From positions 13,898 to 77,897 of IMG/VR virus record IMGVR_UViG_3300032007_000065: a stretch of 64,000 bases of DNA; one strand, 5' to 3'. The notes under the pieces are model-generated. The model saw only the letters and a program-made list of their open reading frames with translations, made no database searches and was not told where the DNA came from. Positions 1 to 64,000 of this stretch are shown here, piece after piece; within the stretch, counting starts at the first letter, position 1, and every line of letters begins with the position of its first letter. This DNA comes from a virus (taxonomy: Duplodnaviria > Caudoviricetes). Both the position numbers and the translations under genes were made by a program.

Positions 1-2
1 CG

Positions 3-362
3 AAGGGCAAGGTGCCGAACACCATTCCCTACGATCAGTTCGTCGGCTCCATTTGGGAGAAGAACTTCGACATCAACAAGTTCGATCCGAGAGTTCCGTC
101 CATCTCTCTTCAGATGATCTGGAGTGAGATGTGCCGCAACCCGGACAACATGAACGAGCCGTACCGTTTCATTTTCGGCAAGGGCAATGCGTCTCCCTAC
201 GGCTATGCGACGGGCAACATGAACAACGTCGCTGCGGCAACGTCGGTGTTCTCGGCGTTGAGCTTTGAACGCATCAAGGAGAAGCTGGCGTCGTCCATCA
301 ACATGACGAAGTCCGGTGTCGAGCAGCATCGGTCGCCCGTCGAAGAAGTTCTGTCGATGTGA
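3..362 (+). CDS. C-terminal end of probable RNA polymerase beta-prime-like subunit (5'-partial)
   Basis: Frame open to the window edge; ATSVFSALSFERIKEKL..SPVEEVL resembles the beta-prime C-terminal region H (SFLSAASF..T..L). Confidence 0.55.
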   Translation, partial: KGKVPNTIPYDQFVGSIWEKNFDINKFDPRVPSISLQMIWSEMCRNPDNMNEPYRFIFGKGNASPYGYATGNMNNVAAATSVFSALSFERIKEKLASSINMTKSGVEQHRSPVEEVLSM

Positions 363-376
363 CGGAGGTGAATCCC

Positions 377-1024
377 ATGGGAAACTCTCTGAACCCGAGC
401 GACTTTCTCGACGAGATGAGTCGCCACGCCGACAGCAAGACGGAACTGAGACTTCAGAGTCAGGGCGCCTACGAAGCCGAAGGCTACGACGACAGCGACT
501 ACGATCCCATGACGGGTCGTGGCCGCAACTCTGAAGGACGTGGTCGGCCCGACACCATTCACGGACGCCACTACGAGCGAACCAATGAGCTCATCAAGGT
601 GGCCCACGACGAACTGATGCGATGGATCAACGGCTCCAGCTACCGGGACAGCTGTCTCGCCTGTCTGTCGTTGAATCCACCCGACAACTCGTACTTCGAC
701 AAGTTCAAGAAGGGCGAGACCGATAGTTGCACACTCGGGCGTTTCAACTACGTCTGGAGTGGCAACAAGGGAAATCTCGAATACAACAAGACGCCCCAGC
801 AGATCAAGCGCGGTTTCTATCTGGCCGTCTGGAATGCCAATAAGGCCTTTATGAAACGGACAGACGGAGAGTACTCGCTGACGGGAGATCTCGTCACCTC
901 CGGCTGGACCATCACGCTGAAGAAGGCCGATAGTCGCACCGTCCTGAACCGTGCCAAGAATCCGAGAAAACCGAAACTGGAACGCGTCGACGCCAGATCG
1001 TATCTCGACGACGACATGTTCTGA
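377..1024 (+). CDS. hypothetical protein
   Basis: GGAGG SD at 364-368 before ATG 377; genome-typical C/G-ending codons. Confidence 0.75.
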   Translation: MGNSLNPSDFLDEMSRHADSKTELRLQSQGAYEAEGYDDSDYDPMTGRGRNSEGRGRPDTIHGRHYERTNELIKVAHDELMRWINGSSYRDSCLACLSLNPPDNSYFDKFKKGETDSCTLGRFNYVWSGNKGNLEYNKTPQQIKRGFYLAVWNANKAFMKRTDGEYSLTGDLVTSGWTITLKKADSRTVLNRAKNPRKPKLERVDARSYLDDDMF

Positions 1025-1038
1025 GAAGGAGACGAACC

Positions 1039-1875
1039 ATGAAACTGACGTTTTCCGAAGCTCTGGAGAAGGCCGACGAAGGCCGACTCTGGAGACAGCA
1101 GTACCGCCAGGCCGCTCAGGAAGGCATTCTCGACAGTGTCTTCGGCCGGTCGGCGAAGACCTACTATCGCACAACCTACCCGATCGCCCCTGGAGACAAA
1201 GCAATGACTAGTGTGCCCAGTCTCGAAGAGCTCCAGAATAGTCGATCCAACACCGTTCCGTTCTGCTATGCCACCGAAGACGAAGCACTTCTGCACGGCA
1301 TCGTACTCGTCAACGACAAAGTTGACGCCGCTGCGAAGGTCATCTACACGACGGCGAAACGTCTTAGGCGTATCGGCTCTGAACGAATCACGCTCTACAG
1401 CATCCAGGCTTCTGGATTCAAACAGTGCAGAGGCGACAGCTTCTATTCTGGGTCGCCGAAGTCTGTCCAGAGTGTCACGACAATCTCGACCATGACGGTG
1501 GCCGAAGCTGCGAAGCGTCTCGGCTACAGATTCGAAGCCAAGAACGACGACAGTTTCGAACGCCATACGGCTTTTATCTGTGCCGTCACGTTGTTGAAGA
1601 AAGAGATGAAGCAGCTGGGCATCAACATTCGAATCGACGTTCCGAAGGCTGATGTCCAGGACTGGATGGACCAGGAAGAGGACGAGATCTGGCTGGCGCA
1701 GGCGACTTTCCGTCCCATTGGAGGAGACGAGGAGACGGCCATTGCCAACATAAACCGATTCATGGGAGTCGTCGGATCCGTCAACGAGAAGTTCCAGGCC
1801 CAGTACGGCCGGAAGTATCGTATCGTCGGCGACAGTGACAAATGGGAAGTCTGCGCCGTGCTCGAAGCCAGATGA
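1039..1875 (+). CDS. hypothetical protein
   Basis: AAGGAG SD; 278 aa; N-terminus similar to the next ORF. Confidence 0.75.
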   Translation: MKLTFSEALEKADEGRLWRQQYRQAAQEGILDSVFGRSAKTYYRTTYPIAPGDKAMTSVPSLEELQNSRSNTVPFCYATEDEALLHGIVLVNDKVDAAAKVIYTTAKRLRRIGSERITLYSIQASGFKQCRGDSFYSGSPKSVQSVTTISTMTVAEAAKRLGYRFEAKNDDSFERHTAFICAVTLLKKEMKQLGINIRIDVPKADVQDWMDQEEDEIWLAQATFRPIGGDEETAIANINRFMGVVGSVNEKFQAQYGRKYRIVGDSDKWEVCAVLEAR

Positions 1876-1891
1876 ATGGGGGTGACTCCGA

Positions 1892-2464
1892 ATGCTCATG
1901 AGCTATGAGGAGGCCCTGGAGCAGTTCGCCGTCACGGCGGAGATCCGGGCCGACGACAGAAGAGCCGCCCAGGAGGCACTGTTCGGTCGATTCGACCACT
2001 CGAACAGCCACTACTACGCATCGACGAATCCGGCCCAGAAGTCCTACGTGCCGACGACGAAGCCGAGGAATCTCAAGACCTGGAAGTTCGTCATCGGCTA
2101 CAAGACCCGGGACGAGGCCGCCCTCTTCGCCATGTGTCGATCGTCGGATCGACTCGACATGAGGCGAAAGGAACTCTGGACGACCCAGAAGAACGTCAAC
2201 ATCCTGGCGACGAGACGATTCTGGCTCTGGGAATTCGATGGCACCGACATGAGACCGTTCATACCCGACGGACTCATTGGAGACCGTTGGACGAAGATCA
2301 ACTCGTACCGATCGACAGATTCAAGTGAGTTCTCGAACATCAAGGTCATTGGTGAATTCGACCGTGAGAGCTGTGCCAAACTCATCGGCTGGAAGATACA
2401 CGTCGTCGATCCGGCACCGCCGAAACCCGGTGGTCTGTCGAGCCTCAAGATCCACTCGGGATGA
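1892..2464 (+). CDS. hypothetical protein
   Basis: GGGGGTG SD-like site; 190 aa; co-oriented. Confidence 0.7.
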   Translation: MLMSYEEALEQFAVTAEIRADDRRAAQEALFGRFDHSNSHYYASTNPAQKSYVPTTKPRNLKTWKFVIGYKTRDEAALFAMCRSSDRLDMRRKELWTTQKNVNILATRRFWLWEFDGTDMRPFIPDGLIGDRWTKINSYRSTDSSEFSNIKVIGEFDRESCAKLIGWKIHVVDPAPPKPGGLSSLKIHSG

Positions 2465-2600
2465 TTCCACGTCGGAATCATCCCTTCTTTTTCTTGTGGA
2501 ACCCAGCAGTCTCCGACATTGGGGCCGGCTACAAGCCAATAAAGTCACTGCAATTACTTCGGCCGTTTCGGCCAATTCCTGTAGAAGGAGGTCAAAAGCT

Positions 2601-5534
2601 ATGCCGTCCTATAGCCAGATTGTGCCTGAGCACAGCTACGCACATGTCATGACGGTCATCAACGACAACAGCGCCAAAACCCAAGCCGCGCTGCAGTCCG
2701 TCGATGAAACCTACTGCGACATGACGTTCGTGTTCAGTTCTCCGAAGGGCAAAGACCGCGAGCTCCAGTCCGTTTCCGGGCTTGATCAGTTCCGCGAGCG
2801 CTTCGGCGTCGGCACATTTGCAGCTTACGGCCAGCCGTACATGAACGCATATGCGGCTGCCAGCACCAACGCGGCTACGCTGCACTGCCTGCGTGTCACC
2901 GCAGACGATGCGACGTACTCTCTCGGCGCCCTCGTGGCGCACTACAAAGTGACTCCCGGTACCGACACCAACGGTGTCTCCACCGAGCCCGAGTCCTCCA
3001 GCTACGTGAACCTGATGGGCCACGACCTCGTCGCCATGGATGAAACTGATGACTTCAACGTGACGACAGTCTCCATCGCCGGTCTCAACGTGGCTGCTGG
3101 CATTTCCGCCGAAAACCACGACACCTTCGGCGACGACGCCGACCTGTCCCACTGCGTCGACGTCACTCTCGATCTGAATAAAGTCTTCACGTTCGATCCC
3201 GAGAAGACCTACCAGATCACCCAGAAGAATCCCCTGCTGGCTCGCTACGCCAACATCGACCCGTTCATCTCCGAGATCGACGGTGTCTGGACGAAGATCA
3301 AGACCTACTCCGGTGCCGACCTGGCCACCGAAGGGTTTGCCATTCTCGTCGGCAACGTCGTCGATGTGGAGCTCCAGATCGTCGAGTGGGGCAAGATCGA
3401 GCCGACGAATCCTATTAGCAACAACACCGCCATCGGCGTCTCCTGTGCCGACGACCGTGCCGTCATCAACGTCGACAAGGTCAAGTCCGGCAGCGTCGAC
3501 GGTGCCAGTCTCATTCTGTCCGGTTCCGTCGTGGCCGGTGTCCTGAACTCCGACCTCTGGGGCGAAGTTTCGGGCAACAACCTCGAGATCGACCTGGTGT
3601 TCCCGAACCTGTCCGACAACGGTCTCTACCGCATCGTCCAGGTCAACGACAACCTGTCGAAGTTCGCCCAGGATCCGACCATCTCGCAGGAGTCCGACGG
3701 CTGGACCAAGGACAAGACCTACGCCGGTGCCGACCTGAAGGACGGCTACGGCATCCTCCTCGGCGAGGGCAAGGGTGGCGCCACCGTCATGGTCTACGAC
3801 GAAAACGACGAACTCGTCAGCTTCGCCAACGTGACGAACAACGCTGTCTTCGTGACGGCCCATTCGTCCGAGGCCAATATGGGCGCCATCGGCAATCCGA
3901 CGATCGAGAAGATCTTCGCCGCCGTCGCCTTCACCGACAACGACAGCCTCAGCGTCAAGCTGCAGGCCGAGACCACCTACAATCGCATCATGGCTGCGAT
4001 CACTCCGGAAGAGGACGTCGACATCGACGGCTCCATGGACGTCTACTTCACCTTCGAAGGCACCGATACGGCCGTCACCGACGTGTCGAATCTCGGCAGC
4101 ATCATCGACGTCCCGGCAACTCCGGATGCCGACGGCTACATTGCCGTCAAGATCTTCGAGATGGCCGCTCGCGGTCGTGGTTCCTGGGGCGACAACATTC
4201 GTTTCGTCATCGAGAACTATCCGCGCGGTGATCGTCAGGGCGCCTACAAGTGCTACAAGATGACCATCTACGAGATCGATCGTGCGACGCTCGTCAAGAA
4301 GGAGGAGCACATCTTCTCGCTCGAGAAGCGTGCCGTGTCCGCCAACACCGGTTCTGCGCTCTACGCCGATCTGGTCCTCGGCGATCCGTTCAACGCCTCC
4401 GACTACGTCGCCATCGCCACCAATGCAAATGTAAATGCCGAGCTCTTCGCCGCCTACAAGCGTGCTGTCCCCAGCACCCAGGTGACGCAGATTCGTTTCG
4501 ACCCGCTGTTCGGCATGGCCTACGGCACGTCGCTGACGAAGCTCGACGGCTACACCATCGACACCACCAGTGCCGGCACCGTCTCCCTGTCTGGGGCCTC
4601 TGGCATCCAGCTGCTGAACGGCAGCGACGGCGCCTTCGCTGAGGATGCGCCGAATCGCATCGCCGCTCTCAACGCCGCCTATCTGAAGGCCTACTCCGGT
4701 GAGATCGACCGGAACATTGCTTCGAGAAAGCTCTTCCCGACGGACGTCTTCCTCGACGCCAACTTCGACACGCCGACCAAGGCCGCGCTCCACAACCTGG
4801 TTGAACAGCGCAAGGACTGCATGGCCATGTACGACATCGGTACGGCGTTCAACACCTACGCCGGGCTTCTCGAGAGCCTCGCCGACATTGAGCCCTACGT
4901 GACTCTCTACGCCGAGACCATCGAGGCCTACCGTGGCAAGATCCAGGATCCCGTCAGCTTCGAAGTCGTCGATGTGACGTCGACGTACGCACTGGCGGCG
5001 ATGCTGCCGACACACTTCCGTGCACACGGCGGCAAGTACGTTCCCATGGCCGGTTCCGCCTACGGCGTCATCTCCGGCTTCATCTCCGGGTCCGCTTACC
5101 CGGTCTACGATGAGGATCTCGACAGTAAGATTCTCGACGAGCTCGAGGCCAACAAGGTGAACTTCCTGAAGGTCAACAGCCGCAAGCAGGTTGTGCGCGG
5201 GAACCAGGCGACCCGTCAGGACGTCGACACCAACCTCAGCGAGCAGTCGAACGTCTTCATCCTCTTTGACATCGTACGCGATGCCAATCGCCTCTGCGAG
5301 CTCTACGAGTACAACTTCGCCAAGACCGAAGACATGGCTCGGTTCAACAAGCAGGCTGCCACACTGGTGAGCAAGTACGCTCCCCAGGTCAAGACGATTT
5401 CCGGTCAGTTCACCATGACCGACTGGGAGCGCGAGAACGGCATTCTGCACCTCTACATTGACTTCGTCCATGAAGACATCATCAAGCGTTCCATCGTTGA
5501 GGTCAACGTCAACCGTGGACGCATTGACTACTGA
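2601..5534 (+). CDS. contractile tail sheath protein (large, with inserted domains)
   Basis: GAAGGAGGT SD, ATG 2601. Sheath-type C-terminus (NQATRQ..LSEQSNVFILFDIVR..GILHLYIDF..IVEVNVNR). Directly upstream of a tube-like gene. Confidence 0.85.
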   Translation: MPSYSQIVPEHSYAHVMTVINDNSAKTQAALQSVDETYCDMTFVFSSPKGKDRELQSVSGLDQFRERFGVGTFAAYGQPYMNAYAAASTNAATLHCLRVTADDATYSLGALVAHYKVTPGTDTNGVSTEPESSSYVNLMGHDLVAMDETDDFNVTTVSIAGLNVAAGISAENHDTFGDDADLSHCVDVTLDLNKVFTFDPEKTYQITQKNPLLARYANIDPFISEIDGVWTKIKTYSGADLATEGFAILVGNVVDVELQIVEWGKIEPTNPISNNTAIGVSCADDRAVINVDKVKSGSVDGASLILSGSVVAGVLNSDLWGEVSGNNLEIDLVFPNLSDNGLYRIVQVNDNLSKFAQDPTISQESDGWTKDKTYAGADLKDGYGILLGEGKGGATVMVYDENDELVSFANVTNNAVFVTAHSSEANMGAIGNPTIEKIFAAVAFTDNDSLSVKLQAETTYNRIMAAITPEEDVDIDGSMDVYFTFEGTDTAVTDVSNLGSIIDVPATPDADGYIAVKIFEMAARGRGSWGDNIRFVIENYPRGDRQGAYKCYKMTIYEIDRATLVKKEEHIFSLEKRAVSANTGSALYADLVLGDPFNASDYVAIATNANVNAELFAAYKRAVPSTQVTQIRFDPLFGMAYGTSLTKLDGYTIDTTSAGTVSLSGASGIQLLNGSDGAFAEDAPNRIAALNAAYLKAYSGEIDRNIASRKLFPTDVFLDANFDTPTKAALHNLVEQRKDCMAMYDIGTAFNTYAGLLESLADIEPYVTLYAETIEAYRGKIQDPVSFEVVDVTSTYALAAMLPTHFRAHGGKYVPMAGSAYGVISGFISGSAYPVYDEDLDSKILDELEANKVNFLKVNSRKQVVRGNQATRQDVDTNLSEQSNVFILFDIVRDANRLCELYEYNFAKTEDMARFNKQAATLVSKYAPQVKTISGQFTMTDWERENGILHLYIDFVHEDIIKRSIVEVNVNRGRIDY

Positions 5535-5551
5535 GAAAGGAGGAGTTGAAC

Positions 5552-6418
5552 ATGGCACTGAAGACGATTCAGAACGGCATCAAGTCCAACACCAAGGACT
5601 ATAACAGGTTCAGCTACTTCCTTAGCGGAATCGATGTCACCCAACAGAACCTGGCGGGTTTCGACCCGTACATCCAGGGCACCAGCAGAATCTTTCTTTA
5701 CACGCCGCCCTTCTTCATGGAGCAGGGCTTCCCGACTCAGACGACGGTCTTTAAGTCCATCGTCGAGACCGGCTACACCCGCGTCGACGGCATCGCCGAT
5801 CTGACGGTCGACTTCGTGGAGTTCGAAGGTGGCTTTGCGGGGCAGAAGTTCTCGAACGTCAGCCTCGTCCGCGACGACACCGACACCTTCACCATCACGG
5901 TCTACGAGCAGTCCGGTTCTCCGGTCCGCGAGTTCCTTGACACGTGGGTCACCGGTGTTCGCGATCCGCGCAGTGGCGTCGCCCACTACCACGGCCTGCT
6001 TCTCGAGCACGGCGAGACCTACCCGACTGCCACCGTCATCAACGCCGACGGCGCTCAGGTTCCCAAGGTTCCCTACGGCGAGAAGTACCACACTGCGGAA
6101 TTCATCTACTACGATCTGACGCCCGACATGCAGGACATTGAATATGGCTGCATGCTGGCCCACTGCTTCCCGACGAAGGTGCCGAAGTCCCACCTGAACT
6201 TCGAGCACGGCGTCCGCGACAACGTCAGTCTGGAGATCGAGCTGCGTACCACCAAGTACGAGTCCAGCTACATCAACCAGATCTGCGAGTGGTATCGCCA
6301 GATCGACAAACTCAAGTGGAGCTACCTGTCCTTCAACCCGGGCATCACCCAGGAGGAGGTCAACTCCAGCTACAAGCTGCAGCTCAGCGACGGCGCTGGC
6401 TCCGGTCTTGCAGAGTAA
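5552..6418 (+). CDS. probable tail tube protein
   Basis: Follows the sheath, GAAAGGAGGA SD; beta-rich (FTITVYEQSGSPVREFLDTWVTG..DP, CFPTKVP) as in jumbo-phage tubes. Confidence 0.7.
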   Translation: MALKTIQNGIKSNTKDYNRFSYFLSGIDVTQQNLAGFDPYIQGTSRIFLYTPPFFMEQGFPTQTTVFKSIVETGYTRVDGIADLTVDFVEFEGGFAGQKFSNVSLVRDDTDTFTITVYEQSGSPVREFLDTWVTGVRDPRSGVAHYHGLLLEHGETYPTATVINADGAQVPKVPYGEKYHTAEFIYYDLTPDMQDIEYGCMLAHCFPTKVPKSHLNFEHGVRDNVSLEIELRTTKYESSYINQICEWYRQIDKLKWSYLSFNPGITQEEVNSSYKLQLSDGAGSGLAE

Positions 6419-6454
6419 CTACTGTCAGTCCTTCCATCAGGAATTGCAGTATAG

Positions 6455-6490
6455 AAAGGCTACTAGGCTTTCAGGGCCTAGTAGCTTTTC
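6455..6490 (+). terminator. intrinsic terminator after the sheath-tube operon
   Basis: GCTACTAGGC/GCCTAGTAGC stem followed by TTTT. Confidence 0.8.
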
Positions 6491-6536
6491 ACCGTCTCGG
6501 CGACGTCCTGTTAAAACTGTCAATCATAGACGAATG

Positions 6537-6547
6537 CCGTATATCAT
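6537..6547 (+). promoter_or_regulatory. phage promoter motif CCGTATATCAT (class A, putatively early)
   Basis: Recurrent motif upstream of many transcription units in this window. Confidence 0.6.
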
Positions 6548-6572
6548 AGACCTGAAAGGAGGACTGACATCT

Positions 6573-7310
6573 ATGAAGAAGTACGCAACCAGAGACCAGG
6601 TGATCACCGTGCTGCAGCGTTTGAGTCAGACCATGAGTCCCGATAAACTCATGACGCTACTCGGACTGCCCGCAGGTCACGTTGTCAATGGTCATTACAA
6701 TCTAAGCTGCACCATGGAGCAACTTGCAACTGCGATACGCCGTTACATCGACAATCTCCGCAGCGACGACGACGAGACCATCATTGTCGACTCGCTGCCG
6801 TCGACTGACTCCGATGAACCTGTCGCTCAGGGCGGCGACTTCGTTCGAGCCGTCACTCGGCCCGACGTCGAAGTCGACCCATTTAAGAAGCCGGAGGTCC
6901 CCGGAGGCCGGAAAGTCACGAAGTCTGACGTCGTGAATTCCATGGACCGCGTCGAAGGGCTCGATGAACTCCGGGCGAAGATTCAACTGCCAATCGATCA
7001 GAAAGTCACCGGTGCCGTCCCAGTGGAAGATAGTGTCGGACTCGAATACCAGCACATTCGGATGCCATTTGATCCGGGCGACGAGAACATGTTCCTCGGC
7101 GGCGACAGCTATGAGACGATGATGGCCATTGAGCAGAGACTCAAGAAATGGGGAGTCGGCCGTCGCCATATCACTGAAGTCTACGACATCGATTCGACGT
7201 CCATCTATCCACGCATGATCGTTCAGGTGCCAACGTTTGGACCGAAGATGAGAATCCCGTCTCCGCTTGACTCATTGAATCTCGATACGACGACACTGAG
7301 TTCCATCTGA
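6573..7310 (+). CDS. hypothetical protein; C-terminal PolB motif-A-like segment (YDIDSTSIYP)
   Basis: GAAAGGAGG SD, ATG 6573. Confidence 0.7.
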   Translation: MKKYATRDQVITVLQRLSQTMSPDKLMTLLGLPAGHVVNGHYNLSCTMEQLATAIRRYIDNLRSDDDETIIVDSLPSTDSDEPVAQGGDFVRAVTRPDVEVDPFKKPEVPGGRKVTKSDVVNSMDRVEGLDELRAKIQLPIDQKVTGAVPVEDSVGLEYQHIRMPFDPGDENMFLGGDSYETMMAIEQRLKKWGVGRRHITEVYDIDSTSIYPRMIVQVPTFGPKMRIPSPLDSLNLDTTTLSSI

Positions 7311-7312
7311 AA

Positions 7313-7325
7313 CCACATATCATTC
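7313..7325 (+). promoter_or_regulatory. class A promoter motif CCACATATCATTC
   Basis: Matches the recurrent motif; upstream of the 7375 ORF. Confidence 0.55.
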
Positions 7326-7374
7326 GGATGGACGAAGAAAGTCGGAATCGAGATTTGATGAAAGAGAGGAATGG

Positions 7375-7560
7375 ATGAATCTAATCAATGCATTTGTGGC
7401 AATGTATCTGGTGAGCGGTCTCATATGCGGTGGGCTCTACGTCATTGGAGCGCTGCGTCGGTCGCCGGATCATCTCAGGCGGCACTGGGTCTCTTGCATT
7501 TTGGCGTTCCTGCACTGGCCGGTGATTTTCATCGACACAGTCGACGCCAGATTCGGCTGA
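7375..7560 (+). CDS. small membrane protein
   Basis: 61 aa with two hydrophobic segments; GAGAGGA SD. Confidence 0.65.
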   Translation: MNLINAFVAMYLVSGLICGGLYVIGALRRSPDHLRRHWVSCILAFLHWPVIFIDTVDARFG

Positions 7561-7568
7561 CCGCCGAG

Positions 7569-7607
7569 AAAAAAAGAAACAGAGCACTCGGCTCTGTTTC
7601 TTTTTTT
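7569..7607. terminator. bidirectional intrinsic terminator
   Basis: A7GAAACAGAGC-actcg-GCTCTGTTTCT7 between convergent genes. Confidence 0.85.
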
Positions 7608-7616
7608 GTATGTGGA

Positions 7617-10382
7617 TCAGATGTTGAGGTTCAGGTCTTCACCCTCGCCACCGGCGGGCTGTTCAGCTCCAGCTTCGGGTGCTCCGGGTTCCGGCGCTTC
7701 ATCCATTCCGGGGATTCCGGAGACGACGTCGTCGGGGTTCTCGACCTTGGCCATTTCGTTCATGGCTTCGACGGTCTGTTTCTTGACCTTGTCACCCATA
7801 ACTTCGGCCACTGCCTGTTCATAGAGGTCATCGAGGTTGTCCCAGTCGAGGAACGGCACCTCGCGACGAACGATCTTTTCGGTGTATACGGACTTGATGC
7901 GCATGTCGGCCGGTTCACTCTTGTCTTCGCCGACCTTAACGTTGGCCAGCATCTGGGCGTTCTGGTAGGCGGTGCCGAGGGCTTCGGAGTTATTCTGGTT
8001 CGCCAGAATCCTGGGCCTCGGCAGTTTCACCTGCAGGGTACCAACGACGAGATTCTTCAGAGTGTCGTCCATGTCGGAGTCTCGGACCAGACAGCGATAG
8101 AGTTCCGTCAGGGGCTCTTCGAAGTCGCTCTGGAGAGATGCTACACGTCCGGCCACTTTGATGTTGTCGGAGACGATCTTCTTGGCAACTTCGACATTCG
8201 ACTCGTAGTCCATGGCCGTCGGCGGAATGCCGGTGGCTAGGATGCCCCAGCGTTCCAGCATCTGTTCGTAGTCCGTCGACAGGTTGATGTCCTGACCCTC
8301 CTGGGTCTCAAAGTCGACGAGTCGATTGCCGGACAGATCCTTCGGCATTGCAATGTTCGAGTCTCTGGTAATCTTCGAGAACACCATGGAGCTCGACAGA
8401 AGGTCGGTGAACGTGACGTTGCCGGCCTGGAGGTCTCGGATGACGCGGTTCACCTGATTCGACAGGGACTTCGTCACCTTACCACTCGAGATGTGGGCGA
8501 TGGTCTTGTTGCCACCTTTGTTGATGTAGTTCAGCATCTTGGTGATGACGATCGACAGCAGCAGATGGGCCGGGAACATGGCCTCCGACAGAATCGATTC
8601 GCCGTGGCCGTTCTCGTCTTCGTTGCACTTGAACTCGATCATGTTGTCGACGGGAATGAACTGGATCATGTAGTCGTTGTCAACGAGTCCATTGGCAATG
8701 ATGCACTCGGCGATGAGCTGCTTGAAGGCAGCATTCTTTTTGACGAACTTCACCGAGAACTGGTCGATGATGGCACCGGAGATGCTGTCGACGATGTTCT
8801 GGATGGCGTCCTGTTTCTTCTTCTCGGAGATGTCCATCTGGTCGAAGAGAGACATGGAGGCGCCGGTCAAGATGCCGCCAATCTCGGTGCCGTGGCCACC
8901 GGTCTTGGAGCCGCGGCCGCGACGTTTCCGATTCTTCGGTGTCGCGATGACGTGGTAGTAGCCGACCCGCTGGCCAAGTACCTCGATGGGGATGACGTAC
9001 TTGTAGTCGATCCACTTCAGATAGGTGCCGGAGACGCCGTCGAAGTTCTGGCCGCGACGACGGTTCGTCGGATCGTCGGGGTCGACGGTGCCGTCGGGGA
9101 CTCTGTCGTCGTAGGACCTCGGCGCATTCGCCACGTCAGCCTTCGACTTGGTCGACTCCCGGTAGTCCTTTCGGAGATTGAAGAAGTCGTTGTAGCCCTC
9201 CATGGCAATGGTGGCCGTGTCGTCGATGGCCGAGAACATGATCGGCGAATCGATGAAGTAGAAGTTCGGCATGTCGGCTTCAATAGCGCCGACGAGCTTC
9301 TTCGAGAACTCCTCTGCGGTGACGGCGTTTCCGTCCTGGTCACGGCCGAATCGAGTCGCCTGTTCAATGGCACCGGAGACGGCGTCACGAATCAGGGTGC
9401 TGTCGAGGTCGGCCTTGTAGACGAATCCGTCTCGGGCCAGGTACTTCATTTCGGAACCGAAGTTCTCGAAAGCCGGTTCGAAGCCGAACTGTTGGATTGG
9501 GCGCAGCGGAGCGACGTATCCTTCAAAGGCTTCACTGAGGCCGGCGTTCTGTTGGGACTCCTGGGCGATGCCGAGGACATTTGGCTTCGAGGGCTTGCGT
9601 CCGTTGCCGCCGGCGATGGTGCCGGGACTGTCGTGGGGGTCTCCCATGCGGGCATTCGTCGTCTGCTGGGCGCCGAGCTTCGTGATCTTTCCTTCGGCGA
9701 GGCCTCGGCTGTACATGCCAAAGAGCTCCGTGTAGGGAATGTGGTAGACATAGAAGGATCCGGTCACCAGTGTCTTGCGGATGGCGACCTTGACCTTACG
9801 CTGGATCTTGTACTGGTCCTCCAGGGTCTCGATGGCCTTTGTAGCGAGACGAAGCGAGTTGTCGTCGGAGATGCCGGGGATCAGCAGGTTTCGTGTAATG
9901 GTCTGAGAGACGTCGTCCGACGAGACAATGGCATCGAGATAAATGCGCACGGCCTCGCCCAACGACGGGATGAATTTCGAAATGAACTTCAGATCGGACA
10001 CTTCGAGATAGCGATTCTTGTGGATGTCCTGGAAGTATCCGAAGATCTCGCCGACGTTCTGTGTGAATAGGTCGGCAGTGTCGACGGACGGTGCCCGATT
10101 TCCGCCACGCGGGCGAATCCGTTTGCCGTCCTGCTGCGCCCGGATGGACGCGATGAAGTCGACGATCTGGTTGCCGGCGACGCCCTTGGCGACGTCGAGC
10201 TGTCGGTCGATGACACGCTGGAATTCGGCATCCTGCTCCGACAGCAGCTTCCGGTCGGTGTACGTGGGGTCGGTGGCCTGCAGCACTCGGTTGACGGCCC
10301 GGTCGAGCAGCGATGCTCTCTTCATGGCCTGGTTGTACTGCTGACTACTCATCGACTCCTGAATATCTTTATCGTCGGGCAT
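7617..10382 (-). CDS. portal protein (jumbo-phage type)
   Basis: 921 aa; C-terminal half has portal-like pattern (FETQEGQ..ILATGIP..IKVAGRVASLQSDFEEPLTELY). Confidence 0.7.
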   Translation of the reverse strand: MPDDKDIQESMSSQQYNQAMKRASLLDRAVNRVLQATDPTYTDRKLLSEQDAEFQRVIDRQLDVAKGVAGNQIVDFIASIRAQQDGKRIRPRGGNRAPSVDTADLFTQNVGEIFGYFQDIHKNRYLEVSDLKFISKFIPSLGEAVRIYLDAIVSSDDVSQTITRNLLIPGISDDNSLRLATKAIETLEDQYKIQRKVKVAIRKTLVTGSFYVYHIPYTELFGMYSRGLAEGKITKLGAQQTTNARMGDPHDSPGTIAGGNGRKPSKPNVLGIAQESQQNAGLSEAFEGYVAPLRPIQQFGFEPAFENFGSEMKYLARDGFVYKADLDSTLIRDAVSGAIEQATRFGRDQDGNAVTAEEFSKKLVGAIEADMPNFYFIDSPIMFSAIDDTATIAMEGYNDFFNLRKDYRESTKSKADVANAPRSYDDRVPDGTVDPDDPTNRRRGQNFDGVSGTYLKWIDYKYVIPIEVLGQRVGYYHVIATPKNRKRRGRGSKTGGHGTEIGGILTGASMSLFDQMDISEKKKQDAIQNIVDSISGAIIDQFSVKFVKKNAAFKQLIAECIIANGLVDNDYMIQFIPVDNMIEFKCNEDENGHGESILSEAMFPAHLLLSIVITKMLNYINKGGNKTIAHISSGKVTKSLSNQVNRVIRDLQAGNVTFTDLLSSSMVFSKITRDSNIAMPKDLSGNRLVDFETQEGQDINLSTDYEQMLERWGILATGIPPTAMDYESNVEVAKKIVSDNIKVAGRVASLQSDFEEPLTELYRCLVRDSDMDDTLKNLVVGTLQVKLPRPRILANQNNSEALGTAYQNAQMLANVKVGEDKSEPADMRIKSVYTEKIVRREVPFLDWDNLDDLYEQAVAEVMGDKVKKQTVEAMNEMAKVENPDDVVSGIPGMDEAPEPGAPEAGAEQPAGGEGEDLNLNI

Positions 10383-10414
10383 TGGTTTTCACCACCTTGT
10401 GATTTTCGACGTAT

Positions 10415-10426
10415 TAACCCGATGTT
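10415..10426 (-). promoter_or_regulatory. class B promoter motif AACA-N6-TA (AR9 late-promoter-like)
   Basis: Minus strand AACA TCGGGT TA about 30 nt upstream of the portal ATG. Confidence 0.5.
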
Positions 10427-10453
10427 TCCGAGCCAGTATCCTACGGGACCTGA

Positions 10454-10494
10454 GCGAAAAGTCTCGAATTTCGGCCACATATAATTCTAGTGAG
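10454..10494 (+). promoter_or_regulatory. 41-bp extended promoter, copy 1
   Basis: GCGAAAAGTCTCGAATTTCGGCCACATATAATTCTAGTGAG, near-identical to 16736-16776. Confidence 0.7.
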
Positions 10495-10508
10495 AAAACA
10501 TGGAGAAA

Positions 10509-10581
10509 CATACCGAAGTTCTAGTGGTGGAACGCAAGTCCAGAAAACTTGAGGTTGTCGGTTCGAGTCCGGCCGGTGCGG
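10509..10581 (+). tRNA. aberrant tRNA or tRNA-like RNA (nominal anticodon AGA)
   Basis: D stem GTTC/GAAC, anticodon stem CAAGT/ACTTG with loop CCAGAAA, T arm GTCGG-TTCGAGT-CCGGC, acceptor CATACCG/CGGTGCG with one mismatch. C at position 33, short variable loop, no encoded CCA. Confidence 0.65.
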
Positions 10582-10638
10582 GGCGCAAGCTCCGCGCTAT
10601 GTTTTCTTGCTAGTGAATCTTCTTTTTTGTTGCTGGGG

Positions 10639-10674
10639 AACGACTGCTGTTGGCACCGTAAGAGTTTTGTCGTT
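10639..10674 (+). repeat. cassette-leader hairpin, copy 1
   Basis: AACGAC-t-GCTGTT-ggcaccgt-AAGAGT-ttt-GTCGTT; ends about 22 nt upstream of ATG 10697. Confidence 0.7.
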
Positions 10675-10696
10675 TCATTTTCACAATATCTTCATC

Positions 10697-11071
10697 ATGA
10701 GCAATGCACTTCTGGCGATGTCCGGCCCAGCTTTCGGCAATATGGATGTTACTGTCTACGATGTCTACACAGTTACATCTAGCGAGAATCTTGTATCATC
10801 TAGCAACGCCATCACGATTTTCTCCAATCGCTCATGGACCTGGGCGTTTGTGGATATGCAGAATGCGGGTATAATGATAGCGAGACCATTTGCTATCAAG
10901 AATTCAGTCAATTTTCAAGACAAGCAAATTTATGGGTTGCAGGGCAATAGTACTACTAGTTTCAATGTAACACTGATTGGCACATCTACTAGTCTACGGG
11001 GCGGGATGATGCCATATACCAATGCCCCATATTACTTCTGGACAATCACCGTCTATGTTCCATCTGCATAA
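10697..11071 (+). CDS. small Ser/Thr-rich beta-strand protein (putative receptor-binding/adhesin module), cassette A1
   Basis: AT-rich atypical codon usage, no SD; N-terminus MSNALLA similar to the 12646 ORF. Confidence 0.6.
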   Translation: MSNALLAMSGPAFGNMDVTVYDVYTVTSSENLVSSSNAITIFSNRSWTWAFVDMQNAGIMIARPFAIKNSVNFQDKQIYGLQGNSTTSFNVTLIGTSTSLRGGMMPYTNAPYYFWTITVYVPSA

Positions 11072-11077
11072 CTCATC

Positions 11078-11106
11078 GCTGTTGCGTCGTAAGAGCTTCA
11101 GTCGTT
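11078..11106 (+). repeat. cassette-leader hairpin, copy 2
   Basis: GCTGTT-gcgtcgt-AAGAGC-ttcagtcgtt. Confidence 0.7.
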
Positions 11107-11127
11107 TCATTTTCAACTTTCTTCTCT

Positions 11128-11466
11128 ATGGCAGATTCTCTTGGCACTTTCTGCATTGCCTCGGCCGGCAGCGGATCGACAACTGTGACTCTGGTCGCAA
11201 GTGGAGCAGCATCAGGCGGCACATCTGTTACTCTATCATCGGCGGCAGTATTCGTCATGTGCCGACCAATAACATGGTATGGGGCATCCATAACGTCTAG
11301 CACACTATGCGTGATCGCTGGAGGGCGGGCGACTGCAGGCTATGATCATCCAGGTGGCGTTACTTATCAGGCGACTGCATCATTAGCTTCTTCTGGAACT
11401 ACACTAACCCTGGGAAATTGGACCGGTGGTTATACCGCAACTTGGGAGTACAATGCATTTGCATGA
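11128..11466 (+). CDS. small Ser/Thr/Gly/Ala-rich protein, cassette A2
   Basis: 112 aa, no SD; N-terminus MADSL similar to the 12985 ORF. Confidence 0.6.
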   Translation: MADSLGTFCIASAGSGSTTVTLVASGAASGGTSVTLSSAAVFVMCRPITWYGASITSSTLCVIAGGRATAGYDHPGGVTYQATASLASSGTTLTLGNWTGGYTATWEYNAFA

Positions 11467-11630
11467 CCGCCGTCACATACCCGACCGAAGATGTGCGAGC
11501 CGAGCCTGGTCGACATGCCGGGGTCTGAAGGCCGCGAAAAAATCCGCCCGGTGGGCGGCGCGGCGCGCCTTCCGCTCCCTTCGGTCGCGCTTTTTAGAGA
11601 CGAATTGCTGGTGCAATTCGTCTCTTGATG

Positions 11631-12557
11631 TTACTGCAGTTTCTTTTTGAGTGTGTCGATCTCGGTGTTGAGCTCGGCGATGTATCGATTGATGTCGTAG
11701 AGACTCCTGGACAGATTCGCAGTCTTGGCTTGGAGCAATTCAATGGATGCCATGACTTCAGCTTTATCGATGACATCCTGGTTCGGCTCTTCGATAGGCT
11801 CGTCGAATGTCAGGACGGCATCGATGATGCGAGTGGTGCTCGTCAGCTTGCTGATGCCGAGATCTGGGCACTTGAAGATGAAGGATCCGCCACCATCGAG
11901 TTTGATGATGTCTCGGAACCCAGCTCCTTTGATCTGGTTGAAGAACTCCATACCGTAGATGAGGTTACCGGTCTTCGATTGGTAGTACATGACGTAGACC
12001 ATTGACGGGTCATCTTTGACACCGACGAAGACATGGTATGCCGCTCTGACGGTGTCCTTGGCCCAGCCCTGAGGTAGCACGTAGTTGTAGAACGACACGT
12101 CGTCACCATTCCGAAGCACCGGCACACCGGAGACGGCATAGTCGGCATTTTCGTGCCCAGTGAGGTATTCGGTGTCTTTGATGGTCGCCTTCCCGTTCTC
12201 GATGAAGAGAGTCGACGGCGCATGGCCGTAGCAGGGATTCATGTACTCCCATTTACCACTGTCGAAGGTGAACTTCCGGCCGTCGTTGGAGATCTTGCCG
12301 CGCTCGTGCATGTAATGCTCTTCGATGTCGTGGAGTTTGAAGCCGGGATAGATGTCGCATTTCAGATGGCCCGCCGGAAGACGGAACTCGATACCTTTCT
12401 CTTCGTAGTATCCGAAGAAGTTGGCATTGCAGAAGTTGCCGTCTCGAGTGACGTCGCCGCCGGTCCGCTTCTCACGATCGAGCCAGACGACCTTCAGCAT
12501 GGAGGCCGGCATCTCGACAATGGTGACGTCGTTGTACATGTAAGTCTTCTTCAGCAT
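11631..12557 (-). CDS. phosphodiester glycosidase (NAGPA-like) family protein with C-terminal coiled coil
   Basis: IIKLDGGGS motif; GAAAGGAG SD before ATG 12557. Confidence 0.7.
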   Translation of the reverse strand: MLKKTYMYNDVTIVEMPASMLKVVWLDREKRTGGDVTRDGNFCNANFFGYYEEKGIEFRLPAGHLKCDIYPGFKLHDIEEHYMHERGKISNDGRKFTFDSGKWEYMNPCYGHAPSTLFIENGKATIKDTEYLTGHENADYAVSGVPVLRNGDDVSFYNYVLPQGWAKDTVRAAYHVFVGVKDDPSMVYVMYYQSKTGNLIYGMEFFNQIKGAGFRDIIKLDGGGSFIFKCPDLGISKLTSTTRIIDAVLTFDEPIEEPNQDVIDKAEVMASIELLQAKTANLSRSLYDINRYIAELNTEIDTLKKKLQ

Positions 12558-12581
12558 AGATTCGGCTCCTTTCGACTTGAT

Positions 12582-12593
12582 TATGGGATTGCT
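12582..12593 (-). promoter_or_regulatory. class B-like promoter motif AGCA-N6-TA
   Basis: AGCA ATCCCA TA, 25 nt upstream of ATG 12557. Confidence 0.4.
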
Positions 12594-12594
12594 T

Positions 12595-12620
12595 GCTGTT
12601 GCCTGGTAAGAGCTTTGTCG
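12595..12620 (+). repeat. cassette-leader hairpin, copy 3
   Basis: GCTGTT-gcctggt-AAGAGC-tttgtcg. Confidence 0.7.
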
Positions 12621-12645
12621 TACCATTCTACGCGATTCAATTTAT

Positions 12646-12933
12646 ATGGCCAATGCGCTTCTTGCTGCCGGGGTTATTGAGAGCTCTGACCATGATTTAT
12701 TAACTGCACATCAAGGATATGGGACTAGAGATAATCCACTTTTTACATCATCGTCGACTGCTCTCCTTGGAATATTCACTCCTTTCTTTGGTTACTGCAT
12801 ACCGGTAATAAATGCTCCAGGAAATACCATTGCGACTCCAGAGGGGCAGTGTCAAATTGTATGGAATATCTCTGGACAATGTACTGCTCAAGGCAGTTTT
12901 TCAGATACTATCTATTGGGTATATATCGAGTGA
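12646..12933 (+). CDS. small beta-rich protein, cassette B1
   Basis: 95 aa, AT-rich, no SD; starts MANALLA. Confidence 0.6.
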   Translation: MANALLAAGVIESSDHDLLTAHQGYGTRDNPLFTSSSTALLGIFTPFFGYCIPVINAPGNTIATPEGQCQIVWNISGQCTAQGSFSDTIYWVYIE

Positions 12934-12963
12934 CTTGCTGTTGCACACTAAGAGCTTTGTCAC
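12930..12963 (+). repeat. cassette-leader hairpin, copy 4
   Basis: GTGAC-tt-GCTGTT-gcacact-AAGAGC-ttt-GTCAC. Confidence 0.7.
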
Positions 12964-12984
12964 ACATTCACATACTACTATACA

Positions 12985-13365
12985 ATGGCAGAATCTCTCA
13001 TCTCGGCAAGCATCTCGGCCGGAGGATCTAATGCGAATATTTCTCTCATCGCATCTGGCTCATTTTATGTATATACCAGATCACAAACGATTTCTTTTTC
13101 TAATGGCTTATTTGCAGTAATATTTAGCAACCATGCACGCAATGGCTGGAATAGTAACGAAGCGATGGAACCGGGATATGCCGTGGTATTTGCTGGAGAC
13201 ACTGGTATATCGACACCACCATATCGTTATGCCAATGGTACGGCTGTTGATACTAGCGCTAAGGCATCCATGACCACTAGTACATTGACAATCGGTGCTG
13301 TCATAACTGGAAATTGGCAAGAAACGTATTATCAAAAGTCTGGTACATACCGAATTGTCGGATGA
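12985..13365 (+). CDS. small Ser/Thr/Ala-rich protein, cassette B2
   Basis: 126 aa, AT-rich, no SD; starts MAESL. Confidence 0.6.
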   Translation: MAESLISASISAGGSNANISLIASGSFYVYTRSQTISFSNGLFAVIFSNHARNGWNSNEAMEPGYAVVFAGDTGISTPPYRYANGTAVDTSAKASMTTSTLTIGAVITGNWQETYYQKSGTYRIVG

Positions 13366-13506
13366 CTGACCCGGGGAAGGCCCGAAAGGAGCCAGCTTTT
13401 AAGGGTATCAGCCGCGGGCGCGACGGGTTCGCGCAGTTTACGTTTTAATGTACCACAGAGACAGACACCTATCTAAACGAATCGAGTTGTCTAAGGAGTG
13501 ATCCAA

Positions 13507-14298
13507 TTGGCACTTAATTTCGGAGACTACATCGCGAATCCCTATGGAAAGGGAACGGGAATCGTACCGTCGAACGTCATCCGATCGAACATCGAGAACG
13601 AGACGGCGACGATGTACCCGGCTCCCATTCGATTCAAGGCCTACAAAGCTCCCCACCAACATCTGGTGCTGCACTGTAAGCTGCCGTCACGTACGAAGAA
13701 TGACGTCTTCTACGACATCGTCATGGACTTCGACCTGGCCCCGGGTTTCGAGACCAGACGGGCCATCACGAAGTACGACTGTACCGTCTTCTCGAACTCT
13801 CCATCGTTCTACTACACCTATGCCAAGGTGTTCCGGGAGAAGGGAGCACTTTGCCCCTGGCTCCAGAAGAAGTACGAACGCCAGATCATGAAGAAGAGTC
13901 CGGAGAAACGGAATCCATCGAACATTATCGGCTACGAGCGAACGCTCTACACCGGCATGTGGGTGACGATGCAGCAGACGAGAGGCCGCAGTGCGCGAGA
14001 CCTCTACGATAATGCACCGGAAATGACCTACAAGGAGCTGGCGAAGCTCGTTCAGTCCCAGGACGAAATCGAGACCGCCTACGAGAAGGCCCCGTACACC
14101 GCTCGGGAGCAGGCCCGCCGCAACGACATCGAACAGCGGAAGCTGCTACGGCAGAACCTCGGCCCGAAACGGCCGCTGAAACCGAAGACCACGGCACCGA
14201 CGTCGTCGACTGTCCAGAGAACTTCGACGACCCAGAAGACAAAGAAGACGAGTCTCTTCTCGAAGATTCGCCACACGACGAAGACGAAGAAGATATGA
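13507..14298 (+). CDS. hypothetical protein with basic C-terminal tail
   Basis: AAGGAG SD before TTG 13507; typical codon usage. Confidence 0.7.
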   Translation: MALNFGDYIANPYGKGTGIVPSNVIRSNIENETATMYPAPIRFKAYKAPHQHLVLHCKLPSRTKNDVFYDIVMDFDLAPGFETRRAITKYDCTVFSNSPSFYYTYAKVFREKGALCPWLQKKYERQIMKKSPEKRNPSNIIGYERTLYTGMWVTMQQTRGRSARDLYDNAPEMTYKELAKLVQSQDEIETAYEKAPYTAREQARRNDIEQRKLLRQNLGPKRPLKPKTTAPTSSTVQRTSTTQKTKKTSLFSKIRHTTKTKKI

Positions 14299-14362
14299 GT
14301 CCGAATAAACACACAAACACATCATCGTTCAGAATAGACGTAGTTGAAAGGAGAACCGTATT

Positions 14363-16546
14363 ATGCCCAGAAAGCCGAAAGCTGCCGAAGCTACGGCAAC
14401 CGAAACTGAAGTGATCCCCACCGTCGAACCGATTCCCGCGGATGACAAACCAGCTCCGGATCCCGTCCTCGTCGACGCCACCATCCGGTCCCACGGCCTC
14501 TATCCAAACTTTCGGTTCGACCCGAATGCAAAAGACAGCTACGAAGAGCAGGTCGTCCACAGCTGGTGGTTCCAGAACATCGAGAACTGCATGAGAATCA
14601 TGATCGACGACGGCTGGTACATCGAGAACTCGGAGACACCGTCGACCCTGGAAGAAGCCAGACCGGTGTTCGACCGGGTCTTCAAGTCCAGCGTCCCCAT
14701 CGACGACGAGCTGCTGGCGACGGCACTGCTGAACCACAGAATCCAGGTGTCGCCGAATCCGCCGAAACGTCGCCGCCGTGGTGGTCTGAAACCGCCGACT
14801 CCGGTCGACATTGCGGACGTCGTCTCCATTAAGGATGTCATGGCAGCAACGCCGGTCGGCGAACCAGTGTCCATCAAGCCGCTCATCGACCCGAAAACGA
14901 AACTTTCGCAAATCGACATCTTCGACAACGTCGAGAATGCTGACAACGCCATCACATACAAGATCCCGGAAGACCCCTTCGAGGTGTCCGACGACGACAA
15001 TGAGCCCATCATCCTGAAGGGGCGCGGTGGCTTCGTCGATCGGCCCGACAGCTTCAACATGATGACCTGGATCCCGCTGCCGGAGCAGACGTTCTTCGTC
15101 GAGAAGGATGGCATGATCGTGGCCCAGTACCTCGTCAACAGGTTCAACGTCCCGGAGGACCGCCACCTGTTGGAGTACATCATCGCCAAGAAGCACTATA
15201 AAGAGCGCATTCCGGATCTGATCCAGCACATCAACTACTTCGAGTCGTTCTATGACCATGACCATGAGTACCTTGTGTCGACACTGGCGACGAAGGACTA
15301 CATTGACCATCACCCGACGATGACCCAGAAGGCCTTCTGTCGTATGGTCGATGTCCGCATCATCACGCCGACCTTGGTCCGTAAGGTGAAGCACATGGCC
15401 CTAGATCTCTATCGACTCAACATCAACACTGACAAGGACGGCAAGTACAAGACGACGCCGAAGATCACCAATGACCATGCCCGCATGATTGTGGCGGTTT
15501 CCTTCTGCATCCGTCTCATCCTGCCTCTCTGCATCCATTTCTCGAACACCAATGCCACGTTCATCAACAAACGTGACTACATCGACTGCTTCGACCGCAT
15601 TTTCATGAAGGTGGTCCAGAAGTTCGAAAAGAATGACACCGAGATCTGGAACCCTATCTGCCGCTTCGTCGCCTATCGCGTCGAGCGTTCCCAGACGACC
15701 GATGCCGTCATCTGGGAAAAGAAGAAGCAGCTCTACGGCACCACCATGGAACTGTATCTCGAGACTCTGATTCACGAGGTTATCCTGGTGAAGTCTCTCC
15801 ACAAGCTGGCATACAACCGGTCCATCGTGTCGTTCATCGATGGCATCATCACCCATTCGTACATGCACTACCGCTACGAAAACTTCAAGTTCAAACCCGT
15901 CGAAATCGAGAACGAAGACTCGGACTCCGACGACTATCTGAGCCACGTCGAGGCACTGGAGATGCAAATCTCTCGTGTTGACGAGAGCAATCAGCTGGTC
16001 AACGAGACGAACATCGCCCAGGTCATGGCATCTCTCGAGAAACGGTTCAACGTCCCTATTGCAGAGGGAGAGCTGGAGTTCTACGTTGAAAACATCCACT
16101 TCAACTCCCTGATGCAGTCGTTCCTGCATGCCTTCTTCTCGAAGTACTTCAACGACACCAACGCCATCCGCCTGCTGGATCGTCGTCGGTCTGCTCAGTT
16201 GGCACTGTACCTGAAGAAGTATCTGCAACTCCGTGGTATGGTCATCCTGCCGCAGATCTGCACCGCCCGTGTTCACGGCAAGTTCAAGGACACCTGCATC
16301 AAGAACGCCAAGTTTCTCGAGAAGTTCACGACATCGAGCGTCTATCAGCACATCATCGCCGACAAGTATCGCTACATCGCCGAACTCCATCTGAAGGAGG
16401 ACCCGATCGTCAAGATGCTGTCGACTATGCTGAATTCGAGCTTCGAGTTCTGTGACTTCGACCCCGAGATCAACGGACGCGTCGCCGAAGAGTTCGACAC
16501 CGACATGCTGGTGTCTGAATTCATGACGTTCCTGTCGATCTGCTGA
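14363..16546 (+). CDS. nvRNAP promoter-specificity (sigma-like) subunit, AR9 gp226-like, with long N-terminal extension
   Basis: Blocks SFCIRLILPLCIHF, TDAVIW, KLAYNRSIVSFIDGII, LSHVEALEMQISRVD, ILPQIC and terminal LVSEFMTFLSIC are colinear with AR9 gp226 as recalled (SVLMRILIPILCDF, SDVVIW, KLKHNSSVISYLDVVI, LSEQERMEINLLRND, IIPEIL, LAEEVLDMLLCI). Confidence 0.75.
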   Translation: MPRKPKAAEATATETEVIPTVEPIPADDKPAPDPVLVDATIRSHGLYPNFRFDPNAKDSYEEQVVHSWWFQNIENCMRIMIDDGWYIENSETPSTLEEARPVFDRVFKSSVPIDDELLATALLNHRIQVSPNPPKRRRRGGLKPPTPVDIADVVSIKDVMAATPVGEPVSIKPLIDPKTKLSQIDIFDNVENADNAITYKIPEDPFEVSDDDNEPIILKGRGGFVDRPDSFNMMTWIPLPEQTFFVEKDGMIVAQYLVNRFNVPEDRHLLEYIIAKKHYKERIPDLIQHINYFESFYDHDHEYLVSTLATKDYIDHHPTMTQKAFCRMVDVRIITPTLVRKVKHMALDLYRLNINTDKDGKYKTTPKITNDHARMIVAVSFCIRLILPLCIHFSNTNATFINKRDYIDCFDRIFMKVVQKFEKNDTEIWNPICRFVAYRVERSQTTDAVIWEKKKQLYGTTMELYLETLIHEVILVKSLHKLAYNRSIVSFIDGIITHSYMHYRYENFKFKPVEIENEDSDSDDYLSHVEALEMQISRVDESNQLVNETNIAQVMASLEKRFNVPIAEGELEFYVENIHFNSLMQSFLHAFFSKYFNDTNAIRLLDRRRSAQLALYLKKYLQLRGMVILPQICTARVHGKFKDTCIKNAKFLEKFTTSSVYQHIIADKYRYIAELHLKEDPIVKMLSTMLNSSFEFCDFDPEINGRVAEEFDTDMLVSEFMTFLSIC

Positions 16547-16550
16547 AGAC

Positions 16551-16587
16551 AAAAGAAAGAAAGAGAGCCGATGCTCTCTTTCTTTTT
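16551..16587 (+). terminator. intrinsic terminator
   Basis: AAAGAGAGC-cgat-GCTCTCTTT followed by CTTTTT. Confidence 0.8.
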
Positions 16588-16735
16588 ATCATGACGATAG
16601 GAGGGTCGGGAGAGACCGCTGCCGATAACGGTCTCTCCCTGTCGTGACGCAGTTTGAAATTGAAAAGTCCAGTCGAAACTGTCGCGGTTCCCCAACCGCT
16701 TACGTTTCTGTCCATCTGTGTATAAATTTGAAAAA

Positions 16736-16776
16736 GCGAAAAGTCTCGATTTTAATCCACATATAATTCTTGTGAG
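16736..16776 (+). promoter_or_regulatory. 41-bp extended promoter, copy 2
   Basis: GCGAAAAGTCTCGATTTTAATCCACATATAATTCTTGTGAG. Confidence 0.7.
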
Positions 16777-16968
16777 CAAACGGTGAAGAGTGGATAGCCG
16801 GTTGCTCGAAAAATGGTTCCTAGCTGCTCGGGACAAAGAGAGCGGTCGACGTCGCAGCGTCGAAATTAAATGTCGCCGTCTCCTGCTGAGGGACGTTGGT
16901 TCAGAAGCGACGAGTGGCGTAGTTTATGCCAGAAAGAAAAGATGTGACACTCCACAGCTTTTCTTTTT
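16777..16968 (+). ncRNA. candidate ~190-nt non-coding RNA of unknown family
   Basis: Bounded by promoter copy 2 and a terminator (16931-16968); several stem-loops; no SD-led ORF. Confidence 0.5.
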
Positions 16969-17045
16969 GCCTGATAAACTACTATCGGCTCGACGAATCT
17001 CTAAGTCCCCAAGAAAACCACTTCATTAGAAAGGATGTGACACAA

Positions 17046-18098
17046 GTGGACCAGAATACACAAGCACCGGCGACGGAAGAGTCTCCGGCGCGTCCGCCTG
17101 TCGAACACAGTGACTGCACTCCTCCGGTTCAGATGACGCCGCATCGTTCGTTCAGCGACTTCCTCATCCGCGTCGACAATCTGACGTCGCAGCGAGCCGA
17201 CTGGAGTGACCCGACGAACAAGAATCGGCCGTTCAAGCACAGCTTCATCGAGTTCATTCATCGGCTGGTGCTGCGCATGCCGGTGGCACCGGAACTGGTG
17301 CCGCTCACCGACGGAACGGTTCGATTCCGTTACCGCAAGAACCATGCTCCGAAGGACAAGTGGCAGGTGTTGGAAATCATCGTGACACCGAAGCGTGTCT
17401 TCAGTCTGACGGCGAGATCCCGTCTCCCGAACCAGGCACCGTACACCCGCACCAACACCGCCAGACCCGACATCCTGTCGGACCTCGTCCGGTCGTTCTA
17501 CGAGCTCGACTCGGTCAATGTCCAGGACCATCCTCTGAAGTTCCGGTCCATCAATGTCAATGACATTCCGTACATCTCGGCCATGTGTCAGACATCATTT
17601 GGGCCGCACACCATCTATAAACCGAAAAACATCGGCGTCCTGCTGGACCACACCGTCGTTGCCGAAGATCCCATCTACGGCATCATGTCGGTGGCCGCCA
17701 TCCACAAGTCTGAACGCGATGACTTCGACTACGAAGTGTCTTTCCTGATCACGGTGGAGAATTGTCGTGGTCTGTCTCTGGCGTCCCAGTGTCTCCGGAA
17801 GGCCGTCACCAATGTGCTGGCCCAGGAGCCCGAAGCCGAGATTCTGGCGACGTCGATCCTGCCCGACGGACAGGTGAAGGACGTTGCCCAGTCGGCACTT
17901 CGCCGTGCCGGATTCCGTCGCATTCGCATCGTCCGCGGCGAGCGTCGCTATCGTTGCTTCGACTGCGATCGCTGCAACAAGACGAACGGCTGGTGTGACT
18001 TCGAAGATCCGAATTCGGTCTGCTCCACGGTCTACTACAGATTGTCGAACCACGGTGGCAAACTCGGCTATGGTGGTCGCAAGGTGACAGGCCAGTAA
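17046..18098 (+). CDS. two-domain protein with C-terminal GNAT acetyltransferase and Cys cluster
   Basis: GNAT motif A (ITVENCRGLSLASQCL); CxxCxxC..C..C near the C-terminus; AAAGGA SD before GTG 17046. Confidence 0.65.
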   Translation: MDQNTQAPATEESPARPPVEHSDCTPPVQMTPHRSFSDFLIRVDNLTSQRADWSDPTNKNRPFKHSFIEFIHRLVLRMPVAPELVPLTDGTVRFRYRKNHAPKDKWQVLEIIVTPKRVFSLTARSRLPNQAPYTRTNTARPDILSDLVRSFYELDSVNVQDHPLKFRSINVNDIPYISAMCQTSFGPHTIYKPKNIGVLLDHTVVAEDPIYGIMSVAAIHKSERDDFDYEVSFLITVENCRGLSLASQCLRKAVTNVLAQEPEAEILATSILPDGQVKDVAQSALRRAGFRRIRIVRGERRYRCFDCDRCNKTNGWCDFEDPNSVCSTVYYRLSNHGGKLGYGGRKVTGQ

Positions 18099-18120
18099 CT
18101 TCTAGAAGGAGGTCCGGTGA

Positions 18121-18924
18121 ATGGCCGACCAACTGTTGCCGCCGAAGATGTACCTGCCACACAGCGAAGACACAATGATTGAAGTCCGAGCCATTGTTGC
18201 CACAGACAAGGTAGGTGTCATCGGCTACGACAATCATCTGATTTTCAACAACCCAGACGATCTCAAGACCTTTCGAGCAAAGACCATCGGTCGTGTCGTC
18301 GTCATGGGTCGAAAGACATTCGAATCCATCGGCAGGATTCTTCCGGATCGTCAGACCATCATCCTGACACACGACCCGAAGTCCTACACCGAGAAAGTGC
18401 TCAAGAACTACCACTGCAAGAGAGGCACCGACACCCCGAGACCGATCGCAACGGATCGACTCGACCAGACCGTTCCGGAAGTCTGTGAAACCTACGGATC
18501 CCATAAGGTCTGGATCGTTGGTGGCGCCGAGCTCTACCGTGGCTGCAGCAATGCCATCGGCACCTGGATGGTCACCGAATACGCCATCGAACTCGAGCAG
18601 TACCTCAGTGACAGCGATCAGGATCCGGTCGGTGTCAGCTGCGGCCTTCTGCCGAAGGACTATGACTACCGGAAACTGACGACACTCGAACGATCCATCT
18701 ATACGAATCAGGCGTCCGTCAACACCCTGGAACTTGGACGCTTCAACGTCGACGGCCACGACATTCGTTATGCCGTCAAGTCCTACAATCGCATGGGTCG
18801 TCTCCCGTACGGTAAACCGACGACTCGTAACAAGACGATCGACGAGATCGAAGAGATCAACCGTCGGCAGTACAGTCTTCCCCAGGACGAACACTACGGA
18901 ATGGAGGCTGACAGCCATGATTGA
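18121..18924 (+). CDS. folA: dihydrofolate reductase (extended)
   Basis: IVATDKVGVIG..DLKTFRAKTIGRVVVMGRKTFESIG..LPDR..VWIVGGAELY. Confidence 0.9.
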   Translation: MADQLLPPKMYLPHSEDTMIEVRAIVATDKVGVIGYDNHLIFNNPDDLKTFRAKTIGRVVVMGRKTFESIGRILPDRQTIILTHDPKSYTEKVLKNYHCKRGTDTPRPIATDRLDQTVPEVCETYGSHKVWIVGGAELYRGCSNAIGTWMVTEYAIELEQYLSDSDQDPVGVSCGLLPKDYDYRKLTTLERSIYTNQASVNTLELGRFNVDGHDIRYAVKSYNRMGRLPYGKPTTRNKTIDEIEEINRRQYSLPQDEHYGMEADSHD

Positions 18925-19114
18925 CATCAGAGAGGTAACCGAGCTCCGAGACCGAGCAGTCGACGATCTTCATCGACTTCGCGGTCAGGTCTCTGATGCC
19001 ATCGATGAGATCAGATACTCGAGCAACTGCGGCATTCCGCCCGGGAGACTCCTGGACGAATACCAGAAACTTCTTGAGTCCATCGACTGGTATCTCGGCA
19101 GGCAATCGAACTGA
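18917..19114 (+). CDS. hypothetical protein
   Basis: GGAGG SD, 65 aa, overlaps the folA stop. Confidence 0.6.
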   Translation: MIDIREVTELRDRAVDDLHRLRGQVSDAIDEIRYSSNCGIPPGRLLDEYQKLLESIDWYLGRQSN

Positions 19115-19115
19115 A

Positions 19116-19161
19116 AATGAAGACTAGAGCTTCGGCTCTAGTCTTCATTGTTTTTCTTTTT
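19116..19161. terminator. bidirectional intrinsic terminator
   Basis: AATGAAGACTAGAGC-TTCG-GCTCTAGTCTTCATT with T-rich tail. Confidence 0.85.
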
Positions 19162-19839
19162 GTATGTCGAATGTCGCACGATCTCTTCGATCTCGCGAAT
19201 CTCTTTCTCGGCCTTCTGATCGTCCGTTGCCAGAGGCTCCGTGAAGAAGTCCTTCTGTTTCTCGATGATCTGGTCAATGAATTCCGTGTGGGCCTTGGTG
19301 TTGTCGTCGATCTTGTCGTTGATCTTCTTGGCATCTTCCGGATCCAGAAGAGCGCCGGCCATGATCTCGCCAATGGCCCGAAGCGTCGTAGACGTCTCGT
19401 TGGTGAATCGCATGTTGTATCCTTCGATCTCCATTAGCGCCTGAAGACGGTTCTCCGTCTGGGTGTGCATGTGCATCATCTGCGACATGGCCCTGGCGTT
19501 CTTCGATAGGATGGCCACAATGGAGTTGATGGATTCTTCGGCATGCGCCATGCGCTCCGCCATCTCAGTTGACACGTGGGTCAACTGAGTTTCAATGGAG
19601 TTGATCTGGCGCTGCATCGAGTCCAGTGTCACCTGGAGTTTCTCACGCTCCTGCTGCTCATGTTCTTCCCGCAGCTGCTTTTCAGCAGCGTCGGCACGGG
19701 CCTTTTCGGCGGCAGCTTCGGCGTTCTGTTTCTTCTCTTTATCGTTACGGTGTGTGATCCAGGCGACGAGTACGGCGGAAAACATCGTACAGAGAGCCGG
19801 GATGGCGACTGACAGAAGTGTTGCGGTAGTGCTGTCCAT
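19138..19839 (-). CDS. N-terminal transmembrane, coiled-coil protein
   Basis: One TM helix (LLSVAIPALCTMFSAVLVAWI) followed by heptad-rich helices; GAGGTG SD. Confidence 0.7.
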   Translation of the reverse strand: MDSTTATLLSVAIPALCTMFSAVLVAWITHRNDKEKKQNAEAAAEKARADAAEKQLREEHEQQEREKLQVTLDSMQRQINSIETQLTHVSTEMAERMAHAEESINSIVAILSKNARAMSQMMHMHTQTENRLQALMEIEGYNMRFTNETSTTLRAIGEIMAGALLDPEDAKKINDKIDDNTKAHTEFIDQIIEKQKDFFTEPLATDDQKAEKEIREIEEIVRHSTYKKKNNED

Positions 19840-19870
19840 TGGCGTCACCTCGCAAAAATAGATTCATAAT

Positions 19871-19882
19871 TAGGGGTGTGTT
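19871..19882 (-). promoter_or_regulatory. class B promoter motif AACA-N6-TA
   Basis: AACA CACCCC TA about 30 nt upstream of ATG 19839. Confidence 0.5.
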
Positions 19883-19919
19883 TTGGGAGTCGAGCCATAG
19901 CGGCTCGACTCCCTTTCTT

Positions 19920-21164
19920 TCAACTCTGGCTGTCGTCCAGCGACAACGGTCGATAGAAACTAGGCTGGTTCATTCTGGTTTCGAAGATGATGTCCATGGC
20001 AATGTCGATGGACTCTTCGGCTCGCGTGATCGATGTGTACTCGACCTTTCGAGTCATCTCGGCATCTCCGAACCACTGATCGATAAAGAGCACTCTCGGG
20101 TACTCGGAGCCCTGCGACGAGTGCGTCGTAATAGCGTAGGCATACTCGAACTTCTCGAACTGGGTGAAGCCATGGTTCTTCCGCTCTTCATAGTCCATCT
20201 TGATGTAGTTGGCATCGATCTGGAGATTGAAGAACTCTTCATCGGAGATGTCCGGCTGGAAATCGATTGACAGGAATCGGCCGCCACTGAGTGACCGGTG
20301 GATGTCGGTGACGACTCCAGCGAGGCCGTTCGTCAGGAAGATGTTTCCTTCGATAGACCGCTCCCAGTTGTTCTGGCGACAGATGACCTTGTCGCCGATG
20401 ACCGGCAGTGGGTTTCGAATGCCGAGCACCTCTTCCCGGATGTAGTGGTTGATGTTATCCCGTGTCCGGTTCCTGGCCGTGATGATGGCGTCGTAGTCTC
20501 GGAAGTTCTCTCCGAGTCGGATCTGGGGCATGACGCGACACTTGCCATAGGAGCCATACGGGATCGGTTTGTGGTTCAGGACGCACTGAGACAGATAGAC
20601 GATAGGGTCGTCCTCCGCCTGGCGCATGATCTTCGTCAATCGAAAGTTCGGCATGGCCATGACCGACGAGACGCCGAAGACCGGCGGCAGTTGGTTCATG
20701 TCTCCGATGAAAATGGTCTTGACACCGAAGCTCAGGATGTCTTCGGCCAGGTCGTCGTTGACCATGGTGGCTTCGTCGACGATGATGAGTTCGAGACCCG
20801 ACGTCAGATTCGGCTTCAGGTGGAATTCGACCTTCATCTTCGGCTCACCGTTCGGCTTGTAGATGGGGAATCCTTCGGCGTCCTTCTGTTCGACCCACTC
20901 GACCTGATAGATGAGCGAATGGATCGTCGACGCCGGAAGGCCATGTCTCGACAGGACCGTCACCGCCTTACCGACGTAAGCAACGGCGATGTAGTCCTTC
21001 AGGTCGAGCTCTTCAATGAATGACTTGATGACCGTCGTCTTGCCGGTGCCGGCAGCTCCCGTGTACGAGAACCACTGGGGCGACGACGGTGACCGATACC
21101 AGGCGCAGAGCCGTTTCACCAGCTCATGTTGCTCGTCGGTCAGATCAATGTGCTTCCAGGCCAT
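19920..21164 (-). CDS. SF1B helicase, RecD/Dda-like
   Basis: Walker A GAAGTGKTT, IIVDEATMV, GDMNQLPPV, YAYAITTHSSQGSEY. Confidence 0.9.
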   Translation of the reverse strand: MAWKHIDLTDEQHELVKRLCAWYRSPSSPQWFSYTGAAGTGKTTVIKSFIEELDLKDYIAVAYVGKAVTVLSRHGLPASTIHSLIYQVEWVEQKDAEGFPIYKPNGEPKMKVEFHLKPNLTSGLELIIVDEATMVNDDLAEDILSFGVKTIFIGDMNQLPPVFGVSSVMAMPNFRLTKIMRQAEDDPIVYLSQCVLNHKPIPYGSYGKCRVMPQIRLGENFRDYDAIITARNRTRDNINHYIREEVLGIRNPLPVIGDKVICRQNNWERSIEGNIFLTNGLAGVVTDIHRSLSGGRFLSIDFQPDISDEEFFNLQIDANYIKMDYEERKNHGFTQFEKFEYAYAITTHSSQGSEYPRVLFIDQWFGDAEMTRKVEYTSITRAEESIDIAMDIIFETRMNQPSFYRPLSLDDSQS

Positions 21165-21950
21165 TCAGTTCAACTCCTTCAGGATGCGTTCTTCGTAGTT
21201 GGTGGCGACCCGTTCCATGATGATGGCTCGAGTGATGACACCGATGCCACCGATCTTTGGAGTCGTGGCAATGGAACCGGCATCGATCGGCAGATTCTCC
21301 CAGTAGCTGAGGTCGAAGTTGTTGCCGATGTCGATGAGAATGGTGCCACTGTGCAGCAGATCACCCTGGAACTTTGTGCCATAGGGAGCCGTTGAAACGA
21401 CGACGTCGGCGACATCAATGAGACTCTTCAATCTTTCGTTCCCCGTCTTCGAGTGGGCCACAATGACGGTCTTGTCGATGCCGAGAAGTCGGCGGGCGAT
21501 GACCTTCCCAATGGAGTCGCTGCGACCGATGACCAGGACGGTGTCGCCGTCGGTTGAGACGATACGCCGATCGAAGATCGCCATGGCAGCTTCGACGACG
21601 GCCTTCTCATAGGGTGTGCCGAAGCCATCGTCGACGGACAGAGATCTGTCGTTGTCGTACGGGATACTGAGCCCAGCTCCACTAAGAGAGACATAGCCGT
21701 CGATGACACGTTCACCTTTGACGACAGAGTCGATGTCCGATTGTGTATAGGCATCAAATACTTCGATGCCGACGTCTTTGGCGGTCTTCTTCAGCATGCG
21801 GCTGAAGATTAGGTCGTCTTCGGCATTGCTGCCGTTCAGCAGCATCAGTGTCGGGTCGGCGAATCCGAGATCAGTCTTCTTATGAATGCGACCTCTGGTG
21901 ACGCCGTTCGTAATATTGGCGATGTATTGACAGTCCAGATAGTGGACCAT
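21165..21950 (-). CDS. folD: FolD-like methylene-THF dehydrogenase/cyclohydrolase (divergent N-terminus)
   Basis: VLVIGRSDSIGK, VAHSKT, ADVVVS, ILIDIG, TPKIGGIGVITRA. Confidence 0.75.
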   Translation of the reverse strand: MVHYLDCQYIANITNGVTRGRIHKKTDLGFADPTLMLLNGSNAEDDLIFSRMLKKTAKDVGIEVFDAYTQSDIDSVVKGERVIDGYVSLSGAGLSIPYDNDRSLSVDDGFGTPYEKAVVEAAMAIFDRRIVSTDGDTVLVIGRSDSIGKVIARRLLGIDKTVIVAHSKTGNERLKSLIDVADVVVSTAPYGTKFQGDLLHSGTILIDIGNNFDLSYWENLPIDAGSIATTPKIGGIGVITRAIIMERVATNYEERILKELN

Positions 21951-22009
21951 AGGATCAACTCCTTTACGAATTTCTTAGTTTAGATGAAAGTTAAAACGAT
22001 GATAGAGCA

Positions 22010-22456
22010 CTAGGCTCTATCATCTTGCAGTAGGGACGGATTCAGGTCTTTCGTTTCGGCAGTTCGTTTCCAGCTCAGCGACCATGTGCCGCAGTTTCGG
22101 CACTGACTGATGACGACGAAGACATTCGAGTGGAGCTCGGGCTCCGGAAGGTCTGCAGCGTCTTCAATGTCGTTCGGCACGTCGTTCGGCCATGGGATCT
22201 GGGTGATCTTTCCATGGTCAAAGTCATCTGGGTCGACACAGCAGCTCAACTCCTGACGTATCCAATGATACATGGTACGTCCGGGACGCAGTATGCCAAT
22301 CGACAGTGTCACGTAGCCGATGACGTAGCGGTCGACAAACTCACAGGGTTGACTGTACTGGAGTTTCGGATCCCAGTTGGTGCCCATCGGTGGCGACGGG
22401 CATCTTCGGACTCTCGCAGTCTCAAGGGTTGTCGGTGTGTTGATCATGACCGTCAT
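22010..22456 (-). CDS. hypothetical protein (CxxC)
   Basis: 148 aa, co-oriented, overlaps the deaminase 3' end. Confidence 0.55.
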   Translation of the reverse strand: MTVMINTPTTLETARVRRCPSPPMGTNWDPKLQYSQPCEFVDRYVIGYVTLSIGILRPGRTMYHWIRQELSCCVDPDDFDHGKITQIPWPNDVPNDIEDAADLPEPELHSNVFVVISQCRNCGTWSLSWKRTAETKDLNPSLLQDDRA

Positions 22457-23171
22457 TCTCCTTCTTTGGAGAAACCATTGTGCTCATTACCAGTTCTCCA
22501 TTACCCATTCGTACCAAATCGGGAATGTGGGTCATGTCCATCGTCGTACGGAATTCTTTCATCTGCGATGCGAACTTCAGGATCTTGATCGGATCCGGAA
22601 TGTCGGCTTCGTCGTCGTAGAGTGGGCGATACTCCTCATCGTAGATGCGCTTCTGGAAAGACGTCGACGTGATGTCCATGGTGACGACGTCGGCGTTGTA
22701 GCTGTTCGGGTTGCCGTCGGCGGGTACGGCGTCGTCCTTTTTCTGAAGTCCGACAACTCTCGAAATGCCGGCGTTGACGATGAGTCGATGGCAGATCAGA
22801 CAGGGAGATGGGTTGGCATAACGGCCGTCTTTCTCGATGCCAACGATGTAGAGAGTCGAGCCGATCATGTCACGCCGTGCGGCGGATATGATGGCATTCA
22901 TCTCGGCATGGACTGACAGACATAGGTTGTAGCCCTTACCCTTCTCGACGTTGGCGACGTCGCGCATGCAGATGCCCATGTCGGTGCAGTTGATGCAGTC
23001 TCTCGGCGAGCCGTTGTAGCCCGTTGCCAGGATCTCGTCGTTCTTGACGATGACGGCACCGTAGTGACGACGCTGACACGTCGACTTCAGTGCCACTGCT
23101 TGGGCGATACTGAGATAGTACCGATCCTTCGACATCTGTTTGATGTATCCAGCTTTGGTGGTATCGGACAC
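22422..23171 (-). CDS. dCMP deaminase
   Basis: STCQRRHYGAVIV, ATGYNGSP, HAEMNAI, PCLIC Zn motifs; GAAAGGAG SD before GTG 23171. Confidence 0.9.
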   Translation of the reverse strand: MSDTTKAGYIKQMSKDRYYLSIAQAVALKSTCQRRHYGAVIVKNDEILATGYNGSPRDCINCTDMGICMRDVANVEKGKGYNLCLSVHAEMNAIISAARRDMIGSTLYIVGIEKDGRYANPSPCLICHRLIVNAGISRVVGLQKKDDAVPADGNPNSYNADVVTMDITSTSFQKRIYDEEYRPLYDDEADIPDPIKILKFASQMKEFRTTMDMTHIPDLVRMGNGELVMSTMVSPKKENDGHDQHTDNP

Positions 23172-23262
23172 AGCTGTCACTCCTTTCATTCGTTTCGTGT
23201 TCAAAACGATTTTAACTGGGTGTGGAATTCTACATAGAAATCCGAACATGGCCGTTTCAACG

Positions 23263-23273
23263 ATATATCATTC
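23263..23273 (+). promoter_or_regulatory. class A promoter motif ATATATCATTC
   Basis: Upstream of the small membrane-protein cluster. Confidence 0.55.
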
Positions 23274-23339
23274 AGTCGACACCAAATAAAGGAGGTACAA
23301 CAGCATGAACATCGGAAACCCAACTGTAGGAGGTGGCCA

Positions 23340-23591
23340 ATGAACCTCATAACCGCGGTCAATGCCGCCTGCATTTTCGTCGGTCTGTCACTACTGCTGC
23401 TGTCCATTGTGGCAACGGGTCTGGAGGAACGTCGAATCATCGCAGATCGAAACCTGTCGAAGACCTTCACAGTATCGACGGCAATTGTCATCGGTGCAGT
23501 CATGGTCTTTGACGTCGTTCTCGTTAGAATCGGACGGCTGACGACCGGAGAACTCGTGGAAATACTGGAGGAGATACTCATATGGTGCTGA
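23340..23591 (+). CDS. small membrane protein
   Basis: 83 aa, two hydrophobic helices, GGAGG SD. Confidence 0.65.
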   Translation: MNLITAVNAACIFVGLSLLLLSIVATGLEERRIIADRNLSKTFTVSTAIVIGAVMVFDVVLVRIGRLTTGELVEILEEILIWC

Positions 23592-23776
23592 GAATCTGGG
23601 TCATCGTAACTGCATCGATTGCACTGGTCTGTCATCTGGGCGTCATGTACCTGGAGATTCGCCAGCAGGTCGACAAACATCCGAACGTCTACTACTGGTT
23701 CATGGAGATTCGCCGACCCGCAGCAGCGGCGGCAATCACCGGATTCGTCTGTCAACTCATTACGACGCCGAAATAG
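23582..23776 (+). CDS. small membrane protein
   Basis: 64 aa, GGAGGAG SD, hydrophobic. Confidence 0.65.
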   Translation: MVLRIWVIVTASIALVCHLGVMYLEIRQQVDKHPNVYYWFMEIRRPAAAAAITGFVCQLITTPK

Positions 23777-23786
23777 GAGAATGCCA

Positions 23787-23984
23787 ATGATTGAAGCAAT
23801 TGGATCGGTTCTGCCGCTCATACTTATTTTGACGGTGGTGTTTGACCTGTTCTTCACCATCGTTAAACCACCCAATTCGAGACTCCTGAGACGGGTTTAC
23901 TTCTTTGGACACAACGTCATTCTCCCCTGTCTCATCTGGCTCAGCTGTTTGTTTACGTTTGCATTTCTGCTCCACGTATTCTGA
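23787..23984 (+). CDS. small membrane protein
   Basis: AGGAG SD, ATG 23787, two TM segments. Confidence 0.65.
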   Translation: MIEAIGSVLPLILILTVVFDLFFTIVKPPNSRLLRRVYFFGHNVILPCLIWLSCLFTFAFLLHVF

Positions 23985-23997
23985 CCGCATATCATTC
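23985..23997 (+). promoter_or_regulatory. class A promoter motif CCGCATATCATTC
   Basis: Directly upstream of the ligase. Confidence 0.55.
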
Positions 23998-24020
23998 TAC
24001 CGAAAGAGAGGTGAAAGAAT

Positions 24021-26201
24021 TTGGCACTGAGAACCAATGTCATCGGCAGTTGTCAGAGCATCCACGGCCGCATCGTCCAGGGCAAGATCACCGTCGATGA
24101 GGTCGTCAAGAAGTACCAACGGGACTTCGAACTGGCCGCCCATGACATCATCAACGAATGGGAGGAACGTCATTCTCTGAATGAAGTGACTCGCCGAAAC
24201 CTGAAGTCGTACCTCATGATCTGTCTCGACGTCTACACGTACTCCGAGATGGGCGACGTCATGATCCCGGACTGGACCTATGACCGAGTCATGACCATCT
24301 GGTGCGACCTGACGTCGAATGAGCGACTGTCGAAGGCCGACTACATCCAGTCGAAGACCATCTGGTCGTTCGTGAAGCATGAAGCACCGTTCATGGTCGG
24401 CACCATCAGTCGGAAAATCTACGACCTTCCAACACTGGAGTTCTTCCTGAAGGAGCTCCGGAGAGACGGCTATCGGCGACTGTTGTATGCACCGAAATTC
24501 GATGGTATCTCGTCTGCGGTGACGCTGAAGGACGGCAAGATCACCCGAGCCGTCACCCGCAACAACGGTGTCGAAGGTCAGGACATCACCGACCTCATCG
24601 TCGCCATGAATCGGGTCAAGAAGATCTTTGACCGTTCCATGCCCGACGGCTACTACAAGTGTGAACTCGTGGTGACGACGGCGGATCTCGACGAACTGAC
24701 GAAGATCAAGCCCTACAAGAATCGCCGGTCGGCAGCGTCGGCCATCGTGTCGACTCCGAGCAACATCATGTACGCCGAGTACCTGACGGCCCTGCCGTTG
24801 GCCTGGGTGAACTTCGAAGGAAGTCGACTCCAGTATCTGGCCTGGAAACAGGTCGAAGCCTACGTCGACGATCCGACGAGTTTCGACACCATGACGGTCT
24901 ACGACAACATCGAACGGATCCTGGCGCACATCCGCAGCGCCGACTATCCGGTCCGTGTCGACGGCGTCGTCATCTTCCCGGTCCACGACGTCACATCCGA
25001 AGAGCCGAACACCGTCGATCTCATGGCCAATGCACTGGCATACAAGGTCAACACCCAGGAGAACCGGACGACCATCGACCACGTCTACGTCTCCGTCGGA
25101 CGAATGGGCATCGCCCGTCCGATGGCCAAGGTAACGCCGGTCGAGGTCAACGAAACCATCGTCCAGGACGTCTCCATCGGCTCCTGGTCGATCTTCGGCG
25201 CCCTGAATCTACACGAACACGAAGACGTCATCGTCTATTCGGCAGGTGACGTCATCCCGCAGATCAAGATGCCGGAGCCGAGAAACTATCCGAGAAATGC
25301 CAAGAGAATCCAGGTCGACATGAGGTGTCCGTACTGTGGCCATCGTCTCCAGCACAAGAACACCGATGTCGCCGCCAACGAGTGGGTCTGTGGCTATCCG
25401 AAGTGCAACCGAGTCGTCGCCGGGCGCATCGTGAACTTTCTCGACAAGCTCGACATCGCCGAGGGCTTCCGTGACCAGGTGTTCTTCAAACTGGCGAAGG
25501 ACTATCTGGTCCAGTCCATCGACGATCTCTTCACGCTTCAGAACCACTATGAGGAGCTCGTCAAGTCCATGGGCAGCCAACTCCAAGCTGACAAGCTGCT
25601 CGACGGTCTCAAGGAGCTGACGACGAAGAAGTTCGAAGTTTCCGACGTCATCGGAGCATTGGGCATCGACGGCATCGGTCCCAAGACCTGTAAGGCGATC
25701 TTTGCCGACGTGACCCTGGATTCGCTGCTGGAGCTGAAGAAGAATCGCATCTACTTCGCACTGCTCGGCATCCCGAACATCGGCGATGCAACGGCGAAAG
25801 TCTTCTCGGACTTCCTCATCGAGAACCATGATCTCATCGAGTTCCTTCAGGAGCACATGAACATCACAGACGACTCCATCACCTACGGCAACATCGTCTT
25901 CACGGGGTTCCGTAACAAGGACTACGCCGAGATCTTCAAGACACTCGGGTTCCCGACGAGAGACAGCATTACCACCGACACCGTAGCCGTCGTCTATGCA
26001 GGCGACACGACGTCGACGAAGGCCAAGAAGGCCATCCAGAAGAACATCCCGCTGGTCCACTTCGGCCAGATCGACGACCTCGTCGATGAAATCAAGCGGC
26101 GCCGTGTCCAGTTAGAGAACCAGAACATCAGCTACGGCAAGGGCTCTCTGGTCCGAGACATCTCTCGGAACGTCCGGACCTACAGCGACATATCATCGTG
26201 A
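24021..26201 (+). CDS. ligA: NAD-dependent DNA ligase
   Basis: APKFDGISS (KxDG), VRVDGVV, OB-fold SVGRMG, Zn finger CPYC..C..C, HhH motifs, BRCT-like tail. Confidence 0.92.
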   Translation: MALRTNVIGSCQSIHGRIVQGKITVDEVVKKYQRDFELAAHDIINEWEERHSLNEVTRRNLKSYLMICLDVYTYSEMGDVMIPDWTYDRVMTIWCDLTSNERLSKADYIQSKTIWSFVKHEAPFMVGTISRKIYDLPTLEFFLKELRRDGYRRLLYAPKFDGISSAVTLKDGKITRAVTRNNGVEGQDITDLIVAMNRVKKIFDRSMPDGYYKCELVVTTADLDELTKIKPYKNRRSAASAIVSTPSNIMYAEYLTALPLAWVNFEGSRLQYLAWKQVEAYVDDPTSFDTMTVYDNIERILAHIRSADYPVRVDGVVIFPVHDVTSEEPNTVDLMANALAYKVNTQENRTTIDHVYVSVGRMGIARPMAKVTPVEVNETIVQDVSIGSWSIFGALNLHEHEDVIVYSAGDVIPQIKMPEPRNYPRNAKRIQVDMRCPYCGHRLQHKNTDVAANEWVCGYPKCNRVVAGRIVNFLDKLDIAEGFRDQVFFKLAKDYLVQSIDDLFTLQNHYEELVKSMGSQLQADKLLDGLKELTTKKFEVSDVIGALGIDGIGPKTCKAIFADVTLDSLLELKKNRIYFALLGIPNIGDATAKVFSDFLIENHDLIEFLQEHMNITDDSITYGNIVFTGFRNKDYAEIFKTLGFPTRDSITTDTVAVVYAGDTTSTKAKKAIQKNIPLVHFGQIDDLVDEIKRRRVQLENQNISYGKGSLVRDISRNVRTYSDISS

Positions 26202-26263
26202 CGGTGTAGAATCGGACCGTCAATTCGACATCGTCAGTAAATTAAACTAGTAGGAGGATCGAT

Positions 26264-27004
26264 ATGAATCAAAACATGCAAATCGGTGCAGAGCGCAGCC
26301 ATTATCTCGTGAGTCCAGCAGATGAAGTCCAGAGGACGCTGCTGGAGCAGGTGGAACACGCCTGTCGCCGAGAATTGATTCAGACGTACAAGATCAACCT
26401 GAATCCGGGCTACATGACGACCATCGCCTGCGTCTATGCGGAGTCCATCGTCAGGACGCTGACCCGGCTCATGAAGGAGCAGCCCGACGGCAGTTCCATC
26501 GACTTCCTGGGCCTATTCTCCGTCGGCTACACGAATCGTCAGAACGACGATGCCGACAAGGACGGCAACATCAACGTCAAGTACGTGCCCGGAGAAATCA
26601 TCGACTCCATTATGGAGCGCGACTTCGCTCCGACGATCACCCCGGAGCAGTGGAAGGGCACCATCATCGAAGTCGTCGAGCGCGAGTGTGGCAAGATGCT
26701 GGCGACGAAGCACAAGATGAATGCCAACTATTCGTACAACTGGACCATCGTCGCCTACGTCTACTTCCAGTATCTCTTCCGGACCCTGAAGGTGCTGACG
26801 AAGGCGGCCTTCGAGAACGGCAAGACCATGGCAATGATCAACTTCCTGGAGGTCTTTGAGGCCCACGGCATCATGGAGCAGATCCCGATGGAAGACAATC
26901 CCGAGATCGTCAACGAGAAGATCACGGTGAAGATTCGTCCCGGCTTCCAGAGCAAGCTGCTCATCAAGGACGATGATACAACCGAGCTTCAGGGTGACGA
27001 CTGA
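26264..27004 (+). CDS. putative DNA-binding protein with two HU/IHF-like repeats
   Basis: SIDFLGLFSV..NINVKYVPG and MINFLEVFEA..KITVKIRPG resemble the HU beta-arm. Confidence 0.5.
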   Translation: MNQNMQIGAERSHYLVSPADEVQRTLLEQVEHACRRELIQTYKINLNPGYMTTIACVYAESIVRTLTRLMKEQPDGSSIDFLGLFSVGYTNRQNDDADKDGNINVKYVPGEIIDSIMERDFAPTITPEQWKGTIIEVVERECGKMLATKHKMNANYSYNWTIVAYVYFQYLFRTLKVLTKAAFENGKTMAMINFLEVFEAHGIMEQIPMEDNPEIVNEKITVKIRPGFQSKLLIKDDDTTELQGDD

Positions 27005-27408
27005 TGGCTCCGAGAACCAGAACAGCTCACGATGGGGAGACCCGTCGTGAGCTGAAGGCTTCCTACATCCGGAGCAGTCGCGACGAGAAGTACGCCGCTC
27101 TAAGGACGGCCATCGAGACCGTTAAGGCGTATCTGGCGGAGCACCATCCGGACGCAACCATCGTGCCGTCGCCCGACGTCAAGAAGACGTCCCAGAAACT
27201 CGAAGACTTCATGTCTGGCACCGAAGGAGTCATTCGGATCATGGACATCCGGTTCGCCGGACCCTACGACCGAGACGACTTCAGCCGTGCCATGTTCCAC
27301 GCAAACGAAGAGAAGTTCCCGAAGTTTCTCATTGTCATTCTGCCGGGGTTCGGAGACAACATCTGCTCCGTCTCCATGAGACGCCGGCGGACTGACCGGA
27401 AAGGATAG
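27004..27408 (+). CDS. hypothetical protein (local paralog family)
   Basis: 134 aa, overlaps the previous stop. Confidence 0.65.
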   Translation: MAPRTRTAHDGETRRELKASYIRSSRDEKYAALRTAIETVKAYLAEHHPDATIVPSPDVKKTSQKLEDFMSGTEGVIRIMDIRFAGPYDRDDFSRAMFHANEEKFPKFLIVILPGFGDNICSVSMRRRRTDRKG

Positions 27409-27410
27409 AC

Positions 27411-27944
27411 ATGTACTACGGAGAGATCAAGAACTACGACATCGCAAACGGCTACGGAGTCAGAGTGTCGCTCTTCGTCTCCGGATGCCGCAACCACTGT
27501 CCCGGATGTTTCCAGCCGCAGACCTGGGACTTCCACTATGGGAAACCGTTCACCAGAGAGACGGCCGACCAGATCATTGAATGGCTGAAGCCGGACTATA
27601 TCAATGGCCTCAGTCTGCTCGGTGGCGATCCATTCGAGATCGAGAACCAGATGGCTCTGATCCCATTTCTCGAGAGAGTCTGTGACGAGGTACCCGGCAA
27701 AGACATCTGGTGCTACACCGGCTACACGCTGGAGCAGATCCTCAGCGACCCGAAGCTGCTCGACGGCTACGGCGCCAAGATGCTGAGCTTCATCGACGTA
27801 CTCGTCGACGGACCGTTCATCGAAGACCAGAAGGACATCTCCCTGAAGTTCAGGGGATCCCGCAACCAGCGCATCATCAATCTGGCGGCGATGCGCAGAA
27901 CTAACATACCGTATACCGGCGACCTTATACTCTGGGATCGCTGA
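27411..27944 (+). CDS. nrdG: anaerobic ribonucleotide reductase activating protein (radical SAM)
   Basis: DIANGYGVRVSLFVSGCRNHCPGCFQ (CxxxCxxC), LSLLGGDP, VLVDGPF, FRGSRNQRII. Confidence 0.95.
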   Translation: MYYGEIKNYDIANGYGVRVSLFVSGCRNHCPGCFQPQTWDFHYGKPFTRETADQIIEWLKPDYINGLSLLGGDPFEIENQMALIPFLERVCDEVPGKDIWCYTGYTLEQILSDPKLLDGYGAKMLSFIDVLVDGPFIEDQKDISLKFRGSRNQRIINLAAMRRTNIPYTGDLILWDR

Positions 27945-27968
27945 ATATTAAGAAGGAGGAACCACAGT

Positions 27969-28502
27969 ATGGACACCAAGACCAGCAGCACCAAGAAGCA
28001 GGTGAGAGGACTGAAGAAGTCTCGCAGCATCTCCTGCACTTACTTCCAGAAGAAGGAAATGGTCAAGACCCTCATCGAAGAAGCCAAGGCATACTTCGGC
28101 GCCTATGGTGTCGAGGTCGAAGAGCTCCAGGCCAATGCCAACACCAAGAAAGGCGAGATCCGCAGCGATTTCTTTAAGGGCAAGCGTCCGCGTGCTCTCT
28201 TCATTCGCTGCAAGTATGACTCGTCGATCCCGTGCTTCAGCAATGAACGGCTCGAAGCCTGGCGCGAAGAGGTTGCGACGAAGCTGCTGCCCGGCTGGGC
28301 TGTCACCTACAGCATCACCTGTAGCCGCGACTATCCAAAGGACACTGCGCCCGAAAAGATTCCGTCGTTCGGAGAGACCTTACTGAATGCAGAACTCGAT
28401 ATCGATGACGACCTCGGCCCCTGGGTCGGCAACATTCGCATCGGGCTCGGCCGCACCACTCGCAAAGACTGTGGTGACGACATGAAGAAGGAGGTGAGTT
28501 GA
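27969..28502 (+). CDS. hypothetical protein (local paralog family)
   Basis: AAGGAGG SD. Confidence 0.7.
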   Translation: MDTKTSSTKKQVRGLKKSRSISCTYFQKKEMVKTLIEEAKAYFGAYGVEVEELQANANTKKGEIRSDFFKGKRPRALFIRCKYDSSIPCFSNERLEAWREEVATKLLPGWAVTYSITCSRDYPKDTAPEKIPSFGETLLNAELDIDDDLGPWVGNIRIGLGRTTRKDCGDDMKKEVS

Positions 28503-28874
28503 ATGTCCGCTAAGGTTATCTCGACCGCGGAGGAGCACAACGCCAAGGTTGAGCTTCTGGAGCTGACGAAGAAGGCCAACACCGATACCCTCAACATCTT
28601 CCTGGCGGAGGCCAAGAAGTTCTTCACCGACGAGCACGGCATCGTGCTTCGTGACTGGGACGAATCGAAATTCCAGCGCGAGCGGTTCTTCACCGGCATG
28701 TCGCCGAGGAACTACTTCCTGGCCATCACCCGGCGTCGCTACGAGCCGATGCCGTCGATCGACATTGGTGTCGTTCAGGACTGGGCCGACGAGGTCCACA
28801 AGAAACTGACTGGTTATCTGCCGGTCATCGAGATTCGCGATTCGTTCATTCGCATTGGACTGAAGCGTGAGTGA
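28503..28874 (+). CDS. hypothetical protein (local paralog family)
   Basis: GGAGGTG SD. Confidence 0.7.
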   Translation: MSAKVISTAEEHNAKVELLELTKKANTDTLNIFLAEAKKFFTDEHGIVLRDWDESKFQRERFFTGMSPRNYFLAITRRRYEPMPSIDIGVVQDWADEVHKKLTGYLPVIEIRDSFIRIGLKRE

Positions 28875-29232
28875 GGTGAGAAATTTGGACAGTCTCGACA
28901 GCTACGTCATGCCCCATGACGAGAAGGTTGTCTACTGTGATCGGCTCAGGAACTCCGTCATCGATTATATGAAAAAGAAGTATCCGACAACGGACGTCGA
29001 AGACGATGCCGGAGAGTTCGGTTCAGCTGACTATCAGCAGAAGTTCATCGACGGCGTCATGAGCCGCGCCTTCTTCCTGGCATTCCGGGAGCCGGAGGAC
29101 TTCGATCGTACCGGTTTCCGTCACTACATTCAGAATGAACTCCAGTCGACGTTGCCGAAGGTTCGTATTCTGATCCGTGGTGAAGGAGACCATAGCAATT
29201 ACACCTATTCGGTGGGACTGAGACGGAGATAA
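28867..29232 (+). CDS. hypothetical protein (local paralog family)
   Basis: GTG start overlapping the previous gene. Confidence 0.65.
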   Translation: MSEVRNLDSLDSYVMPHDEKVVYCDRLRNSVIDYMKKKYPTTDVEDDAGEFGSADYQQKFIDGVMSRAFFLAFREPEDFDRTGFRHYIQNELQSTLPKVRILIRGEGDHSNYTYSVGLRRR

Positions 29233-29238
29233 CGGACA

Positions 29239-29583
29239 ATGGCAAAGATAACAGTCGAAGATCGAATCGGCTACATTGAGACGTTGGTGCTCGCATTCAC
29301 CCAGTACTTCGAAGACAGCAACATCTGGAAAACCCAGCGGATCGATAACGACAGTCCGGGTGTCAAACAGACGTTCTGCATCAATCGGTCTTCGAAACTG
29401 GCGATCATCTGGATATCGACAATACGACACGACTTTTCGGCCGATGAGCTCGTCCACTTCGCCAAGTTCCTGCAGCGTCTCAACCAGGAGTTCGTAGGTT
29501 ACGAGACGTATCTCGAGGTCTCGAACAACGCCGCCGTGATAGGTCTGAAAAGAAAGGCGAAAACCAATGGCAAAACGAATTGA
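29239..29583 (+). CDS. hypothetical protein
   Basis: 114 aa, co-oriented. Confidence 0.65.
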   Translation: MAKITVEDRIGYIETLVLAFTQYFEDSNIWKTQRIDNDSPGVKQTFCINRSSKLAIIWISTIRHDFSADELVHFAKFLQRLNQEFVGYETYLEVSNNAAVIGLKRKAKTNGKTN

Positions 29584-30295
29584 TCCTGAATTCAAGAACC
29601 TGAGCCCGCTGGAGCTGTCCCAGAAGTCCGGCGAGTGCTTCAAAGCATTCATGTTTCAGCACCAGGATCCGGACATGAACGTCAACATGGATGCCGACTC
29701 GTTCGCCCCGTCCATCCCGGCGGCGATTCGACTGCTCTTCAGCAAGACCCTGACCCGCAGCCAGGTGTTGTCGATCCCGGACATCAAGATGGTCTATCGA
29801 GTCGGCGACGAGAAGTACGAGGACGTCAAGATCGAGAAGCAGACGACGAACGAACTCATGCGCAATGTGCTCATCGTGAAGCTCGATGCCTACCAGATCG
29901 ACGAGTTCCGTCAGGCCATTGTCGGTACACCGAGTGACGACGAGATCGTCCTGAAACTCAAGGACATGATCCACGGCTACGTGTCGAACATCCAGATGTA
30001 CAACATTGACGAGGTCGTCGTCCGTACCGAGTCCAAGACCGGCGGCGAACTGTTTCTCCACACGGCGAAACTCACCGTCGTCGATCCGGATCGGGCATCT
30101 CCGTCGTTCCCGATCGAAATTCTCATGAACGAGAGCGACGAGATCAAGTACATGGAGATGCGATTCTCGAAGGCCAAGGGCACGCCGCCCGAGGGCTTCT
30201 ACGTCGGCGCGCTCGACCCGCGCTACGAAAACAAAATCGATTTCAACTCCATGCTCGACGGCATCTCCGATGTCTTCGCATCTGATCCCGACTAG
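29567..30295 (+). CDS. hypothetical protein
   Basis: 242 aa, GAAAGG SD, typical codon usage. Confidence 0.7.
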   Translation: MAKRIDPEFKNLSPLELSQKSGECFKAFMFQHQDPDMNVNMDADSFAPSIPAAIRLLFSKTLTRSQVLSIPDIKMVYRVGDEKYEDVKIEKQTTNELMRNVLIVKLDAYQIDEFRQAIVGTPSDDEIVLKLKDMIHGYVSNIQMYNIDEVVVRTESKTGGELFLHTAKLTVVDPDRASPSFPIEILMNESDEIKYMEMRFSKAKGTPPEGFYVGALDPRYENKIDFNSMLDGISDVFASDPD

Positions 30296-30303
30296 TTCGG
30301 GCT

Positions 30304-30338
30304 AAAAGAAAGAGAAGCTGAGCTTCTCTTTCTTTTTT
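30304..30338. terminator. bidirectional intrinsic terminator
   Basis: AAAAGAAAGAGAAGC-TGA-GCTTCTCTTTCTTTTTT. Confidence 0.85.
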
Positions 30339-30341
30339 GAT

Positions 30342-30878
30342 TTAGTTGTCGCTGTTGTCGGTGACTTCGTCCGCCCGCTCGGCTTCCAGCTCACCCTTCT
30401 CGACGGGTGCCGGTCCGGAGATGTCCATCTCGGAAAGTTCGCCATCGTCGGGCGTGTAGAGCGGATTGTGGAGCGTCGGCTCGAAGGTGTCCTGCTCGAT
30501 GACGGCCTCGAGAACGTCGATCATGTCGGGCAGCGCCTGATCGTCGGGATCCTGGCCCATGTACTCGTGGAGATCAGGCTCCAGGGCGGTGCCGCGATAA
30601 CGGTACGTCAGATTCGTGGCGTCGAACGTCCCTTCGGGCGTCGGCGCAATGGCGATGGTCAGGTTGATGGTGCCCGGCATATAGTTCTCGAAGTATGAGC
30701 CCATGATCTCGTCGACGTCCTTCTGCTTCAGGCGAAGCGTCAGGGACACCAGCAGATCCAGTGTGTCGGAGTCCTTTGTGTTCTGCAACATGTCGTGGAC
30801 CTGACGCCAGTTGTTGGTGACCAGGTTGTTGAGCTCGCGGGAGAACGCCAGGGCAACTTTGTTACGAAGATTCGTCAT
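30342..30878 (-). CDS. hypothetical protein with acidic tail
   Basis: GAAAGGATG SD. Confidence 0.7.
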   Translation of the reverse strand: MTNLRNKVALAFSRELNNLVTNNWRQVHDMLQNTKDSDTLDLLVSLTLRLKQKDVDEIMGSYFENYMPGTINLTIAIAPTPEGTFDATNLTYRYRGTALEPDLHEYMGQDPDDQALPDMIDVLEAVIEQDTFEPTLHNPLYTPDDGELSEMDISGPAPVEKGELEAERADEVTDNSDN

Positions 30879-30913
30879 GTGAAAGTCATCCTTTCTAGAA
30901 GATTGATGGTCTG

Positions 30914-31342
30914 TTAGGTGTCAGATGGAATATAGAACAGGCCGGTGACTGCGAAGACAGTCCAGGTGCCGTTGTTTTCGTCGACTTCGGCGGTCGTTCT
31001 GCCGTCAACGCTGGGCTGTGCGATGGTCGATGCCCGAATGACACCTCCGTTGGTGGCCAGTGACTCGTCGATGACTTCGACGTCGTAGCTGTCGCCGTCG
31101 AAACTCTTGACGTAGCCAAAGATCCTGCGTCCGGGCGGATAGTAGATATTGCCAGACCGGATGACGTTGATGGCTTCGATGAACTCTTTGGAGCCGAGTT
31201 CATGGAACTCTTCGGTCAGCTGAGGACCCAGGAAGACCGGAATACGGTCTCCGCGGTCGAGATGGCTGTCGACGTAGTTCTTCAGGAACTTCGTGAGGTT
31301 GATGAACCTGTGGGTCGATGTGGCGGGTCTCGGGATGCGCAT
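30914..31342 (-). CDS. hypothetical protein
   Basis: GAAAGGA SD; typical codon usage. Confidence 0.65.
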   Translation of the reverse strand: MRIPRPATSTHRFINLTKFLKNYVDSHLDRGDRIPVFLGPQLTEEFHELGSKEFIEAINVIRSGNIYYPPGRRIFGYVKSFDGDSYDVEVIDESLATNGGVIRASTIAQPSVDGRTTAEVDENNGTWTVFAVTGLFYIPSDT

Positions 31343-31347
31343 AGTCG

Positions 31348-31914
31348 TCATTCCTTTCTGATTGATTCGTTCTCCAGCAGCGCGGCTTTGGCCTCGTCGC
31401 TGAAGTCTTCGTCCATTGCATTGCTGGTCTTGGTGACCGGATCTAGCAGCGACAGAATGAAGGCAAAGATGCTGGTGTATCCACCGATGATCTCCTTGAT
31501 ACCGACGCTTCGGATGAGGGCGTCGTAGAGGGTCAGCGGCTTTCCGCTGTCGTCGGAGCCGATGACGATGCTCCGATACGGCTTGAAGAGAAAACGGCGT
31601 CCGACGTGAAGACTGTCTCCGGTGCGCATGATCTCGACGGTGTCGATGAAGTACTTCATCTCGGCCATGTGCTTCAGTCGGTGTTCAGCATCTGTACCGA
31701 AGATCATTCGAAAGTGAATGGAGCCGGGATCGTTGTAGAGAGATCCGAAGGCCGCCTTCAACAGGGGATCCGTCTCTTCTGTTGGAATTGAGAACGTGAT
31801 GGAGTCGACTTCTTCCAGGGTCATGTTGCCCATGTAGTCCATCGACTTCCGACGTTTCCTGCCGATGTCGACGAGTCCCTGGTTCAAAAGTAGAATCCTA
31901 TCCATTGTGTCCAT
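31348..31914 (-). CDS. hypothetical protein
   Basis: GGAGGT SD before ATG 31914. Confidence 0.7.
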   Translation of the reverse strand: MDTMDRILLLNQGLVDIGRKRRKSMDYMGNMTLEEVDSITFSIPTEETDPLLKAAFGSLYNDPGSIHFRMIFGTDAEHRLKHMAEMKYFIDTVEIMRTGDSLHVGRRFLFKPYRSIVIGSDDSGKPLTLYDALIRSVGIKEIIGGYTSIFAFILSLLDPVTKTSNAMDEDFSDEAKAALLENESIRKE

Positions 31915-32021
31915 AGTGTGGTACCTCCGTGGCATTTATTTAAGTATCGGTTTCGGGGTCCGGTGTCATAGAAAGCCATTCCGCGGCCAACGGACTAATT
32001 AAATTATCACGTTCGGATATC

Positions 32022-33815
32022 ATGAACCAGATTCTGAACGAGAAAGGATGGTTCACGTTGCTTAACTACATCCACGAGTATCCGAACCCGCATGTGGGCG
32101 AGTTCAACGAAGACTTCATCTACGCAAGGGACGACATTCCCATCGAAGATCTAGTCATCATGGTCATGAAGGACTTCGAGACGATCGAGAACATCGAGAT
32201 CCTCAGCGTCGAAGTCATCACCGACCAAGACGAAGTGGACTACAACTACCACACCGTCAATATCAACTACAAGAAGAAACGTCTTGACCAGATTGAGATA
32301 CCGAAAAATAAATTCGTCACCGACTCCAGATTCGGCGAAGTGGTCTTCACCATTCGCATTCACACGAATCTGAACGAAACGACCATTGTCAAACGCATAC
32401 TCATTCCGGTCGAAGAGGACGGCCAGTTCCTGCTGTCGTCGAAGACGTGGAAGCCGATCTGGCAGCTCTGTGACGCCAACACCTATACCCAGCGCGGCAA
32501 GGTGACGTTCAAGTCCCGTATGCCGATCATCATATACCAGACGAAGAACCGCATCATGCAGGACATCTCCGGCAACGAATGGAACTTCACGTCGCATTCA
32601 TATGCGCTCGACACCAAATCGAAGCGCCGCGGATCGAAGAAAAAGACGAAGTTCATCAACCCGCTGATGATATTTGCCGCCAAGATGGGCATGCGCCGTG
32701 CACTGGCCTACTTCCACATGGACGGCATCATTCGACTGGTGCCGAAGATCGACGACGACTACCATGAAGCCAGTCTCTGCAGCTACTTCAAACTCGACGA
32801 CGTCTACGTCGAAGTGCCGACGGAGCTGCTGGACAAACACGAACTGGTGCGCCACGTCACCTGTATGCTGCTCTACTGCGGCTCCAGAGATTTCCCGGTC
32901 CAATGGGACGATCTCGAGAACCGCGAATACTGGATCTGCCGCATCGGCTACATTGGATCCATCAAGAGCCCGAGTCTCTATTCGTTCCGCGACAAGGGCT
33001 ACACCACCATGCACATGATCGAGCGTCTCTACGACTCGATCTCCGAGCAGAACCTGCGGCTGCCCGAGGTCTACAAGGACTCGATCTATTCCATTCTATA
33101 CTGGATGATTCTCAATTTCGACACGCTGAAGTCCAAGAATAACATGGACATGATGACGAAACGAATTCGTCGCAACGAGTGTATTGTCATGTCGTCGCTT
33201 GGCAAGAAGGTCGCCGAGAACATCAATAAACTCATCGAAAAGAAATCGAAGTCCAAGATGAACACCATGGACACGCTGCTGGAGCTCTTCAACTTCCCCA
33301 GCGACATCGTCATGAGTGGTGTCAAGAACAACTCCGACATCGTCAAGTCCGACGACATCGTCAACGACATGAGCTTCCTACAGGATCTGGCCTACAGCTC
33401 CAAGGGACCGAACTCACTCGGCGAGAATTCGTCGAAGTCAATTCCGGCGCGATACCGCTACCTGCACCCGTCTCAGATGGGCATACTCGATTTGAACGTC
33501 AGCTCGAACTCCGACCCCGGCATGAGTGGATCGTTCACGCCGTTCGTGAAGCTCTACGATGGATTCTTCTTCAATCCGAATCCCGACCCCTGTGATGCCG
33601 AGTACGAGCACCTGAAGGGACTCCATGAGTTCCTGAAAGGCAACCGGGCGTTCCTGAAGTCGTTCCCGGAACTGAAGGACTCCATCCTGGTGAAGATTCC
33701 GGACAAGTCGCTGGCGGATCTCGACAGCTTCGTCAAGTACGTCACCAAGTACCGGACGGAGTTTGCAGACGCCCTTCGGTATCTGCCCATCGAGATCCAC
33801 GAGAAGGAGGACTGA
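32022..33815 (+). CDS. RNA polymerase beta subunit, N-terminal part (split phage RNAP)
   Basis: RYRYLHPSQMGILDLNVSSNSDPGMSGSFTP matches the beta motif R.vHps.yG.icp..tp....G; QLCDANTY; context of other split RNAP subunits. Confidence 0.85.
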   Translation: MNQILNEKGWFTLLNYIHEYPNPHVGEFNEDFIYARDDIPIEDLVIMVMKDFETIENIEILSVEVITDQDEVDYNYHTVNINYKKKRLDQIEIPKNKFVTDSRFGEVVFTIRIHTNLNETTIVKRILIPVEEDGQFLLSSKTWKPIWQLCDANTYTQRGKVTFKSRMPIIIYQTKNRIMQDISGNEWNFTSHSYALDTKSKRRGSKKKTKFINPLMIFAAKMGMRRALAYFHMDGIIRLVPKIDDDYHEASLCSYFKLDDVYVEVPTELLDKHELVRHVTCMLLYCGSRDFPVQWDDLENREYWICRIGYIGSIKSPSLYSFRDKGYTTMHMIERLYDSISEQNLRLPEVYKDSIYSILYWMILNFDTLKSKNNMDMMTKRIRRNECIVMSSLGKKVAENINKLIEKKSKSKMNTMDTLLELFNFPSDIVMSGVKNNSDIVKSDDIVNDMSFLQDLAYSSKGPNSLGENSSKSIPARYRYLHPSQMGILDLNVSSNSDPGMSGSFTPFVKLYDGFFFNPNPDPCDAEYEHLKGLHEFLKGNRAFLKSFPELKDSILVKIPDKSLADLDSFVKYVTKYRTEFADALRYLPIEIHEKED

Positions 33816-33816
33816 C

Positions 33817-34185
33817 ATGGCGAAGACGAATCCAACGTTCGAAGAGTTTATGGACAGATGGTCCAATAAGGTCTTTCGCAAACGGATCACCGCCTTCTAT
33901 CGATTCGCCATTGAACGATCGCTGAATCTCGGAAACGGTTCGAACTGCACCGTGTCAGTGCCGGAGAATCTGGATCCGAAGTTCGTCTACAACTACTTCT
34001 ACGGGAATCCGCTACGGCTCGATGCCAAATCGGACCAGGTTACTTTCTGGGACGACGTCGCATCGAGACCGTACGGGTCAATCCCGATTTGTAAGGAGGA
34101 CTGGTATGGACTTCTTTGCATACATCAGAACGACTCTCGGAGACGATATCAGTTTCGACGAGTTCATGGCGCAGTGGTTGAATGA
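33817..34185 (+). CDS. hypothetical protein, tandem paralog 1
   Basis: AAGGAGG SD; similar to the next ORF. Confidence 0.65.
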   Translation: MAKTNPTFEEFMDRWSNKVFRKRITAFYRFAIERSLNLGNGSNCTVSVPENLDPKFVYNYFYGNPLRLDAKSDQVTFWDDVASRPYGSIPICKEDWYGLLCIHQNDSRRRYQFRRVHGAVVE

Positions 34186-34417
34186 ATCCATTCGCCGCAG
34201 TCTCATCGACTGTTACCGCAGTGATCTGACAGCGGCACTGGAGGTCTTCCGAGACTCTCAGTTCAAGTATTCGGTGCCGGAGAATCCGAATCCGAAGCTC
34301 ATCTACAACTACTTCTACGGGAGTCCGTTGCAACTCAATGCCGACGAAGACCAGAGCTTCTTCTGGGACGACGTCGCATCGAGACCGTATGTGACGATCC
34401 CGAACCTACAACGTTAA
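34106..34417 (+). CDS. hypothetical protein, tandem paralog 2
   Basis: AAGGAGG SD, ATG 34106; shares SVPEN..YNYFYG..FWDDVASRPY with paralog 1. Confidence 0.7.
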   Translation: MDFFAYIRTTLGDDISFDEFMAQWLNESIRRSLIDCYRSDLTAALEVFRDSQFKYSVPENPNPKLIYNYFYGSPLQLNADEDQSFFWDDVASRPYVTIPNLQR

Positions 34418-34428
34418 CCGCATATCAT
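34418..34428 (+). promoter_or_regulatory. class A promoter motif CCGCATATCAT
   Basis: Upstream of sfsA. Confidence 0.5.
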
Positions 34429-34493
34429 ATGAACGGAGAGACCAGGACCATATCCCGGTCTCTCCGTCAGATTAAGTAAATGGAGGTGTTGTA

Positions 34494-35264
34494 TTGAACG
34501 AAAAGTATCAGTTCCAGGAGCCGCTCAGGAGAGGGACCATTCTCAAGAGGTTGACCCAGTTCACCATGCTGGTCGATATCGATGGTGTCGAGACCCGATG
34601 TCACTGTCCGTCGTCGACCAGAGTCGGGGACTTCGACAACGCCGATCTACCCTGTCTCTACTCCGTCAGCAGCGACCCGAAACGAAAGCTGCCCATTACC
34701 GTCGAAGCCATTTCCTGTAACGGCGGCGAGAAATGGGTCGGCATCAACATGACGAGATCGAACCGCATCGTCGAGCACTTTCTCAGGACCCATCAGCTCG
34801 ACGAAATGATCTCGGACTACGAAGACCAGGACGTGAAACGCGAACAGTGGCTCGGCATGTCGAAACTTGATTTCCTGGTCAAGGACACGTATCTCGAAGT
34901 CAAGACGCCGTGTATGTCCATCGACGTCAACTACGGACCTGATATCAAGGTCCAGAAACAGGCGCCACTCCACGACATCGACCGAATGCTGAAGCACTCG
35001 ACGACGTTGGCCAACTCACTCGAGAGTCACCAGAGGGCCATCTTCCTACAGGTACACCAGTACATTCCGGACGACATCCAGAGACCCCATCCAATAGTCC
35101 GTCACATCGACGACGTCATTCGGACGTTTCTCTATGCACTGGAGCACGGCGTCGAATGGTGGACACTCGACTGTGACTTTCGACCGGACGGTGTTTCGTT
35201 CCATCGAATTCGAAACACCAGCAGACAGAACATCGAAGAACTACGAGAAGAAGTGGAGGACTGA
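34494..35264 (+). CDS. sfsA: SfsA-family DNA/RNA nuclease-like protein
   Basis: RLTQF....ETRCHCPSSTR, WVGIN...N.IVEH, EQWLGMSKLDFL, YLEVK; GGAGGT SD, TTG start. Confidence 0.8.
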   Translation: MNEKYQFQEPLRRGTILKRLTQFTMLVDIDGVETRCHCPSSTRVGDFDNADLPCLYSVSSDPKRKLPITVEAISCNGGEKWVGINMTRSNRIVEHFLRTHQLDEMISDYEDQDVKREQWLGMSKLDFLVKDTYLEVKTPCMSIDVNYGPDIKVQKQAPLHDIDRMLKHSTTLANSLESHQRAIFLQVHQYIPDDIQRPHPIVRHIDDVIRTFLYALEHGVEWWTLDCDFRPDGVSFHRIRNTSRQNIEELREEVED

Positions 35265-35267
35265 TAT

Positions 35268-35495
35268 ATGTCAAAAGAAGATATGATTGAACTCGAGGGC
35301 ACGGTCATCGACAAGCTGCCCGGAGGAAAGTTCAAAGTGAAGGCGAAGCTCGGCGACACCGAGATTGAAACGGTCTGTCAGCCGTCGGGCAAGCTCCGCA
35401 CCAACTACATCAGGATTCTCATCGGAGACCGCGTCAACGTCGACGTGTCTCCCTATGACCTGAGCAAGGGTCGCATCACCTGGAGGTACAAGTGA
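35268..35495 (+). CDS. infA: translation initiation factor IF-1
   Basis: [60 protein letters not shown]. Confidence 0.97.
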
Positions 35496-35866
35496 TGGGC
35501 GCGCCGGAGAAGAGTTCCGACCTCTACAGTCGGATGTTCCTGCGGTCCATCGCCCAGTGGTACCTCGGCGGCACCATTCTGAGCTACGACGTCATCGACG
35601 ACCAGCCGATTGTCGATGGTGGGCCCTACGACCGCATCACCACTGTCGCCGTGACGAGAATCCACAGCATCGACTGGCAGAAGTTCCGGACGTCGTCATA
35701 CCTGGTCGTCCAGACCGTCGAATACAATTCGACCACCGGCAAAGCAGTCTTCGAAGTCCGTGAGCAGGACACGCCGGACATTTCTGGTGGCAACTACGAT
35801 CGTATACGCTACTCGCCGCAGATCGGATTCTTCTACAGCATTGGCGACGACGACGATGACGATTAA
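35495..35866 (+). CDS. hypothetical protein
   Basis: Translationally coupled to infA; GGAGGT SD. Confidence 0.65.
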   Translation: MGAPEKSSDLYSRMFLRSIAQWYLGGTILSYDVIDDQPIVDGGPYDRITTVAVTRIHSIDWQKFRTSSYLVVQTVEYNSTTGKAVFEVREQDTPDISGGNYDRIRYSPQIGFFYSIGDDDDDD

Positions 35867-35877
35867 GGAGGTAACTC

Positions 35878-36240
35878 ATGAAACAGAAGAACGGTCACAC
35901 CATCGAGACACTTCGAGACTACACCATGCTGAGTCAGATTGTCGACTCACTGGCCAGGACTTGCTTTCCCGCCAACGTCGACCCGAATGACATCGACCGT
36001 CATTGGTCAGCATCGGAAATCGACGTGAAAACTGTCACCGCCACCGTCGGAATCAAGCCGGAGGACGCCAACGTCATCGGAATCCTGCTGTTGACGACGC
36101 TCAAGTGGAATGGCCAGATCCGGCGCTTCAGCTACTACATCATGGCCATCGAAGGCTCCGACCGACTCTTCATGATACAGGCACCGGATACCACCAGTGG
36201 CATCGTCTCCGTTGACATGGACATCGAAGCTGCAGACTGA
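35878..36240 (+). CDS. hypothetical protein
   Basis: AAGGAGGT SD. Confidence 0.7.
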   Translation: MKQKNGHTIETLRDYTMLSQIVDSLARTCFPANVDPNDIDRHWSASEIDVKTVTATVGIKPEDANVIGILLLTTLKWNGQIRRFSYYIMAIEGSDRLFMIQAPDTTSGIVSVDMDIEAAD

Positions 36241-36267
36241 ACGCAGAAAGAAAGGATGATCCAAAAC

Positions 36268-37425
36268 ATGAAGAAACCCATTGTGCTGACCATCGACGGC
36301 ATCGATGGCTCGGGCAAAGCAACGATAACGGAATGCATCATCGACCACATTCGTGACAGCGGCCACAGTGTCACGTCCGTCAGTTTCCCGGACTATCTCA
36401 GTCCGACTGGCCAGGCCATCTCGGAGTACCTTGGCAACGGATACGGCCAGTCGAATAACCGGACAGCGGCAGCGACACTCTACAGTGCCGACCGGAACCG
36501 CTACTGGATGAATAACTTCTGGCGTCTCTTCGGCAGCGGCGGCTACGACTATGTCGTCCTGAATCGAAACTGGATGGCCAACATCTTCTTCCATACGGCG
36601 CTTCTGACGGCGAAGGCAACCGAACTCAATGCCGTCGAGCAGAAGTACAAACTGAGCTACTGGATGCCGGCCATGACACTGGCCGAATGGTACCACCTGT
36701 TGAAGGCTGCCGGAATGATCATGACGGACCGACTCTGGTCGGAGCAGTACATCCGGAACTTCATCGACTCCCTTCCGACAGAGACCAGCCTCGACGGTGC
36801 CCGCATCGGCATAAACGGCGGTATGAAACGAGCCTTCGATAAGAAGCTGACGGCGTACGAGTACCTGACTAAGGTGTCGATGACGGCCAATGTTGAGTTT
36901 CCGAATTCTGCTGCGGAGAACGGCTTCGAAGTCAAGACCATCGACCATCCGCTCATCCACGAGAACTGGGAGGAAATTCTTCAGGCATACAAGATGAACC
37001 GAATCAATACCGTCCGCATCATGATGCTGACGATGTTCCAATCGGAGATCATGCCGTGGTTCGGAAACGAAGACTTCGAATTCCGGACCGTCGTGCTGTC
37101 ATCGTCGAGACCGAGCCATTCGCAGCAGCTGTTCCGCAAGAACCTGCTGAAGCGCTACAACGGAGATGCGTCGAAGCTCGACGTCCACGAACAGTCCGGC
37201 GACTATCTCGGATCTGTCGTCGAGAACGTGGCCTTCATCAAAGAGAACATGCCGGAGATCCTGTCGATCGATGGCATCTTCCGCGCCCTGCTGCCGCAGT
37301 CGACGGGTCTCATGAAGTACTTCGACTACGACGTCATCAACATCGACGCCGGCTACGACGATCCGATACTCCGTACTCTCGACGACGAAGTCGCCGAGAC
37401 CATTGAGAAACTTCGGCTCGACTGA
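36268..37425 (+). CDS. tmk: thymidylate-kinase-like protein with large insertion
   Basis: P-loop IDGIDGSGKAT, FPDY.SPTG..I.EYL, LYSADR; about twice the usual TMK length. Confidence 0.65.
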   Translation: MKKPIVLTIDGIDGSGKATITECIIDHIRDSGHSVTSVSFPDYLSPTGQAISEYLGNGYGQSNNRTAAATLYSADRNRYWMNNFWRLFGSGGYDYVVLNRNWMANIFFHTALLTAKATELNAVEQKYKLSYWMPAMTLAEWYHLLKAAGMIMTDRLWSEQYIRNFIDSLPTETSLDGARIGINGGMKRAFDKKLTAYEYLTKVSMTANVEFPNSAAENGFEVKTIDHPLIHENWEEILQAYKMNRINTVRIMMLTMFQSEIMPWFGNEDFEFRTVVLSSSRPSHSQQLFRKNLLKRYNGDASKLDVHEQSGDYLGSVVENVAFIKENMPEILSIDGIFRALLPQSTGLMKYFDYDVINIDAGYDDPILRTLDDEVAETIEKLRLD

Positions 37426-37435
37426 GAGTCGAGAC

Positions 37436-37467
37436 AAAAAGAAAAGAGCTCGCGCTCTTTTCTTTTT
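37436..37467. terminator. bidirectional intrinsic terminator
   Basis: AAAAAGAAAAGAGC-TCGC-GCTCTTTTCTTTTT. Confidence 0.85.
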
Positions 37468-37483
37468 GGTGTCCGGATACCGG

Positions 37484-38437
37484 TCATTGACGGATGACCA
37501 CCGGGTCGTCGTCGGGATGCTGGCGCTCATCCCAGGTCTTCTCGAGATGCATCATGACCTCACGGGCAACGGCTCGGGTCGAGAAACTTGCTGTGAACTT
37601 TCCCGGATGGACAAAGGTGACCTTGTCGCCAAAGGTCTCCTTCATCCAGTTGATGTCCTGGTCTGTCAGGGCGTCGCGATTCTCGCCGAAGATTCGGGCT
37701 GAGTAGATCTGCCAGCCGCCTCTGAGGGACGGATACATAGCCCAGGCGAACGACGCGTTCTTGAAGCGACGGAACGTCGGTACGAATTCGGCGTACCTGT
37801 CGAGCTCAATGAAGTGACGGATGCCCTGGTCGAGAGACTTCCTAATGGCGGCCTCCACCAGCTCGTCAGCTTCTGTGTCGTGCTTGATGTGGTCGATGGT
37901 CCGTTCAATGTAGTCTCGGGCCAGCGCGACTGCTGCCATGAAACGACTGAACTGGACACCGCTGGAGTTGTCTTCGTACCAGCTACCGTTCATCGACGAG
38001 ATGAAGTCACTCAGCATGTTCGGTGCACCACCCCAGAGCTTTCCGACGCAGTCGGTGTAGTCAATGGGGACGCAGATGCGCCGATCGAATCTCTGATATT
38101 CGTCGTCCGACATAAGATAGTCGTGATATGCTCTGACAATCTTGCCGAACGACGAATACGGTTCATCGTGAGGGTCGCGCATTGGGCGCGGCGGTCGCTT
38201 CTCGACGGTCTCCGGCGTATGGTGGTCGAATTCACCACCACCGATGTCGAAGACGACGTAGTTCAGCGATGCAAATAGTCTCGGGTCATGGAGCTTCGCC
38301 GCTTCAACGTCATTCGTCCGCAGGACAGTGATGCGACTGTTGATCAACTGCAGGAAGGCACATGCGCAGACGTCATCGGCATGGAAAATTCCTGCGTGGG
38401 TGACGGCCAACTCAGGAAACGGCATCAAATGATCCAT
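37484..38437 (-). CDS. MYG1-family (UPF0160) DHH-like exonuclease
   Basis: THAGIFHADDV, VFDIGGGEFDHH, FVHPGKF. Confidence 0.88.
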   Translation of the reverse strand: MDHLMPFPELAVTHAGIFHADDVCACAFLQLINSRITVLRTNDVEAAKLHDPRLFASLNYVVFDIGGGEFDHHTPETVEKRPPRPMRDPHDEPYSSFGKIVRAYHDYLMSDDEYQRFDRRICVPIDYTDCVGKLWGGAPNMLSDFISSMNGSWYEDNSSGVQFSRFMAAVALARDYIERTIDHIKHDTEADELVEAAIRKSLDQGIRHFIELDRYAEFVPTFRRFKNASFAWAMYPSLRGGWQIYSARIFGENRDALTDQDINWMKETFGDKVTFVHPGKFTASFSTRAVAREVMMHLEKTWDERQHPDDDPVVIRQ

Positions 38438-38966
38438 TGTGGTTTCTCCTTTCGAAATCTAATTTGGTCAAGTGATATACATATTTCTCATTGGGGTGAT
38501 TCTCGTGGAGCACCCAGTAGCCGAAGCCGTTCCGAAGCGGCTTGAAGCCGAGCTTCTCGTAGAAGCCGTCGAGACTGGTGCATAGGTAAATGTGGCCGAT
38601 CTTTCGACGGGCCGATTCGTGGAAGATGAAGTTGCCGACGCAGTCGACGAGGCCACTAGCAATGCCACGGTTCCGGTACGCCGGATCGACGTAGAGCGAT
38701 GACACGACCGGATAGAGCGGTCGGCTGGCAACGGCGGGATTGTCAACCGATATGGCCATGACGGCGCCGACTGCGGTGTCTCCATCGGCTGCGATGTACA
38801 TCTGAGGCAGCCAGTTTTCTCTGGCCATTCGAAGGGCGCCGTCGACGACCGTCAGTGCATGGTCCATGTCGAAGCCCTCTTCCTCCATGTACCAGTCGAA
38901 CCAGAGCTTCGCAATCGATTGACGAAACCTGTCATCGGGATTCGCCATGTATCTGATTTCAGACAT
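38412..38966 (-). CDS. GNAT acetyltransferase
   Basis: VSSLYVDPAYRNRGIASGLV..FYEKLGF. Confidence 0.85.
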   Translation of the reverse strand: MSEIRYMANPDDRFRQSIAKLWFDWYMEEEGFDMDHALTVVDGALRMARENWLPQMYIAADGDTAVGAVMAISVDNPAVASRPLYPVVSSLYVDPAYRNRGIASGLVDCVGNFIFHESARRKIGHIYLCTSLDGFYEKLGFKPLRNGFGYWVLHENHPNEKYVYHLTKLDFERRNHNGSFDAVS

Positions 38967-39027
38967 AGAAAGACTCCTTTCTCAGTTTCATCGTAATGAT
39001 ATGTGGCTGAGAAAGGAGTCTTTTACG

Positions 39028-39825
39028 TCAGGCATTGACCAGGCATGTGGCCCTGGTGCCGTCGTCGAGAAACTTCTGTGTCGAGTAGCGGAGCCGGAAC
39101 CGAATCCGGTTTCCGTCGACGGCGACGTCCTTGAGCCAGAGCGGATACCGAAGCTTCAGCATTTCGGCGAGATCGCTGCCGACCGGCTGCAGAGCAGCTA
39201 CAATGTTCGGATCGTCACTTCGACTGAACCGAATGTTGTCGAGTCGGTCCTTCGACGGAATGATCTCGAGTTTCGATTCAAAGTAGTCCTTCGGCAGTTC
39301 CTGACCGTCCTGGTCTGCGGGCGCCAGGCAGCTCCTGAAGCTGTCCCTCAGAGACCGGGTCTCCGGAATGACGTCGTTTCTATTGGGATCCGAAAGCGAT
39401 CGATTGTAGAGGTTCGTCAGGTACCGGTAGCTAAAGTCGAAGGCTCGACTTCCAATGATCTTCTTCAGCATCTTCTCCGCATAGCTGCAGACGCTGCTGT
39501 AGACCTTCTCCGGAGAATCGTCGCTGAACTTCTGGAGCAGCTCCGGCGGCTGGTCCAGCAGCCAGTTCGAGTCGATGTCGTAGAATCTGGCGGCCTGGAA
39601 CACCTGTTGGGCGAGACAGTTCTTGTCCATGTAGGCTCGAGCAGAAATGGCTTCGTCGACGACTTTTCGGAAGTCGTCTCCGGACCAGTCTCTGTAGAGG
39701 TCCGGGCGGTCGTAGATGTTGCTCGCAATGAGCACCGACCAGACCCAGATGTTTTCGTTTCCGCGGTTGCAGGAGGCGTCGAATGCCTCCATTGCATAGA
39801 GTTCAAAGTTGTCAATGTGACCCAT
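39028..39825 (-). CDS. hypothetical protein
   Basis: Co-oriented long ORF with typical codon usage. Confidence 0.7.
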   Translation of the reverse strand: MGHIDNFELYAMEAFDASCNRGNENIWVWSVLIASNIYDRPDLYRDWSGDDFRKVVDEAISARAYMDKNCLAQQVFQAARFYDIDSNWLLDQPPELLQKFSDDSPEKVYSSVCSYAEKMLKKIIGSRAFDFSYRYLTNLYNRSLSDPNRNDVIPETRSLRDSFRSCLAPADQDGQELPKDYFESKLEIIPSKDRLDNIRFSRSDDPNIVAALQPVGSDLAEMLKLRYPLWLKDVAVDGNRIRFRLRYSTQKFLDDGTRATCLVNA

Positions 39826-39894
39826 GGAGCCACCTTCTTTCAAGTGATTACATGAATGTCGACTGCCTCAGAAGTCAGCAAACTACGGCCCCTG

Positions 39895-39906
39895 AACGAT
39901 CCCATA
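39895..39906 (+). promoter_or_regulatory. class B-like promoter motif AACG-N6-TA
   Basis: AACG ATCCCA TA about 30 nt upstream of ATG 39939. Confidence 0.45.
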
Positions 39907-39938
39907 ATCTGATTCTAAAAGAAAGGAGGGTCTGCGGT

Positions 39939-42854
39939 ATGGCAGTTGATCTGACCATGAGGACCTGCGGCAGCTGCAGTCACGCAAGTGTCTGTCCGAA
40001 TCGCGACGTCTTCATGAAGTTCTTCGAAAACCGCAATGCTCTCTTATGCAGAACCGGTGGCGACTCGAACGGCGAGACCGGCTACATCGACACGTCGAAA
40101 CAGGTGTCGATCCGAGTCGAACACCGATATCTCAATGGCCCCGGCCTTGAGAAGCTCTACCACGATCTGGGACTCATGAGCGGGGACTGGTCTCCCTGTC
40201 TTTCGGCAACGTACTCCGGCTGCCCGTTCCAGAGAGTTTGGCATCATCCATTCGATGCGCCGATCTATGCACCGTTTCCGCACCCTGCCGGCTACATCGA
40301 GCCCCTCTGTCAGGAGGCTCGTGACATTCATGGTCATCGGCTCCAGTTCCATGCGCCGAAGTCTCCCGGGACCATCAATACGTACCCGACGATTCCCCAG
40401 GTCAACAACTGGTGGAACTGCAGCTCCTGCCTCCACCACGGCGAATGCAGCGACGCCAACGACTACGCCAGACTCGGTGGCACCGTCTACTCGGTCTTCG
40501 GCGTCGAATACAAGACCTTCAACATTGGCGACACCGTCATGACGGCCGATATCGACACGCCGGCAACGGTACTGCCCGGCTACAGTCGTTCCGACAGAAC
40601 ACCGGAGACGTTCCAGGTCACCGGCGAGGACGACGTGCTGATTCTCTACTATGAGACCGAAAAGAAGGATCCGGAGAAACCGGTGTACCAGTACCTGACG
40701 CTCAAGGAGATTGAGGAGAAGGGACTCATGCACACGGCGGAGCTATTCTTCAACGACAAGTCGTTCTTCTATCCGTCCATCGACCCGACGGTGAATCCAG
40801 ATCGCAAGATGGACGTCTATCTCGACGGCGTCGTCTGTGGTCCCATCAACCGTATGAACGAAGACGGCACTGCTGCCTGCGTCACCGGCGACTACATCCG
40901 TCTGTCGAAGGTCAACGACGAGATGGCTCTGTTGTACACCAACGACGGTATGGCCATCGACACCAAGAACCTGGAGTTGATCGGCGCCTACGCCGGCAAG
41001 ATGCTGGCCATCGACGACGAGGCCATCGAAATCTCCGGCAAGTATCCGGTGAAACCCGAATCCATCGACAAGGGCAACTATCGGAAGTTCCGTGTCGCCG
41101 AGGGCGACCGCATCATGATTCGCTACGTGCTCGATCCGAAGTATCGGCTCGATCTCGACACCATGCGGATCATGAACTATGGCATCGACCTGAAGCTGGC
41201 TTCGAACCGTATCACGACGACGAAGGCCGGCAAGCGTTACACCGAAGAGATCCTTCTCGTCGACTGCCCGAATGGTGACTTTGTCATTCAGACGGCACTC
41301 GTCAACGTCGACTTCTTCAATGACCCGGCGAACTTCGTTCCAATCAACTACATCGAAAACTGGGATTCGTTCCAGATCGGCTGGAACTACCATTCGACGG
41401 AGGTCATCAACGACACGGTAGCTCTGACTGCTTGGCAGCCCATTGCACCGAGACGTTGGCCGGAAGCCATGGTTCACGATGACACACCGGCGTATCCGAC
41501 GGATCTGCCGCAGGAGGACGAGACCCAGATTGTCCGTCCGTATTTTAGACTGCTCGGCTACACGCAGGACGCCAACAAGCGCTACCACTACGTGCCGAAC
41601 GTCGAAGTCTGGCCGGCCCATCGGGCCACCTATCCGGCCTTTGCTCGATTCTTGAAGACTGAGACTTTCAAGGACTCGACATACTGGGCCATGTGGGCTC
41701 TGCAGTTGCAGCAGCTGGCCATTCAGATGCACGGCTGCTTCAATGACATCAGTGAAGAGACCGTCGGACCCGACATCAGTCGAGTCATCGACACCTACGT
41801 CTCCAACTATCTGGTCGCCGACGACGGCACCGAACTTCCGGAGTTCGAGATGAAGGAGACCCGTGGCTGGGAGAAGGCGATGGTGGTGCTGCCGTACCAG
41901 CCGGACATCAAGACCTGGTTCGCCGAGAACTTCGTCAAGACCAGTCACTGGCCGGACAACTTTGAAGTGAAGGTCATCGAGATCCCCATCGACATCGTCA
42001 AGGTCCAGAGCTACGATGCCTTCAACCACGAACTTGTCTCCTGGACACCGCTGCTGCGCGGCTTCGACGCCGACGGCAACTCTCGCATTCTCAACGACGA
42101 AGTCGTCGAGTCGACTGGTCTGACGAGACACTTTGCGGTGCTGGTCTATCCGGACAAACCGTACGGCTGTCACGTACTCTACCAAAGTCATCTGGCCATG
42201 CTGGTCGACGTCGTTCAACGGAAGAAGACGGTGACTCCGAATCTTATCTACGATGCGTCGTACATGCCAACGAGCTATCCGTACCGTCAGCCGAATCCGT
42301 CCGAAGCGAAGGCCTACCGCCTCGACGGCATCTTCCCGGAAGACGCTGAGAAAGTACAGCTGGCCTTCGACGAAGAAGGTGCCATGCATCTCGTCGGAGA
42401 CGCCGCCGGCTACTACGAACTCAGCCGGGAGTCCATTGTGTCGTACCAGCAGGCGGTGACCATCAACACCACCTACGACAATGCTCGAATCGACGAGACT
42501 CAGGAGGCCGAGATCGCATCCTTCGGAGGTGCCAACTTCGAGTTCGAGATTCCGGAGGGCCGTTCCCTGAAGGCTCTGGCCGTCAACGGAGTCACCATGT
42601 ACTCCGTCGCCGATGCCATGGTCGACGACAAGACCATCGTCACCGAGAACTACACGGCTCAGTTGACGCTGTCGAAGTCGAAGTTCATCGTGACACTGAC
42701 GAACGTCCGAATCGACGTGACCGTCGACGTGCTGATGCACATGGGCGACAACGGCACCGTAGAAGGCTGCTCTCGCTGCAGACCCTACGTCGACGTGACG
42801 CCCTACAGTTGGATCCAGTGGTATCCGACCTGTGACAACTTCACCGAATCCTAG
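39939..42854 (+). CDS. large hypothetical protein (possible virion protein) with Cys/His motifs
   Basis: GAAAGGAGG SD; CGSCSHASVC and CSSCLHHGEC repeats; beta-rich C-terminal region. Confidence 0.7.
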   Translation: MAVDLTMRTCGSCSHASVCPNRDVFMKFFENRNALLCRTGGDSNGETGYIDTSKQVSIRVEHRYLNGPGLEKLYHDLGLMSGDWSPCLSATYSGCPFQRVWHHPFDAPIYAPFPHPAGYIEPLCQEARDIHGHRLQFHAPKSPGTINTYPTIPQVNNWWNCSSCLHHGECSDANDYARLGGTVYSVFGVEYKTFNIGDTVMTADIDTPATVLPGYSRSDRTPETFQVTGEDDVLILYYETEKKDPEKPVYQYLTLKEIEEKGLMHTAELFFNDKSFFYPSIDPTVNPDRKMDVYLDGVVCGPINRMNEDGTAACVTGDYIRLSKVNDEMALLYTNDGMAIDTKNLELIGAYAGKMLAIDDEAIEISGKYPVKPESIDKGNYRKFRVAEGDRIMIRYVLDPKYRLDLDTMRIMNYGIDLKLASNRITTTKAGKRYTEEILLVDCPNGDFVIQTALVNVDFFNDPANFVPINYIENWDSFQIGWNYHSTEVINDTVALTAWQPIAPRRWPEAMVHDDTPAYPTDLPQEDETQIVRPYFRLLGYTQDANKRYHYVPNVEVWPAHRATYPAFARFLKTETFKDSTYWAMWALQLQQLAIQMHGCFNDISEETVGPDISRVIDTYVSNYLVADDGTELPEFEMKETRGWEKAMVVLPYQPDIKTWFAENFVKTSHWPDNFEVKVIEIPIDIVKVQSYDAFNHELVSWTPLLRGFDADGNSRILNDEVVESTGLTRHFAVLVYPDKPYGCHVLYQSHLAMLVDVVQRKKTVTPNLIYDASYMPTSYPYRQPNPSEAKAYRLDGIFPEDAEKVQLAFDEEGAMHLVGDAAGYYELSRESIVSYQQAVTINTTYDNARIDETQEAEIASFGGANFEFEIPEGRSLKALAVNGVTMYSVADAMVDDKTIVTENYTAQLTLSKSKFIVTLTNVRIDVTVDVLMHMGDNGTVEGCSRCRPYVDVTPYSWIQWYPTCDNFTES

Positions 42855-42860
42855 AACACA

Positions 42861-42900
42861 GCAAAACGCTCTTAGGCACGAAGCCTAAGAGCGCTTTGTT
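42861..42900. terminator. bidirectional terminator
   Basis: CGCTCTTAGGC-acgaa-GCCTAAGAGCG between convergent genes. Confidence 0.75.
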
Positions 42901-42923
42901 AAGCAATCTGAAATGAGAAAGAA

Positions 42924-43307
42924 TTAGAAATAGATAACAGTGCACGGAGAAAAGAAATAAGTAGTGCCGTAGTTATAAACATATGACTGTGTTACACCAG
43001 TTGAAGTCACTGTAAATGAGCACGAAATAGTTGCAATACTTGTACCATTGAAGTATACTATAGTACACGTGCCACTGCTTCCTGCCATAACAACACAGCC
43101 ACCATGTCCCGGATATATTGTAGCTCTAGAATCGGCATAGCATCCAGTACAAATGCAGACTGCTGCAGAAATACCAGTCGCATTGGATACGCATGTACGT
43201 GATGTAGAAGCTCGCTCTGAATAGCCATCGCAAGATACTGCACCAATAGTTGCAGCACTATTTCCACTCACGTCACTGTCGAATCTCAAAGCTAATCCTT
43301 CACTCAT
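42924..43307 (-). CDS. small AT-rich Ser/Thr/Cys-rich protein resembling the 10.7-13.4 kb cassettes
   Basis: Atypical codon usage; starts MSEGL; frame is also open upstream to 43382. Confidence 0.55.
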   Translation of the reverse strand: MSEGLALRFDSDVSGNSAATIGAVSCDGYSERASTSRTCVSNATGISAAVCICTGCYADSRATIYPGHGGCVVMAGSSGTCTIVYFNGTSIATISCSFTVTSTGVTQSYVYNYGTTYFFSPCTVIYF

Positions 43308-43404
43308 AGTAAAATACCCAATCAATGTCAGTTCAGTTCCACCATTCGCGCATGGCTTCCCTGAGCCTAGTCGATTTCGCATTTAGTTCGATGTCCTCCT
43401 TCAG

Positions 43405-43416
43405 CCGTATATCATT
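43405..43416 (+). promoter_or_regulatory. class A promoter motif CCGTATATCATT
   Basis: Upstream of the 43440 operon. Confidence 0.6.
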
Positions 43417-43439
43417 TCGATGTGAAAGGAGGCTCATAC

Positions 43440-44084
43440 ATGGCAAAGAAAAACGAAACCCACCGCATCAGACGACGCGAACTCAATGCCACTCGTGTCG
43501 TCGAAACCAATGATTCTCCAGAGGAACGGTTCGCCAACATTCGGAAGACCATCGACAACTTCATGGCCGAGAGTCACCATCATGACGGCATCGGCGACTG
43601 GTACGTCCACGAGTTCATTCGGAAGTTCCGGACTCGTTGGGCCGGCGACATGGAGAACTTCCAGGAGGTGCTCATTGCAAATTTCGTCGGCGGCTACTGT
43701 CTCATGTTCGCCAGGATTCTCCAGATGACATTCGACAACCGGGGCACCATTGGGCTCATGTACCCGTACAGCCATGTCGTCTGGAGAGACCGAGACAACA
43801 TCCTCTGGGACATCCGTGGCCGCTACCGTGACGACGGCGAAGACTCGTATCCGAGTGTCTTCATCCCAATCTCATATGTGCCAGACTGTGGCATCGCGGC
43901 TCTGGAGCATCGGACCGACACCGACGATGAAATCGACCACGGCAACTGGGAACTGACTACATTCATGATGTGGTCAAACGACTATCCCGAAGAGTCCAGA
44001 CGCTACCGTGCAATCCGCGACCGATGGCTTCTCGAGAAAGGTCCGGATAGCGACTTCCGACGACTCAAGGAAGCGGTGCAGTGA
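43440..44084 (+). CDS. hypothetical protein
   Basis: GAAAGGAGG SD. Confidence 0.75.
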   Translation: MAKKNETHRIRRRELNATRVVETNDSPEERFANIRKTIDNFMAESHHHDGIGDWYVHEFIRKFRTRWAGDMENFQEVLIANFVGGYCLMFARILQMTFDNRGTIGLMYPYSHVVWRDRDNILWDIRGRYRDDGEDSYPSVFIPISYVPDCGIAALEHRTDTDDEIDHGNWELTTFMMWSNDYPEESRRYRAIRDRWLLEKGPDSDFRRLKEAVQ

Positions 44085-44464
44085 CCAGAGACATTATCCT
44101 TCCAGACGAAAAGAAACTCGAGTCTCGGGGTGCCGTGTCGAAGATCCACTTCTCGAACTGCATCGTCGAGGCCCTGGTTCAGAAACTCAGAAACCCGAAG
44201 CTCCGGCTTCGGGTATTTCCTGCCCGTTACAACGCCGTCCCGTTTCCCCACATCTACTGGCAGGACGACAACTACGACTACGACTTCACCGGCATCTACT
44301 GGGTGCCCTGGTATCGGCGTCTCTGGTACCGAGGCTTCACCCGTCGTCGCGACCATGGTTACATCGAGAAACTCAAGTACGCCAAGATCGCACTGCGGAA
44401 GCGGGAGCAAATCAGAAGAAAGCAAAAGATCCATGCCAAAATAAATTCTATTTTCAGGAGGTAA
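44081..44464 (+). CDS. hypothetical basic protein
   Basis: GTG start overlapping the previous stop. Confidence 0.6.
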   Translation: MTRDIILPDEKKLESRGAVSKIHFSNCIVEALVQKLRNPKLRLRVFPARYNAVPFPHIYWQDDNYDYDFTGIYWVPWYRRLWYRGFTRRRDHGYIEKLKYAKIALRKREQIRRKQKIHAKINSIFRR

Positions 44465-44470
44465 CACACC

Positions 44471-45313
44471 ATGGCATTCGAAATCAATATTAACAACAAG
44501 ACCAGTCTGTCGACAAAGGACCTCGCCGCCAAGATTCACTACAGCTTGGTTGGCTGCCCGGCCTACGTCGACAACGACATCCTTCTCCACCAGCCCGACG
44601 AGACCGACCCCAAGGACACTATCCTGCTGCTCTTAAACGGTGAGCGTGCCAGTTCCCCGGAACCCCTGAATCCCCAGGTGACGCTCAACATCGACGTTAC
44701 CGACGCCGACGTCAGCTTCATGGATCTCAATAAAGTCAGGGAGAACTGGGCCAATGTCAAGGCGGATTACGACAAACACGACGCCATCAAGGAGAAGCAG
44801 GCCAGACTCCATGATGCGGTTGCGGCATGGCTGACGGAACACTGCGAGCACGACATTTGGTCCGCAACACCGGAGGGCCAGCTCTACGACGCATACATTG
44901 CCAGTATCCGAGACACCAATGCAACCATTCCGACCCGTCTCGAATTCTCCATTGCCTGCATCGACGCCTTCCTAAAGCGCGACGTCCTCATGTGCGACGG
45001 CGATGTCGATGTCGAGCTCTTCGATACGGATATGGTGACTCGTCTTTGGGAGAACGTCCTCTATGATGATGGCTCTCTCGACGGGCTCGAGTTGACCGCC
45101 GTAGTCCGGAATAAGGAGAAGGCCGACTACGACAGCATGTCCATCGATGAGCGTTGGGCCACGTTTACCAGAGACATGACCGATGAGGAGAAGGCCATCT
45201 GGCTCGACAGGGACGGCAAGCGGAAGGGCTTCGACTATCCCATCACCATCGAAGAGGACGACCAGCTCAAGAAGAAGTTTGCCGAGCTCCACGCCCTCAG
45301 AAAGGACGACTGA
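44471..45313 (+). CDS. hypothetical protein
   Basis: GGAGGT SD; central domain duplicated in the next gene. Confidence 0.75.
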   Translation: MAFEININNKTSLSTKDLAAKIHYSLVGCPAYVDNDILLHQPDETDPKDTILLLLNGERASSPEPLNPQVTLNIDVTDADVSFMDLNKVRENWANVKADYDKHDAIKEKQARLHDAVAAWLTEHCEHDIWSATPEGQLYDAYIASIRDTNATIPTRLEFSIACIDAFLKRDVLMCDGDVDVELFDTDMVTRLWENVLYDDGSLDGLELTAVVRNKEKADYDSMSIDERWATFTRDMTDEEKAIWLDRDGKRKGFDYPITIEEDDQLKKKFAELHALRKDD

Positions 45314-45317
45314 GACA

Positions 45318-45650
45318 ATGTTGAAGAAGGAAAGGCTGGCCAAGCTTCACGACTCTGTAGCAGAATGGCTATCGGAGAACTGCGAACACGATCCTGAATC
45401 CTCCACTCCGGAGGGCCGGCTCTACGATGCCTATGTCGCCAGCATTCGTAACGACGCCAATGCAACTGTCCCGTCCCGTGAAGAATTCTCCATCGCCTGT
45501 ATCGACGCCTTCCTGAAGCGCGACGCCCTCATGTGCGGCGGTGACGTCGATGTCGAGCTCTACGATACGGATCTGACGAATCGTCTCTGGATGAACGTCC
45601 TCTACATGTCGTGGAAGAACGCCGTCAATGAATTCAAGGAGGATAAATGA
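45318..45650 (+). CDS. hypothetical protein, partial duplicate of the preceding gene
   Basis: AAGGA SD; shares EFSIACIDAFLKRD and DVDVEL blocks with the preceding gene. Confidence 0.7.
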   Translation: MLKKERLAKLHDSVAEWLSENCEHDPESSTPEGRLYDAYVASIRNDANATVPSREEFSIACIDAFLKRDALMCGGDVDVELYDTDLTNRLWMNVLYMSWKNAVNEFKEDK

Positions 45651-45651
45651 A

Positions 45652-46026
45652 ATGCTGAAAGTCGTATTCAACAACTGCAGTGGCTTCAAGACCGAAGCCC
45701 TCTACGACAAGATGGTCGCAGCACTTGGCGACATCTTCGGAGAATTCCAGGAGCACAACCGTTTCGAACTGATCTGCGATGAGAACGACGAAACCATCAC
45801 GATGCAGTTCAACACCGACTACGAAGGTAATCCGGGCGGTCCGGAATTGACACTGTTCGTGCCCATCGAAGATGATGATTCGATCGACGAAGTCACTCCC
45901 GCCGAAGCCAGAGAACTCGACCGGATCTACGGCGACGACGCACCCGACGAAGAGGACGACGTTGCTCGAAACAATGTCCTTGCCATGATGCAGCTGGAGG
46001 ACGAAGACCGCGACAACTGGGACTGA
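45652..46026 (+). CDS. hypothetical acidic protein
   Basis: GGAGG SD. Confidence 0.7.
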   Translation: MLKVVFNNCSGFKTEALYDKMVAALGDIFGEFQEHNRFELICDENDETITMQFNTDYEGNPGGPELTLFVPIEDDDSIDEVTPAEARELDRIYGDDAPDEEDDVARNNVLAMMQLEDEDRDNWD

Positions 46027-46037
46027 GTTCCAGACAC

Positions 46038-46073
46038 AAAAAGAAAGAGAGCGTCGCGCTCTCTTTCTTTTTT
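46038..46073. terminator. bidirectional intrinsic terminator
   Basis: AAAAAGAAAGAGAGCG-TCG-CGCTCTCTTTCTTTTTT. Confidence 0.85.
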
Positions 46074-46085
46074 GCTTAGATTTGC

Positions 46086-48104
46086 TTAGATGACGTCGGC
46101 CAACACCGGTACGAACAACGGATCCAGATGGGACGGCGCCGATGCCTGGTAGAGCGCAGTCGACGTCAGAGCCTTCTTCAGCCACCCAGAGCTCAACCGA
46201 ATCATCGGACTCGGGTTCTTGCTGAGGCTCGTCGTCAGTCTCAAGATGACGTAGTCCTCATGGTCTCCGTTCGGACCGAAGTCCGGCTGCTCCAGTTCAT
46301 TGTCGCGCTTTCGCAGCAGCGCTCTAGCCACCATCTCCAGATGGACCAGATTGTAGTTGATGCCTGCATCCATCATGATCTCGGCGTACTTCTGGCAGAA
46401 GCCGTCGATGTCATAGAGATAGCCCATGTGGTCCTTGCTGTCGAGAATCTGAGTAATTTGCTGAATCGACTGGGACACCGCCTTCGACTTGATCTCGATG
46501 TTGAACAGCACCGGGCTCTCGTCGTCGTCGGCATAGTCATCGAGAATGTCCAGCGGAATGGGACGATCCCGATACTGCTTCCAGATCGCAGTCATGGTCT
46601 TGGAGAAGTAGAGTTTGAAGCCGTGCTCCTCCTGGACATGGGCCTTCAGCTCCCCGTTATAGTCGATAAGATTGAATTCTTCGATGTAGTAGGCGTCGCC
46701 GTCCTCCGTCTCTTCGGTATGGACCTCGCCAAGCAAAATCATCAGAGAATCTTCAACCGAATCGGAAACCGTCACTTCGGTGGCGGTGATGTCGAAGCTC
46801 TTGTAGAACTCTTCGGCAAATGTAATTTCGTCAGAGTGTGTTTCCTGAAAATGTTTCTGTTTTAGAACCAGCTGACCGGTGGGCTCCGAGACAACCGTGG
46901 CAGCGAACGATCCCGGGCTGAAGAGATCCATATTGATGTCAAAGAGTTTCTCACCATAGCAGGCTCTGCAGACGCCGTCCTTCGATGTGCAGGTACAGGG
47001 AGAACGGAATCCGATGCGCTTGCCGATGAGCTGTGTGTCTTTGAATCCGTCGAGAATTTTCTCCTGACCCTCCTCATCGTAGTAGGTTCTACCGTCGAGC
47101 AGTTTCAGGAAAATCTCGTCCTTGATGTTGTAGTAGATGGGTCGAGTCGAGTTACAGACCTCGCGGTCTTTCCTCAGCACGACCGACGTCGCGTTGTTGT
47201 TCATCTTCTTCGACAGGGCACCGGGCTTCGACATAGACAGTTTCATGTCCATGAGAGCCTTTCGTCCGCCGGCGGCACCGGTGTAGAATCCAGCCGGGGT
47301 GTCGATACCGGTGATCAGCAGGTTGCTGCCGATGAACCAGGGAATCGTTCTCGAGCTGATGTCCGCCTTGTAGCCGACGTGGAGGAAGATCTCCTTGACC
47401 TGAGCCGGTGTCAGGTTCTTGCCGGACTTGATGAGTGGCTTCAGGTCGGAGTCGCTGTTTCCGAACGCCTTGATGAGTCGCGTCGTCATGTCGTTCAGAT
47501 CGTCTTCGATCTCTTTCGCCTGACGCGTCGAGTCAAAGTCGCTGTACATGAGGTCGTGAATCTCGGGGTTTGCCTTTTCGGCCTGCATGATGTCCCAGAT
47601 GGACGCCGAGTAGCCGAAGATGAGGCAGAAGGTGTCGGAAATGGCTCTGATGTGGAAGATGATTTCGTCAATAATGGCATTGAGCGTGTGGAAGTCACCG
47701 TCGTAAGCAGGAATGATCTGGTTGTCGATGATGTCGCCAATGTCCTGGACGGACTTGTCCCTCCAGTCGATGACGCGGCTCTCGTCCAACAGATCGGTCC
47801 TCTCCATCTTCATGTAGGCGTACCAGATGACCATGTTCGACAGGAAGTGGCGACACTGCAGGGTGTAGATCGTCGCGTTCTTCTGGTCGAGGTCCGACTG
47901 GTGGAAGACAAAGTTGATCGGAAACTCGCGGACCTCCTTGTACTCGAGCCCGTACTTCAGGAAGTCGAGAATGTCCTGGTAGACGTACGAATAGGTGTCG
48001 TCGTCCAACAGTACATCTTCGAGCACGAGCGTCTTCGTCGAGTAGGTCTTGACGAGTTCCTTGAATGGTTTCTTCGGGTGGCCCTTGTAATCGATTGTGA
48101 TCAT
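46086..48104 (-). CDS. RNA polymerase beta-prime subunit, C-terminal part (split phage RNAP)
   Basis: Bridge-helix-like SKPGALSKKM, Zn site FRSPCTC..GVCRACYG, SEPTGQLVLKQKH trigger-loop region. Confidence 0.85.
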   Translation of the reverse strand: MITIDYKGHPKKPFKELVKTYSTKTLVLEDVLLDDDTYSYVYQDILDFLKYGLEYKEVREFPINFVFHQSDLDQKNATIYTLQCRHFLSNMVIWYAYMKMERTDLLDESRVIDWRDKSVQDIGDIIDNQIIPAYDGDFHTLNAIIDEIIFHIRAISDTFCLIFGYSASIWDIMQAEKANPEIHDLMYSDFDSTRQAKEIEDDLNDMTTRLIKAFGNSDSDLKPLIKSGKNLTPAQVKEIFLHVGYKADISSRTIPWFIGSNLLITGIDTPAGFYTGAAGGRKALMDMKLSMSKPGALSKKMNNNATSVVLRKDREVCNSTRPIYYNIKDEIFLKLLDGRTYYDEEGQEKILDGFKDTQLIGKRIGFRSPCTCTSKDGVCRACYGEKLFDINMDLFSPGSFAATVVSEPTGQLVLKQKHFQETHSDEITFAEEFYKSFDITATEVTVSDSVEDSLMILLGEVHTEETEDGDAYYIEEFNLIDYNGELKAHVQEEHGFKLYFSKTMTAIWKQYRDRPIPLDILDDYADDDESPVLFNIEIKSKAVSQSIQQITQILDSKDHMGYLYDIDGFCQKYAEIMMDAGINYNLVHLEMVARALLRKRDNELEQPDFGPNGDHEDYVILRLTTSLSKNPSPMIRLSSGWLKKALTSTALYQASAPSHLDPLFVPVLADVI

Positions 48105-48179
48105 GCTACTCCTCCTTCGATTGACAAATTTATGGTCTGTCAGTTGACCGATGAGTTTCTATTCTGCGGATCCCAATAT

Positions 48180-48218
48180 AAAAGAGAGAAGAGTCGAAAC
48201 TCTTCTCTCTTTCTTTTT
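48180..48218 (-). terminator. intrinsic terminator after groEL
   Basis: AAAGAGAGAAGAG-TCGAAA-CTCTTCTCTCTTT. Confidence 0.7.
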
Positions 48219-48220
48219 GG

Positions 48221-50407
48221 TCAGTGGGCCTCACCGGAATCGGTTCTGCCGATCGTCGTGGTGTAGTCGGGAGTGTGGTGCTGGTATCCGGTGCCGGTCG
48301 ACTGGACCTCGGGTTCGATTGTTTGCAGTTCCCCGGTGATCCAGTTCTTGAACGGCTCGGCGATCTGTCGCATGAGACGGACAGCCAGGTCGTCCGGATG
48401 GGCGATGGCGTACTGCTCGACGGCATTGAAGATCGTCGACACCTGCTGGGTGGTGCCTCTGGCGTTGATGGCCTCCTGCTGACGAATGGCGGCAGCCTTG
48501 TCGTAGGCGCGGCTCACCGACAGGTACTGGTCCGACGTCAGGATCATGCCGAGAATCGACACGATGCCCTGGAGAATCTCGACGTCGGTGGCGACGGAGT
48601 TGCAGACGCTCGGGATGCGTCCGGTGCAACCCTCTTCCTTGACGATGTCGTAGCCAGTCCAGTAGCCGCGGTCCATGTAGTTCAGGATGACGGCCAGGAA
48701 CGGTTCCGACTCGTAGTCACTATAGTTGACAATGTGTAGACCGTCGGTCGTGTAGACGGGGCAGCGCCACATGGCCTTCTTGGAGTTCAGGATGCCGAGG
48801 GTGGTTCTCCAGAAGGCATTGTGGAAGACGCCGGCGACACTGCGCAGCATCCTTTGGTGTTCCGTCGTGTCGCCTTGGACGGTGAGCTCACCCATGACGT
48901 GGTGCATGGCCACGAGTGTGCCGAGGTTCATGCCGGCGACGACACCGGACTCGTAGGCGGAGCGACAGGCCCGGATGACGTCGTCGACGACGTCCATGTT
49001 GCAGGCGCGCTCCAGGTCGGAGACACCGCCGACGTGGATGACGCCAATGGTGCCGCGGAGCCGGTTGAGACGTTGAGACGCCTCCAGATAGTCCTTCATG
49101 AGGTCGGTGGGGCTCGATGCCGCCTTCTTCTTGGCGTCGTCGTAGTCCTTCTGGCACTGCTCCAGCAGAGCATTGTAGCGGACCCGATCCGTCGCATCGT
49201 CTTCGAGGTTGATGAACTTGCGACCGATGGTGACGTTGACAACCTCGCCGACGCAGGACTGCATCAGCTGCTGGGCCGTCGTGAACTGGTACTCGTCGAG
49301 TTTCGCAGCCGGGTCATTGATCTGCTCGTCGGCAGCCGCCGATGCGTTGTGGCGCAGCACCGTGAAGAGACGCACCTTGGTGGCATCGGTGATCGGCGTG
49401 TTGGCGATGACGGAGAAGTCGTGGAGAGCGTTGCGGGCGGCACTCCTCGTCAGTTCCGGCACCTGGAGAATCAGCATGCCCGGAATGGTGTTCGGGTACT
49501 TCTTCAGATGCTCGTTGACGGTGAGAGCGATCTGGCTCGAAATCAGATCATCGTAGTACGGCGCCATGATGATAATGGGCCGCCCGTTCTGGTTGGCGTA
49601 CTGGAGAATCGCCGAGATGAGCTCGCCGTGCTTCTGGTAGGTGACGTTGTGGTCGAAGATGACCATCATGTGCGGGTTGCCGTTGGAGCTGTAGTAGCCT
49701 TCGGCGGTGTTGCGGTAGCGCTCCGCCATGAGGAGAGAGGCGTCGATGCGGAAGCCGTTCTGGACCTCATGGGTGTAGCCAGTCTGGCCGCCGTCGCGAT
49801 CGACCATGATGTTCGGCTGACCGGTCTTCTTGTAGATGTCCTGGACAGCTCTGGCCAGTTCCTCATTGCCGTTCGACGACACGTATGCGACGTTGTAGAT
49901 GTCTTCGTAGGTCGGGTCTTCGTCGTCAGGATTCGGCACGACGTCGACGGCCATCTTCTGGAGCTCTTCGATGATGCGGTCGCGGACCTCCTGGAGGGAT
50001 CGGACGATGTCGGCCTGACGGGCGTTGCGGAGAACCGCGTCGCCTTCGAGAGCCTTCGTCAGCTCCTCCATGAAGTTGTCGGCAGTGACCATGGCAGTGG
50101 TGGTGCCGTCGCCTACTTTGTCGACAATGCGGAACGAGATGTTCTTCAGCATCGTGAAGATGGACTTGTGGGTCGGATCCTGGAACTCGAGACGGTTCAA
50201 CACCGTCCAACCGTCCTTGGTCGGATAGGTGAAGTGACCGTCATCGATGATGGTGGTGTGGGCGTAGGGACCGAGCGTCTTCGACACCACCTGGGCGGCG
50301 ATGTGCGAGATGGCCTTGATGGTCTCGTTGAACTCGTCGTGGTCGACGAGGTTCATGCCCATGCGGATTTGCTTCTCGAGATCGAAGATTTCGTTCTTGT
50401 CACTCAT
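48221..50407 (-). CDS. groEL: phage GroEL-like chaperonin (728 aa)
   Basis: VSKTLGP, TKDGWTVL, VGDGTTTA ATP-binding motif, IHVGG, GVVAG. Confidence 0.9.
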   Translation of the reverse strand: MSDKNEIFDLEKQIRMGMNLVDHDEFNETIKAISHIAAQVVSKTLGPYAHTTIIDDGHFTYPTKDGWTVLNRLEFQDPTHKSIFTMLKNISFRIVDKVGDGTTTAMVTADNFMEELTKALEGDAVLRNARQADIVRSLQEVRDRIIEELQKMAVDVVPNPDDEDPTYEDIYNVAYVSSNGNEELARAVQDIYKKTGQPNIMVDRDGGQTGYTHEVQNGFRIDASLLMAERYRNTAEGYYSSNGNPHMMVIFDHNVTYQKHGELISAILQYANQNGRPIIIMAPYYDDLISSQIALTVNEHLKKYPNTIPGMLILQVPELTRSAARNALHDFSVIANTPITDATKVRLFTVLRHNASAAADEQINDPAAKLDEYQFTTAQQLMQSCVGEVVNVTIGRKFINLEDDATDRVRYNALLEQCQKDYDDAKKKAASSPTDLMKDYLEASQRLNRLRGTIGVIHVGGVSDLERACNMDVVDDVIRACRSAYESGVVAGMNLGTLVAMHHVMGELTVQGDTTEHQRMLRSVAGVFHNAFWRTTLGILNSKKAMWRCPVYTTDGLHIVNYSDYESEPFLAVILNYMDRGYWTGYDIVKEEGCTGRIPSVCNSVATDVEILQGIVSILGMILTSDQYLSVSRAYDKAAAIRQQEAINARGTTQQVSTIFNAVEQYAIAHPDDLAVRLMRQIAEPFKNWITGELQTIEPEVQSTGTGYQHHTPDYTTTIGRTDSGEAH

Positions 50408-51225
50408 GGTTTCGAATCAGTCCTTTCGTTGGTGATGGGATCAATGGGTGTGAAGTACGGGTACATGTGGGCGACGACGCAGATGCGCTGCTCCTGGAGT
50501 TTCCGGAAGACGTCGTCGCCGACGTGGATGAAGTGACTCATCTGATTCTCCTTCGCCGGCAGAAGGTTGCCATAGCCTTCGACAACGACAATGTACTTGC
50601 CGACGAGACAGTCCCTGTTTCGTTCGACGACCTCTAGAACGTCGTCGCTGTTCGACAGGAACGCCGTCGTGATGTCGGGCAGTTCGAGAAGGACGTCCTT
50701 CGGGTCGTTCTCGAGACAGACGATCTTCTTGTCGACGGTGTCGGCTCCGAAGAGTGCCACCAGGTAGCTCTTCATTTCGTCGGTGAACTTCGGAGCCGTG
50801 ATGTAGATGTGCTTCACGAAGTCCTGGAGAGACAGCTGATGGAGAACCACTTCGAGTCTTGTGGTGTGGAGATAGTTCAGATGGAGCGGATACAGATACG
50901 TTTCGGCGTACTGTTTCAGCAGATCCTCCGACAGTTGTTTGTCGTTGTCCTTCAGCATCATGCGAAGGAACTCCCAGTGACGGTTGTACATGGACGACAT
51001 GGCGTAGCGGACGTCCTTCGACATCTTGACGAAGTCGTCGAGTGCCGGAAACAGCTTCGGAAGGAACGGCTCCGTCCTGGCAGCCGCCGCCAGATTGTGG
51101 AGGATCGACATGTTGGTGTTTTTGAGACAGCGATGGAATTCGACGAGGATGTACTCGTCGCGGTTGTCGGTGCCAATTGGCCGCAGCAGATCCGACGATA
51201 TGTCGGCTCTGTAGTCGTCCGGCAT
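50404..51225 (-). CDS. hypothetical protein
   Basis: 273 aa, overlaps the groEL start. Confidence 0.75.
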   Translation of the reverse strand: MPDDYRADISSDLLRPIGTDNRDEYILVEFHRCLKNTNMSILHNLAAAARTEPFLPKLFPALDDFVKMSKDVRYAMSSMYNRHWEFLRMMLKDNDKQLSEDLLKQYAETYLYPLHLNYLHTTRLEVVLHQLSLQDFVKHIYITAPKFTDEMKSYLVALFGADTVDKKIVCLENDPKDVLLELPDITTAFLSNSDDVLEVVERNRDCLVGKYIVVVEGYGNLLPAKENQMSHFIHVGDDVFRKLQEQRICVVAHMYPYFTPIDPITNERTDSKP

Positions 51226-51295
51226 GGTGGACCAGCTCCTTTCGAATTGAGAAAAAGAAAGAGCGGCGAAGTCGCCGCCCTTTCCCGAGAGACCC

Positions 51296-52306
51296 TTAGG
51301 ATGCCATCAGTTCATCGAGCGACGTCAGCGGTTGAACCGGCGTCGTGGAACCGTGGCCGACCTGGGACTCGTTGACCTTGACGTCCTGCAACTGAACGCT
51401 GCCGATGGTCGGCGTCGACGGCCTGGTCAGGGCTGCGACTTCAGCGTTTGCAGGGAGATCAAAAGGGCTGTTTTCTCCGGCTCCGGTGAAGTTGTCGGAG
51501 ACGAACTGCTGGATGTTGGCCGGAGGCGCAGCGTAGCCGGGCGCAGTGGCGCCGCCGAACTGGCCGCCGCCGAATCCGCCGCCGTAGCCACCTCCGTAGC
51601 CGCCGTAGCCGCTGTCGGGACCGGAGCCACGGAACGAACCGAACTGCATGGCGTTGACGTTGAGCTTCTGGGCGATGCCACGGACATAGGATGCCGTCAT
51701 GTCGGTGATCCATGCGGAGGCGCGCTTGTTGCCGTGGCCGGCAGCTGCTGTCATGGCCTCACTGAAGCTGCGCAATGCTTCGACGACGACGAAGAGCTGG
51801 CCCTCGGCCGGGAAGACGGTGTAGGATCCGGTGTTCGGATTGTACTCGTCGATCATGGCGGTCTGCTCGAACATGAAGCTGTACTGCTCGGAGCAGACCT
51901 TGTCGGCAGCGGTGTTCATGAAGATGGTGAAGACCGCACGACCGCCGACGTAGGAGAAGCCGGCCAGATTGGTGCCCTCGCGATTCAGAGGCACGACGAC
52001 GTGGCCAATGTGATCCTTACCGGCTTCGATGTCCGGGAGGATCTTCTTCATGAAGCCGTCGTAGAGGGCGCGAGCCAGATGGGCCTTGAACGACGCCGTA
52101 TGGCCGAGCTCACGCGGCCAACGCGGACGCCCACCGTTCGGGTCCTGGACTCTGGGGATGATGGTCAGGAACATGGAGTCCCCGGCAAAGCCGATACGCA
52201 GCATGGTGCTGTCGGCAGAAAAGACGGCGAGGCCGCTCGTGTTGACTTCGTTGCCACGGGTGGAGGTGCCACCTGCAACGACGCCTTGCATACCAAATTC
52301 GGGCAT
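51296..52306 (-). CDS. hypothetical protein with Gly-rich low-complexity linker (possible ssDNA-binding protein)
   Basis: GAAAGGAG SD; beta-rich N-terminal domain, GGYGGGYGGGFGGGQFGG tract, short C-terminal LDELM motif. The SSB role is a guess. Confidence 0.6.
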   Translation of the reverse strand: MPEFGMQGVVAGGTSTRGNEVNTSGLAVFSADSTMLRIGFAGDSMFLTIIPRVQDPNGGRPRWPRELGHTASFKAHLARALYDGFMKKILPDIEAGKDHIGHVVVPLNREGTNLAGFSYVGGRAVFTIFMNTAADKVCSEQYSFMFEQTAMIDEYNPNTGSYTVFPAEGQLFVVVEALRSFSEAMTAAAGHGNKRASAWITDMTASYVRGIAQKLNVNAMQFGSFRGSGPDSGYGGYGGGYGGGFGGGQFGGATAPGYAAPPANIQQFVSDNFTGAGENSPFDLPANAEVAALTRPSTPTIGSVQLQDVKVNESQVGHGSTTPVQPLTSLDELMAS

Positions 52307-52423
52307 GGTATTGTGCTCCTTTCTAAAATCGATTAGTGCGGTTGTTAATGGTGTGAGATGCTTTCAAACGAACCGACTGACTGGAGGTACAACACCATGA
52401 GATGCGGTTGTGTTTTTCTACGC

Positions 52424-52458
52424 AAAAAGAAAGGAGTCCGGAGACTCTTTTCTCTTTC
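52424..52458 (-). terminator. terminator closing the pentamer array
   Basis: Minus strand AAAGAGTCTCCGGACTCCTTT followed by CTTTTT. Confidence 0.7.
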
Positions 52459-52599
52459 TCTCGACCGAAGTCGAGGCCATTGGGATGACAGGCATAGGGA
52501 TCGAAATGCGTCTCATTCCGACGTCATCGCCATGATGCTGCCCGACCTGGTAGTGGAGCACTATTCCACTACTCCACGAAACAGTGGAACGCTTTTCCA

Positions 52600-55500
52600 T
52601 CGGTTCGTGAAACTGTCCACTGGATTGCCCCGCCCAAGCTATGTGCAGCTATGCCCAACTTTGCCGACGCTGAACTTCACTGCACGGGACATTACCAATG
52701 CGGAATATAACCGCACAGGACTTTGCCGGTGTGGAGCTTAACTACACAGGGCTCTACTAACACGGACTCGTGTCGAAGTTTGGCCTGACACTGTTAAACC
52801 TTCCTTCGCCTCACCATCACTTCGCATTCCGAACATGACATACCTGTGCCGCAGCGAGACGATAACTCGCAAAACGTCTCTGGACTATGTCCAGCCGCCG
52901 CTTTGGCTCTGCTAGACTTCCTTCACCGCTGCTTCGGTTTCCGAACATTCATTCGCGCCATGTAATGTCATTGCCTAGCAATGCAATGCCATGACGAGAC
53001 GATGACGTGCGCAGCTCGTCTGGACTATGTCCCACCATCGCATTGGCTTTCGAGCAGGCATTGGAATGACATGCTATGCATCGCCGCAACAAGATCTGGC
53101 TTCTATAACGTGAATATGTCCTGCCGCAACGAGACTAAGCCGTTTATGACGTCACTACGTACTGCCACAACGAGACTAAACCCCGTATAATTCGACTGGA
53201 CTGTGCCATTGCGCGACTACACCAAGCTATGCCATTGCGCTACTGCACCTAGCCTGACGTTAATAAGGCTATGCCGTGGCAATACGGTGATGTGCTTGAC
53301 TCATCCGAACTGTGCCATTCCGCTACAGTCCACGCCTGACGTTAATATACCATACCGCAACGAGACTAAGATTGCTATGCCGTCAATAAGCCAAGCCTGA
53401 CGCTGATAGGCCATGCCTCAACGAAACTAAGTATGCTATACATATCCATGACGATTCAGGGTAATTCATTTCATTTCGCAGCCGGTGATTCGCAGTTCTG
53501 GACGATCCGTAATAGACAATGCCGTTACGTAGTCAGACGTTGCCCACAGCAGTATGCAATTCCTCGTATAGCCTGGACAATTCATTTCAATTCGTAGCCG
53601 GTGATTCGCTGTTCCAGACGATCCTTTGCCTGAACTTAAGAATGCTTTTCCACCCCCAAACTTCGCTAAGTAAAACTCGGCAATGGGACACCGTTACGTC
53701 GTACACTGTGTCTCAGATTGCCATTGCGTTGATTCGCTACAGGTTCCTTCGCAGTTCCGTTGGTTCGCCACACATTCTTCACCATGGCGTAGCATTCTTC
53801 ACAATCGACACCATAGTTTGCCATCGCATTTGTGACGAGATGTAGCGTGTCTGAGATATGGGCCGCCGAGACATTGCGTTGCCTAATTTAACTCTGACCA
53901 GCATCGGACTACTTTCTTCGCCAAAACTTGGCAATACCGAACACTGCCATGACCCCAGATGGCTATGATGTGCTTCACTCTTCCGTCACCTCGCTGGACG
54001 ATGATATGCTTTGCCTTTCCATGGCCATACTCGGTATAGTAGTACATTGCCATGGCCCCACGCGACGATGATGTGCTTCTCCATGACAGAACTTGATTCA
54101 ACTACACGTTTCAATGCCATTGAGTAACTGAGGTATGCGTTGAGCCGCTTCACATTGCCATTGGGTAACTTAGGTGTACACTGGGTCACTATGGCTCGCC
54201 ATTGAGTAACTGAGGTATGCATTGGGCCGCTTCACCTCGTCATTGGGTAACTTAGATGACTTGGACGCGCACTAAGTCACTTTAGTCTGTCATCGCCGCA
54301 TTACACAATGACTCACTTTAGTCTGCCATCGCCGCATTACACAATGACTCACCTTTGCCATAGAATGGTACGCTATGACTCGCCATTGCCATACTTCATG
54401 AGACCTTACCTTGCCATTACTCGACTAGACGGGAATGAAAACCAGACGCTATCATGTATTGCGGTTCCGCTACGGAACGAAACCTCATCGCACCTGGACT
54501 AACGAAGACAGGCCCTCACGAGATGTTGAGCCGTGTAACCAAACAGCGCCAAAACTCTGTCCCATATGACTGAACATCGGTCAACCAAAACATTGCTGCA
54601 TTGCTCAGGACACATCAGTGCCTAAACGAAATGGCACCGCGAGTAACTCTAGCCTACCTATACCAAATGGCACTGCGGCTGACTCTAGCCTACCCATACG
54701 ACATGACGCATTGAATTACTCTAGCCTACCCTGCCCAATACGACACGACACATTGAATTACTTTAGCATACCTTGCCTATACGTTACAGTATGGCGCAGC
54801 AAGTGACTTTAGCCTGCCCTTACGACATGGCACATCGAATAACTTAAGCATGCCTTGCCTATACGAAACTGCACAGCGAGCGACCTCAGCCTACCGTTAC
54901 GGCACTCGATGGCGCCTCGCCTCACCTCACCGTTGTGTCACTATGCAAATCCAGACTCTGCCATTACAATATAGCACATCGTCTGGCTTCACTTCGCCGT
55001 TGTGTTACGCCACTTGGTCTCGTTGCGCTTCACCATTGCTTACACATTGCGAGTCCTTACTTTGCCCCGCCGTTGCTCTACCGCGCAAGTCCTTGCCTTA
55101 CCATTACAACACGCCACTCGAGTATGCCCGACCAGGTTTTACCATAGCAACAGTCGACGATGTCTGACCGCACTTACCTCACCTATGCAGCACTAAACAA
55201 TGGCCCGCCTCGCCCAGCCGACACACAGGACCGGATCACGCGAATGAGCAAAACTTTGCTCTGCCTCAACAGTACTGGACATTGAGTTGCCCTGCCACAG
55301 CATCGTTGCACTGGGCAATGATTAACCTTACTTTGCCAATACACCGAACTGCTTAACCCAGCGTCACAGCACTAAGCCATTGACTAGCCTAGCATCGCCG
55401 ATGCACTGTCATTCTGCACATAGCCATTAGGATACACGGCGTTAACTGGAAGCACCATTCCTAACTCTTCCATTGTCTGACTTTGAAATACAAAACGCTC

Positions 55501-56319
55501 GACATAGAGAGTTTCACTATGTGATGCCGCAGCCTCACGAGGCTAGACGTTATTGGACCATCCCTCGCCGATACTAGAGGCGACGTTACAAAGCGATGCC
55601 TCTCACTTCAGATAGCCTCACGTTCTGCGCTTGTCCATAACGCAACTTCGAATTGAGCTTCCGTACATGACCATACCGTTACCCTGGTTGACTCAGCTAA
55701 TCCGAAACTTCACTTCACTTTTCCAGAAAGGGCATAGCTATTCCGTCACCGTAAATGACTCACAAGACCGCACTCCACTCTTCCAGACTTAGCCGAAGCA
55801 TAGAATAGATTGGCCCCGTTTCACTTCGCCAATACTGCATCTTTCATGACCATACCTTCACCGCATACAACTAAGCCCACAGCAGCGACTCGCTTTCCCG
55901 GCAGCGCATATCGACACCGGTGCTGCACGAAGCGCCATTTTACGCAGTAATGCGTCGCTATTCCCATGCCGAAGAAGATCCAGGCCGTAGATAGCCAACA
56001 CAGCTCGCCGGAGCGTAATACTGGACTTTAGCCGAAGCAGCTCTGGGTCATACCATAGATAGCCATCACATTGGCACACAAATGCTGAGCCATAGATAGC
56101 CACCACAGGTTAGCATTGTACATCGTTAGACCGTAGACAGCCACCGCAGACCAGCATGGTACTATACATCACTGAGCCGTAGATAGCCGCAGCGAATCAG
56201 CATAGGACACAGTTAGGCCGTAGATAACCGATACGTCCAAAAGCAAAGCACCACAATGCCGTTGATAGCCAACGCTTAGCGACGTACGACGCATCAATGA
56301 CTTACGATGCCAGCGCGTT
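52600..56319 (-). repeat. non-coding array of 5-nt-phased units (NRY-NN pentamers; units mostly 5n+1 nt), putative guide-RNA array (VIPR-like)
   Basis: No credible CDS over ~3.7 kb. Example minus-strand units: GGC AA AGT CC TGT GC GGT TA TAT TC CGC AT T / GGT AA TGT CC CGT GC AGT GA AGT TC AGC GT C / GGC AA AGT TG GGC AT AGC TG CAC AT AGC TT G (52727-52635). Boundary spacings of 31, 36, 41 and 46 nt recur. Confidence 0.85.
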
Positions 56320-56482
56320 CTGGACCTGACGGTCCAGGACCAAGCATCCCTTTCTTTACCGATACTTAGGGCTTACTGCCGCCCGAGACTTCGGGAGAGC
56401 GGCTGCCTATTGCTACGGATTCAAACGAAGCTCGTTGACCATCCAAGGTCAATTTACGGGACGGATCTAAGGCCCCGTATCG
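56320..56482 (-). ncRNA. structured leader of the array (four hairpins)
   Basis: Inverted repeats at 56320-56337, 56378-56403, 56435-56452 and 56455-56479. Confidence 0.55.
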
Positions 56483-56511
56483 AAAAAGAAAGGAACCCGA
56501 AGGTTCCTTTC
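56483..56511 (-). terminator. terminator downstream of the RAMP gene
   Basis: GAAAGGAACC-TTCG-GGTTCCTTTC followed by TTTTT; same hairpin at 57897-57927. Confidence 0.8.
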
Positions 56512-56588
56512 ATAAAGCCTGCGCCCGGGACCGCCGTAGGAGAGACGGCCCCAGACGCTGGAAGGCGAAGAGCTGGAAGTGAGTGAAA

Positions 56589-57638
56589 TCACTCCTCGCC
56601 CTCTGCTTTCTTCTTGGGGCGACCGCGCTTCTTCGGCGCTTCAGTGGCTCCGTCGTCGGAGTCGTCGGCCTTCTTGGCGCCCTTCGCCTTCTTCTCGGCG
56701 GCCGCTGCCTTCTTGGGTGCGAAGCTGTCGAAGGCGTCGCCGAACTTGGTGATGTCGGGCACAATCTTATTGATTCTGCCGATGATCTCCTTGTCGGTGG
56801 CCGTCAGCTGATCCTCTTCGAGATCGTCGTAGGGGACGCCGTCGCGGTTGCACAATGTCCACTCAAGTGTGCCCTTGCCGCCGCCTCTCCATTGTAACAT
56901 GCCCATCCACTCTTTGTAGTCGAGCGTCTCGATGCATGCTTTGAGAGAATTCTCGTTGAGCAGGCGGATGCCGAAGTAGAATTCCGTGCCAGCCGGCACG
57001 ATCTCCGATGTTGCCAGAGCGGTGCGCGGGCCCTTGGCGGTATCGGCACGGAGCGGGCGGGACAGCGTCCGCAGGTTGCCATGGTCATCGTAACTGGTGA
57101 TCTCTTCTCCCATCATGTTGGTGAAGGTCTCGGGGATAAAGAGTGGGATTTTGCGATTTGTCACGAACCAGGTTCCGTCAACCACCTTTTTGTGGGCGGT
57201 GATGCTGCTCGCTGCATATGTACCACCCTTGGCGGTGTCGGCGCGGTTCAGCATGCCGATGGACTCCTTGAAGGAGCCGCGCCACTGATAGTCATAGAGG
57301 AACGGCAGGTTGACGATGTTGCAGCCTTCGGGCACGACGTCGACTTCGGGGTCATAGTACTTGCCGTCGTCGGTGACGGCGAAGACCGCACGCGGGAAGA
57401 TGGTCATCTGGATGTCTTCGAGCTCCTGGTCGTTGCCGATGGCAGTATTGACGGCCAGCTCGTTTGCTTTGGCCTCCTCTTCAATGCCGAGGGGATCGGG
57501 GTTCTTGGATGCGATGAACTCCCTGTGGATGTCGGGGTTGTTGGGCTGCGTGCCCAACATCATGTTGGTGGTGCGGCATCTGACGTAGAAGAGCAGGCCG
57601 CTGCTGATAAGGGACTTTCTCTGTGAACTCCAACTCAT
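56589..57638 (-). CDS. stand-alone Cas7/RAMP-like protein (Vipr-like) with C-terminal AT-hook
   Basis: N-terminal strand plus MMLGTQP, YDYQWRGSFKE, LSRPLRADTAKGPRTALATSEIVPAGTEFYFGIRLL, G-rich loop GMLQWRGGGKG; tail KKRGRPKK; GAGGT SD before ATG 57638. Confidence 0.8.
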   Translation of the reverse strand: MSWSSQRKSLISSGLLFYVRCRTTNMMLGTQPNNPDIHREFIASKNPDPLGIEEEAKANELAVNTAIGNDQELEDIQMTIFPRAVFAVTDDGKYYDPEVDVVPEGCNIVNLPFLYDYQWRGSFKESIGMLNRADTAKGGTYAASSITAHKKVVDGTWFVTNRKIPLFIPETFTNMMGEEITSYDDHGNLRTLSRPLRADTAKGPRTALATSEIVPAGTEFYFGIRLLNENSLKACIETLDYKEWMGMLQWRGGGKGTLEWTLCNRDGVPYDDLEEDQLTATDKEIIGRINKIVPDITKFGDAFDSFAPKKAAAAEKKAKGAKKADDSDDGATEAPKKRGRPKKKAEGEE

Positions 57639-57713
57639 TTCATGTACCTCACTTTTTAAATTTTTTCGACTCCGGTGACGCATCGAGCTCCCACACGTCA
57701 CTTTCATCACCGA

Positions 57714-57742
57714 AATGATATACGGATGAAAATCGAGTTCGC
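57714..57742 (-). promoter_or_regulatory. class A promoter of the RAMP gene
   Basis: GCGAACTCGATTTTCATCCGTATATCATT; shares CTCGATTTT.ATCC..ATAT.ATT with the 41-bp promoter at 16736. Confidence 0.6.
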
Positions 57743-57896
57743 GTTTAGAAATCTACGCGAAAACTGCGAATTCCGTGTTTCCATGTGGGCAAGGTGCACG
57801 CTGGAGTCCAGTCGTCCGACGTCGATTTTCTGGCCGAAGCCTTCTCGGAACATCGGAAACTGCCGGTGCTGGAGAGACCGAATCTTGAGCCGAGCC

Positions 57897-57927
57897 AAAA
57901 AGAAAGGAACCCGAAGGTTCCTTTCTT
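57897..57927 (-). terminator. terminator after the DNA polymerase gene
   Basis: Same hairpin as 56483-56511. Confidence 0.8.
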
Positions 57928-57933
57928 GTGTTT

Positions 57934-59925
57934 TCAGAGATCGACGACGTTCGTCAGATACTCCTTCGAAGAGCTCGGGCGCTGGATCTTGAGGCCGAGA
58001 CTCTCCATAATCGGATTGATCATCTTGATGGTCGAGTTGATAATGCGATCGGTGTCCATGAAGTCGACGAGCCAGTCGGGCATCGGAATCTCAGTGTTCT
58101 TCGGTTTGGCGACGACCGTCAGGTTCATGGCTGCGATTTTCGGATTTCGATTCGAGAAGATCTCCTTGTCGATCCTGGCATAAACCTCGGGCCAGTGCTC
58201 CTGGAGATAGGCGCGGCCACGCTGAGACGACATGGATCGAATCGGAATGATGTCGACGTCGGAAGGCAGCTCGATGGCGTACTGGGGTTCGATGGCATTC
58301 CAGAGCATGACGCCGCGGATGCCATTGATGCGCAGAGGATCAGCGTAGTGCTCAGGGGCACTGATGTTGGCCTGACGATAGTACGTCGACTCGCCTGCCA
58401 GCATGGACCGCTTCAGCTCCTTCTTCAGCCAGTTGACTTTTCGGAGAATGGTGCGAAGGTCGATGATCTCGGGTTTCAGGATCTCTTCGAGACAGAGGTC
58501 CTTGTAGTACTCGCGGACCGACTCCTTCGTCACTGACTTGATGAAGTCCATGCCCTTGACTTCGATGATGCCGTCTCCGTCGTTCAGCAGTTTGCCCTCC
58601 TGAATGATCTGAAGGTCGACGTAGCGCTTCTTGACGTCACCGAAGAGGATACGGCCGAAGTAGAATTCGTTCTTCATCGACAGGAACTCGACCCAGTTCT
58701 CAGCGACGTTGAAGTCTCTGGCCAGCATCTTGAGGTTTCGATCGACGACGATGGTCAGGAAGATGGTGATGACGTTGGCGGCCACGAAGGTGAACTCACG
58801 CTCGTCGATGGGATAGTTGTCGTTGAATACTTCGTGTTTGATCTGGTTCACCCAACGGGCCAGCGACACAAAGTTCGAGTCGGTGTCGATGTAGAGGACA
58901 CCGGCTCTGGACTCATAGGCCATCTTGCGCACCGAATCGTAGATCGGGTGATTGTAGAAGACGAAGGTGTCGTAGAATCTCCAGAGGTCCATGATCTCGT
59001 CACGGATGTCTTCGTCTTCGATCTTGTTGATGTCCGGCAGATGGAGCTCCGGAATGCCACTGAAGATCTTGTGGAGCTTCTGCTGGATGACGGCGAGTCG
59101 ATTGAACTCCATGAAGTTATTCTTATAATAGAGCATCAGCAGAACCGGCTCCGGCAGATGCTCCAGAATCTCTTTGGTGTTCGTGATGACCGTCAACGGC
59201 ATCGGGAACTTACACTTCTTAACAATTCGGTCGTAGACCTCGTCGGGTCTCTTGGTGACGCCGAGGATGCTGAAGTCAAGATGGCTCCACTTCTCGTTGT
59301 ACTCCTCGACGATGCAGTCGATGTACTCGTAGAGCTCGCTGGCGGTGCAGATGCAGCAGTTGTCGCAGAGGAAGTTCTCGAAACCGCAGGCCGCCGTCGA
59401 GATGATGACTCGGCCGAGACGGGTGACGGCTTCGGCGTGGAAGATGTTGTGGAGGATGAACTTCGCGTAGCCGAGAACGCCGTAGAGGGAGTTGAGGCGG
59501 ATCTTCAGGTTATTCTGGCGGTTGTTCAGCATGTCCCACATGCGCCGATTGTGCTCGTCGCCGACTCGGTCGTAGGTGTCACGTTCCTTCTTGGCAGCCT
59601 TTCTGCCTTTCTGTCCGGCGATGATGAAGTCGCGCATCGGATTCGGCATGTTGTCATGGGGCACGAAGAGGGTATTGGCGCCACCGACGACGAGCTTCTC
59701 CTTGTCGATCATGTCGGTGATGCTCAGAGCGTCGGCACTGACGACCTGGCGCCGTGTGTTATTGATAAGATAGACCTGTGGATTCTTCAGTTCCTTCTCG
59801 GCCATCTTGTCGAGAAGGCGTTCCACTTTCTTCAGATTGATGCTGTCGCCGAAGCGGTACTGGACGATTCGCAGTACGAAATCCTTCCACTTTCGGACGA
59901 TTGCAGCTTCTTTTCCATTGGCCAT
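57934..59925 (-). CDS. family B DNA polymerase, subunit carrying motifs B and C (split jumbo-phage type)
   Basis: LKIRLNSLYG (KxxxNSxYG), YIDTDS, MKNEFYF, EVKGMDFIKS; no motif A or exonuclease motifs seen. Confidence 0.88.
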   Translation of the reverse strand: MANGKEAAIVRKWKDFVLRIVQYRFGDSINLKKVERLLDKMAEKELKNPQVYLINNTRRQVVSADALSITDMIDKEKLVVGGANTLFVPHDNMPNPMRDFIIAGQKGRKAAKKERDTYDRVGDEHNRRMWDMLNNRQNNLKIRLNSLYGVLGYAKFILHNIFHAEAVTRLGRVIISTAACGFENFLCDNCCICTASELYEYIDCIVEEYNEKWSHLDFSILGVTKRPDEVYDRIVKKCKFPMPLTVITNTKEILEHLPEPVLLMLYYKNNFMEFNRLAVIQQKLHKIFSGIPELHLPDINKIEDEDIRDEIMDLWRFYDTFVFYNHPIYDSVRKMAYESRAGVLYIDTDSNFVSLARWVNQIKHEVFNDNYPIDEREFTFVAANVITIFLTIVVDRNLKMLARDFNVAENWVEFLSMKNEFYFGRILFGDVKKRYVDLQIIQEGKLLNDGDGIIEVKGMDFIKSVTKESVREYYKDLCLEEILKPEIIDLRTILRKVNWLKKELKRSMLAGESTYYRQANISAPEHYADPLRINGIRGVMLWNAIEPQYAIELPSDVDIIPIRSMSSQRGRAYLQEHWPEVYARIDKEIFSNRNPKIAAMNLTVVAKPKNTEIPMPDWLVDFMDTDRIINSTIKMINPIMESLGLKIQRPSSSKEYLTNVVDL

Positions 59926-60007
59926 TTCAGTTCTCTCCTTTCGAGATAAGGGATTGCTTCGACGACATCAGGAAACTGAGTGTCGGAGTTCTCCGTCGAT
60001 TCGTCGA

Positions 60008-60019
60008 AATGATATATGG
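60008..60019 (-). promoter_or_regulatory. class A promoter motif CCATATATCATT
   Basis: Upstream of the polymerase gene. Confidence 0.55.
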
Positions 60020-60052
60020 TTTCATTCCCCTGGACTCCAATAAAAATCGACC

Positions 60053-60084
60053 AAAAAGAAAGACCCGAAGGTCTTTCTTTCATT
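60053..60084 (-). terminator. intrinsic terminator
   Basis: GAAAGAAAGACC-TTCG-GGTCTTTCTTTTT on the minus strand. Confidence 0.8.
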
Positions 60085-60096
60085 ATGTAAGACGAT

Positions 60097-61029
60097 TCAG
60101 CGACAGATGTATGTCGTAGAACCGTATTTCGGATAGTCATAGACACGTACGACCTCCTTGCCCTGGACGTAGTTCGACTGCCAGACGGTCGTCGTGTCGC
60201 CGTCCCAGGGTCCGTTCTCCAGCGCATCTTTCATGATGTTATAGCAGCGCTGATCGTAGTACGTCAGATTACATGTGGCATACTGCCCTCTGGCGTAGAC
60301 GACGCTGGTGATGGTATTCGGAAATCGACCGTCTTTGATACGGTTGACGATGACAGCTGCCACGTCGCGACGATGCTGATCCGTGCACCAACTTGCGCCG
60401 GCTTCTCCGTAGAGCACCGCAGCGGCCTTCTCGAGTTCCGCTTCGGTGTAGTCCACATAGGGCACGTGCTCCGGCGCCGGATCCATTGTGTCGTAGATTT
60501 CGTTCCAGTCTGCAAACGTCGAAAAGATATCCGTCTGCTCATCGGCTCGGCCGAGGTCGATGAGTTTCAGATTTCTTTGGGACTCGAGCAGTTCGCAGAG
60601 GATATAGAGCAGACCTTCATCGGCTGGATCCTCTTGCTTCCGGGCGATATTGTAGACTCTGCGGATCAGTGCCGAGTAATCGACGTCACCATCGTAACCT
60701 TCGACTCGGCAGAGGACGCGCGTCATCTCAATGACGTTCTCGTCTTCCTCCGGCAGTTCTTCGGCGTTGGTAGAGTCCGGGGTCAATTCCGTGTCGACTC
60801 TGTAGTCGACGACCTCCATGTCTTCAGCCCAGCTGGCATTGGCCTCGCCGCTGTCGCTGCCGAAGATGACGATGCCGACGGTCACCATGAGTAGCGTCGA
60901 CATCGCGACGACGATGCCGCACTTGATTCTTGCGACCTTGCGACGCCGCTCTGCCGCCCGGCGCTTCCGTTCGGCGCGCATCGCCTCATAGTCGCGATGC
61001 CTTCTTACGGTGTATTCTCTTGCTTCCAT
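60097..61029 (-). CDS. membrane-anchored SleB/CwlJ-like cell wall hydrolase (Hydrolase_2)
   Basis: Basic N-terminus plus TM helix; VLYGEAG..VAAVIVNRIKDGRFPNTITSVVYARGQY; GGAGG SD. Confidence 0.85.
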   Translation of the reverse strand: MEAREYTVRRHRDYEAMRAERKRRAAERRRKVARIKCGIVVAMSTLLMVTVGIVIFGSDSGEANASWAEDMEVVDYRVDTELTPDSTNAEELPEEDENVIEMTRVLCRVEGYDGDVDYSALIRRVYNIARKQEDPADEGLLYILCELLESQRNLKLIDLGRADEQTDIFSTFADWNEIYDTMDPAPEHVPYVDYTEAELEKAAAVLYGEAGASWCTDQHRRDVAAVIVNRIKDGRFPNTITSVVYARGQYATCNLTYYDQRCYNIMKDALENGPWDGDTTTVWQSNYVQGKEVVRVYDYPKYGSTTYICR

Positions 61030-61085
61030 GGTTGTGCCTCCTAAGTCAATGATCGAAACACCTAGGGATGATGCTTCGTCACAGT

Positions 61086-61097
61086 AATGATATACGG
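61086..61097 (-). promoter_or_regulatory. class A promoter motif CCGTATATCATT
   Basis: Upstream of the hydrolase gene. Confidence 0.55.
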
Positions 61098-61175
61098 TCT
61101 CCATTGTCGAGATTACGATTCCGTTGTCTAACCCAAAAGAGACGGAGAACCGAAGTCCTCCGTCTCTCGAGTCGG

Positions 61176-61649
61176 TCAGAGCCCTTCGACGAAGCTGTCG
61201 ACGAGGACGCAGTTTTCGACATCCTTCAGCAGCTTGTCGGTCTCGGGTCGATGGAACGAACTCAGAGCCTCTTCAGCCGAAGAGACGACGGGTCGATTGC
61301 CCGGAGGCTGCCAGTGGACGTCTCCGATTCTTATGACGATCTTGGCTCGATCCGTCGGTACCATGAAGGTTCGCATGCTGCGACGTCGTTCCTTCAGTTC
61401 CAGCAGCTCGTTGAGGACGACGTAGCGGCAGTGGTCCGTCAGACCGTAACTGTAGGCCAGCACCCACCGTTTGTCGCGGAGCACTGCAAAGACGTTCGAC
61501 ATGAGAATGTACGGGTTCAACAGCGGCTCCTCACGGCAGTAGTCGACAGCCTCGCGGAGACTGATGTCCCGAAGGAATTCGACGGGTACCTTCTGGTAGT
61601 AGAATCTCGACACAACGGGACTGTCGAAGTTCAGCAGCTCGATTCCCAT
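61176..61649 (-). CDS. hypothetical protein
   Basis: Coupled to the thyA stop (TGATG overlap). Confidence 0.7.
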   Translation of the reverse strand: MGIELLNFDSPVVSRFYYQKVPVEFLRDISLREAVDYCREEPLLNPYILMSNVFAVLRDKRWVLAYSYGLTDHCRYVVLNELLELKERRRSMRTFMVPTDRAKIVIRIGDVHWQPPGNRPVVSSAEEALSSFHRPETDKLLKDVENCVLVDSFVEGL

Positions 61650-62581
61650 CAGACGGCGACCTCAATGTCTTCATTGAATTCGTCGTACTGATAGTTCTCG
61701 ACAATCATGTCATTGGGCGTGAAGTGATAGAAGTCAGGAGCTGCATCCGGAATGTAAACGATCGGAGCAGCAAACTGATTCGGGTTTGATTTGGCCTTGG
61801 CGATCATGTCACGGACGATGTCCTCGTGACGGTCGTAGATGTGACAGTCGTAGCGGATGTGGACGAGACGGCCCGGCTCCATGCCGACCTCTCGGGCCAC
61901 CAGCATCAGCAGGAAGGCATATTGGACGGTGTTCCAGTTCGATGCCGTCAGCATGTCCTGACTCCGCTGCATCAGCACCGCATTCAGCAGAAGACGCCCG
62001 GTCTTTTCCTCCTGGGTGACATTATAGTACATGCCATAGGCGCAGGGTCTGAGACCCATGTCGGCCAGATCGGACATGTTGTACGTCGACGTCATGATGG
62101 ACCGAGACATGGGTGAATTCCGCAGGTCGTAGAAGACGGCATCCATCTGGTCCAGATAGACCCAGCCGTCCTTGGCGTATGCCGACGGATACATCGACAG
62201 GTCTTCGTCCTTGATTCTGTGGTGCTTGGCGGCCTGGGCAATCTGGTAGCCGTAGGCCTTACCAATGGTGCCGTCGCCGACATTCCAGTCGTCCCAGATC
62301 TTCGACTGGAGATCGGCGATGACGTTCGATTTCTGACGATAGATCCAGAGGATCTCCTGAAGTGCAGTCTTCCAGTAGGTTCTCCTCAGGGTCATCATGG
62401 GGAACTCGTAGTTCGGATCCTTCGGATCGAGCACGTAGTCGTGCCGGTCACAGAAGATCTTACGGGTGTGGGCAGGGGTGCCGTCGTGCCAGTGGGGACG
62501 AACCGGCATACCCTTGTCCGAGAACGGCGAATTCAGAATGGCTTCGGCGCTCTCAATGAAACATTTGTCTGCGTAGGTCAT
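61649..62581 (-). CDS. thyA: thymidylate synthase
   Basis: EILWI, IWDDW, GKAYGYQ, LRPCAY (catalytic Cys), QRSQD, WNTVQY, HIYDRH. Confidence 0.95.
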   Translation of the reverse strand: MTYADKCFIESAEAILNSPFSDKGMPVRPHWHDGTPAHTRKIFCDRHDYVLDPKDPNYEFPMMTLRRTYWKTALQEILWIYRQKSNVIADLQSKIWDDWNVGDGTIGKAYGYQIAQAAKHHRIKDEDLSMYPSAYAKDGWVYLDQMDAVFYDLRNSPMSRSIMTSTYNMSDLADMGLRPCAYGMYYNVTQEEKTGRLLLNAVLMQRSQDMLTASNWNTVQYAFLLMLVAREVGMEPGRLVHIRYDCHIYDRHEDIVRDMIAKAKSNPNQFAAPIVYIPDAAPDFYHFTPNDMIVENYQYDEFNEDIEVAV

Positions 62582-62614
62582 GTTGTGTTCTCCTTTCGAT
62601 TGTGTGATTTCTTT

Positions 62615-63055
62615 TCATAGAGTGATTGACGGACGACCGTCTCTCTGTTTGGCGCACCTGGCCTTGACGACGTCCTTTACCAGTCGTTTGACGAAGTCCT
62701 GCAGGTAGTCGGGATTGTCTTTGGGCGGTGACGGCATCTCTTCAGTGAAAAGTCTGTAGACGTCGACACCGTGGCTGGTGGCAAAGATAACTTCATTCGT
62801 CGTCGACTCTCCCATGTAGAGACCCGGATTCACCACCACAACGGCATCGCTGTTGGCGATCTTCACCAGATGCATACGGTCGAGCCGATCCTTGATCTCC
62901 GGATCTCTAAAGATGATTTCATCTCCGGAATGGGCGTAGCCGCCGAGGCTGAACACGATGAAACCGGCCCATGACAACTGGCGATACAGCGGTTCCATGA
63001 TGTCTTTGAATCTTGACGATCCACAGATTGTCACCACGGGAAATTCGTCCATCAT
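62615..63055 (-). CDS. nucleoside 2-deoxyribosyltransferase-like fold protein
   Basis: TICGSSRF..MHLVKIANSDAVVVVN...YMGESTTNEVIFA. Confidence 0.6.
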   Translation of the reverse strand: MMDEFPVVTICGSSRFKDIMEPLYRQLSWAGFIVFSLGGYAHSGDEIIFRDPEIKDRLDRMHLVKIANSDAVVVVNPGLYMGESTTNEVIFATSHGVDVYRLFTEEMPSPPKDNPDYLQDFVKRLVKDVVKARCAKQRDGRPSITL

Positions 63056-63059
63056 TGGG

Positions 63060-63527
63060 TCATCCCTCCTTCATTTTGTAGACGCGGCCGTACTTCAGGT
63101 CTTCGGCCCTCTCGAACTCTTCGATGGCCTCTTCACGTTTCGCCGAGTTATGCTTGGCATTGACGACGAGTGTGTACATGGTGATGAGTTTCTTGATCGG
63201 CATCGGCATTTCTGTAGTTCCACCGTTAGAGACTGGAAAGTTATGGACGATCGGTGTTCTGCTGTCGTTGCAGATGGCTTCGATCGTCGGGAGATAGTTG
63301 TCGAGGCACTGGTCCTCGTGGAACACCAACACTGCGGTGCTTATCTGGATATAGTCCTTGAGTCGCGCCACCTTCGACGTCACGAGGTCGCCGACCGGCA
63401 ACAGAAGCGGGATACCTCCGAGTTCCGTCATACGGTCAACATACGCCGTGAACGCATTCGATGCTTCAGCAGTCACGAGACCGCCCGGGCTGAAGACAAT
63501 GGCCACAATAGGTTTCTTGGCTTGCAT
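63060..63527 (-). CDS. hypothetical protein; N-terminus resembles class I glutamine amidotransferase (PuuD/C26)
   Basis: KKPIVAI..YVDRMTELGGIPLLLP; catalytic Cys/His motifs not seen. Confidence 0.55.
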   Translation of the reverse strand: MQAKKPIVAIVFSPGGLVTAEASNAFTAYVDRMTELGGIPLLLPVGDLVTSKVARLKDYIQISTAVLVFHEDQCLDNYLPTIEAICNDSRTPIVHNFPVSNGGTTEMPMPIKKLITMYTLVVNAKHNSAKREEAIEEFERAEDLKYGRVYKMKEG

Positions 63528-63618
63528 GATAGTCTCCTTTCGCAGAAAATAAAGACTAAGCCCTCCGGAGAAGGCTTAGTCTCATGTGATGAGATGTCTG
63601 TGTATTTAAGTGGACCAA

Positions 63619-63990
63619 TTAGAAGTACTGCAGATGCAACTGATCCAAAGCAGCCGTCTCAGACGCATCTTGGACCAATGTTCTGTACTTGTCGGCGTAG
63701 TCGGCGAGATCATCAATCTTCAATTCTATCGACCCAACTCCCACGTCGAGGTTCTGGACGCGCTTTAACTTCTGATAGATGTAGGATCCCAGATCATACT
63801 CGGCCATTTGCAGAAAGAAGTCTCCGGCGCCCGGCTCAATGGTACTGAGACTAGGATCATGGTCCATCAGAAGTTCAACTTCGTATGTGCCGCCGGTCCA
63901 TCCATTGTAGAGAATCAAGATGTTCGGCTGCTTGAAGTCCCACGTCAGAGCATGGGTGAAGTTCTTCGAGATGGCTGCGACGGCCTGCAT
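63619..63990 (-). CDS. hypothetical protein (possibly 5'-partial)
   Basis: Frame open to the window edge. Confidence 0.55.
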   Translation of the reverse strand: MQAVAAISKNFTHALTWDFKQPNILILYNGWTGGTYEVELLMDHDPSLSTIEPGAGDFFLQMAEYDLGSYIYQKLKRVQNLDVGVGSIELKIDDLADYADKYRTLVQDASETAALDQLHLQYF

Positions 63991-64000
63991 CGAAGCAACA

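Follow-up and report, generated by a model that had tools for sequence, protein, structure and literature searches.

The locus examined in this study belongs to an uncultured giant phage, a relative of Bacillus phage AR9. It lies on a 77.9-kb contig, and all positions refer to the window, that is, the whole 64,000-nt stretch that was analysed. Four small genes, c1 to c4, form an array on the plus strand, and each is preceded on that strand by a conserved element of about 30 nt, here called the signal, which was located by both pattern and nhmmer profile. Immediately 5' of the array, ARAGORN detected a tRNA-like gene with the anticodon AGA (10509..10581, plus strand; Rfam tRNA, 37 bits). It is followed on the same strand by an intrinsic terminator (10575..10598) consisting of a 10-bp stem with seven G-C pairs and then a T-rich tail. 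Signal copy 1 (10645..10673) reads TGCTGTTG-GCACCG-TAAGAG-TTTT-GTCGT and stands before c1 (10697..11071; 124 aa, A1-type, beginning MSNALLA). Signal copy 2 (11078..11105) precedes c2 (11128..11466; 112 aa, B-type, beginning MADSL). A divergent gene on the minus strand (11631..12557) encodes 308 aa with weak similarity to NAGPA, a phosphodiester glycosidase (PF09992, E 0.024, and E 0.006 for the homologue in the relative L151, both under the curated cut-off). It splits the array in the window, but by synteny it precedes the array in L151. Signal copy 3 (12595..12621) begins 38 nt from the ATG of this divergent gene and is followed by c3 (12646..12933; 95 aa, A2-type, beginning MANALLA), and signal copy 4 (12937..12963) is followed by c4 (12985..13365; 126 aa, B-type, beginning MAESL). 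The same tRNA-like gene occupies the same place in L152 and L156; it carries the anticodon AAA in L151 and an altered loop in L158. The product of a 727-aa gene located two genes downstream is distantly homologous to a subunit of an AR9 RNA polymerase.

A sequence-only reading of this DNA had described the four genes as lacking SD sites and deviating in codon usage. Both descriptions were borne out, as none of the four has an SD, whereas AGGAG or GGAGG is present in most other genes, and their GC3 is 0.38 compared to 0.74 elsewhere (0.47 in c1 and 0.30 in c3). The same reading saw two pairs of genes with matching N-termini but unrelated bodies. This is correct for c1 and c3, whose likeness is confined to the N-terminus plus weak matches, but not for c2 and c4, which can be aligned end to end with 27-31% identity and are recovered by a single profile. 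No link between the A and B types was found by hhalign (probability 0.3%). Searches of Pfam and PHROGs gave a family for none of the four proteins, the ESM Atlas returned unnamed clusters only, below 0.9, and megablast and tblastn against deposited phages gave no match for the locus or for c4. The exact c1 protein is also present on a 299.8-kb ENA contig. The AlphaFold2 model of c4 is all-beta (pLDDT 77), and both B-type proteins, c2 and c4, were assigned to a small beta-sandwich fold. Its best fold matches were the R2 pyocin fibre foot, Helix pomatia agglutinin, discoidin I, AP22 gp53 and a capsid protein of jumbo phage S6, with best Z scores of 5.0-5.7, and a Z below 8 may reflect a common arrangement only. 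Foldseek returned nothing for this model at E 0.001 or better. A role of these proteins as receptor-binding tips, suggested by these matches below the informative Z, is a lead only.

We determined how often the signal occurs. GCTGTTG-N5/6-TAAGAGYTT was found exactly four times in the 77.9-kb contig, each time 5' of one small gene, and the distance from TAAGAG to the ATG is 38, 38, 39 and 36 nt for the ATGs at 10697, 11128, 12646 and 12985, respectively. The looser pattern GCTGTT-N6-9-AAGAG matched four times in the window against 0.06 expected, none of 100 shuffles reached four, and the whole contig contains no further match. A profile scan of the contig with nhmmer also returned these four only (E 2e-7 to 4e-4; next match E 4.4). 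Pattern and profile searches thus agree with the original observation of four upstream GCTGTT/AAGAGY copies with the core 36-39 nt from the ATG, and the motif search that had been proposed, run over the contig, led to the four small genes only. Since the contig is about 32% of the genome, the signal may be non-exclusive genome-wide. Pattern scans of IMG/VR and metagenomes gave chance single matches and fragments of the same phage, and nothing else; one of these, L073, sits within an aminotransferase-like ORF.

Related loci were then compared with the window. A search of IMG/VR with both neighbouring genes found none. Among the relatives, we found 27 distinct signal copies in eight loci, each 33-41 nt 5' of an A- or B-type start codon, and TGTT, TAAGAG and TT are unchanged in 27/27. 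The arrays range from one gene on short contigs to eleven in a 20-kb locus, and L158 carries five c1 homologues in tandem. Protein identity among relatives is 85-100% for the backbone and 30-65% for the small proteins, whose divergence lies mostly mid-protein. For instance, c2 and its L152 counterpart share 65% identity (dN 0.29, dS 0.58), and the surrounding backbone is 99-100% identical with a dN of 0.007 or less. Against strain L120 (dS 0.2-0.28), dN/dS is 0.21 for c3 and 0.25 for c4, and the c3 value indicates a real coding gene. The cores of signal copies 3 and 4 are intact in L120 despite this divergence, and copy 3 is 100% conserved. The small genes encode real proteins under purifying selection and evolve far faster than the backbone. 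Cassettes have also been gained, lost and replaced between near-identical phages. The cassettes had been proposed to be interchangeable, and relatives with a near-identical backbone do carry different numbers, types and orders of cassettes at precisely these sites. Variation of cassette content or order in related phages had been named beforehand as a test, and its outcome was favourable. L152 and L149 both lack c1, and their junctions differ: one is in or beside TAAGAG and the other is behind GTCGT. This difference fits homologous exchange. Turnover may thus proceed by ordinary homologous recombination between the repeated heads, which comprise the signal and its leader, and would need no site-specific enzyme.

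Within the signal, we examined a small hairpin, YGC-TGTT(G)-GCR. In the alignment of copies, 70% of its cells are paired compared to 62.6% in shuffles. Its covariation is 0.254 compared to 0.142, a value reached by 0/500 shuffles and by none of the slid controls (0.05-0.16), although kinship of the copies can inflate this statistic. The stem below the TGTT loop reaches 6 bp in some copies (TGGTGC/GCACCA, TAGTGC/GCACTA and TAGCGC/GCGCTA) and is just 2-3 bp in the window. With moderate confidence, the signal contains an inverted repeat with a conserved loop and core and a covarying stem, as in N4-type promoters. Depending on the copy, TGTT is separated from TAAGAG by 6 to 8 nt, and TAAGAG from GTCRT by 4 to 6 nt.

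The signal is most likely a dedicated promoter and not a recombination site. The terminator behind the tRNA-like gene means that c1 needs its own promoter, and c3 starts 88 nt from the divergent gene. In L158 and L162, a strong bidirectional terminator closes each A1 cassette, the signal begins 13-25 nt after it, and the signal is the sole conserved sequence between terminator and gene. Because terminators stand before cassettes and c3 lies behind a divergent gene, each cassette needs its own promoter. Counting against this need, no terminators separate the cassettes in the second sub-array of L158. The general promoter-like class of the contig, CCRYATAT(C/A)ATT, occurs in 11 copies before SD-led genes, tRNA and ncRNA, and none of the 11 stands before c1-c4. 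As a point against a promoter, the signal fits none of the known promoter types. In sigma-70 promoters, the -35 and -10 hexamers are 16-18 nt apart. A consensus scan of the four heads found no shared site of this geometry, and TGTT and TAAGAG are 6-8 nt apart. The AR9 late motif AACA-N6-T(A/G) does not occur at a fixed place before the four genes, where the sense strand reads TGTT. Neither a sigma factor nor a single-subunit RNA polymerase was found in the contig; PF00940 had no match in this third of the genome, as was also the case in the control genomes. The variable spacings on either side of TAAGAG suit a hairpin better than a rigid two-box promoter. Several other candidates were rejected. 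A minimal TGTT-N6-TAR promoter was not enriched over other spacings. Four further features were each seen in some copies only: a resemblance to sigma-54 (TGGCAC, copy 1), spacing of the ECF type, a mini-ORF upstream (TTG TCG TAA) and base pairing between AAGAG and CTCTT of codons 4-5.

Judged from these sequence comparisons, the signal may be a family-specific promoter with an SD-less leader, with a probability of about one in two. The conserved 30 nt would be the core of a private expression signal, the head, that travels with every member of the family. The parts of the head would be a short hairpin looped at TGTT(G), an invariant TAAGAG-YTT box and an SD-less, G-poor leader about 30 nt long. 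If the head holds the promoter, each cassette would be its own transcription unit, and the head may be recognised by one of the RNA polymerases that the phage itself encodes or by some other factor. The unstructured pyrimidine- and A-rich leader would permit SD-independent, S1-type initiation.

The main rival, in which the translational operator idea of the sequence-only reading lives on, places the signal in the mRNA. A stem-loop at or near the 5' end with a UGUU loop, together with the UAAGAG box, would act as a stabiliser or as a site for a translational activator or repressor, and the AT-rich 15-25 nt immediately 5' of it would contain the promoter. We regard this as possible, with the odds leaning against it. 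The distance to the ATG is kept at 33-41 nt though leaders differ by lineage, the covarying stem and the variable loop length are as expected for a folded single strand, and SD-less genes may require a special route of initiation. In addition, both L120 changes in the copy-4 outer stem yield G-U pairs, and a TATAAC/TATAAA-like stretch lies 7-10 nt upstream of CTGTT in several copies. However, this AT-rich stretch is not conserved and is absent in c1, L149, L152 and copy 3 of L151. Folding energies do not surpass those of shuffled sequence, and the shortness of the window stems also speaks against a folded RNA. Rfam found only the tRNA in 10300-13700 at E of 1 or less, and the heads pair no better with the adjacent 190-nt ncRNA than with shuffled targets.

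The sequence-only reading had proposed a different fold as the functional unit, in which GCTGTT pairs with AAGAGY around a G-G mismatch and an outer stem encloses them to form a protein-bound operator. The boxes are indeed complementary at 5/6 positions in every copy that retains the G, and this fold is the minimum-energy structure of copies 1 and 4, which have the perfect outer stems AACGAC/GTCGTT (6 bp) and GTGAC/GTCAC (5 bp), respectively. Its stability is no better than that of shuffled sequence, with z between -0.7 and +0.1. Four of its five pairs are invariant, so this stem carries no covariation signal, and the sole variable pair is broken (G to T or C) in 3/25 copies with no compensation. 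The outer stems are present in 2/4 window copies, being absent from copies 2 and 3, and they are missing from most relatives. Of 14 distinct copies tested, copy 1 alone exceeds shuffles (p 0.005), with p 0.11 for copy 4, so the stems exist as described but compensatory change is not established. The fold is also incompatible with the covarying TGTT-loop stem, and a functional role for it is improbable.

The layout of the array recalls integrons, as same-strand arrays of up to 11 short ORFs are separated by a conserved, hairpin-prone spacer, and cassette content and order vary between close relatives. The signal had been suggested to be an attC-like site; as such, or as another kind of site-specific recombination site, it would capture and shuffle cassettes. 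Integron attC sites are roughly 57-141 bp long, with R''/L''-L'/R' arms and a GTTRRRY core, and lie at the 3' end of the cassette. The signal is instead tied to the start codon, GTTGGCA, GTTGCGT and GTTGCCT read from the copies miss the R' consensus, the cassettes are paralogues, and the L152 and L149 junctions fall at different points of the repeated head. The tyrosine recombinase search that had been proposed was run on the 77.9-kb contig and found none: Phage_integrase (PF00589) had no match in this partial genome, and the sole Resolvase match (PF00239) was sub-threshold (14 bits, E 0.002). No recombinase Pfam family was found among genes called in the 17-20 kb around the arrays of the relatives. 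A TnpB-like insertion lies near the L158 array and is unrelated. Capture or shuffling at the signal is thus very improbable. Invertible, shufflon-type cassettes were rejected, as all copies are direct and on one strand and PF00239 is below cut-off. A DGR, considered for the A/T-rich variable bodies, was also rejected, since reverse transcriptase (PF00078) had no match and a search for repeats of the variable bodies found none; the two repeats at 44.8/45.3 kb reflect a gene duplication and not a template/variable pair. That the repeats are functionless leftovers of tandem duplication is hardly credible. The genes are paralogous and their heads were inherited along with them, but the paralogues have diverged to 30% protein identity or less, dS between lineages is near saturation at about 0.6, and TGTT, TAAGAG and TT are still invariant in all 27 copies.

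Returning to the promoter, we compared the signal with known systems. Jumbo-phage early promoters, read by the virion RNA polymerase, are extended, highly conserved AT-rich elements of about 10-13 nt. In the AR9/phiKZ group, early promoters read AAATATATATTAT-N6-G and late promoters AACA-N6-TA/G (PMC5312081, PMC7598289). The present phage is of the same group, and the 11-copy AT-rich motif of its contig resembles AR9 early promoters (PMC5312081). The signal differs from both classes, as it is neither AT-rich nor AACA-N6-TR and serves one gene family only, and it far exceeds the late motif in length and information content. Early promoters of coliphage N4 are hairpins with a 3-nt loop and a 5-7 bp stem that are read by the virion RNA polymerase, a single-subunit T7-like enzyme (PMC4496689). 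The signal shares with them a short inverted repeat with a conserved loop and a G-C core whose outer stem is free as long as it is paired, a position just a few bases 5' of the presumed start, and use by a small gene set only. By position, an N4-type start about 11 nt downstream of the loop centre would fall inside TAAGAG. Unlike in N4, the polymerases here are AR9-like multisubunit enzymes, and the signal has a TGTT(G) loop on a stem of often just 3 bp, with an invariant TAAGAG box behind it.

Arrays of integron cassettes are also same-strand short ORFs with a repeated imperfect palindrome between them and content specific to each relative, but here the contig holds no integrase, the site is about 30 nt long and stands 5' of the gene at a set distance to the ATG, the cassettes are paralogous and the junction position varies. 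Tandem multigene families at hypervariable phage loci, the hot spots of host-range or accessory genes, are similar in that a 99-100% identical backbone surrounds a locus varying in copy number and sequence. Unlike in those families, every copy here carries a strictly conserved head of its own and no SD, and it draws on A/T-ending codons, which are shunned elsewhere in the phage. By analogy with N4, the signal could represent a class of hairpin-dependent promoters for a multisubunit jumbo-phage RNA polymerase, an enzyme unrelated to that of N4, and be dedicated to rapidly diversifying host-interaction proteins whose rare A/T-ending codons would be served by the A34 tRNA-like gene heading the array. 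We consider this extended proposal speculative and unlikely as a whole.

To our knowledge, promoters other than the AT-rich early motif are short or unknown in giant phages of the AR9/phiKZ type, and hairpin dependence is not known for any promoter of these phages. The signal is long, strictly conserved and present in 27 copies before one family, and it can serve directly as a substrate when these unusual polymerases are assayed by in-vitro transcription. Metagenomes, where SD-less ORFs escape gene callers, can also be searched for the family with it. The tRNA-like gene with an A34 anticodon lies beside genes rich in the matching rare codon, and this link is directly testable. The contrast at this locus is unusually clear, with a backbone that is 99-100% identical and adjoining genes, in one to eleven copies, that change 40-fold faster. 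Such contrasts between fast and slow genes usually mark the interface between phage and host.

The four small genes of the window all lie on the plus strand: the A-type c1 (10697-11071) and c3 (12646-12933), which begin MSNALLA/MANALLA, and the B-type c2 (11128-11466) and c4 (12985-13365), which begin MADSL/MAESL. As the sequence-only reading had noted, they lack an SD, whereas AGGAG or GGAGG is present at most of the approximately 80 other ORFs, and their codon usage is unusual (GC3 of 0.38 versus 0.74 elsewhere). Their products contain twice as much Ser, Thr, Ala and Gly and very little Lys, Glu, Asp and Arg. Since dN/dS against the close strain L120 (about 93% identical) was 0.21 for c3 and 0.25 for c4, c1-c4 are real genes. 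The earlier view that the bodies within each pair are unrelated held for c1 and c3, which have little in common beyond the N-terminus, but not for c2 and c4, which are homologous over their full length (27-31% identity).

Each small gene is preceded by a signal, an element of about 30 nt with the form GCTGTTG-N5/6-TAAGAGYTT. Its four copies in the window (10646, 11078, 12595 and 12937) are all on the plus strand, against 0.06 expected by chance, and TAAGAG lies 38, 38, 39 and 36 nt before the ATG of c1, c2, c3 and c4, respectively, much as first described. A motif search of the whole contig by regular expression, with up to 3 mismatches and with an nhmmer profile, found no fifth copy. In the DNA of relatives that bear homologues, the signal precedes every family member. 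Across the 27 distinct copies from the window and relatives, TGTT, a G six bases 5' of TAAGAG, TAAGAG itself and TT at +7/+8 are invariant, and the start codon is 33-41 nt downstream. The signal is a real, non-random feature. Two further Ser/Thr/Gly-rich small genes with a GC of 0.41-0.43 were observed, one upstream of the window (G000:C1:13035-13433 in whole-contig numbering), which begins MSEALLMQSAGFGGS, close to the B-type N-terminus, and one at window 42924-43382 on the minus strand. Each carries an ordinary SD but lacks the signal, and the two may therefore be remote members of the family whose expression is controlled in the usual way.

We then considered what the signal does. c1 comes after the intrinsic terminator closing a tRNA-like gene, and 88 nt separate c3 from the start codon of the divergent gene. 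In the related loci L158 and L162, every c1-type cassette is closed by a strong bidirectional terminator with a G+C-rich stem between an A-run and a T-run, and the spacer fold energies are about -30 kcal/mol. The signal starts 13-25 nt past this T-run, and no other conserved sequence was found in the gap. Each such cassette must therefore have its own start, for which no candidate other than the signal exists. The best explanation, with a probability of about 0.5, is a family-specific promoter, possibly hairpin-dependent, followed by an SD-less leader. By analogy with phage N4, transcription would start within TAAGAG; if TAAGAG is a -10-like box, it would start near GTCRT. The second-best explanation, that the signal is an RNA element of the 5' UTR, is less likely.

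A second, general promoter-like motif, CCRYATAT(C/A)ATT, has 11 copies in the contig, at window 7317, 10479, 16761, 23265, 23989 and 43409 (plus strand), window 39002, 57721, 60015 and 61093 (minus strand) and G000:C1:1992 (minus strand). It is mostly located 31-90 nt 5' of SD-led genes and is also found before the tRNA-like gene and the 16.8-kb ncRNA. It can be likened to the AT-rich early promoters of AR9, which are used by the virion RNAP (PMC5312081). None of the 11 copies precedes c1-c4, which therefore form a separate expression class.

The hairpin proposed earlier between GCTGTT and AAGAGY was unsupported. At the one pair that varies, 10 copies have G-C, 12 have G-U and 3 have no pairing; the rest of the stem is built of invariant bases so that covariation cannot appear, and the predicted folds were no more stable than shuffled sequence. 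Real outer stems exist in copies 1 and 4, but copies 2 and 3 and most relatives lack them. The larger copy set revealed an alternative candidate stem, YGC-TGTT(G)-GCR, in which the bases before TGTT would pair with the "spacer" after it. In several copies from L158 it is six pairs long and shows the double changes TGGTGC/GCACCA, TAGTGC/GCACTA and TAGCGC/GCGCTA. Among 25 distinct copies, 70% of cells were paired compared to 62.6 ± 2.1% after shuffling, and the covariation score was 0.254 versus 0.142 (0/500 shuffles reached 0.254). Controls with the partner slid by 1-3 columns gave only 23-47% paired cells and scores of 0.05-0.16. Given the relatedness of the copies and a window stem of just 2-3 bp, this covariation gives the putative stem moderate support. 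In N4 early promoters, the loop and G-C core are conserved and the outer stem is free to covary (PMC4496689); the likeness is one of design, not family membership. On the minus strand, the c1-type signal hairpin and a T-rich run scored as terminator-like at L158:10684-10700, 11189-11203 and 12191-12207, and the hairpin could also block antisense transcription in these cassettes.

The 77.9-kb viral contig, of which the window covers bases 13898-77897, is about 32% complete according to CheckV and has genes for a tail sheath, a virion protein and a protein of 727 aa. Among deposited phages, this last protein has relatives only in the RNA polymerase subunits of Bacillus phages AR9/PBS1 and Yersinia phage phiR1-37 (24-27% identity over one third of the length). 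Sequence similarity therefore identifies the contig as a fragment of a divergent jumbo phage from the group with its own multisubunit RNA polymerases. At the very start of the contig (G000:C1:1-98), about 98 nt form a perfect palindrome, which is more likely to be an assembly artefact than a hairpin end. Tandem arrays of 36-41-nt repeats (7, 3 and 3 copies) occupy window 53100-53400 and 54100-54900, where ORFs are small or absent and GC skew is strongly negative; this could be an origin or iteron region. A repeat of about 290 nt (85-87% identity) at 44780-45070 and 45318-45610, whose second copy opens with ATG in DNA called intergenic, is by its sequence a partial gene duplication; a DGR pair was ruled out, as the mismatches are not adenine-specific. 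One family of near-identical bidirectional terminators (A-run, AGAGAGC-type stem, T-run) lies between convergent or tandem genes at 7566-7606, 16548-16588, 30298-30338, 46033-46073, 56483-56511 and 57897-57925.

The anticodon of the tRNA-like gene that heads the array (window 10509-10581) is AGA (A34), as in L152/L156. In c1-c4, 32% of Ser codons are TCT compared to 11% elsewhere, and Ser itself is twice as frequent. The positional counterpart of this tRNA-like gene in L151 (8138-8210) has the anticodon AAA, and TTT accounts for 60% of Phe codons in the small genes of L151 versus 5% in its large ones. L158 has one with an altered loop (10052-10123). The U-ending codon matching the A34 anticodon is thus rare in bulk genes and common in the adjoining small genes, a sequence correlation seen in two lineages.

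Relatives were sought with the c2/c4 profile against 1.8 billion representatives and then by word-indexed searches with both families' profiles; a handful of homologues were recovered, on metagenome contigs whose record names hint at ruminant gut samples. Cassette content at signal sites differs between these phages, as the sequence-only reading had anticipated. L152, with a virion protein 98.7% and a tail tube 100% identical to those of the window, has the tRNA-like gene, terminator, signal and a c2-like gene in this order and no c1; L149 is arranged likewise, with the junction at another point. L151 (backbone 82-94% identical) carries cassettes in the order A, B, B, B (four in all), and its NAGPA-like gene, a weakly phosphodiester glycosidase-like gene found at 11631-12557 (minus strand) in the window, stands before the array, not within it. 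Eleven cassettes are present in L158/L159: five c1-type, then the NAGPA-like gene, five c3-like and one B-type. L158 also carries a TnpB/Cas12f-like gene (OrfB_IS605, Cas12f1-like_TNB; 3264-4595) 3' of the tail-tube gene, missing from the window. The small proteins are only 30-65% identical between these phages. Between the window and L152, backbone dS was 0.10-0.23 with dN at most 0.007, against 0.58 and 0.29 for c2, whose mid-protein omega was 0.6-0.8; its first 27 and last 12 codons are much better kept.

In the contig, tyrosine recombinase and reverse transcriptase genes are absent and there is no convincing serine recombinase. Every signal copy is a direct repeat, the element is tied to the start codon, the junctions differ between L152 and L149, and the cassettes are paralogues. 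These results point to turnover by homologous exchange between repeated heads (signal plus leader) together with duplication, and the attC-like capture site once suggested keeps only a small residual chance because the genome is incomplete.

Homology between A-type and B-type proteins was not detectable. Proteins of both types start M-x-(N/D/E)-(A/S)-L, and the A-type start MGNAL occurs in one B-type gene of the related locus L153. It therefore seems that the head travels together with the leader and the first codons. The c4 model, built with nine homologues in the alignment, is an all-beta sandwich (pLDDT 77, pTM 0.72). It had no Foldseek match at E 0.001 or better, and VIA-align gave weak matches (Z at most 5.7) whose top rows were mixed: a jumbo-phage capsid protein, an R2 pyocin fibre foot, snail and slime-mould lectins, and C-terminal domains of tail fibres/tailspikes. 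A surface or host-recognition role for the small proteins is plausible, if tentative, because of their low-charge, Ser/Thr-rich composition, their fast-evolving middle, the neighbouring NAGPA-like gene and the adjacent virion protein gene.

Follow-up and report, generated by a model that had tools for sequence, protein, structure and literature searches.

The closest described system is the non-virion RNA polymerase (nvRNAP) of the uracil-DNA phage AR9, whose template-strand promoter recognition has been described as uracil-specific, with Val206 of the sigma-like subunit gp226 excluding thymine (PMC9209446). The pocket for the -10 uracil consists of gp226 V206/I207 together with R363/K375 of the betaN subunit gp105 (Fraser 2022, PMC9209446), and the thymine methyl group clashes with the C-beta of V206, a clash that is relieved by the V206G substitution only (PMC9209446). 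Residues S245 and Y246 touch the non-template strand; Y246A and S245E mutants lose activity on double-stranded DNA while keeping it on fork templates, and contacts between the N-terminal domain (NTD) of gp226 and a promoter-complementary AACA-like motif extend for more than 30 Å (PMC9209446). For the Yersinia uracil-DNA jumbo phage phiR1-37, a late promoter consensus has not been reported (PMC5312081). A 2026 paper on the Pseudomonas phage phiKZ, a thymine-DNA jumbo phage, states that a mechanism of the AR9 kind cannot apply to thymine-DNA phages (PMC12809450). We found no published description of AR9-type promoters in such phages.

Here we describe a gp226-like subunit encoded in a 64,000-nucleotide stretch of the IMG/VR virus record IMGVR_UViG_3300032007_000065, the whole of which is referred to as the window. 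It belongs to a large uncultivated clade that combines genes for thymidylate synthesis with a retained sigma-like subunit, AACA-type promoters and V/I at the position of Val206. The phage therefore provides a natural test of whether an AR9-type system needs uracil: a mechanism that operates on thymine through a pocket of another build would change the presumed role of Val206, and the alternative is that the phages of this clade carry uracil despite making dTMP.

A gp226 homolog beside other AR9-type genes

The sigma-like gene (Table 1) has the Shine-Dalgarno sequence AAAGGAG 8 nt 5' of its ATG, and the choice of start codon is supported by the N-terminus MPRKPK, which matches the MPRKKK kept in close homologs. 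In a phmmer search against the PDB, residues 32-456 of gp226 (7S01_A) aligned with residues 268-719 of the ORF (E 4.4e-15), the similarity spanning both the NTD and the C-terminal domain, and the protein also matched PHROG 25005 'RNA polymerase' (8e-22). Foldseek, run with an AF2 model of pLDDT 80-95 across most of residues 230-727, returned 7S01_A as the best match (1.9e-14), with 7UM0_A at 3.8e-14 and phiKZ gp68 ranking next, behind the AR9 gp226 chains. The global rmsd between the model and gp226 was high, which we attribute to domain orientation. Among cultured phages, tblastn matches were limited to AR9-like phages and phiR1-37. The initial annotation had called the ORF gp226-like and had proposed a structural comparison with the AR9 enzyme as a check; with AR9 gp226 heading the Foldseek matches, non-homology can be dismissed, and the ORF is confirmed as a true gp226 homolog.

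The g227-g226 micro-synteny of AR9 is conserved here, and AR9 homologs were found for 16 of the 69 contig proteins. In betaN, which shares ~26% identity with its AR9 counterpart, HMMER and MAFFT agree in aligning K403 with R363 and T415 with K375, which suggests a pocket unlike that of AR9 on its betaN side.

An N-terminal extension, put at roughly 250 residues when the ORF was annotated, is indeed present, the first family-invariant column (W236) being reached after 235 residues, compared with six in gp226. Of ten aligned clade-A homologs, nine have nothing corresponding to residues ~7-145, and the tenth (P0038) carries at this place its own long insert, which is poorly conserved; residues ~150-235 and the basic patch within them (PPKRRRRGGLKPP) show conservation among members of the V/I clade. 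Most of residues 1-215 were modelled at pLDDT <50, and the proposal of a new regulatory domain is not supported; the N-terminal ~235 residues are predicted to be a clade-variable, largely disordered tail with a conserved basic patch.

Table 1. Positions in the window of the polymerase genes, sigma-gene motifs, nucleotide-metabolism genes and late-type promoters
Feature	Positions	Strand	Remarks
gp226-like sigma-like promoter-specificity subunit of the nvRNAP (P0001)	14363-16546	+	727 aa
N-terminal extension, residues 1-235	14363-15067	+	MPRKPK conserved
TDAVIW, start of 2.1bis-like helix	15698-15715	+	V449/I450 equivalent to gp226 V206/I207, -10U pocket wall
RSIVSF	15818-15835	+	S490/F491 equivalent to gp226 S245/Y246, non-template-strand contact
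AR9 g227 homolog	13507-14298	+	in AR9, g227 is directly upstream of g226
nvRNAP betaN subunit, AR9 gp105 homolog	32022-33815	+	7S00_c match, E 9e-32
RNA polymerase beta'-like fragment subunit	46086-48104	-	
Thymidylate synthase ThyA	61649-62581	-	PF00303 2.6e-59, 201 bits vs cut-off 24.3
Dihydrofolate reductase (DHFR)	18121-18924	+	PF00186 1e-27
FolD-like protein	21165-21950	-	NAD(P)-binding domain match only, 9e-19
TMK-like kinase	36256-37425	+	N-terminal dTMP-kinase P-loop half fused to unknown C-terminal part
dCMP deaminase	22422-23249	-	gene also in AR9
Late-type promoter GACACCTATCTAA	13464-13476	+	43 nt upstream of g227-like gene; likewise placed in relatives L074 and L004
Late-type promoter GACAGGCCAGTAA	18086-18098		DHFR gene
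Late-type promoter CACACCCAGTTAA	23212-23224		dCMP deaminase gene
Late-type promoter TACAAGCCAATAA	2530-2542	+	upstream of tail sheath gene
Late-type promoter AACATCGGGTTAA	10414-10426	-	upstream of portal-like virion gene 7617-10382
Late-type promoter AACACACCCCTAA	19870-19882	-	upstream of gene 19138-19839
Late-type promoter GACATTCATGTAA	39848-39860	-	upstream of gene 39028-39825
Late-type promoter CACATGAGACTAA	63576-63588	-	heads minus-strand gene run ending with ThyA

Conservation of the pocket motifs

In the phmmer alignment, T446-D-A-V449-I450-W451 falls on gp226 S203-D-V-V206-I207-W208, and RSIVSF falls on SSVISY with S490-F491 on S245-Y246; a helix spans 448-458 in the AF2 model, and D447-A-V449-I450-W451 matches the D-x-V-I-W motif. 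The Val-Ile of the -10U pocket and the Ser are thus kept and the Tyr is replaced by Phe, as the initial annotation had read them, although its inclusion of Ser245-Tyr246 among the uracil-pocket residues has to be corrected, since this pair contacts the non-template strand instead (PMC9209446).

Position 206 (gp226 numbering) is strictly V/I in the clade of the query (52 of 52 cluster representatives), as it also is in both uracil-DNA phages, AR9 and phiR1-37. In a sister clade the position varies freely, with G, P, A, M, R, T and L among the residues seen, and natural Gly, Pro and Ala occur there only. As judged from the alignment, the strict retention of V/I gives the impression that the same function is under selection and would count against a T-tolerant pocket. 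Across 121 homologs, the 2.1bis motif hardly varies at D204, I207 and W208, Ser is invariant in the S245 column, and the Y246 column holds F or Y throughout. Y210, which in gp226 stacks on the -9 G, is replaced here by K453, and the column holds K in 108 homologs, Q in 12 and M in one. A correlation between the residue type at position 206 and ThyA or ThyX was considered and rejected, as a thymidylate synthase accompanies each of the V, G, A and P types.

Late-type promoters and thymidylate genes

Late genes of the contig and of four IMG/VR relatives (G002, G004, G005 and G006) carry the AR9 late promoter, NACA-N6-TAA, 30-75 nt upstream, with sites preceding sheath, portal-like, terminase and virion genes. 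In an unseeded enumeration of upstream 4-mer/gap/3-mer motifs in the same five sequences, the top-ranked motif was ACAC-N5-TAA or AACA-N6-TAA for the contig, G002, G004 and G006, and in G005 it came first or second (p 6e-9 to 4e-39). Oriented upstream regions, which make up 3-4% of the sequence, held 10 of 17 occurrences of the core ACA-N6-TAA on the query contig, 31 of 40 in G002, 35 of 57 in G005, 61 of 125 in G004 and 36 of 135 in G006, with 24 of 217 in AR9 as the positive control. The total in the window equalled the shuffle expectation (11 vs 10.6), so the late-promoter signal lies in placement and orientation and not in number. A PWM refined iteratively on the small contig drifted into a mixture of N5 and N6 spacings, and we relied on the enumeration and leave-one-out counts instead. 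The -10 position is A in all genomes examined; -11, where AR9 needs U, is unconstrained in the clade of the query, and +2 A is conserved in the clade promoters, unlike in AR9. No consensus early promoter was found directly 5' of the sigma gene, where the 64-nt spacer contains a variant, AACACATCAT-N6-G, with 1-3 mismatches. The promoter models (early CCRYATATCAT-N6-G, late NACA-N6-TAA) can be used for annotating this phage group.

Canonical-looking ThyA, DHFR, FolD and TMK had been reported in the window. All four are present, and of them only ThyA looks canonical, keeping the catalytic PC (Cys nucleophile), RSxD, the dUMP-selecting Asn and HxY in alignment with B. subtilis ThyA (1B02); for FolD and TMK the description was overstated, both being partial domain matches, and the PF02223 match of the TMK-like kinase (385-389 aa) is limited to the first ~115 residues. 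All four proteins score under the NCBIfam equivalog cut-offs. An identical ThyA is encoded on a 299,802-bp contig. Each of the four relatives has either ThyA and DHFR or ThyX, plus a TMK, and TMK was found in seven of eight clade records. DHFR accompanies ThyA in the query, G002 and G006 and is absent from both complete ThyX genomes, G004 and G005, which is what thymidylate synthase (TS) chemistry predicts, as TS yields dihydrofolate; on two further V/I-clade contigs a distance of 3-5 kb separates DHFR from the sigma gene. The encoded thymidylate pathway thus stands in contrast to AR9 and phiR1-37, in which no ThyA, ThyX, DHFR, TMK or dUTPase was found. Searches for a dUTPase and a UDG inhibitor, also suggested in the initial annotation, found neither on the query contig (32% complete). 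dUTPase was present in G005 and G006 and was not found on G002 (70% complete), and AR9 Ugi gave no tblastn match in the query contig or the four relatives, which is weak evidence for so small and fast-evolving a protein. None of the ten records, AR9 and phiR1-37 among them, contains the UDG family PF03167, which is therefore uninformative. Sequencing reads U as T; we infer thymine DNA here, with gene content arguing against a deoxyuridine genome.

Reading of the -10 base and comparison with known systems

The initial annotation had offered either a pocket re-tuned to accept T at the same AACA-type promoter or DNA carrying uracil or a modified base, and the presence of NACA-N6-TAA upstream of late genes in the query and four relatives favours the former. 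We consider it probable, at roughly 60%, that an AR9-type nvRNAP with a re-tuned pocket works here on thymine DNA. The sigma-like subunit would then be the functional ortholog of AR9 gp226 in a jumbo-phage nvRNAP and, together with betaN and the other split beta/beta' subunits, would direct transcription from the NACA-N6-TAA late promoters. On the AR9 precedent, the template base facing the invariant -10 A would flip out into a pocket formed by the 2.1bis-like helix and betaN, and S490/F491 would hold the non-template ACA strand during melting. As the phage DNA is most likely thymine, the flipped base would be T, and the pocket would tolerate its 5-methyl group despite the kept beta-branched Val, possibly because the rest of the pocket differs, with K403 for R363, T415 for K375, K453 for Y210 and the specificity at -11 lost. 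Counting against this, Val, or any residue other than Gly, is expected to exclude T if the geometry is AR9-like, given the C-beta clash that only V206G relieves.

The loss of Y210 and the apparent loss of R363 and K375 would also fit a shift in recognition, in which NACA-N6-TAA is read mainly on the non-template strand, through the S490/F491 surface of the NTD or a phiKZ-like beta-subunit pocket, and V449/I450 are kept for 2.1bis packing. Family-wide, the S245 and Y246 columns are more conserved than position 206, which in the sister clade changes while -10 stays A; the gp226 NTD has its extended contact with the AACA-like motif, and the phiKZ beta-like subunit reads the late promoter TATG on the non-template strand (PMC12809450). 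We nevertheless hold such a shift to be unlikely, given the near-invariant D204, I207 and W208, the functional constraint at position 206 suggested by its strict V/I, and a -10/-9/-8 consensus as in AR9, where template-strand recognition is proven. That same V/I, kept as in AR9 and phiR1-37, would be expected if phages of the clade carried deoxyuridine, whether genome-wide or just in their replicating or late DNA, with Val demanding U at -10 and the thymidylate genes serving another purpose or stage. The two available V-clade records yielded no dUTPase, a dCMP deaminase, which supplies dUMP, is present as in AR9, and the atypical TMK-like kinase could accept dUMP. The uracil-DNA strategy known from PBS2 biochemistry, however, depletes dTMP and does not synthesise it, whereas dTTP is what ThyA, DHFR, the FolD-like protein and TMK jointly produce, and neither sequenced uracil-DNA relative has any of the four; with the tblastn search for Ugi negative and -11 freed from the U required in AR9, we regard deoxyuridine DNA as improbable.

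At longer odds still, one may speculate that the -10 pocket of the V/I clade is still genuinely selective for uracil and that late transcription is licensed by deoxyuridine entering the DNA only during replication, for example via dCMP deaminase and the TMK-like kinase; U incorporation would then act as a replication-coupled late-gene switch in phages whose packaged genome is otherwise thymine-based. Least probable of all, the ThyA homolog would make a 5-substituted dUMP such as 5-hmdU, with modified thymine in the DNA and a pocket adapted to it. The score of ThyA under the equivalog cut-offs and several neighbouring genes of unknown function are compatible with such an activity, but all TS catalytic motifs are kept, and DHFR occurs strictly with ThyA and not ThyX, which fits a true TS making dihydrofolate, as hydroxymethylases release tetrahydrofolate. 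A C5 substituent larger than methyl would moreover clash more with Val, and no hypermodification genes were recognised.

For the preferred reading, an AR9-type nvRNAP acting on thymine DNA, the nearest comparison is gp226 and the nvRNAP core of AR9/PBS1 (PDB 7S01, 7UM0, 7UM1; PMC9209446, PMC5449584). Shared features are the two-domain sigma-like fold, the S/T-D-x-V-I-W and S-[YF] motifs, the g227-like neighbour upstream, split beta/beta' core subunits in the genome, the late promoter xACA-N6-TA and early promoters of the ATAT..AT-N6-G type. The query differs in its low identity to gp226 (~20%) and its N-terminal extension, in the substitution at Y210 and the apparent ones at R363 and K375, in the unconserved -11 and conserved +2 A, in its thymidylate genes and undetected Ugi, and in GC content (55% vs about 28%). 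g245 of phiR1-37 has SDQVIW and S-F, with the same Phe as the query, and GroEL-g244-g245 synteny is a further likeness; unlike the query, phiR1-37 keeps Y210 and has no thymidylate genes. phiKZ gp68 (PDB 8QUE, 9RJS; PMC12809450) is likewise a sigma-like fifth nvRNAP subunit, from a thymine-DNA phage, but has no detectable sequence similarity to the query, whose promoter is AR9-like and not of the phiKZ type. The engineered AR9 gp226 V206G (PMC9209446) poses the same question of how a -10 pocket accepts T; there, tolerance was obtained by removal of the side chain, whereas the query keeps its Val.

The gp226-like sigma subunit and its surroundings

The start codon of the gp226-like ORF, which is preceded by a strong SD, was fixed by the agreement of its N-terminus (MPRKPK) with the MPRKKK common to close homologs. 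A Pfam search of the 727-aa protein gave no match. PHROG 25005 ('RNA polymerase') matched it at 8e-22, and phmmer returned AR9 gp226 (7S01_A), the sigma-like promoter-specificity subunit of the non-virion RNA polymerase (nvRNAP), as the only PDB match (E = 4.4e-15; residues 268-719 on 32-456 of the 464-aa chain). The AF2 model, computed from 30 homologs, was of high confidence for most of residues ~230-727, with pLDDT below 50 for most of residues 1-215; Foldseek ranked the AR9 gp226 chains first (1.9e-14 and 3.8e-14), followed by phiKZ gp68 (2e-4). When a cultured-phage collection was searched by tblastn, matches were confined to phages with uracil DNA, namely AR9/PBS1-like phages and Yersinia phiR1-37. 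Altogether, these results establish the protein as a genuine gp226 homolog, in agreement with the initial annotation.

That annotation had also described an N-terminal extension of ~250 aa lacking in gp226, and indeed 235 residues precede the conserved core, compared with 6 in gp226. Conservation within the query's clade of gp226 homologs (the V/I clade) covers residues ~150-235, among them a basic patch. Nothing equivalent to residues ~7-145 exists in 9 of the 10 homologs aligned from this clade; most of these residues are modelled without confidence, and Pfam recognised no domain in the extension; the proposal that it forms a new regulatory domain is possible but unsupported.

The g227-g226 gene pair is kept here and in relatives. 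A GroEL gene adjoins the pair in AR9 and phiR1-37, whereas the GroEL-like gene here lies 32 kb away. The gene between the sigma gene and DHFR, without a Pfam or NCBIfam match, occupies the same position in the related record G002 (55% identity).

Features of the window
Feature	Position	Strand	Remark
Late-type site	2530		before tail sheath gene
Late-type site	10426		before portal-like gene
tRNA-Ser (anticodon AGA)	10509-10581		single, in 1.2-kb gap after portal-like gene
Late-type site	13464		before g227-like gene
g227-like gene	13507-14298		just upstream of sigma gene
gp226-like ORF (sigma gene)	14363-16546	+	727 aa
TDAVIW	15698-15715		in sigma gene
RSIVSF	15818-15835		in sigma gene
Gene of unknown function	16926-18098		350-390 aa
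Late-type site	18086		before DHFR
DHFR	18121-18924	+	
Late-type site	19882		before gene of unknown function
Late-type site	23224		before dCMP deaminase
dCMP deaminase			
FolD-like protein			only NAD(P) domain recognisable
betaN (AR9 gp105 homolog)	32022-33815	+	tblastn; 7S00_c at 9e-32
TMK-like protein	36256-37425		385 aa
Late-type sites	39860, 63588		before genes there
GroEL-like gene	48221-50407		
Stretch without credible ORF	52307-56588		4.3 kb, window's lowest GC (0.51), between 336-aa and 364-aa genes
ThyA	61649-62581	-	PF00303 2.6e-59
CCRYATATCAT-N6-G	6536, 7312, 23260, 23984, 26185, 34417, 43404		
CCRYATATCAT-N6-G	39007, 57726, 60020, 61098	-	

Late and early-type promoters

Gene calls came from a codon-usage model. 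Every motif made of a 4-mer, a gap of 4-8 and a 3-mer was then enumerated in oriented upstream regions, with the whole genome as background, both here and in four related records fetched whole. In all five genomes the top motif (first or second in G005) was AACA-N6-TAA or the overlapping AAAC-N7-TAA or ACAC-N5-TAA, with p from 6e-9 in the small contig to 4e-39 in G004. Upstream regions make up 3-4% of the sequence, and they held 10 of the 17 ACA-N6-TAA cores in this contig, 31/40 in G002, 35/57 in G005, 61/125 in G004 and 36/135 in G006, with 24/217 in AR9 as positive control. Total matches in the window equal the shuffle expectation, so the late-promoter signal is one of placement. Four more late-type sites lie in the 14 kb preceding the window, before genes for a virion structural protein and terminase and two unannotated genes.

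Leave-one-out counts gave -10 A, -9 C, -8 A, -1 T and +1 A for each of the genomes. At -11, AR9 has A (20 A, 4 T) and the sister clade mainly A, but the V/I clade shows no constraint (A3 C2 G4 T1 here, A12 C4 G8 T7 in G002, and a similar spread in the clade loci L074-L076). This relaxation may relate to the exclusion of a methyl group at -11 in AR9. This phage and the whole clade use an AR9-type nvRNAP holoenzyme and an AR9-type late promoter, in which the invariant A at -10 faces a pyrimidine (T or U).

Before replication-type genes (ligase, PolB, GNAT and others) we found 13 occurrences of CCRYATATCAT-N6-G, two of them before the window. The architecture is that of the AR9 early promoters of the virion RNA polymerase, AAATATATATTAT-N6-G (PMC5312081), and the AT-richer relatives G004-G006 carry TATATTAT itself.

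Thymidylate genes

The contrast drawn initially between a gp226-like protein and a thymidylate pathway proved real: ThyA, ThyX, DHFR, TMK and dUTPase were not found in the complete records of AR9 and phiR1-37. None of the five pathway products in the table meets its NCBIfam equivalog cut-off, and the dTMP kinase match is limited to the first ~115 residues. Aligned with B. subtilis ThyA (1B02), the ThyA retains the catalytic Cys, RSxD, the dUMP-selecting Asn and HxY. Eight IMG/VR loci of relatives were collected, and the four taken whole encode ThyA, DHFR and TMK (G002; 176 kb, 70% complete), ThyA with adjacent DHFR, TMK and a dUTPase-like protein (G006; 255 kb, complete), ThyX, TMK and dUTPase (G005; 255 kb, complete), or ThyX and TMK (G004; 220 kb, complete). 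Among relatives with long records DHFR accompanies ThyA and never ThyX, as true thymidylate synthase chemistry predicts, which argues against a hydroxymethylase. In two more V/I-clade contigs (278 kb and 106 kb) DHFR follows the sigma gene at a distance of 3-5 kb, as in the window; synteny differs in a third, from a basal subclade. Gene content points to thymine as the genome base.

The TMK-like protein has about double the length usual for a TMK, and the same fused form occurs in G002, G004 and G007, with full-length TMK matches in G005, G006 and G008. The record analysed here has a completeness rating of 32%. A public 299,802-bp contig carries a ThyA (P0122) identical to the product here, so this phage is probably represented by a near-complete genome of ~300 kb.

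Reading of the -10 base

In AR9, the -10U pocket comprises gp226 I207, the main-chain N of V206 and I207, and R363 and K375 of the nvRNAP subunit betaN (gp105); the C-beta of V206 lies 3.9 Å from uracil C5, and V206G accepts T (Fraser et al. 2022, PMC9209446). Y210 stacks on -9G, and S245 and Y246 hold the non-template strand outside the pocket, their mutants losing activity on dsDNA and keeping it on fork templates (PMC9209446). HMMER placed TDAVIW on gp226 S203-D-V-V206-I207-W208, with model helix 448-458 corresponding to the 2.1bis helix (gp226 residues 205-214), and RSIVSF on N-S-S-V-I-S245-Y246. Of the uracil-pocket residues initially listed as retained, Val-Ile was correctly identified; Ser-Phe had been given the wrong function.

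We aligned the best 120 of ~190 metagenomic homologs with gp226 and phiR1-37 g245. Among these 120, column 206 holds V (38), P (32), I (20), G (18), T, L, M, A or R; D204, I207 and W208 are near-invariant, S245 is invariant and residue 246 is F or Y. The Y210 column holds K or Q, with one exception, and Lys here. A FastTree phylogeny rooted on AR9 and phiR1-37 gave two clades. At 206, the V/I clade (52 representatives, support 1.0) carries V or I exclusively, and the two have been exchanged many times; in the sister clade (68 representatives) the residue is G, P, A, M, R, T or L, and occasionally V or I. The motif reads DAVIW in G002, DIGIC in G006, DSPIW in G005 and DRAIW in G004 (V, G, P and A at 206, respectively). 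In betaN, HMMER and MAFFT agree on K403 for R363 and T415 for K375, assignments that are provisional at ~26% identity; the loop is near-identical in all five clade genomes irrespective of residue 206.

If the DNA contains thymine, a template -10 T would have to be accommodated beside Val or Ile, where AR9 geometry leads one to expect a clash between the C-beta and the methyl group. The simplest reading is that the pocket was re-tuned, as suggested initially, with the AACA-type promoter kept: the betaN contacts and the -9G stacking residue have changed, the -11 requirement is lost, and the sister clade tolerates nearly any residue at 206 with an unchanged promoter. Sequence alone does not separate this reading from its rivals, and the strict V/I of the 52 representatives is a feature that re-tuning leaves unexplained. 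It keeps alive both a shift to reading the non-template strand, in which V/I would serve for packing, and genuine use of uracil.

In the literature searched, the AR9 mechanism is treated as uracil-specific, and we found no description there of AACA-type promoters in phages encoding thymidylate synthase. The window adds a Val/Ile-retaining clade that is itself ThyA- and DHFR-positive, in which V/I is fixed and -11 is relaxed.

What the first reader, a model, noticed from the sequence alone, without database searches (positions are those of the whole stretch)
52424..57742. Stand-alone Cas7/RAMP-like gene with a ~3.7 kb pentamer-phased non-coding array: candidate phage RNA-guided system (VIPR-like, divergent)
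Seen: one minus-strand locus runs promoter (57742-57714), RAMP-like gene (57638-56589; RPLRA..GPRTALATSE..PAGT.F motif and G-rich loop GMLQWRGGGKG), terminator, hairpin leader, about 3.7 kb of ORF-free sequence with strong 5-nt phasing, then a terminator (52458-52424). This is by far the largest non-coding stretch in a densely coding window. No cas1/cas2, cas3, cas5, cas6 or nuclease is nearby. Known: Cas7/RAMP proteins polymerise along guide RNAs with a fixed nucleotide footprint. From memory, recently reported phage VIPR systems pair a RAMP-like protein with RNAs of alternating GGY/NN blocks that read DNA through a gapped code; I cannot verify that here. Inference: this is a minimal RNA-guided DNA-binding or silencing system in a jumbo phage, probably aimed at competing phages or host genes, with an unusually large guide repertoire and a looser code than GGY.
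Basis: partly seen in the sequence, partly recalled or inferred. Interest (0 to 1): 0.97.

Follow-up and report, generated by a model that had tools for sequence, protein, structure and literature searches.

The report
Jumbo-phage VIPR system with giant guide array
A large phage carries a Cas7-like protein gene followed by a 3.8 kb array of about 100 short five-base-phased RNA guide units; this is a divergent, greatly enlarged version of the VIPR RNA-guided DNA-silencing systems first described in 2026.

Summary
Window 56369-52539 (minus strand) is about 3.8 kb of ORF-free sequence with strong 5-nt phasing. It lies between terminators, downstream of a 349-aa gene (57638-56589).

The protein has no Pfam, PHROG or PADLOC hit, but its model (pLDDT 83.6) matches Cas7-type RAMPs (Csm3 Z 11.3). 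Its profile aligns end to end with the SUSP1 Vipr family (hhalign probability 57%) and shares the G-loop motif G-x-G-[QD]-W-R.

The pentamer is nGY/NN, the published "YNNNG" alternative. It is grouped into units of 5n+1 nt that start with GGY. This fits the published "staggered" vrRNA arrays.

Gene and array stay together in 8 jumbo-phage relatives and in 48 of 49 smaller IMG/VR phage loci. The array is hypervariable while its flanks are 78-80% identical.

So this is a VIPR system, published in 2026, and not a new class. Three features are absent from the VIPR text I could read:
- arrays of 1.1-5.2 kb at a fixed core-genome position;
- a covarying 56-nt two-hairpin element at the head of every (sub)array;
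- a double-size Vipr with PKKRGR(K/P)KK AT-hook tails and no conserved vap gene.

Targets were not found. Other first-stage notes on this same stretch had already recorded the 5n+1 grammar, the leader and the AT-hook.

The parts
57900..57927 (-). Intrinsic terminator after the DNA polymerase gene. Its hairpin has the same sequence as the one after the vipr-like gene, so the gene sits between twin terminators.
   Evidence: One search shows the sequence. One search found the same inverted repeat (reported there on the + strand).
56589..57638 (-). vipr-like gene, 349 aa: a Cas7/RAMP fold with G-loop GMLQWRGGGKG (residues 246-256) and a long beta-hairpin (residues 191-214) carrying invariant R194, R197, G203 and R205.
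56607..56636 (-). C-terminal AT-hook-like motif PKKRGRPKKK (residues 335-344) inside a Lys/Ala/Asp-rich disordered tail.
   Evidence: One or two PKKRGR(K/P)KK-type copies (some degenerate) occur in most of P0002-P0032 and are absent from the shorter clades.
56488..56511 (-). Intrinsic terminator between the gene and the array.
56428..56482 (-). Array-head structured element: hairpin 1 (8 bp, loop CUnnGAUCC), linker, hairpin 2 (5-6 bp, loop UUGGAU). There is a single copy in the window.
   Evidence: All 13 pairs covary; the covariation score is 0.845 against 0.279 in shuffles (0 of 500 as high).
52539..56369 (-). Pentamer array: 690 in-frame nGY/NN pentamers in 115 in-frame runs. 71 runs begin with a GG at a +1 register shift, followed by C/T in 86%. 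Unit lengths are mostly 26, 31, 36, 41 or 46 nt.
52434..52447 (-). Intrinsic terminator closing the array.

Best explanation
This is a VIPR (Viral Interference Programmable Repeat) system of a jumbo phage distantly related to AR9/PBS1.

Shown here:
- a Cas7-fold protein with the Vipr-type G-loop;
- a same-strand 3.8 kb array of nGY/NN pentamers between terminators;
- units of 5n+1 nt headed by GGY;
- linkage of gene and array across distant relatives;
- a hypervariable array between conserved flanks;
- a covarying structured RNA element at the head of the array.

Inferred by homology with the characterised SUSP1 system: the array is transcribed, and one protein protomer binds each pentamer. 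The G-loop Trp-Arg (W250/R251) and the thumb arginines would hold the G and the pyrimidine, leaving the next two bases free to pair with double-stranded DNA in a gapped register, about one codon per pentamer. The bound gene would then be silenced.

My own inferences:
- The extra G at each GGY shifts the register by one base. One filament would end there and the next begin, so each unit of 5-9 pentamers would act as a separate guide. That gives roughly 70-115 guides.
- This shared G matches the 1-nt overlap of the published "staggered" arrays.
- The AT-hook tail would supply the non-specific DNA affinity that separate Vap proteins give in other types.
- The head element would mark the start of transcription, processing or filament loading.

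The likely targets are genes of competing mobile elements or of the host.
For: Fold:
- The AlphaFold2 model has pLDDT 83.6.
- Every Foldseek hit shown is a Cas7-family chain (Csf2, Csm3, type VII Cas7, gRAMP), with 87 hits at E <= 1e-3.
- VIA-align gives Z 11.3 to Csm3 over 172 residues.

Link to Vipr:
- hhalign of our family against the SUSP1 Vipr family gives 182 collinear columns, probability 57%, E 1e-4.
- GLGQWRNSGKGRF aligns with GlGDWRPRFGRF.
- In SUSP1, W178/R179 bind G2/Y3, while D177/H17 bind G1. Here D is replaced by an invariant Q, and the array has lost G1 (G at only 0.25-0.30 of that position).

Array. The 5n+1 register shows without the HMM. Lag identity is 0.336, 0.347 and 0.337 at lags 31, 36 and 41, against 0.269, 0.245 and 0.249 at lags 30, 35 and 40. 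Repeat families are spaced 26, 31, 36 and 41 nt apart.

Linkage: 8 jumbo relatives (43-82% protein identity) share the synteny polB, vipr, 1.1-5.2 kb periodic gap, GroEL. In IMG/VR, 48 of 49 loci have a periodic segment near the gene, in most starting within about 30 nt of its end.

Hypervariability: against L007 the flanks are 78-80% identical, and the 3.9 kb array gives no blastn hit.

Strand: G-U pairs in the head element and minus-strand terminators.

Guide positions: the N4N5 dinucleotide spectrum correlates with sense codon positions 1-2 (r 0.76). This fits the published wobble-skip rule.
Against: - Sequence-level homology to characterised Vipr is weak. The profile-profile probability is only 57%, and HMM-to-sequence searches find nothing.
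- No solved Vipr structure appeared among the fold-search matches, so the fold evidence is to Cas7, not to Vipr itself.
- There is no expression, processing or binding data.
- No target was found. The phage's own 77.9 kb contig shows no excess over shuffled guides under any skip rule. Three exact xNN scans of IMG/VR gave 0, 1 and 0 hits, and the single hit was out of codon register.
- Only about 55-75% of the pentamers inside a unit carry G-Y.
- The codon-like N4N5 composition comes mostly from single-base frequencies. The log-odds residual correlation is 0.39 here and 0.53 pooled.
- No conserved vap gene is present.
- The pairing rule for YNNNG-type repeats is not stated in the text I could read.
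Confidence: 0.8

Rival explanations
1. It is a Vipr-related ribonucleoprotein with a different job. The long array RNA would be coated by the AT-hook-bearing RAMP and act without discrete guides. It might be a scaffold that condenses or coats DNA, or it might read RNA rather than DNA.
For: - The arrays are 10-50 times longer than characterised vrRNAs.
- The units lack the conserved 3' tail of type II vrRNAs.
- G-Y is missing from a quarter to nearly half of the pentamers inside a unit.
- The AT-hook tails are specific to this clade.
- The locus sits at a fixed position in the replication/transcription module, unlike an accessory island.
- No targets were found.
Against: - The unit grammar (GGY head, 5-9 pentamers) is shared with small phages that carry 270-1080 nt arrays next to ordinary-size homologues.
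- The arrays are hypervariable between close relatives. That is what a guide repertoire predicts and a scaffold does not.
- The N4N5 composition resembles codon positions 1-2.
Confidence: 0.12
2. The periodic tract works as DNA, not RNA. It would be a bent or phased binding platform, for example an origin, a partition site or a packaging site, bound directly by the AT-hook protein next to the DNA polymerase gene.
For: - A period of 5 is half a helical turn.
- The tract lies next to the polymerase gene.
- The protein has an AT-hook.
Against: - The signal is strand-specific: G-Y on the gene strand, GGY unit heads and GC skew.
- The register shifts by +1 at every unit, which destroys helical phasing over distance.
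- Minus-strand terminators bracket the tract.
- The head element has G-U pairs that would be A-C mismatches on the other strand.
- The protein has an RNA-binding RAMP fold.
- The same gene-array pairing occurs in unrelated small phages.
Confidence: 0.04
3. It is decaying or selfish tandem-repeat DNA, with no function, that happens to lie beside a RAMP-like gene.
For: Local sub-families of units look like tandem duplications followed by drift.
Against: - The grammar and the gene linkage are conserved across more than 50 loci, down to 35% protein identity.
- The head element shows 13 of 13 covarying pairs.
- The tract persists at the same place in all jumbo relatives examined.
Confidence: 0.02

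Closest known systems
VIPR systems (Vipr protein + vrRNA; Escherichia phage SUSP1 type II as the characterised example; bioRxiv 10.64898/2026.04.26.720920 and .720927)
   Same: - A stand-alone RAMP protein in a phage, with no cas genes.
- A same-strand array of pentanucleotide repeats with a conserved G-pyrimidine core and variable following bases.
- The G-loop W-R motif.
- I checked the SUSP1 locus directly: the vipr candidate is L001:28474-29061 (H17, D177-W178-R179 present) and the GGT/NN array lies downstream.
   Different: - The protein is 349 aa, against 195 aa in SUSP1. It has insertions, a C-terminal helix and an AT-hook tail.
- The pentamer is nGY/NN: G1 is lost and D177 is replaced by Q.
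- There are about 100 abutting units in 3.8 kb. SUSP1 has four ~100-nt vrRNAs of 9-16 repeats, each with a 3' tail.
- The structured element sits at the 5' head of the array, not at the 3' end of each guide.
- There is no conserved vap gene.
- The host phage is a jumbo phage and the locus is at a fixed core-genome position.
"Staggered" vrRNA arrays and YNNNG/NNNNG repeat variants (same paper, fig. S18 legend and methods), and non-canonical VIPR arrays such as WGT/NN (bioRxiv 10.64898/2026.10.21.760802)
   Same: - The units abut with one shared nucleotide. The first G of each GGY also closes the last YNNNG pentamer of the preceding unit. [quoted passage not shown]
- The repeat consensus fits YNNNG.
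   Different: - I could only read the legends. The figures and tables are not held, so identity with a named type (I-VII) could not be checked.
- The paper states that staggered arrays were not confirmed by small-RNA sequencing.
- The non-canonical arrays in the October paper are described as repeating about 10 times, not hundreds of times.
Class 1 CRISPR-Cas backbone subunits (Cas7: Csm3, Cmr4, Csf2, type VII Cas7)
   Same: The best structural matches (Z 8-11) have the RRM core, G-rich loop and thumb hairpin. These proteins polymerise on a guide RNA with a fixed footprint.
   Different: - There is no repeat-spacer array.
- There are no cas1, cas2, cas5, cas6 or effector nuclease genes.
- The footprint would be 5 nt rather than 6 nt.
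- The protein has no Pfam RAMP hit.
TIGR-Tas tandem interspaced guide RNA arrays
   Same: They are phage-associated RNA guide arrays that lie outside CRISPR.
   Different: - The October 2026 paper gives an 18-nt period for TIGR arrays.
- From my own knowledge, Tas proteins carry a Nop domain.
- Neither feature is present here.

Membership tests
VIPR | Vipr protein: minimal RAMP with an RRM core, a glycine-rich loop and a thumb. | tested here: met
   The model has pLDDT 83.6. All fold matches shown from both searches down to Z 6 are CRISPR RAMP proteins, mostly Cas7. The G-loop GMLQWRGGGKG is nearly invariant across the family. The beta-hairpin 191-214 carries invariant arginines.
VIPR | Sequence homology to a characterised Vipr (the SUSP1 clade). 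| tested here: inconclusive
   hhalign of A2 against A3 gives probability 57%, E 1e-4 and 182 collinear columns with the G-loops aligned. HMM-to-sequence searches and a search against the single SUSP1 sequence are not significant.
VIPR | An adjacent pentanucleotide tandem-repeat RNA gene with a conserved GGY (or related) core alternating with variable NN. | tested here: met
   The array is nGY/NN, with G 0.71-0.74 and Y 0.89, on the gene strand. Strict YNNGG x4 runs are absent, while YNNNG runs are enriched. Relatives keep the array.
VIPR | A minimal locus without CRISPR array or cas genes, mostly in viral genomes. | tested here: met
   The phage context is supported by an AR9-like polB, GroEL and an RNA polymerase beta-prime-like protein.
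VIPR | A vipr-accessory (vap) gene in the operon (described as typical, not universal). | tested here: not met
   No conserved extra gene accompanies vipr across the relatives. A ~305-aa gene sits before it in L004 and L009, and a 97-aa gene follows it in L006. Neither is present here.
VIPR | vrRNAs are expressed, co-purify with Vipr and direct gapped (1-nt skip) binding to double-stranded DNA. | not testable with these tools
   This needs small-RNA sequencing, pull-down and binding or reporter assays.
VIPR | Natural targets can be recovered with the skip rule. | tested here: inconclusive
   No excess was found in the phage's own contig or in relatives. Three IMG/VR scans gave chance-level results. 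The host genome and co-resident elements are unknown.
CRISPR-Cas class 1 | A repeat-spacer array plus cas gene set (Cas5, Cas6, large subunit, adaptation genes). | tested here: not met
   There are no direct repeats with spacers and no cas or PADLOC hits in the neighbourhood.
Hammerhead-interspersed VIPR arrays | Hammerhead ribozymes between vrRNAs. | tested here: inconclusive
   An Rfam scan of 52000-58000 at E <= 1 found no family. A very divergent ribozyme cannot be excluded.

The most novel reading that the evidence does not exclude
The jumbo-phage clade has turned VIPR into a core-genome, library-scale silencing organ. It would comprise 70-115 or more staggered guides per phage, transcribed from (sub)arrays that are each headed by a new pseudoknot-capable RNA element, and read by a Vipr with built-in AT-hooks. 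It would be aimed at many host or competitor genes at once, as a host-takeover device and not a single-rival weapon. With G1 freed, the YNNNG repeat might use a pairing rule different from the published 1-nt skip.
Probability: 0.2. Interest if true: 0.85.

Novelty: new variant of a known kind. Interest (0 to 1): 0.6.

Why it matters
VIPR is only months old as a concept, and one type has been characterised in depth. This clade offers three things.
- It has the largest natural guide repertoires seen so far: about 100 units here and up to 5.2 kb in relatives.
- It provides a natural test of how abutting "staggered" guides are delimited, which the original paper did not confirm experimentally.
- It pairs a protein change in the G1 pocket (D to Q) with loss of G1 in the RNA, which is a direct handle on how the repeat code is read.

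The covarying head element and the fused AT-hooks are concrete and testable additions. If targets can be found in the source metagenomes, the array would show what a jumbo phage chooses to silence.

Tried and rejected
- Pfam, PHROGs, NCBIfam and PADLOC on the protein: no significant hit.
- DNA similarity of the locus to GenBank phages: none. tblastn found only four unannotated gut-phage contigs.
- PDB sequence search with the family profile: only marginal Cas7/Csm4 G-loop hits, E 0.17-0.63.
- Protein Atlas: the nearest named clusters are RAMP at 0.85, which is only a lead. The 336-aa neighbour stays unexplained.
- Rfam on the locus: nothing, so no known ribozyme or leader family.
- Target searches:
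  - 7-pentamer guides against 184 kb of the phage's own and related sequence, with 0-3 nt skips and 2 or 3 read positions, gave no perfect match and no excess over reversed guides.
  - The own contig against 15 block-shuffled nulls gave no excess.
  - IMG/VR exact xNN scans of three 9-10 pentamer units gave 0, 1 and 0 hits. The single hit has the skipped base at codon position 2, so it is a chance hit.
- Mismatch-by-phase analysis of adjacent paralogous units: only 5-7 usable pairs, too few to conclude.
- Spacing of HMM slip sites modulo 5 is true by construction, so I dropped it as evidence. I used raw lag identities and repeat spacings in its place.
- Terminators before the internal head elements of L004: not found consistently. 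I therefore make no claim that each sub-array is a separate transcription unit.
- The covariance model of the head element found no copy elsewhere in the window or in the small-phage loci searched.
- I did not run complex prediction. A filament without its RNA is a poor test.

Full report
**1. What is there**

The minus strand carries, in order:
- a terminator after the DNA polymerase gene (57927-57900);
- a 349-aa gene (57638-56589) with a GAGGT ribosome-binding site;
- a second terminator with the same hairpin sequence (56511-56488);
- a structured leader;
- about 3.8 kb without any ORF of 130 aa or more;
- a closing terminator (52447-52434).

All other gaps in the window are 454 nt or less.

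In the tract, lag-5 identity is 0.328, against 0.224-0.245 in the fourteen 4-kb windows that hold none of the array. G carries the signal. GC falls to about 0.5, and the minus strand is G-rich.

**2. Array grammar**

A cyclic 5-state HMM converged on the same solution from six starts. The pentamer is G (0.74), Y (0.89), A/G-rich, A/T-rich and G-poor, then a nearly uniform fifth position. That is nGY/NN.

There are no strict YNNGG runs of four or more units. All seven minus-strand YNNNG x5 runs in the window lie in the array.

The Viterbi parse is periodic from 56369 to 52539. It contains 690 in-frame pentamers in 115 runs. The register slips by +1 at 71 sites that read GG, followed by C/T in 86%.

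The 5n+1 unit length is visible without the HMM:
- lag identity is 0.336, 0.347 and 0.337 at lags 31, 36 and 41, against 0.269, 0.245 and 0.249 at lags 30, 35 and 40;
- repeat families are spaced 26, 31, 36 and 41 nt apart.

The first G of each GGY can be read two ways: as the closing G of the previous YNNNG pentamer, or as G1 of the next unit. This matches the legend of the published "staggered" arrays, where vrRNAs overlap by 1 nt.

**3. The protein**

Pfam, PHROGs, NCBIfam and PADLOC give nothing.

The family is large: 1,024 cluster representatives at E <= 1e-3.

The AlphaFold2 model has pLDDT 83.6. All the fold matches shown down to Z 6 are CRISPR RAMP proteins, mostly Cas7. Foldseek gives E about 1e-5 to Csf2, Csm3, type VII Cas7 and gRAMP. 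VIA-align gives Z 11.3 to Csm3.

**4. Relation to VIPR**

The VIPR papers exist and define the system. I fetched phage SUSP1 and located its locus. It has a 195-aa protein carrying H17 and D177-W178-R179, a 147-aa neighbouring gene, and GGT/NN arrays.

A profile of our family aligns end to end with a profile of the SUSP1 family: 182 columns, probability 57%, E 1e-4. The G-loops are superposed, GLGQWRNSGKGRF on GlGDWRPRFGRF. Simpler searches fail, as expected for RAMPs.

In the cryo-EM work, W178 stacks on G2, R179 holds Y3, and D177 with H17 reads G1. Here W and R are nearly invariant or invariant, D is replaced by an invariant Q, and the RNA has lost G1. That is a coherent pair of changes.

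**5. Linkage in relatives**

Eight jumbo-phage relatives were examined, from contigs of 12.7-245 kb (five of them 176-245 kb), at 43-82% protein identity. All show the order polB, vipr-like gene, periodic gap of 1.1-5.2 kb. In L004, L007, L009 and L010, as in the window, two conserved genes and then GroEL follow. The same GGY-headed 5n+1 grammar recurs.

In IMG/VR at least 562 relatives exist. Of 49 loci examined, 48 have a periodic segment near the gene, in most starting within about 30 nt of its end. These segments are 166-1,083 nt long in contigs of about 9-60 kb. Two gut-phage contigs read directly show nGC/NN units.

Kilobase arrays are therefore specific to the jumbo clade.

Against L007, the gene plus leader and the downstream genes are 78-80% identical. 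The 3.9 kb array between them gives no alignment at all.

**6. A new element**

A 56-nt motif heads every (sub)array in the jumbo clade. It occurs once here (56482-56428), five times in L004, four times in L013 and twice in L010. It occurs once each in L005, L006, L007, L008, L009 and L012.

Its anatomy is:
- hairpin 1: 8 bp, with a different stem sequence in nearly every locus, and loop CUnnGAUCC;
- a short A-rich linker (AAUC in most copies);
- hairpin 2: 5-6 bp, with loop UUGGAU.

All 13 pairs show compensatory changes. 88% of cells are paired, against 58% in shuffles. The covariation score is 0.845 against 0.279, with 0 of 500 shuffles as high, and slid controls score 0.21 or less.

The invariant loops are complementary (AUCC with GGAU), so a kissing interaction is possible. 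That is my inference. Rfam has no match. The G-U pairs place the RNA on the gene strand.

**7. Protein extras**

Most members of the closest clade carry one or two copies of PKKRGR(K/P)KK, some degenerate, in a disordered C-terminal tail. Here it is PKKRGRPKKK, residues 335-344. The shorter clades lack it, and some members carry an RGRP hook in an internal insertion.

No accessory gene is conserved next to vipr.

**8. Guide positions and targets**

The N4N5 dinucleotide spectrum correlates with sense codon positions 1-2 of the phage's genes (r 0.76 here, 0.41-0.76 in relatives). Correlations with other registers or with the antisense strand are weak or negative (-0.59 to 0.31).

Most of this comes from single-base composition. 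The residual log-odds correlation is 0.39 here and 0.53 pooled. I treat it as suggestive support for the published wobble-skip logic, no more.

No target was found in the phage's own 77.9 kb contig, in the relatives, or in three IMG/VR scans. The published work also saw no self-targeting. The host is unknown. The polymerase is 26% identical to those of AR9/PBS1-type Bacillus phages.

**9. Verdict**

This is not a new class. It is a divergent VIPR with staggered YNNNG-type units.

The text I could read does not mention jumbo phages, kilobase arrays, AT-hooks or a leader element. The figures and supplementary tables are not held, so prior listing of this clade cannot be excluded.

I rate it a new variant of a known kind, with interest 0.6.

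Noticed in passing
window 57900-57927 and 56488-56511: The vipr-like gene is bracketed by two terminators with the same hairpin sequence (GAAAGGAACCTTCGGGTTCCTTTC), as if the gene were a self-contained cassette.
   Followed up: partly
L008:128-823: In a close relative (vipr 82% identical) a formate/nitrite transporter gene (PF01226) sits between the end of polB and vipr. It is possibly a host-derived metabolic gene and might give a clue to the host.
   Followed up: no
L004:10089-13236; L013:8215-11554; L010:9469-10834: Relatives carry 2-5 copies of the array-head element, which divide their arrays into sub-arrays. The window has only one copy.
   Followed up: yes
window 46086-48104, 48221-50407, 57934-59925, 61649-62581: The neighbourhood encodes an RNA polymerase beta-prime-like protein, a GroEL-type chaperonin, a divergent family-B DNA polymerase (26% identity to AR9/PBS1) and thymidylate synthase. 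This marks an AR9-like jumbo phage known only from metagenomes.
   Followed up: partly
window 51296-52306 and 50404-51225: Two genes of unknown function (336 and 273 aa) follow the array. Genes of similar size and position occur in L004, L007, L009 and L010, always before GroEL. There is no family hit, and whether they relate to the VIPR locus is open.
   Followed up: partly
L002:4555-4900; L003:4580-5120: Gut-phage contigs with ~190-aa homologues carry short nGC/NN arrays containing runs such as GCAAG GCAAA GCAAG GCAAA GCAAC GCAGA. They share the 5n+1 grammar, so the grammar belongs to the whole protein family.
   Followed up: yes

What the first reader, a model, noticed from the sequence alone, without database searches (positions are those of the whole stretch)
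52600..56319. Array grammar: NRY-NN pentamers grouped into units of 5n+1 nt that start with GGY
Seen: in three consecutive 31-nt units (52635-52727) all 18 triplets end in a pyrimidine, 16 of 18 have a central G, and the other two have A. Boundary spacings elsewhere are 41,41,41 (54116-54239), 36 (54277-54352), 36,36,42,46,36,41 (54646-54883), 40,41,41,26,42,41,40,25,36 (53085-53417) and 37,41,46,41,41 (56053-56259). On the minus strand units begin GGC/GGT, and the extra single base resets the phase. Inference: each pentamer is one protomer footprint (5 nt versus 6 nt for classical Cas7), so units would load 5-9 subunits. The junction (often AT/AY-GGY) may be a processing site. Because triplet position 1 varies, the code may use three variable bases per pentamer, unlike a strict GGY/NN code. 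At about 38-40 nt per unit the array would hold roughly 90-100 guides (rough estimate).
Basis: partly seen in the sequence, partly recalled or inferred. Interest (0 to 1): 0.9.

Follow-up and report, generated by a model that had tools for sequence, protein, structure and literature searches.

The report
Phage VIPR guide-RNA array, staggered type
The 3.8-kb non-coding stretch is a very long guide-RNA array of a VIPR system (a phage-encoded relative of CRISPR described in 2026) in a rumen jumbo phage; its five-base grammar is real but largely already published, and the idea of a three-base code is not supported.

Summary
On the minus strand, 52478-56320 consists of N-G-Y-N-N pentamers grouped into units of 5n+1 nt (26-46 nt, about 100 units). 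Autocorrelation peaks at lags 5, 31, 36 and 41 reach z = 12-14. The extra base at each unit junction is G, so units begin GGY.

The array lies directly downstream of, and co-oriented with, a gene for a Cas7-like RAMP protein. The same gene-plus-array pairing and grammar recur in every relative examined, while array content is hypervariable.

This matches VIPR systems (Vipr protein plus vrRNA; bioRxiv 2026). Those papers already report one protomer per 5-nt repeat, "YNNNG" variant repeats and tail-less "staggered" arrays. This scan had already flagged the same stretch as VIPR-like.

His three-variable-base code is not supported. The extra variable base (N1) has flat composition, evolves about 1.5 times faster than N4/N5 between strains, and does not match the one candidate target found, which was for a relative's guide. 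No target was found for the window's own guides, and RNA ends could not be tested.

Possibly new here: kilobase-scale arrays in jumbo phages, loss of both G1-contacting residues in this Vipr clade, and a covarying structured RNA element heading the array.

The parts
56589..57638 (-). vipr-like gene: stand-alone Cas7-like RAMP protein of 349 aa (P0272; the longer GTG ORF runs to 57710). It carries a C-terminal Lys-rich tail with a PKKRGRPKK motif.
   Evidence: AF2 model of the homolog P0002 (pLDDT 84) matches Csm3 and type VII Cas7 chains at Foldseek E 2e-6. The G-loop aligns to Csm4 and Cas7. The family has 5863 members and no Pfam domain. The tail motif is conserved in the jumbo-phage clade.
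56488..56511 (-). hairpin plus T-run (intrinsic-terminator-like) just after the vipr stop codon
   Evidence: also read directly
56362..56486 (-). conserved structured RNA element (three helices, invariant loops GAUCC and UUGGAU, invariant 3' GUAAGNCC) heading the array
   Evidence: In the RNAalifold consensus, 16 of 20 pairs carry compensatory changes across 7 copies. The covariance model finds an untrained copy at E 2e-25, and there are five copies inside the L009 array. Folding z = -3.5. No Rfam match at E <= 1.
52478..56320 (-). vrRNA array: about 100 abutting units of the form G + (G-Y-N-N-N)n with n = 5-9. It has no repeat-spacer structure and no per-unit tail.
   Evidence: It has no ORF longer than 130 aa. 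GC is 0.50 against 0.58 in the flanks, and the minus strand is G-rich.
52420..52453 (-). hairpin plus T-run closing the array transcription unit
51296..52306 (-). conserved downstream neighbour (336 aa, no family). It is syntenic in L007, L009, L088, L089 and L092; a role as a VIPR accessory gene is not shown.

Best explanation
The region is the guide-RNA (vrRNA) array of a VIPR system carried by a roughly 240-kb rumen jumbo phage.

Shown by sequence and comparison:
- A Cas7-like RAMP gene is followed on the same strand by thousands of bases of N-G-Y-N-N pentamers.
- The pentamers are punctuated every 5-9 repeats by one extra G, so that each unit starts GGY.
- This grammar is kept in every relative examined, while array content turns over completely.
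- Strains differ by whole units and whole pentamers.

Inferred from the published SUSP1 system:
- The array is transcribed, and Vipr protomers polymerise on it, one per pentamer, each holding G2 and Y3.
- N4 and N5 are presented to read double-stranded DNA of competing mobile elements two bases at a time, skipping every third base. Binding silences transcription.

My own inference:
- The +1 G breaks the 5-nt register, so filaments of 5-9 protomers end there. The single long transcript is thereby parsed, and then trimmed or cut, into about 100 tail-less guides.
- N1 is a non-reading spacer base. It became free in this clade because both residues that read G1 in SUSP1 Vipr (H17, D177) are replaced (T, Q).
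For: Grammar and its significance.

RAMP fold of the adjacent protein.

The same gene-plus-array pairing and the same 5n+1 grammar occur in L002 (34-39% identical Vipr), L004, L005, L007, L008, L009 and L010. In L006 an array lies upstream of the gene and the contig ends soon after it.

Arrays of phages whose Vipr proteins are 82% identical share essentially no sequence. Even strains with Vipr at least 90% identical (L089, L090) have unrelated arrays.

Strain variants show 41- and 42-nt unit indels and 5-nt indels. At Y3, 81% of substitutions are C<->T.

Published VIPR features match: pentamer repeats, one protomer per repeat, YNNNG variants, staggered 1-nt-overlapping arrays and non-canonical motifs such as WGT/NN.

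The G-loop motif G-x-G-Q-W-R aligns with SUSP1 G-x-G-D177-W178-R179. T17 aligns with H17 and is at least 90% conserved; Q, W and R are invariant in 39 family members.

One guide of L002 (10 pentamers) matches 20/20 N4N5 positions, in frame with the skip on the wobble base. The target is a metallophosphoesterase gene of two phage lineages that are 59% identical in that protein.

N1 evolves faster than N4 and N5.
Against: - No RNA ends, strand or protein binding were observed. The one RNA run gives only contigs, at a depth similar to vipr.
- No convincing target was found for any of the window's own guides.
- The L002 target is a single independent event, with a chance expectation of about 0.05-0.15 hits. 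No other L002 guide hits those phages.
- Sequence-profile similarity to the type II Vipr family is weak (hhalign E 0.0075, probability 5%).
- I could not see the preprint's supplementary figures or type table, so placement of this clade among the seven types is unverified.
- A terminator-like hairpin lies between vipr and the array, so co-transcription is uncertain.
- Guides of 5-6 pentamers would specify only 10-12 bases under the NN rule.
Confidence: 0.85

Rival explanations
1. It is a VIPR-type array, but in this clade all three variable bases (N4, N5, N1) pair with the target. Only G-Y is flipped out, and the guide reads a contiguous target.
For: N1 shows no G preference. Both G1-reading residues of SUSP1 Vipr are replaced in this family. 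Units of only 5-6 pentamers are common and would specify just 10-12 bases under the NN rule. One window guide has a 24/27 contiguous match to a widespread gut element.
Against: N1 is the least constrained base between strains: 0.197 substitutions per site against 0.135 and 0.136 (p about 0.002). Its composition is flat. There is no stop-codon avoidance or other coupling between N1 and the neighbouring N4N5: 95 observed against 105 expected, and 111 against 118. In the L002 candidate target N1 matches 1-2 of 10 skipped bases while N4N5 match 20/20. The 24/27 match is one independent hit among about 20 examined, and its skipped base falls on codon position 2.
Confidence: 0.1
2. It is a DNA-level element, not an RNA array. 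It would be a half-helical-turn phased array (about 5.2 bp) of binding sites for a DNA-binding protein, for example the AT-hook-like tail of the neighbouring protein, serving as a centromere, an origin or a packaging/architectural region.
For: The mean period of 5.16-5.2 bp is close to half a helical turn. The adjacent protein carries a PKKRGRPKK motif.
Against: The signal is a strict 5 with a discrete +1 G, not a smooth 5.2. It is strand-specific (G then Y on the gene's strand) and bounded by terminator-like hairpins. Small-Vipr relatives lack the basic tail but have the same arrays. Array content is hypervariable while the grammar is fixed. The neighbouring protein has an RNA-binding RAMP fold.
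Confidence: 0.03
3. It is a decaying or selfish tandem repeat with no function. The periodicity would be a by-product of replication slippage of a 5-nt or roughly 36-41-nt unit.
For: Local sub-families of similar units and whole-unit indels show growth by duplication.
Against: Tandem Repeats Finder sees only short local arrays. The grammar persists where unit sequences are unrelated. It is conserved beside the same gene across proteins only 34% identical. Substitutions at Y3 are mostly transitions (81%), which keep the pyrimidine.
Confidence: 0.02

Closest known systems
VIPR systems, type II (Escherichia phage SUSP1, P. fulva prophage): Vipr + vrRNA; bioRxiv 10.64898/2026.04.26.720920 and .720927
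   Same: Both have a stand-alone minimal RAMP protein with RRM core, thumb and G-loop, encoded by a phage. Both have a co-oriented adjacent array of 5-nt repeats with fixed G and Y and variable dinucleotides. The G-loop W and R that hold G2 and Y3 are conserved. Content is hypervariable. One candidate target obeys the 1-nt-skip, wobble-aligned rule.
   Different: Here the repeat is N-G-Y-N-N, so the first G is not conserved, and H17 and D177 of SUSP1 Vipr are T and Q. Units have 5-9 repeats (SUSP1: 9-16), no 3' pseudoknot tail, and abut directly with a +1 G. There are about 100 units in 3.8 kb, against 4 vrRNAs in SUSP1. No vap gene is recognised. The protein has inserts and a basic C-terminal tail. 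Profile similarity to the type II family is only E 0.0075.
Staggered VIPR arrays and alternative repeats (YNNNG, NNNGG, NNNNG) in the same preprint (Fig. S18 legend, Methods), and non-canonical motifs such as WGT/NN in bioRxiv 10.64898/2026.10.21.760802
   Same: [quoted passage not shown] Pentamers are degenerate at the first position of the fixed triplet.
   Different: I could read only legends and methods, not the figures or the type table. Whether this rumen jumbo-phage clade, its kilobase-scale arrays and its structured leader element are among the published examples is unknown. The preprint says only the ribozyme-interspersed and single-vrRNA architectures were confirmed by sRNA-seq, so staggered arrays were not.
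Class 1 CRISPR backbone (Cas7 / Csm3 on crRNA)
   Same: The protein fold is the closest solved relative (Csm3, type VII Cas7). A thumb periodically interrupts the guide, and a helical multi-subunit filament forms on the RNA.
   Different: The period is 5 nt with 2 reading bases, not 6 nt with 5. The window region has no CRISPR repeats, no Cas6 or Cas5 handle and no adaptation genes.
TIGR-Tas arrays
   Same: Both are phage-associated tandem guide arrays without CRISPR-type repeats.
   Different: TIGR arrays have an 18-nt period (as cited) and a Nop-domain effector. Here the period is 5 and the effector is a RAMP.

Membership tests
VIPR (Vipr + vrRNA) | Effector is a minimal RAMP: RRM core, thumb hairpin, glycine-rich loop, small helical bundle | tested here: met
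   AF2 model of P0002 has pLDDT 84 and pTM 0.82. It has a beta-hairpin at 123-147, a G-loop at 179-189 and helices at 22-46. Foldseek top hits are Csm3 and type VII Cas7, E 2e-6 to 1e-4. The profile hits the Csm4 and Cas7 G-loop.
VIPR (Vipr + vrRNA) | Stand-alone in a viral genome, not next to CRISPR repeats or other cas genes | tested here: met
   The record is an IMG/VR viral contig. Neighbours are DNA polymerase, RNAP subunit, chaperonin and thymidylate synthase. No repeat-spacer array was found. Only the neighbouring genes were scanned, not every ORF in the window.
VIPR (Vipr + vrRNA) | Adjacent non-coding tract of tandem 5-nt repeats with fixed and hypervariable positions | tested here: met
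   conserved in 7 related loci; content hypervariable
VIPR (Vipr + vrRNA) | Canonical GGY/NN motif, with G1 read by H17 and D177 (SUSP1 numbering) | tested here: not met
   N1 is G in only 24% of internal repeats. The aligned residues are T and Q; Q is invariant and T at least 90% conserved in 39 members. The preprint lists YNNNG repeats as an accepted variant, so this marks a variant rather than an exclusion.
VIPR (Vipr + vrRNA) | G-loop W and R that hold G2 and Y3 | tested here: met
   The G-x-G-Q-W-R motif aligns with G-x-G-D-W-R of SUSP1 and its family. The alignment itself is weak: E 0.03 and 0.0075.
VIPR (Vipr + vrRNA) | Detectable sequence homology to published Vipr proteins | tested here: inconclusive
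   hhalign of A2 against the type II family A7 gives E 0.0075 and probability 5%, over the C-terminal half only. tblastn of P0002 does not reach SUSP1. The published seed X1U2U4 was not available to me.
VIPR (Vipr + vrRNA) | Guides read dsDNA by N4N5 with a 1-nt skip; targets lie in competing mobile elements | tested here: inconclusive
   One L002 guide matches 20/20, in frame, in a phage metallophosphoesterase gene, against a chance expectation of 0.05-0.15. No target was found for five window guides or two L007 guides.
VIPR (Vipr + vrRNA) | vrRNAs expressed and co-purifying with Vipr | not testable with these tools
   Only Logan contigs of one metatranscriptome cover parts of the array and vipr. 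They give no strand or end information.
VIPR type II architecture | Each vrRNA ends in a conserved roughly 40-nt tail with a pseudoknot; a vap gene lies beside vipr | tested here: not met
   Units abut directly. The only conserved structured element sits once, at the head of the array. Neighbours have no Pfam or PHROG family.
Class 1 CRISPR-Cas | Repeat-spacer array, 6-nt Cas7 periodicity, Cas5/Cas6/large subunit | tested here: not met
   Period is 5, not 6. No direct repeats of CRISPR type. No other cas-like genes among the neighbours.

The most novel reading that the evidence does not exclude
The single extra G every 5-9 pentamers may be a register-shift punctuation mark. It would let one kilobase-scale transcript be parsed into about 100 separate Vipr filaments without per-guide tails, ribozymes or a Cas6-like nuclease. 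The covarying structured element that heads the array (and each sub-array in L009) may be a new ribozyme or filament-nucleation module specific to jumbo-phage VIPR systems. A less likely further possibility is that N1 adds a third reading base in this clade.
Probability: 0.3. Interest if true: 0.6.

Novelty: new member of a known kind. Interest (0 to 1): 0.35.

Why it matters
VIPR is a months-old discovery, characterised experimentally mostly in one type (SUSP1 and P. fulva).

This locus shows that relatives of the system in rumen jumbo phages carry arrays 25 times larger, with about 100 guides. They use a tail-less 'staggered' layout that, per the preprint, has not been confirmed by RNA sequencing. 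The degenerate first repeat base goes together with loss of the two G1-reading residues.

That makes it a good natural test case for three questions:
- How are staggered arrays parsed?
- How short can a guide be?
- What do jumbo phages silence with a hundred guides?

The grammar itself, and the 5-nt footprint, are not new.

Tried and rejected
1. Rfam: no family in the region at gathering score or at E <= 1. No hammerhead or other known ribozyme was found.

2. Self-targeting: no guide of any array matches the window or the related loci better than shuffled guides do.

3. Targets of the window's guides:
- Four 9-pentamer guides searched in IMG/VR as NNx patterns gave 2, 1, 0 and 0 hits. That is the chance level (about 0.8 per pattern), and the hits shared no homologous context.
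- The guide at 53320 was also searched in metagenomes and gave 46 hits. Twenty-six were identical copies of one widespread gut element, with 6/9 third-base matches but the skip on codon position 2. The other 20 fell into about a dozen unrelated contexts.
- I treat that one hit as chance: roughly 1 in 100 per hit, with about 20 independent hits inspected.

4. Two guides of L007, the nearest relative:
- One gave no hit.
- The other gave one in-frame hit on two near-identical contigs, with 2/9 third-base matches. This is inconclusive.

5. Convergent targeting: no other L002 guide hits the complete 218-kb and 132-kb records that hold the L002 target. The 13/14 hit of the neighbouring guide lies at the null 95% level.

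6. Codon test: no significant stop-codon depletion was seen in N4N5N1 or N1N4N5 triplets pooled over six arrays.

7. RNA evidence: one metatranscriptome holds contigs over parts of the array and vipr. Contigs show neither strand nor ends, and DNA carry-over cannot be excluded.

8. Sigma-70 promoter scan: matches at chance level, all on the wrong strand.

9. Pfam and PHROGs on the flanking 336-aa and 273-aa proteins gave nothing usable, so no vap candidate could be named.

10. Solved VIPR structures were not among the PDB copies searched.
Full report
**What is there**

The window is part of a 77.9-kb IMG/VR viral contig that CheckV rates 32% complete. Genes around the finding are typical of jumbo phages: a divergent family-B DNA polymerase, an RNAP beta'-like subunit, a Cpn60-like protein and thymidylate synthase. 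Close relatives of the neighbouring protein sit on 220-300-kb contigs.

Between 52450 and 56590 there is no ORF above 130 aa. GC drops from about 0.58 to 0.50, and the minus strand is G-rich. Terminator-like hairpins lie at 56488-56511 and 52434-52447, both on the minus strand.

**The observation**

Match autocorrelation of 52600-56319 against shuffles gives z = 12 at lag 5 and z = 12-14 at lags 31, 36 and 41. There is nothing at lags 30, 35 or 40. The global spectrum therefore peaks at 5.2 rather than 5.0. The signal occurs nowhere else in the window.

A five-state HMM with slips recovers the minus-strand pentamer:

| Position | Content |
|---|---|
| N1 | flat composition |
| G2 | G 75% |
| Y3 | C+T 91% |
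| N4 | variable |
| N5 | variable |

It places 114 +1 slips, most often 36, 41, 31, 26 or 46 nt apart. An HMM-free regex check shows that the inserted base is G in 16/16 clean junctions here and 83/85 over five arrays. At ordinary 5-nt spacing the figure is about 30%.

**What it is**

The gene immediately upstream on the same strand is 56589-57638 (349 aa). It has no Pfam or PHROG family, but it belongs to a very large metagenomic family: 5863 hits, or 2070 clusters at 50% identity.

An AF2 model of the compact homolog P0002 (pLDDT 84) matches Csm3 and type VII Cas7 chains. Its G-loop aligns to Csm4 and Cas7.

In every relative I fetched, the gene sits next to a period-5 array:
- L002, L004, L005, L007, L008, L009 and L010 have the array directly downstream, co-oriented, with the same 5n+1 units. 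Length ranges from 0.6 to 5.1 kb.
- In L006 the array lies upstream and the contig ends soon after the gene.

Array content is not conserved. Phages whose proteins are 82% identical share essentially no array sequence, and some strains with proteins at least 90% identical have entirely different arrays.

That led me to three 2026 preprints:
- They describe Viral Interference Programmable Repeat systems: a phage-encoded ancestral RAMP (Vipr) plus vrRNAs of GGY/NN pentamers.
- One protomer binds each repeat.
- The NN dinucleotides read dsDNA while skipping every third base.
- There are seven types, with alternative repeats 'NNNGG, YNNNG and NNNNG'.

A fourth preprint reports non-canonical motifs such as WGT/NN. 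The locus fits this family, in its YNNNG, staggered form.

**How this clade differs from the characterised type II**

I retrieved SUSP1 (KT454805). Its vipr is L003:28474-29061(-), and its vrRNAs read GGYNN followed by a tail.

Profile alignment between the two families is weak: E 0.03 against the single SUSP1 sequence and E 0.0075 family against family. It does superimpose the G-loops. SUSP1 has G-x-G-D177-W178-R179, and this family has G-x-G-Q-W-R.

By cryo-EM, W178 and R179 hold G2 and Y3, and both are kept here. D177 and H17 read G1. Here they are Q (invariant) and T (at least 90% conserved). That fits the loss of G1 conservation inside units.

A full GGY occurs only at the first repeat of each unit. 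There are no per-unit tails. No vap gene could be named.

**Is N1 a third coding base?**

Four lines of evidence say probably not.

1. N1 has essentially no information content in any array.

2. N1 is not coupled to the neighbouring N4N5 in a codon-like way. Pooled over six arrays, stop triplets number 95 against 105 expected in the sense frame, and 111 against 118 in the antisense frame.

3. I fetched seven strain-level contigs, five of which align to the window's array. Distinct substitutions per site:

| Position | Substitutions per site |
|---|---|
| N1 | 0.197 |
| Y3 | 0.224 (81% C<->T) |
| N4 | 0.135 |
| N5 | 0.136 |
| G2 | 0.135 |

N1 against N4 and N5 gives chi-square p of about 0.002. 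N1 behaves like an unconstrained spacer, while N4 and N5 are constrained.

4. The 10-pentamer unit of L002, searched as an NNx pattern in IMG/VR, hits three contigs, all in one metallophosphoesterase gene. The hits are in frame with the skip on the wobble base. Two lineages are involved, 59% identical in that protein. N1 matches the skipped base only 1-2 times in 10.

The last point is a single independent event with a chance expectation of about 0.05-0.15. No other L002 guide hits those phages, so I treat it as suggestive only.

The window's own guides gave no convincing target. The shortness of many units (5-6 pentamers, or 10-12 reading bases) keeps the three-base idea alive at low probability.

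**Mechanism**

The sequence facts are shown. Filament formation on the RNA and DNA silencing are inferred from the SUSP1 work.

The role of the +1 G is my inference. It would break the 5-nt register, so cooperative filaments end there and the transcript is parsed into 5-9-protomer particles.

Strain variants differ by 41- and 42-nt units and by 5-nt blocks.

**Noticed on the way**

A roughly 125-nt element lies between the vipr terminator and the array, at 56362-56486(-). It is conserved in L007, L010 and L009, and L009 has five copies spread through its array.
- Sixteen of 20 predicted pairs show compensatory changes.
- Two loops are invariant and could pair with each other.
- It has no Rfam match.
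- It is absent from small-Vipr loci and from SUSP1.

It may be a processing ribozyme, a nucleation site or a promoter-leader module.

The jumbo-clade proteins also carry a conserved C-terminal PKKRGR(P/K)KK motif, repeated three times in P0277.

**Verdict**

It is, however, a member of a system published in 2026, and the grammar (5-nt footprint, degenerate first base, staggered units) is in that literature.

Noticed in passing
window 56362-56486 (-); L007:1318-1440; L010:2963-3095; L009:10086-10210, 10505-10631, 10807-10932, 12303-12432, 13177-13304: A conserved structured RNA element heads the array, and in L009 it recurs five times inside the array. It has three helices, with 16/20 pairs covarying. 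Loops GAUCC and UUGGAU are invariant and could form a 4-bp pseudoknot; the 3' GUAAGNCC is also invariant. It has no Rfam match and is absent from small-Vipr loci and from SUSP1. It may be a ribozyme, a nucleation site or a promoter-leader module.
   Followed up: partly
window 56589-56720 (-), C-terminus of the Vipr-like protein; alignment A3: The jumbo-phage clade of the protein carries a Lys/Ala/Glu-rich tail ending in a conserved PKKRGR(P/K)KK motif (AT-hook-like). The motif is repeated three times in P0277 and lies internally in P0311. Small-Vipr relatives lack it. It might replace a DNA-binding accessory protein.
   Followed up: partly
L089:7048-10854 and L090:1388-5194, compared with window 52478-56320: Strains whose Vipr protein falls in the same 90% cluster carry arrays of similar length that share no alignable sequence with the window's array. 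This implies wholesale array replacement between near-identical phages.
   Followed up: partly
L004:6583-7160: In this human-gut relative the second fixed position is relaxed (C 55%, A 25%). The repeat is therefore closer to G-N-N-N-N, still in clean 5n+1 units (26, 31, 36, 46).
   Followed up: no
window 51296-52306 (-) and 50404-51225 (-): Two genes without any family (336 and 273 aa) follow the array in conserved order before the Cpn60-like gene in the window, L007, L009, L089 and L092. Whether they are VIPR accessory genes or just core jumbo-phage genes is open.
   Followed up: partly
L002:11480-12240: The array of the L002 relative is followed by a terminator and then a cluster of sequences that, read by eye, look like tRNA genes. 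I did not run the tRNA finder on them.
   Followed up: no
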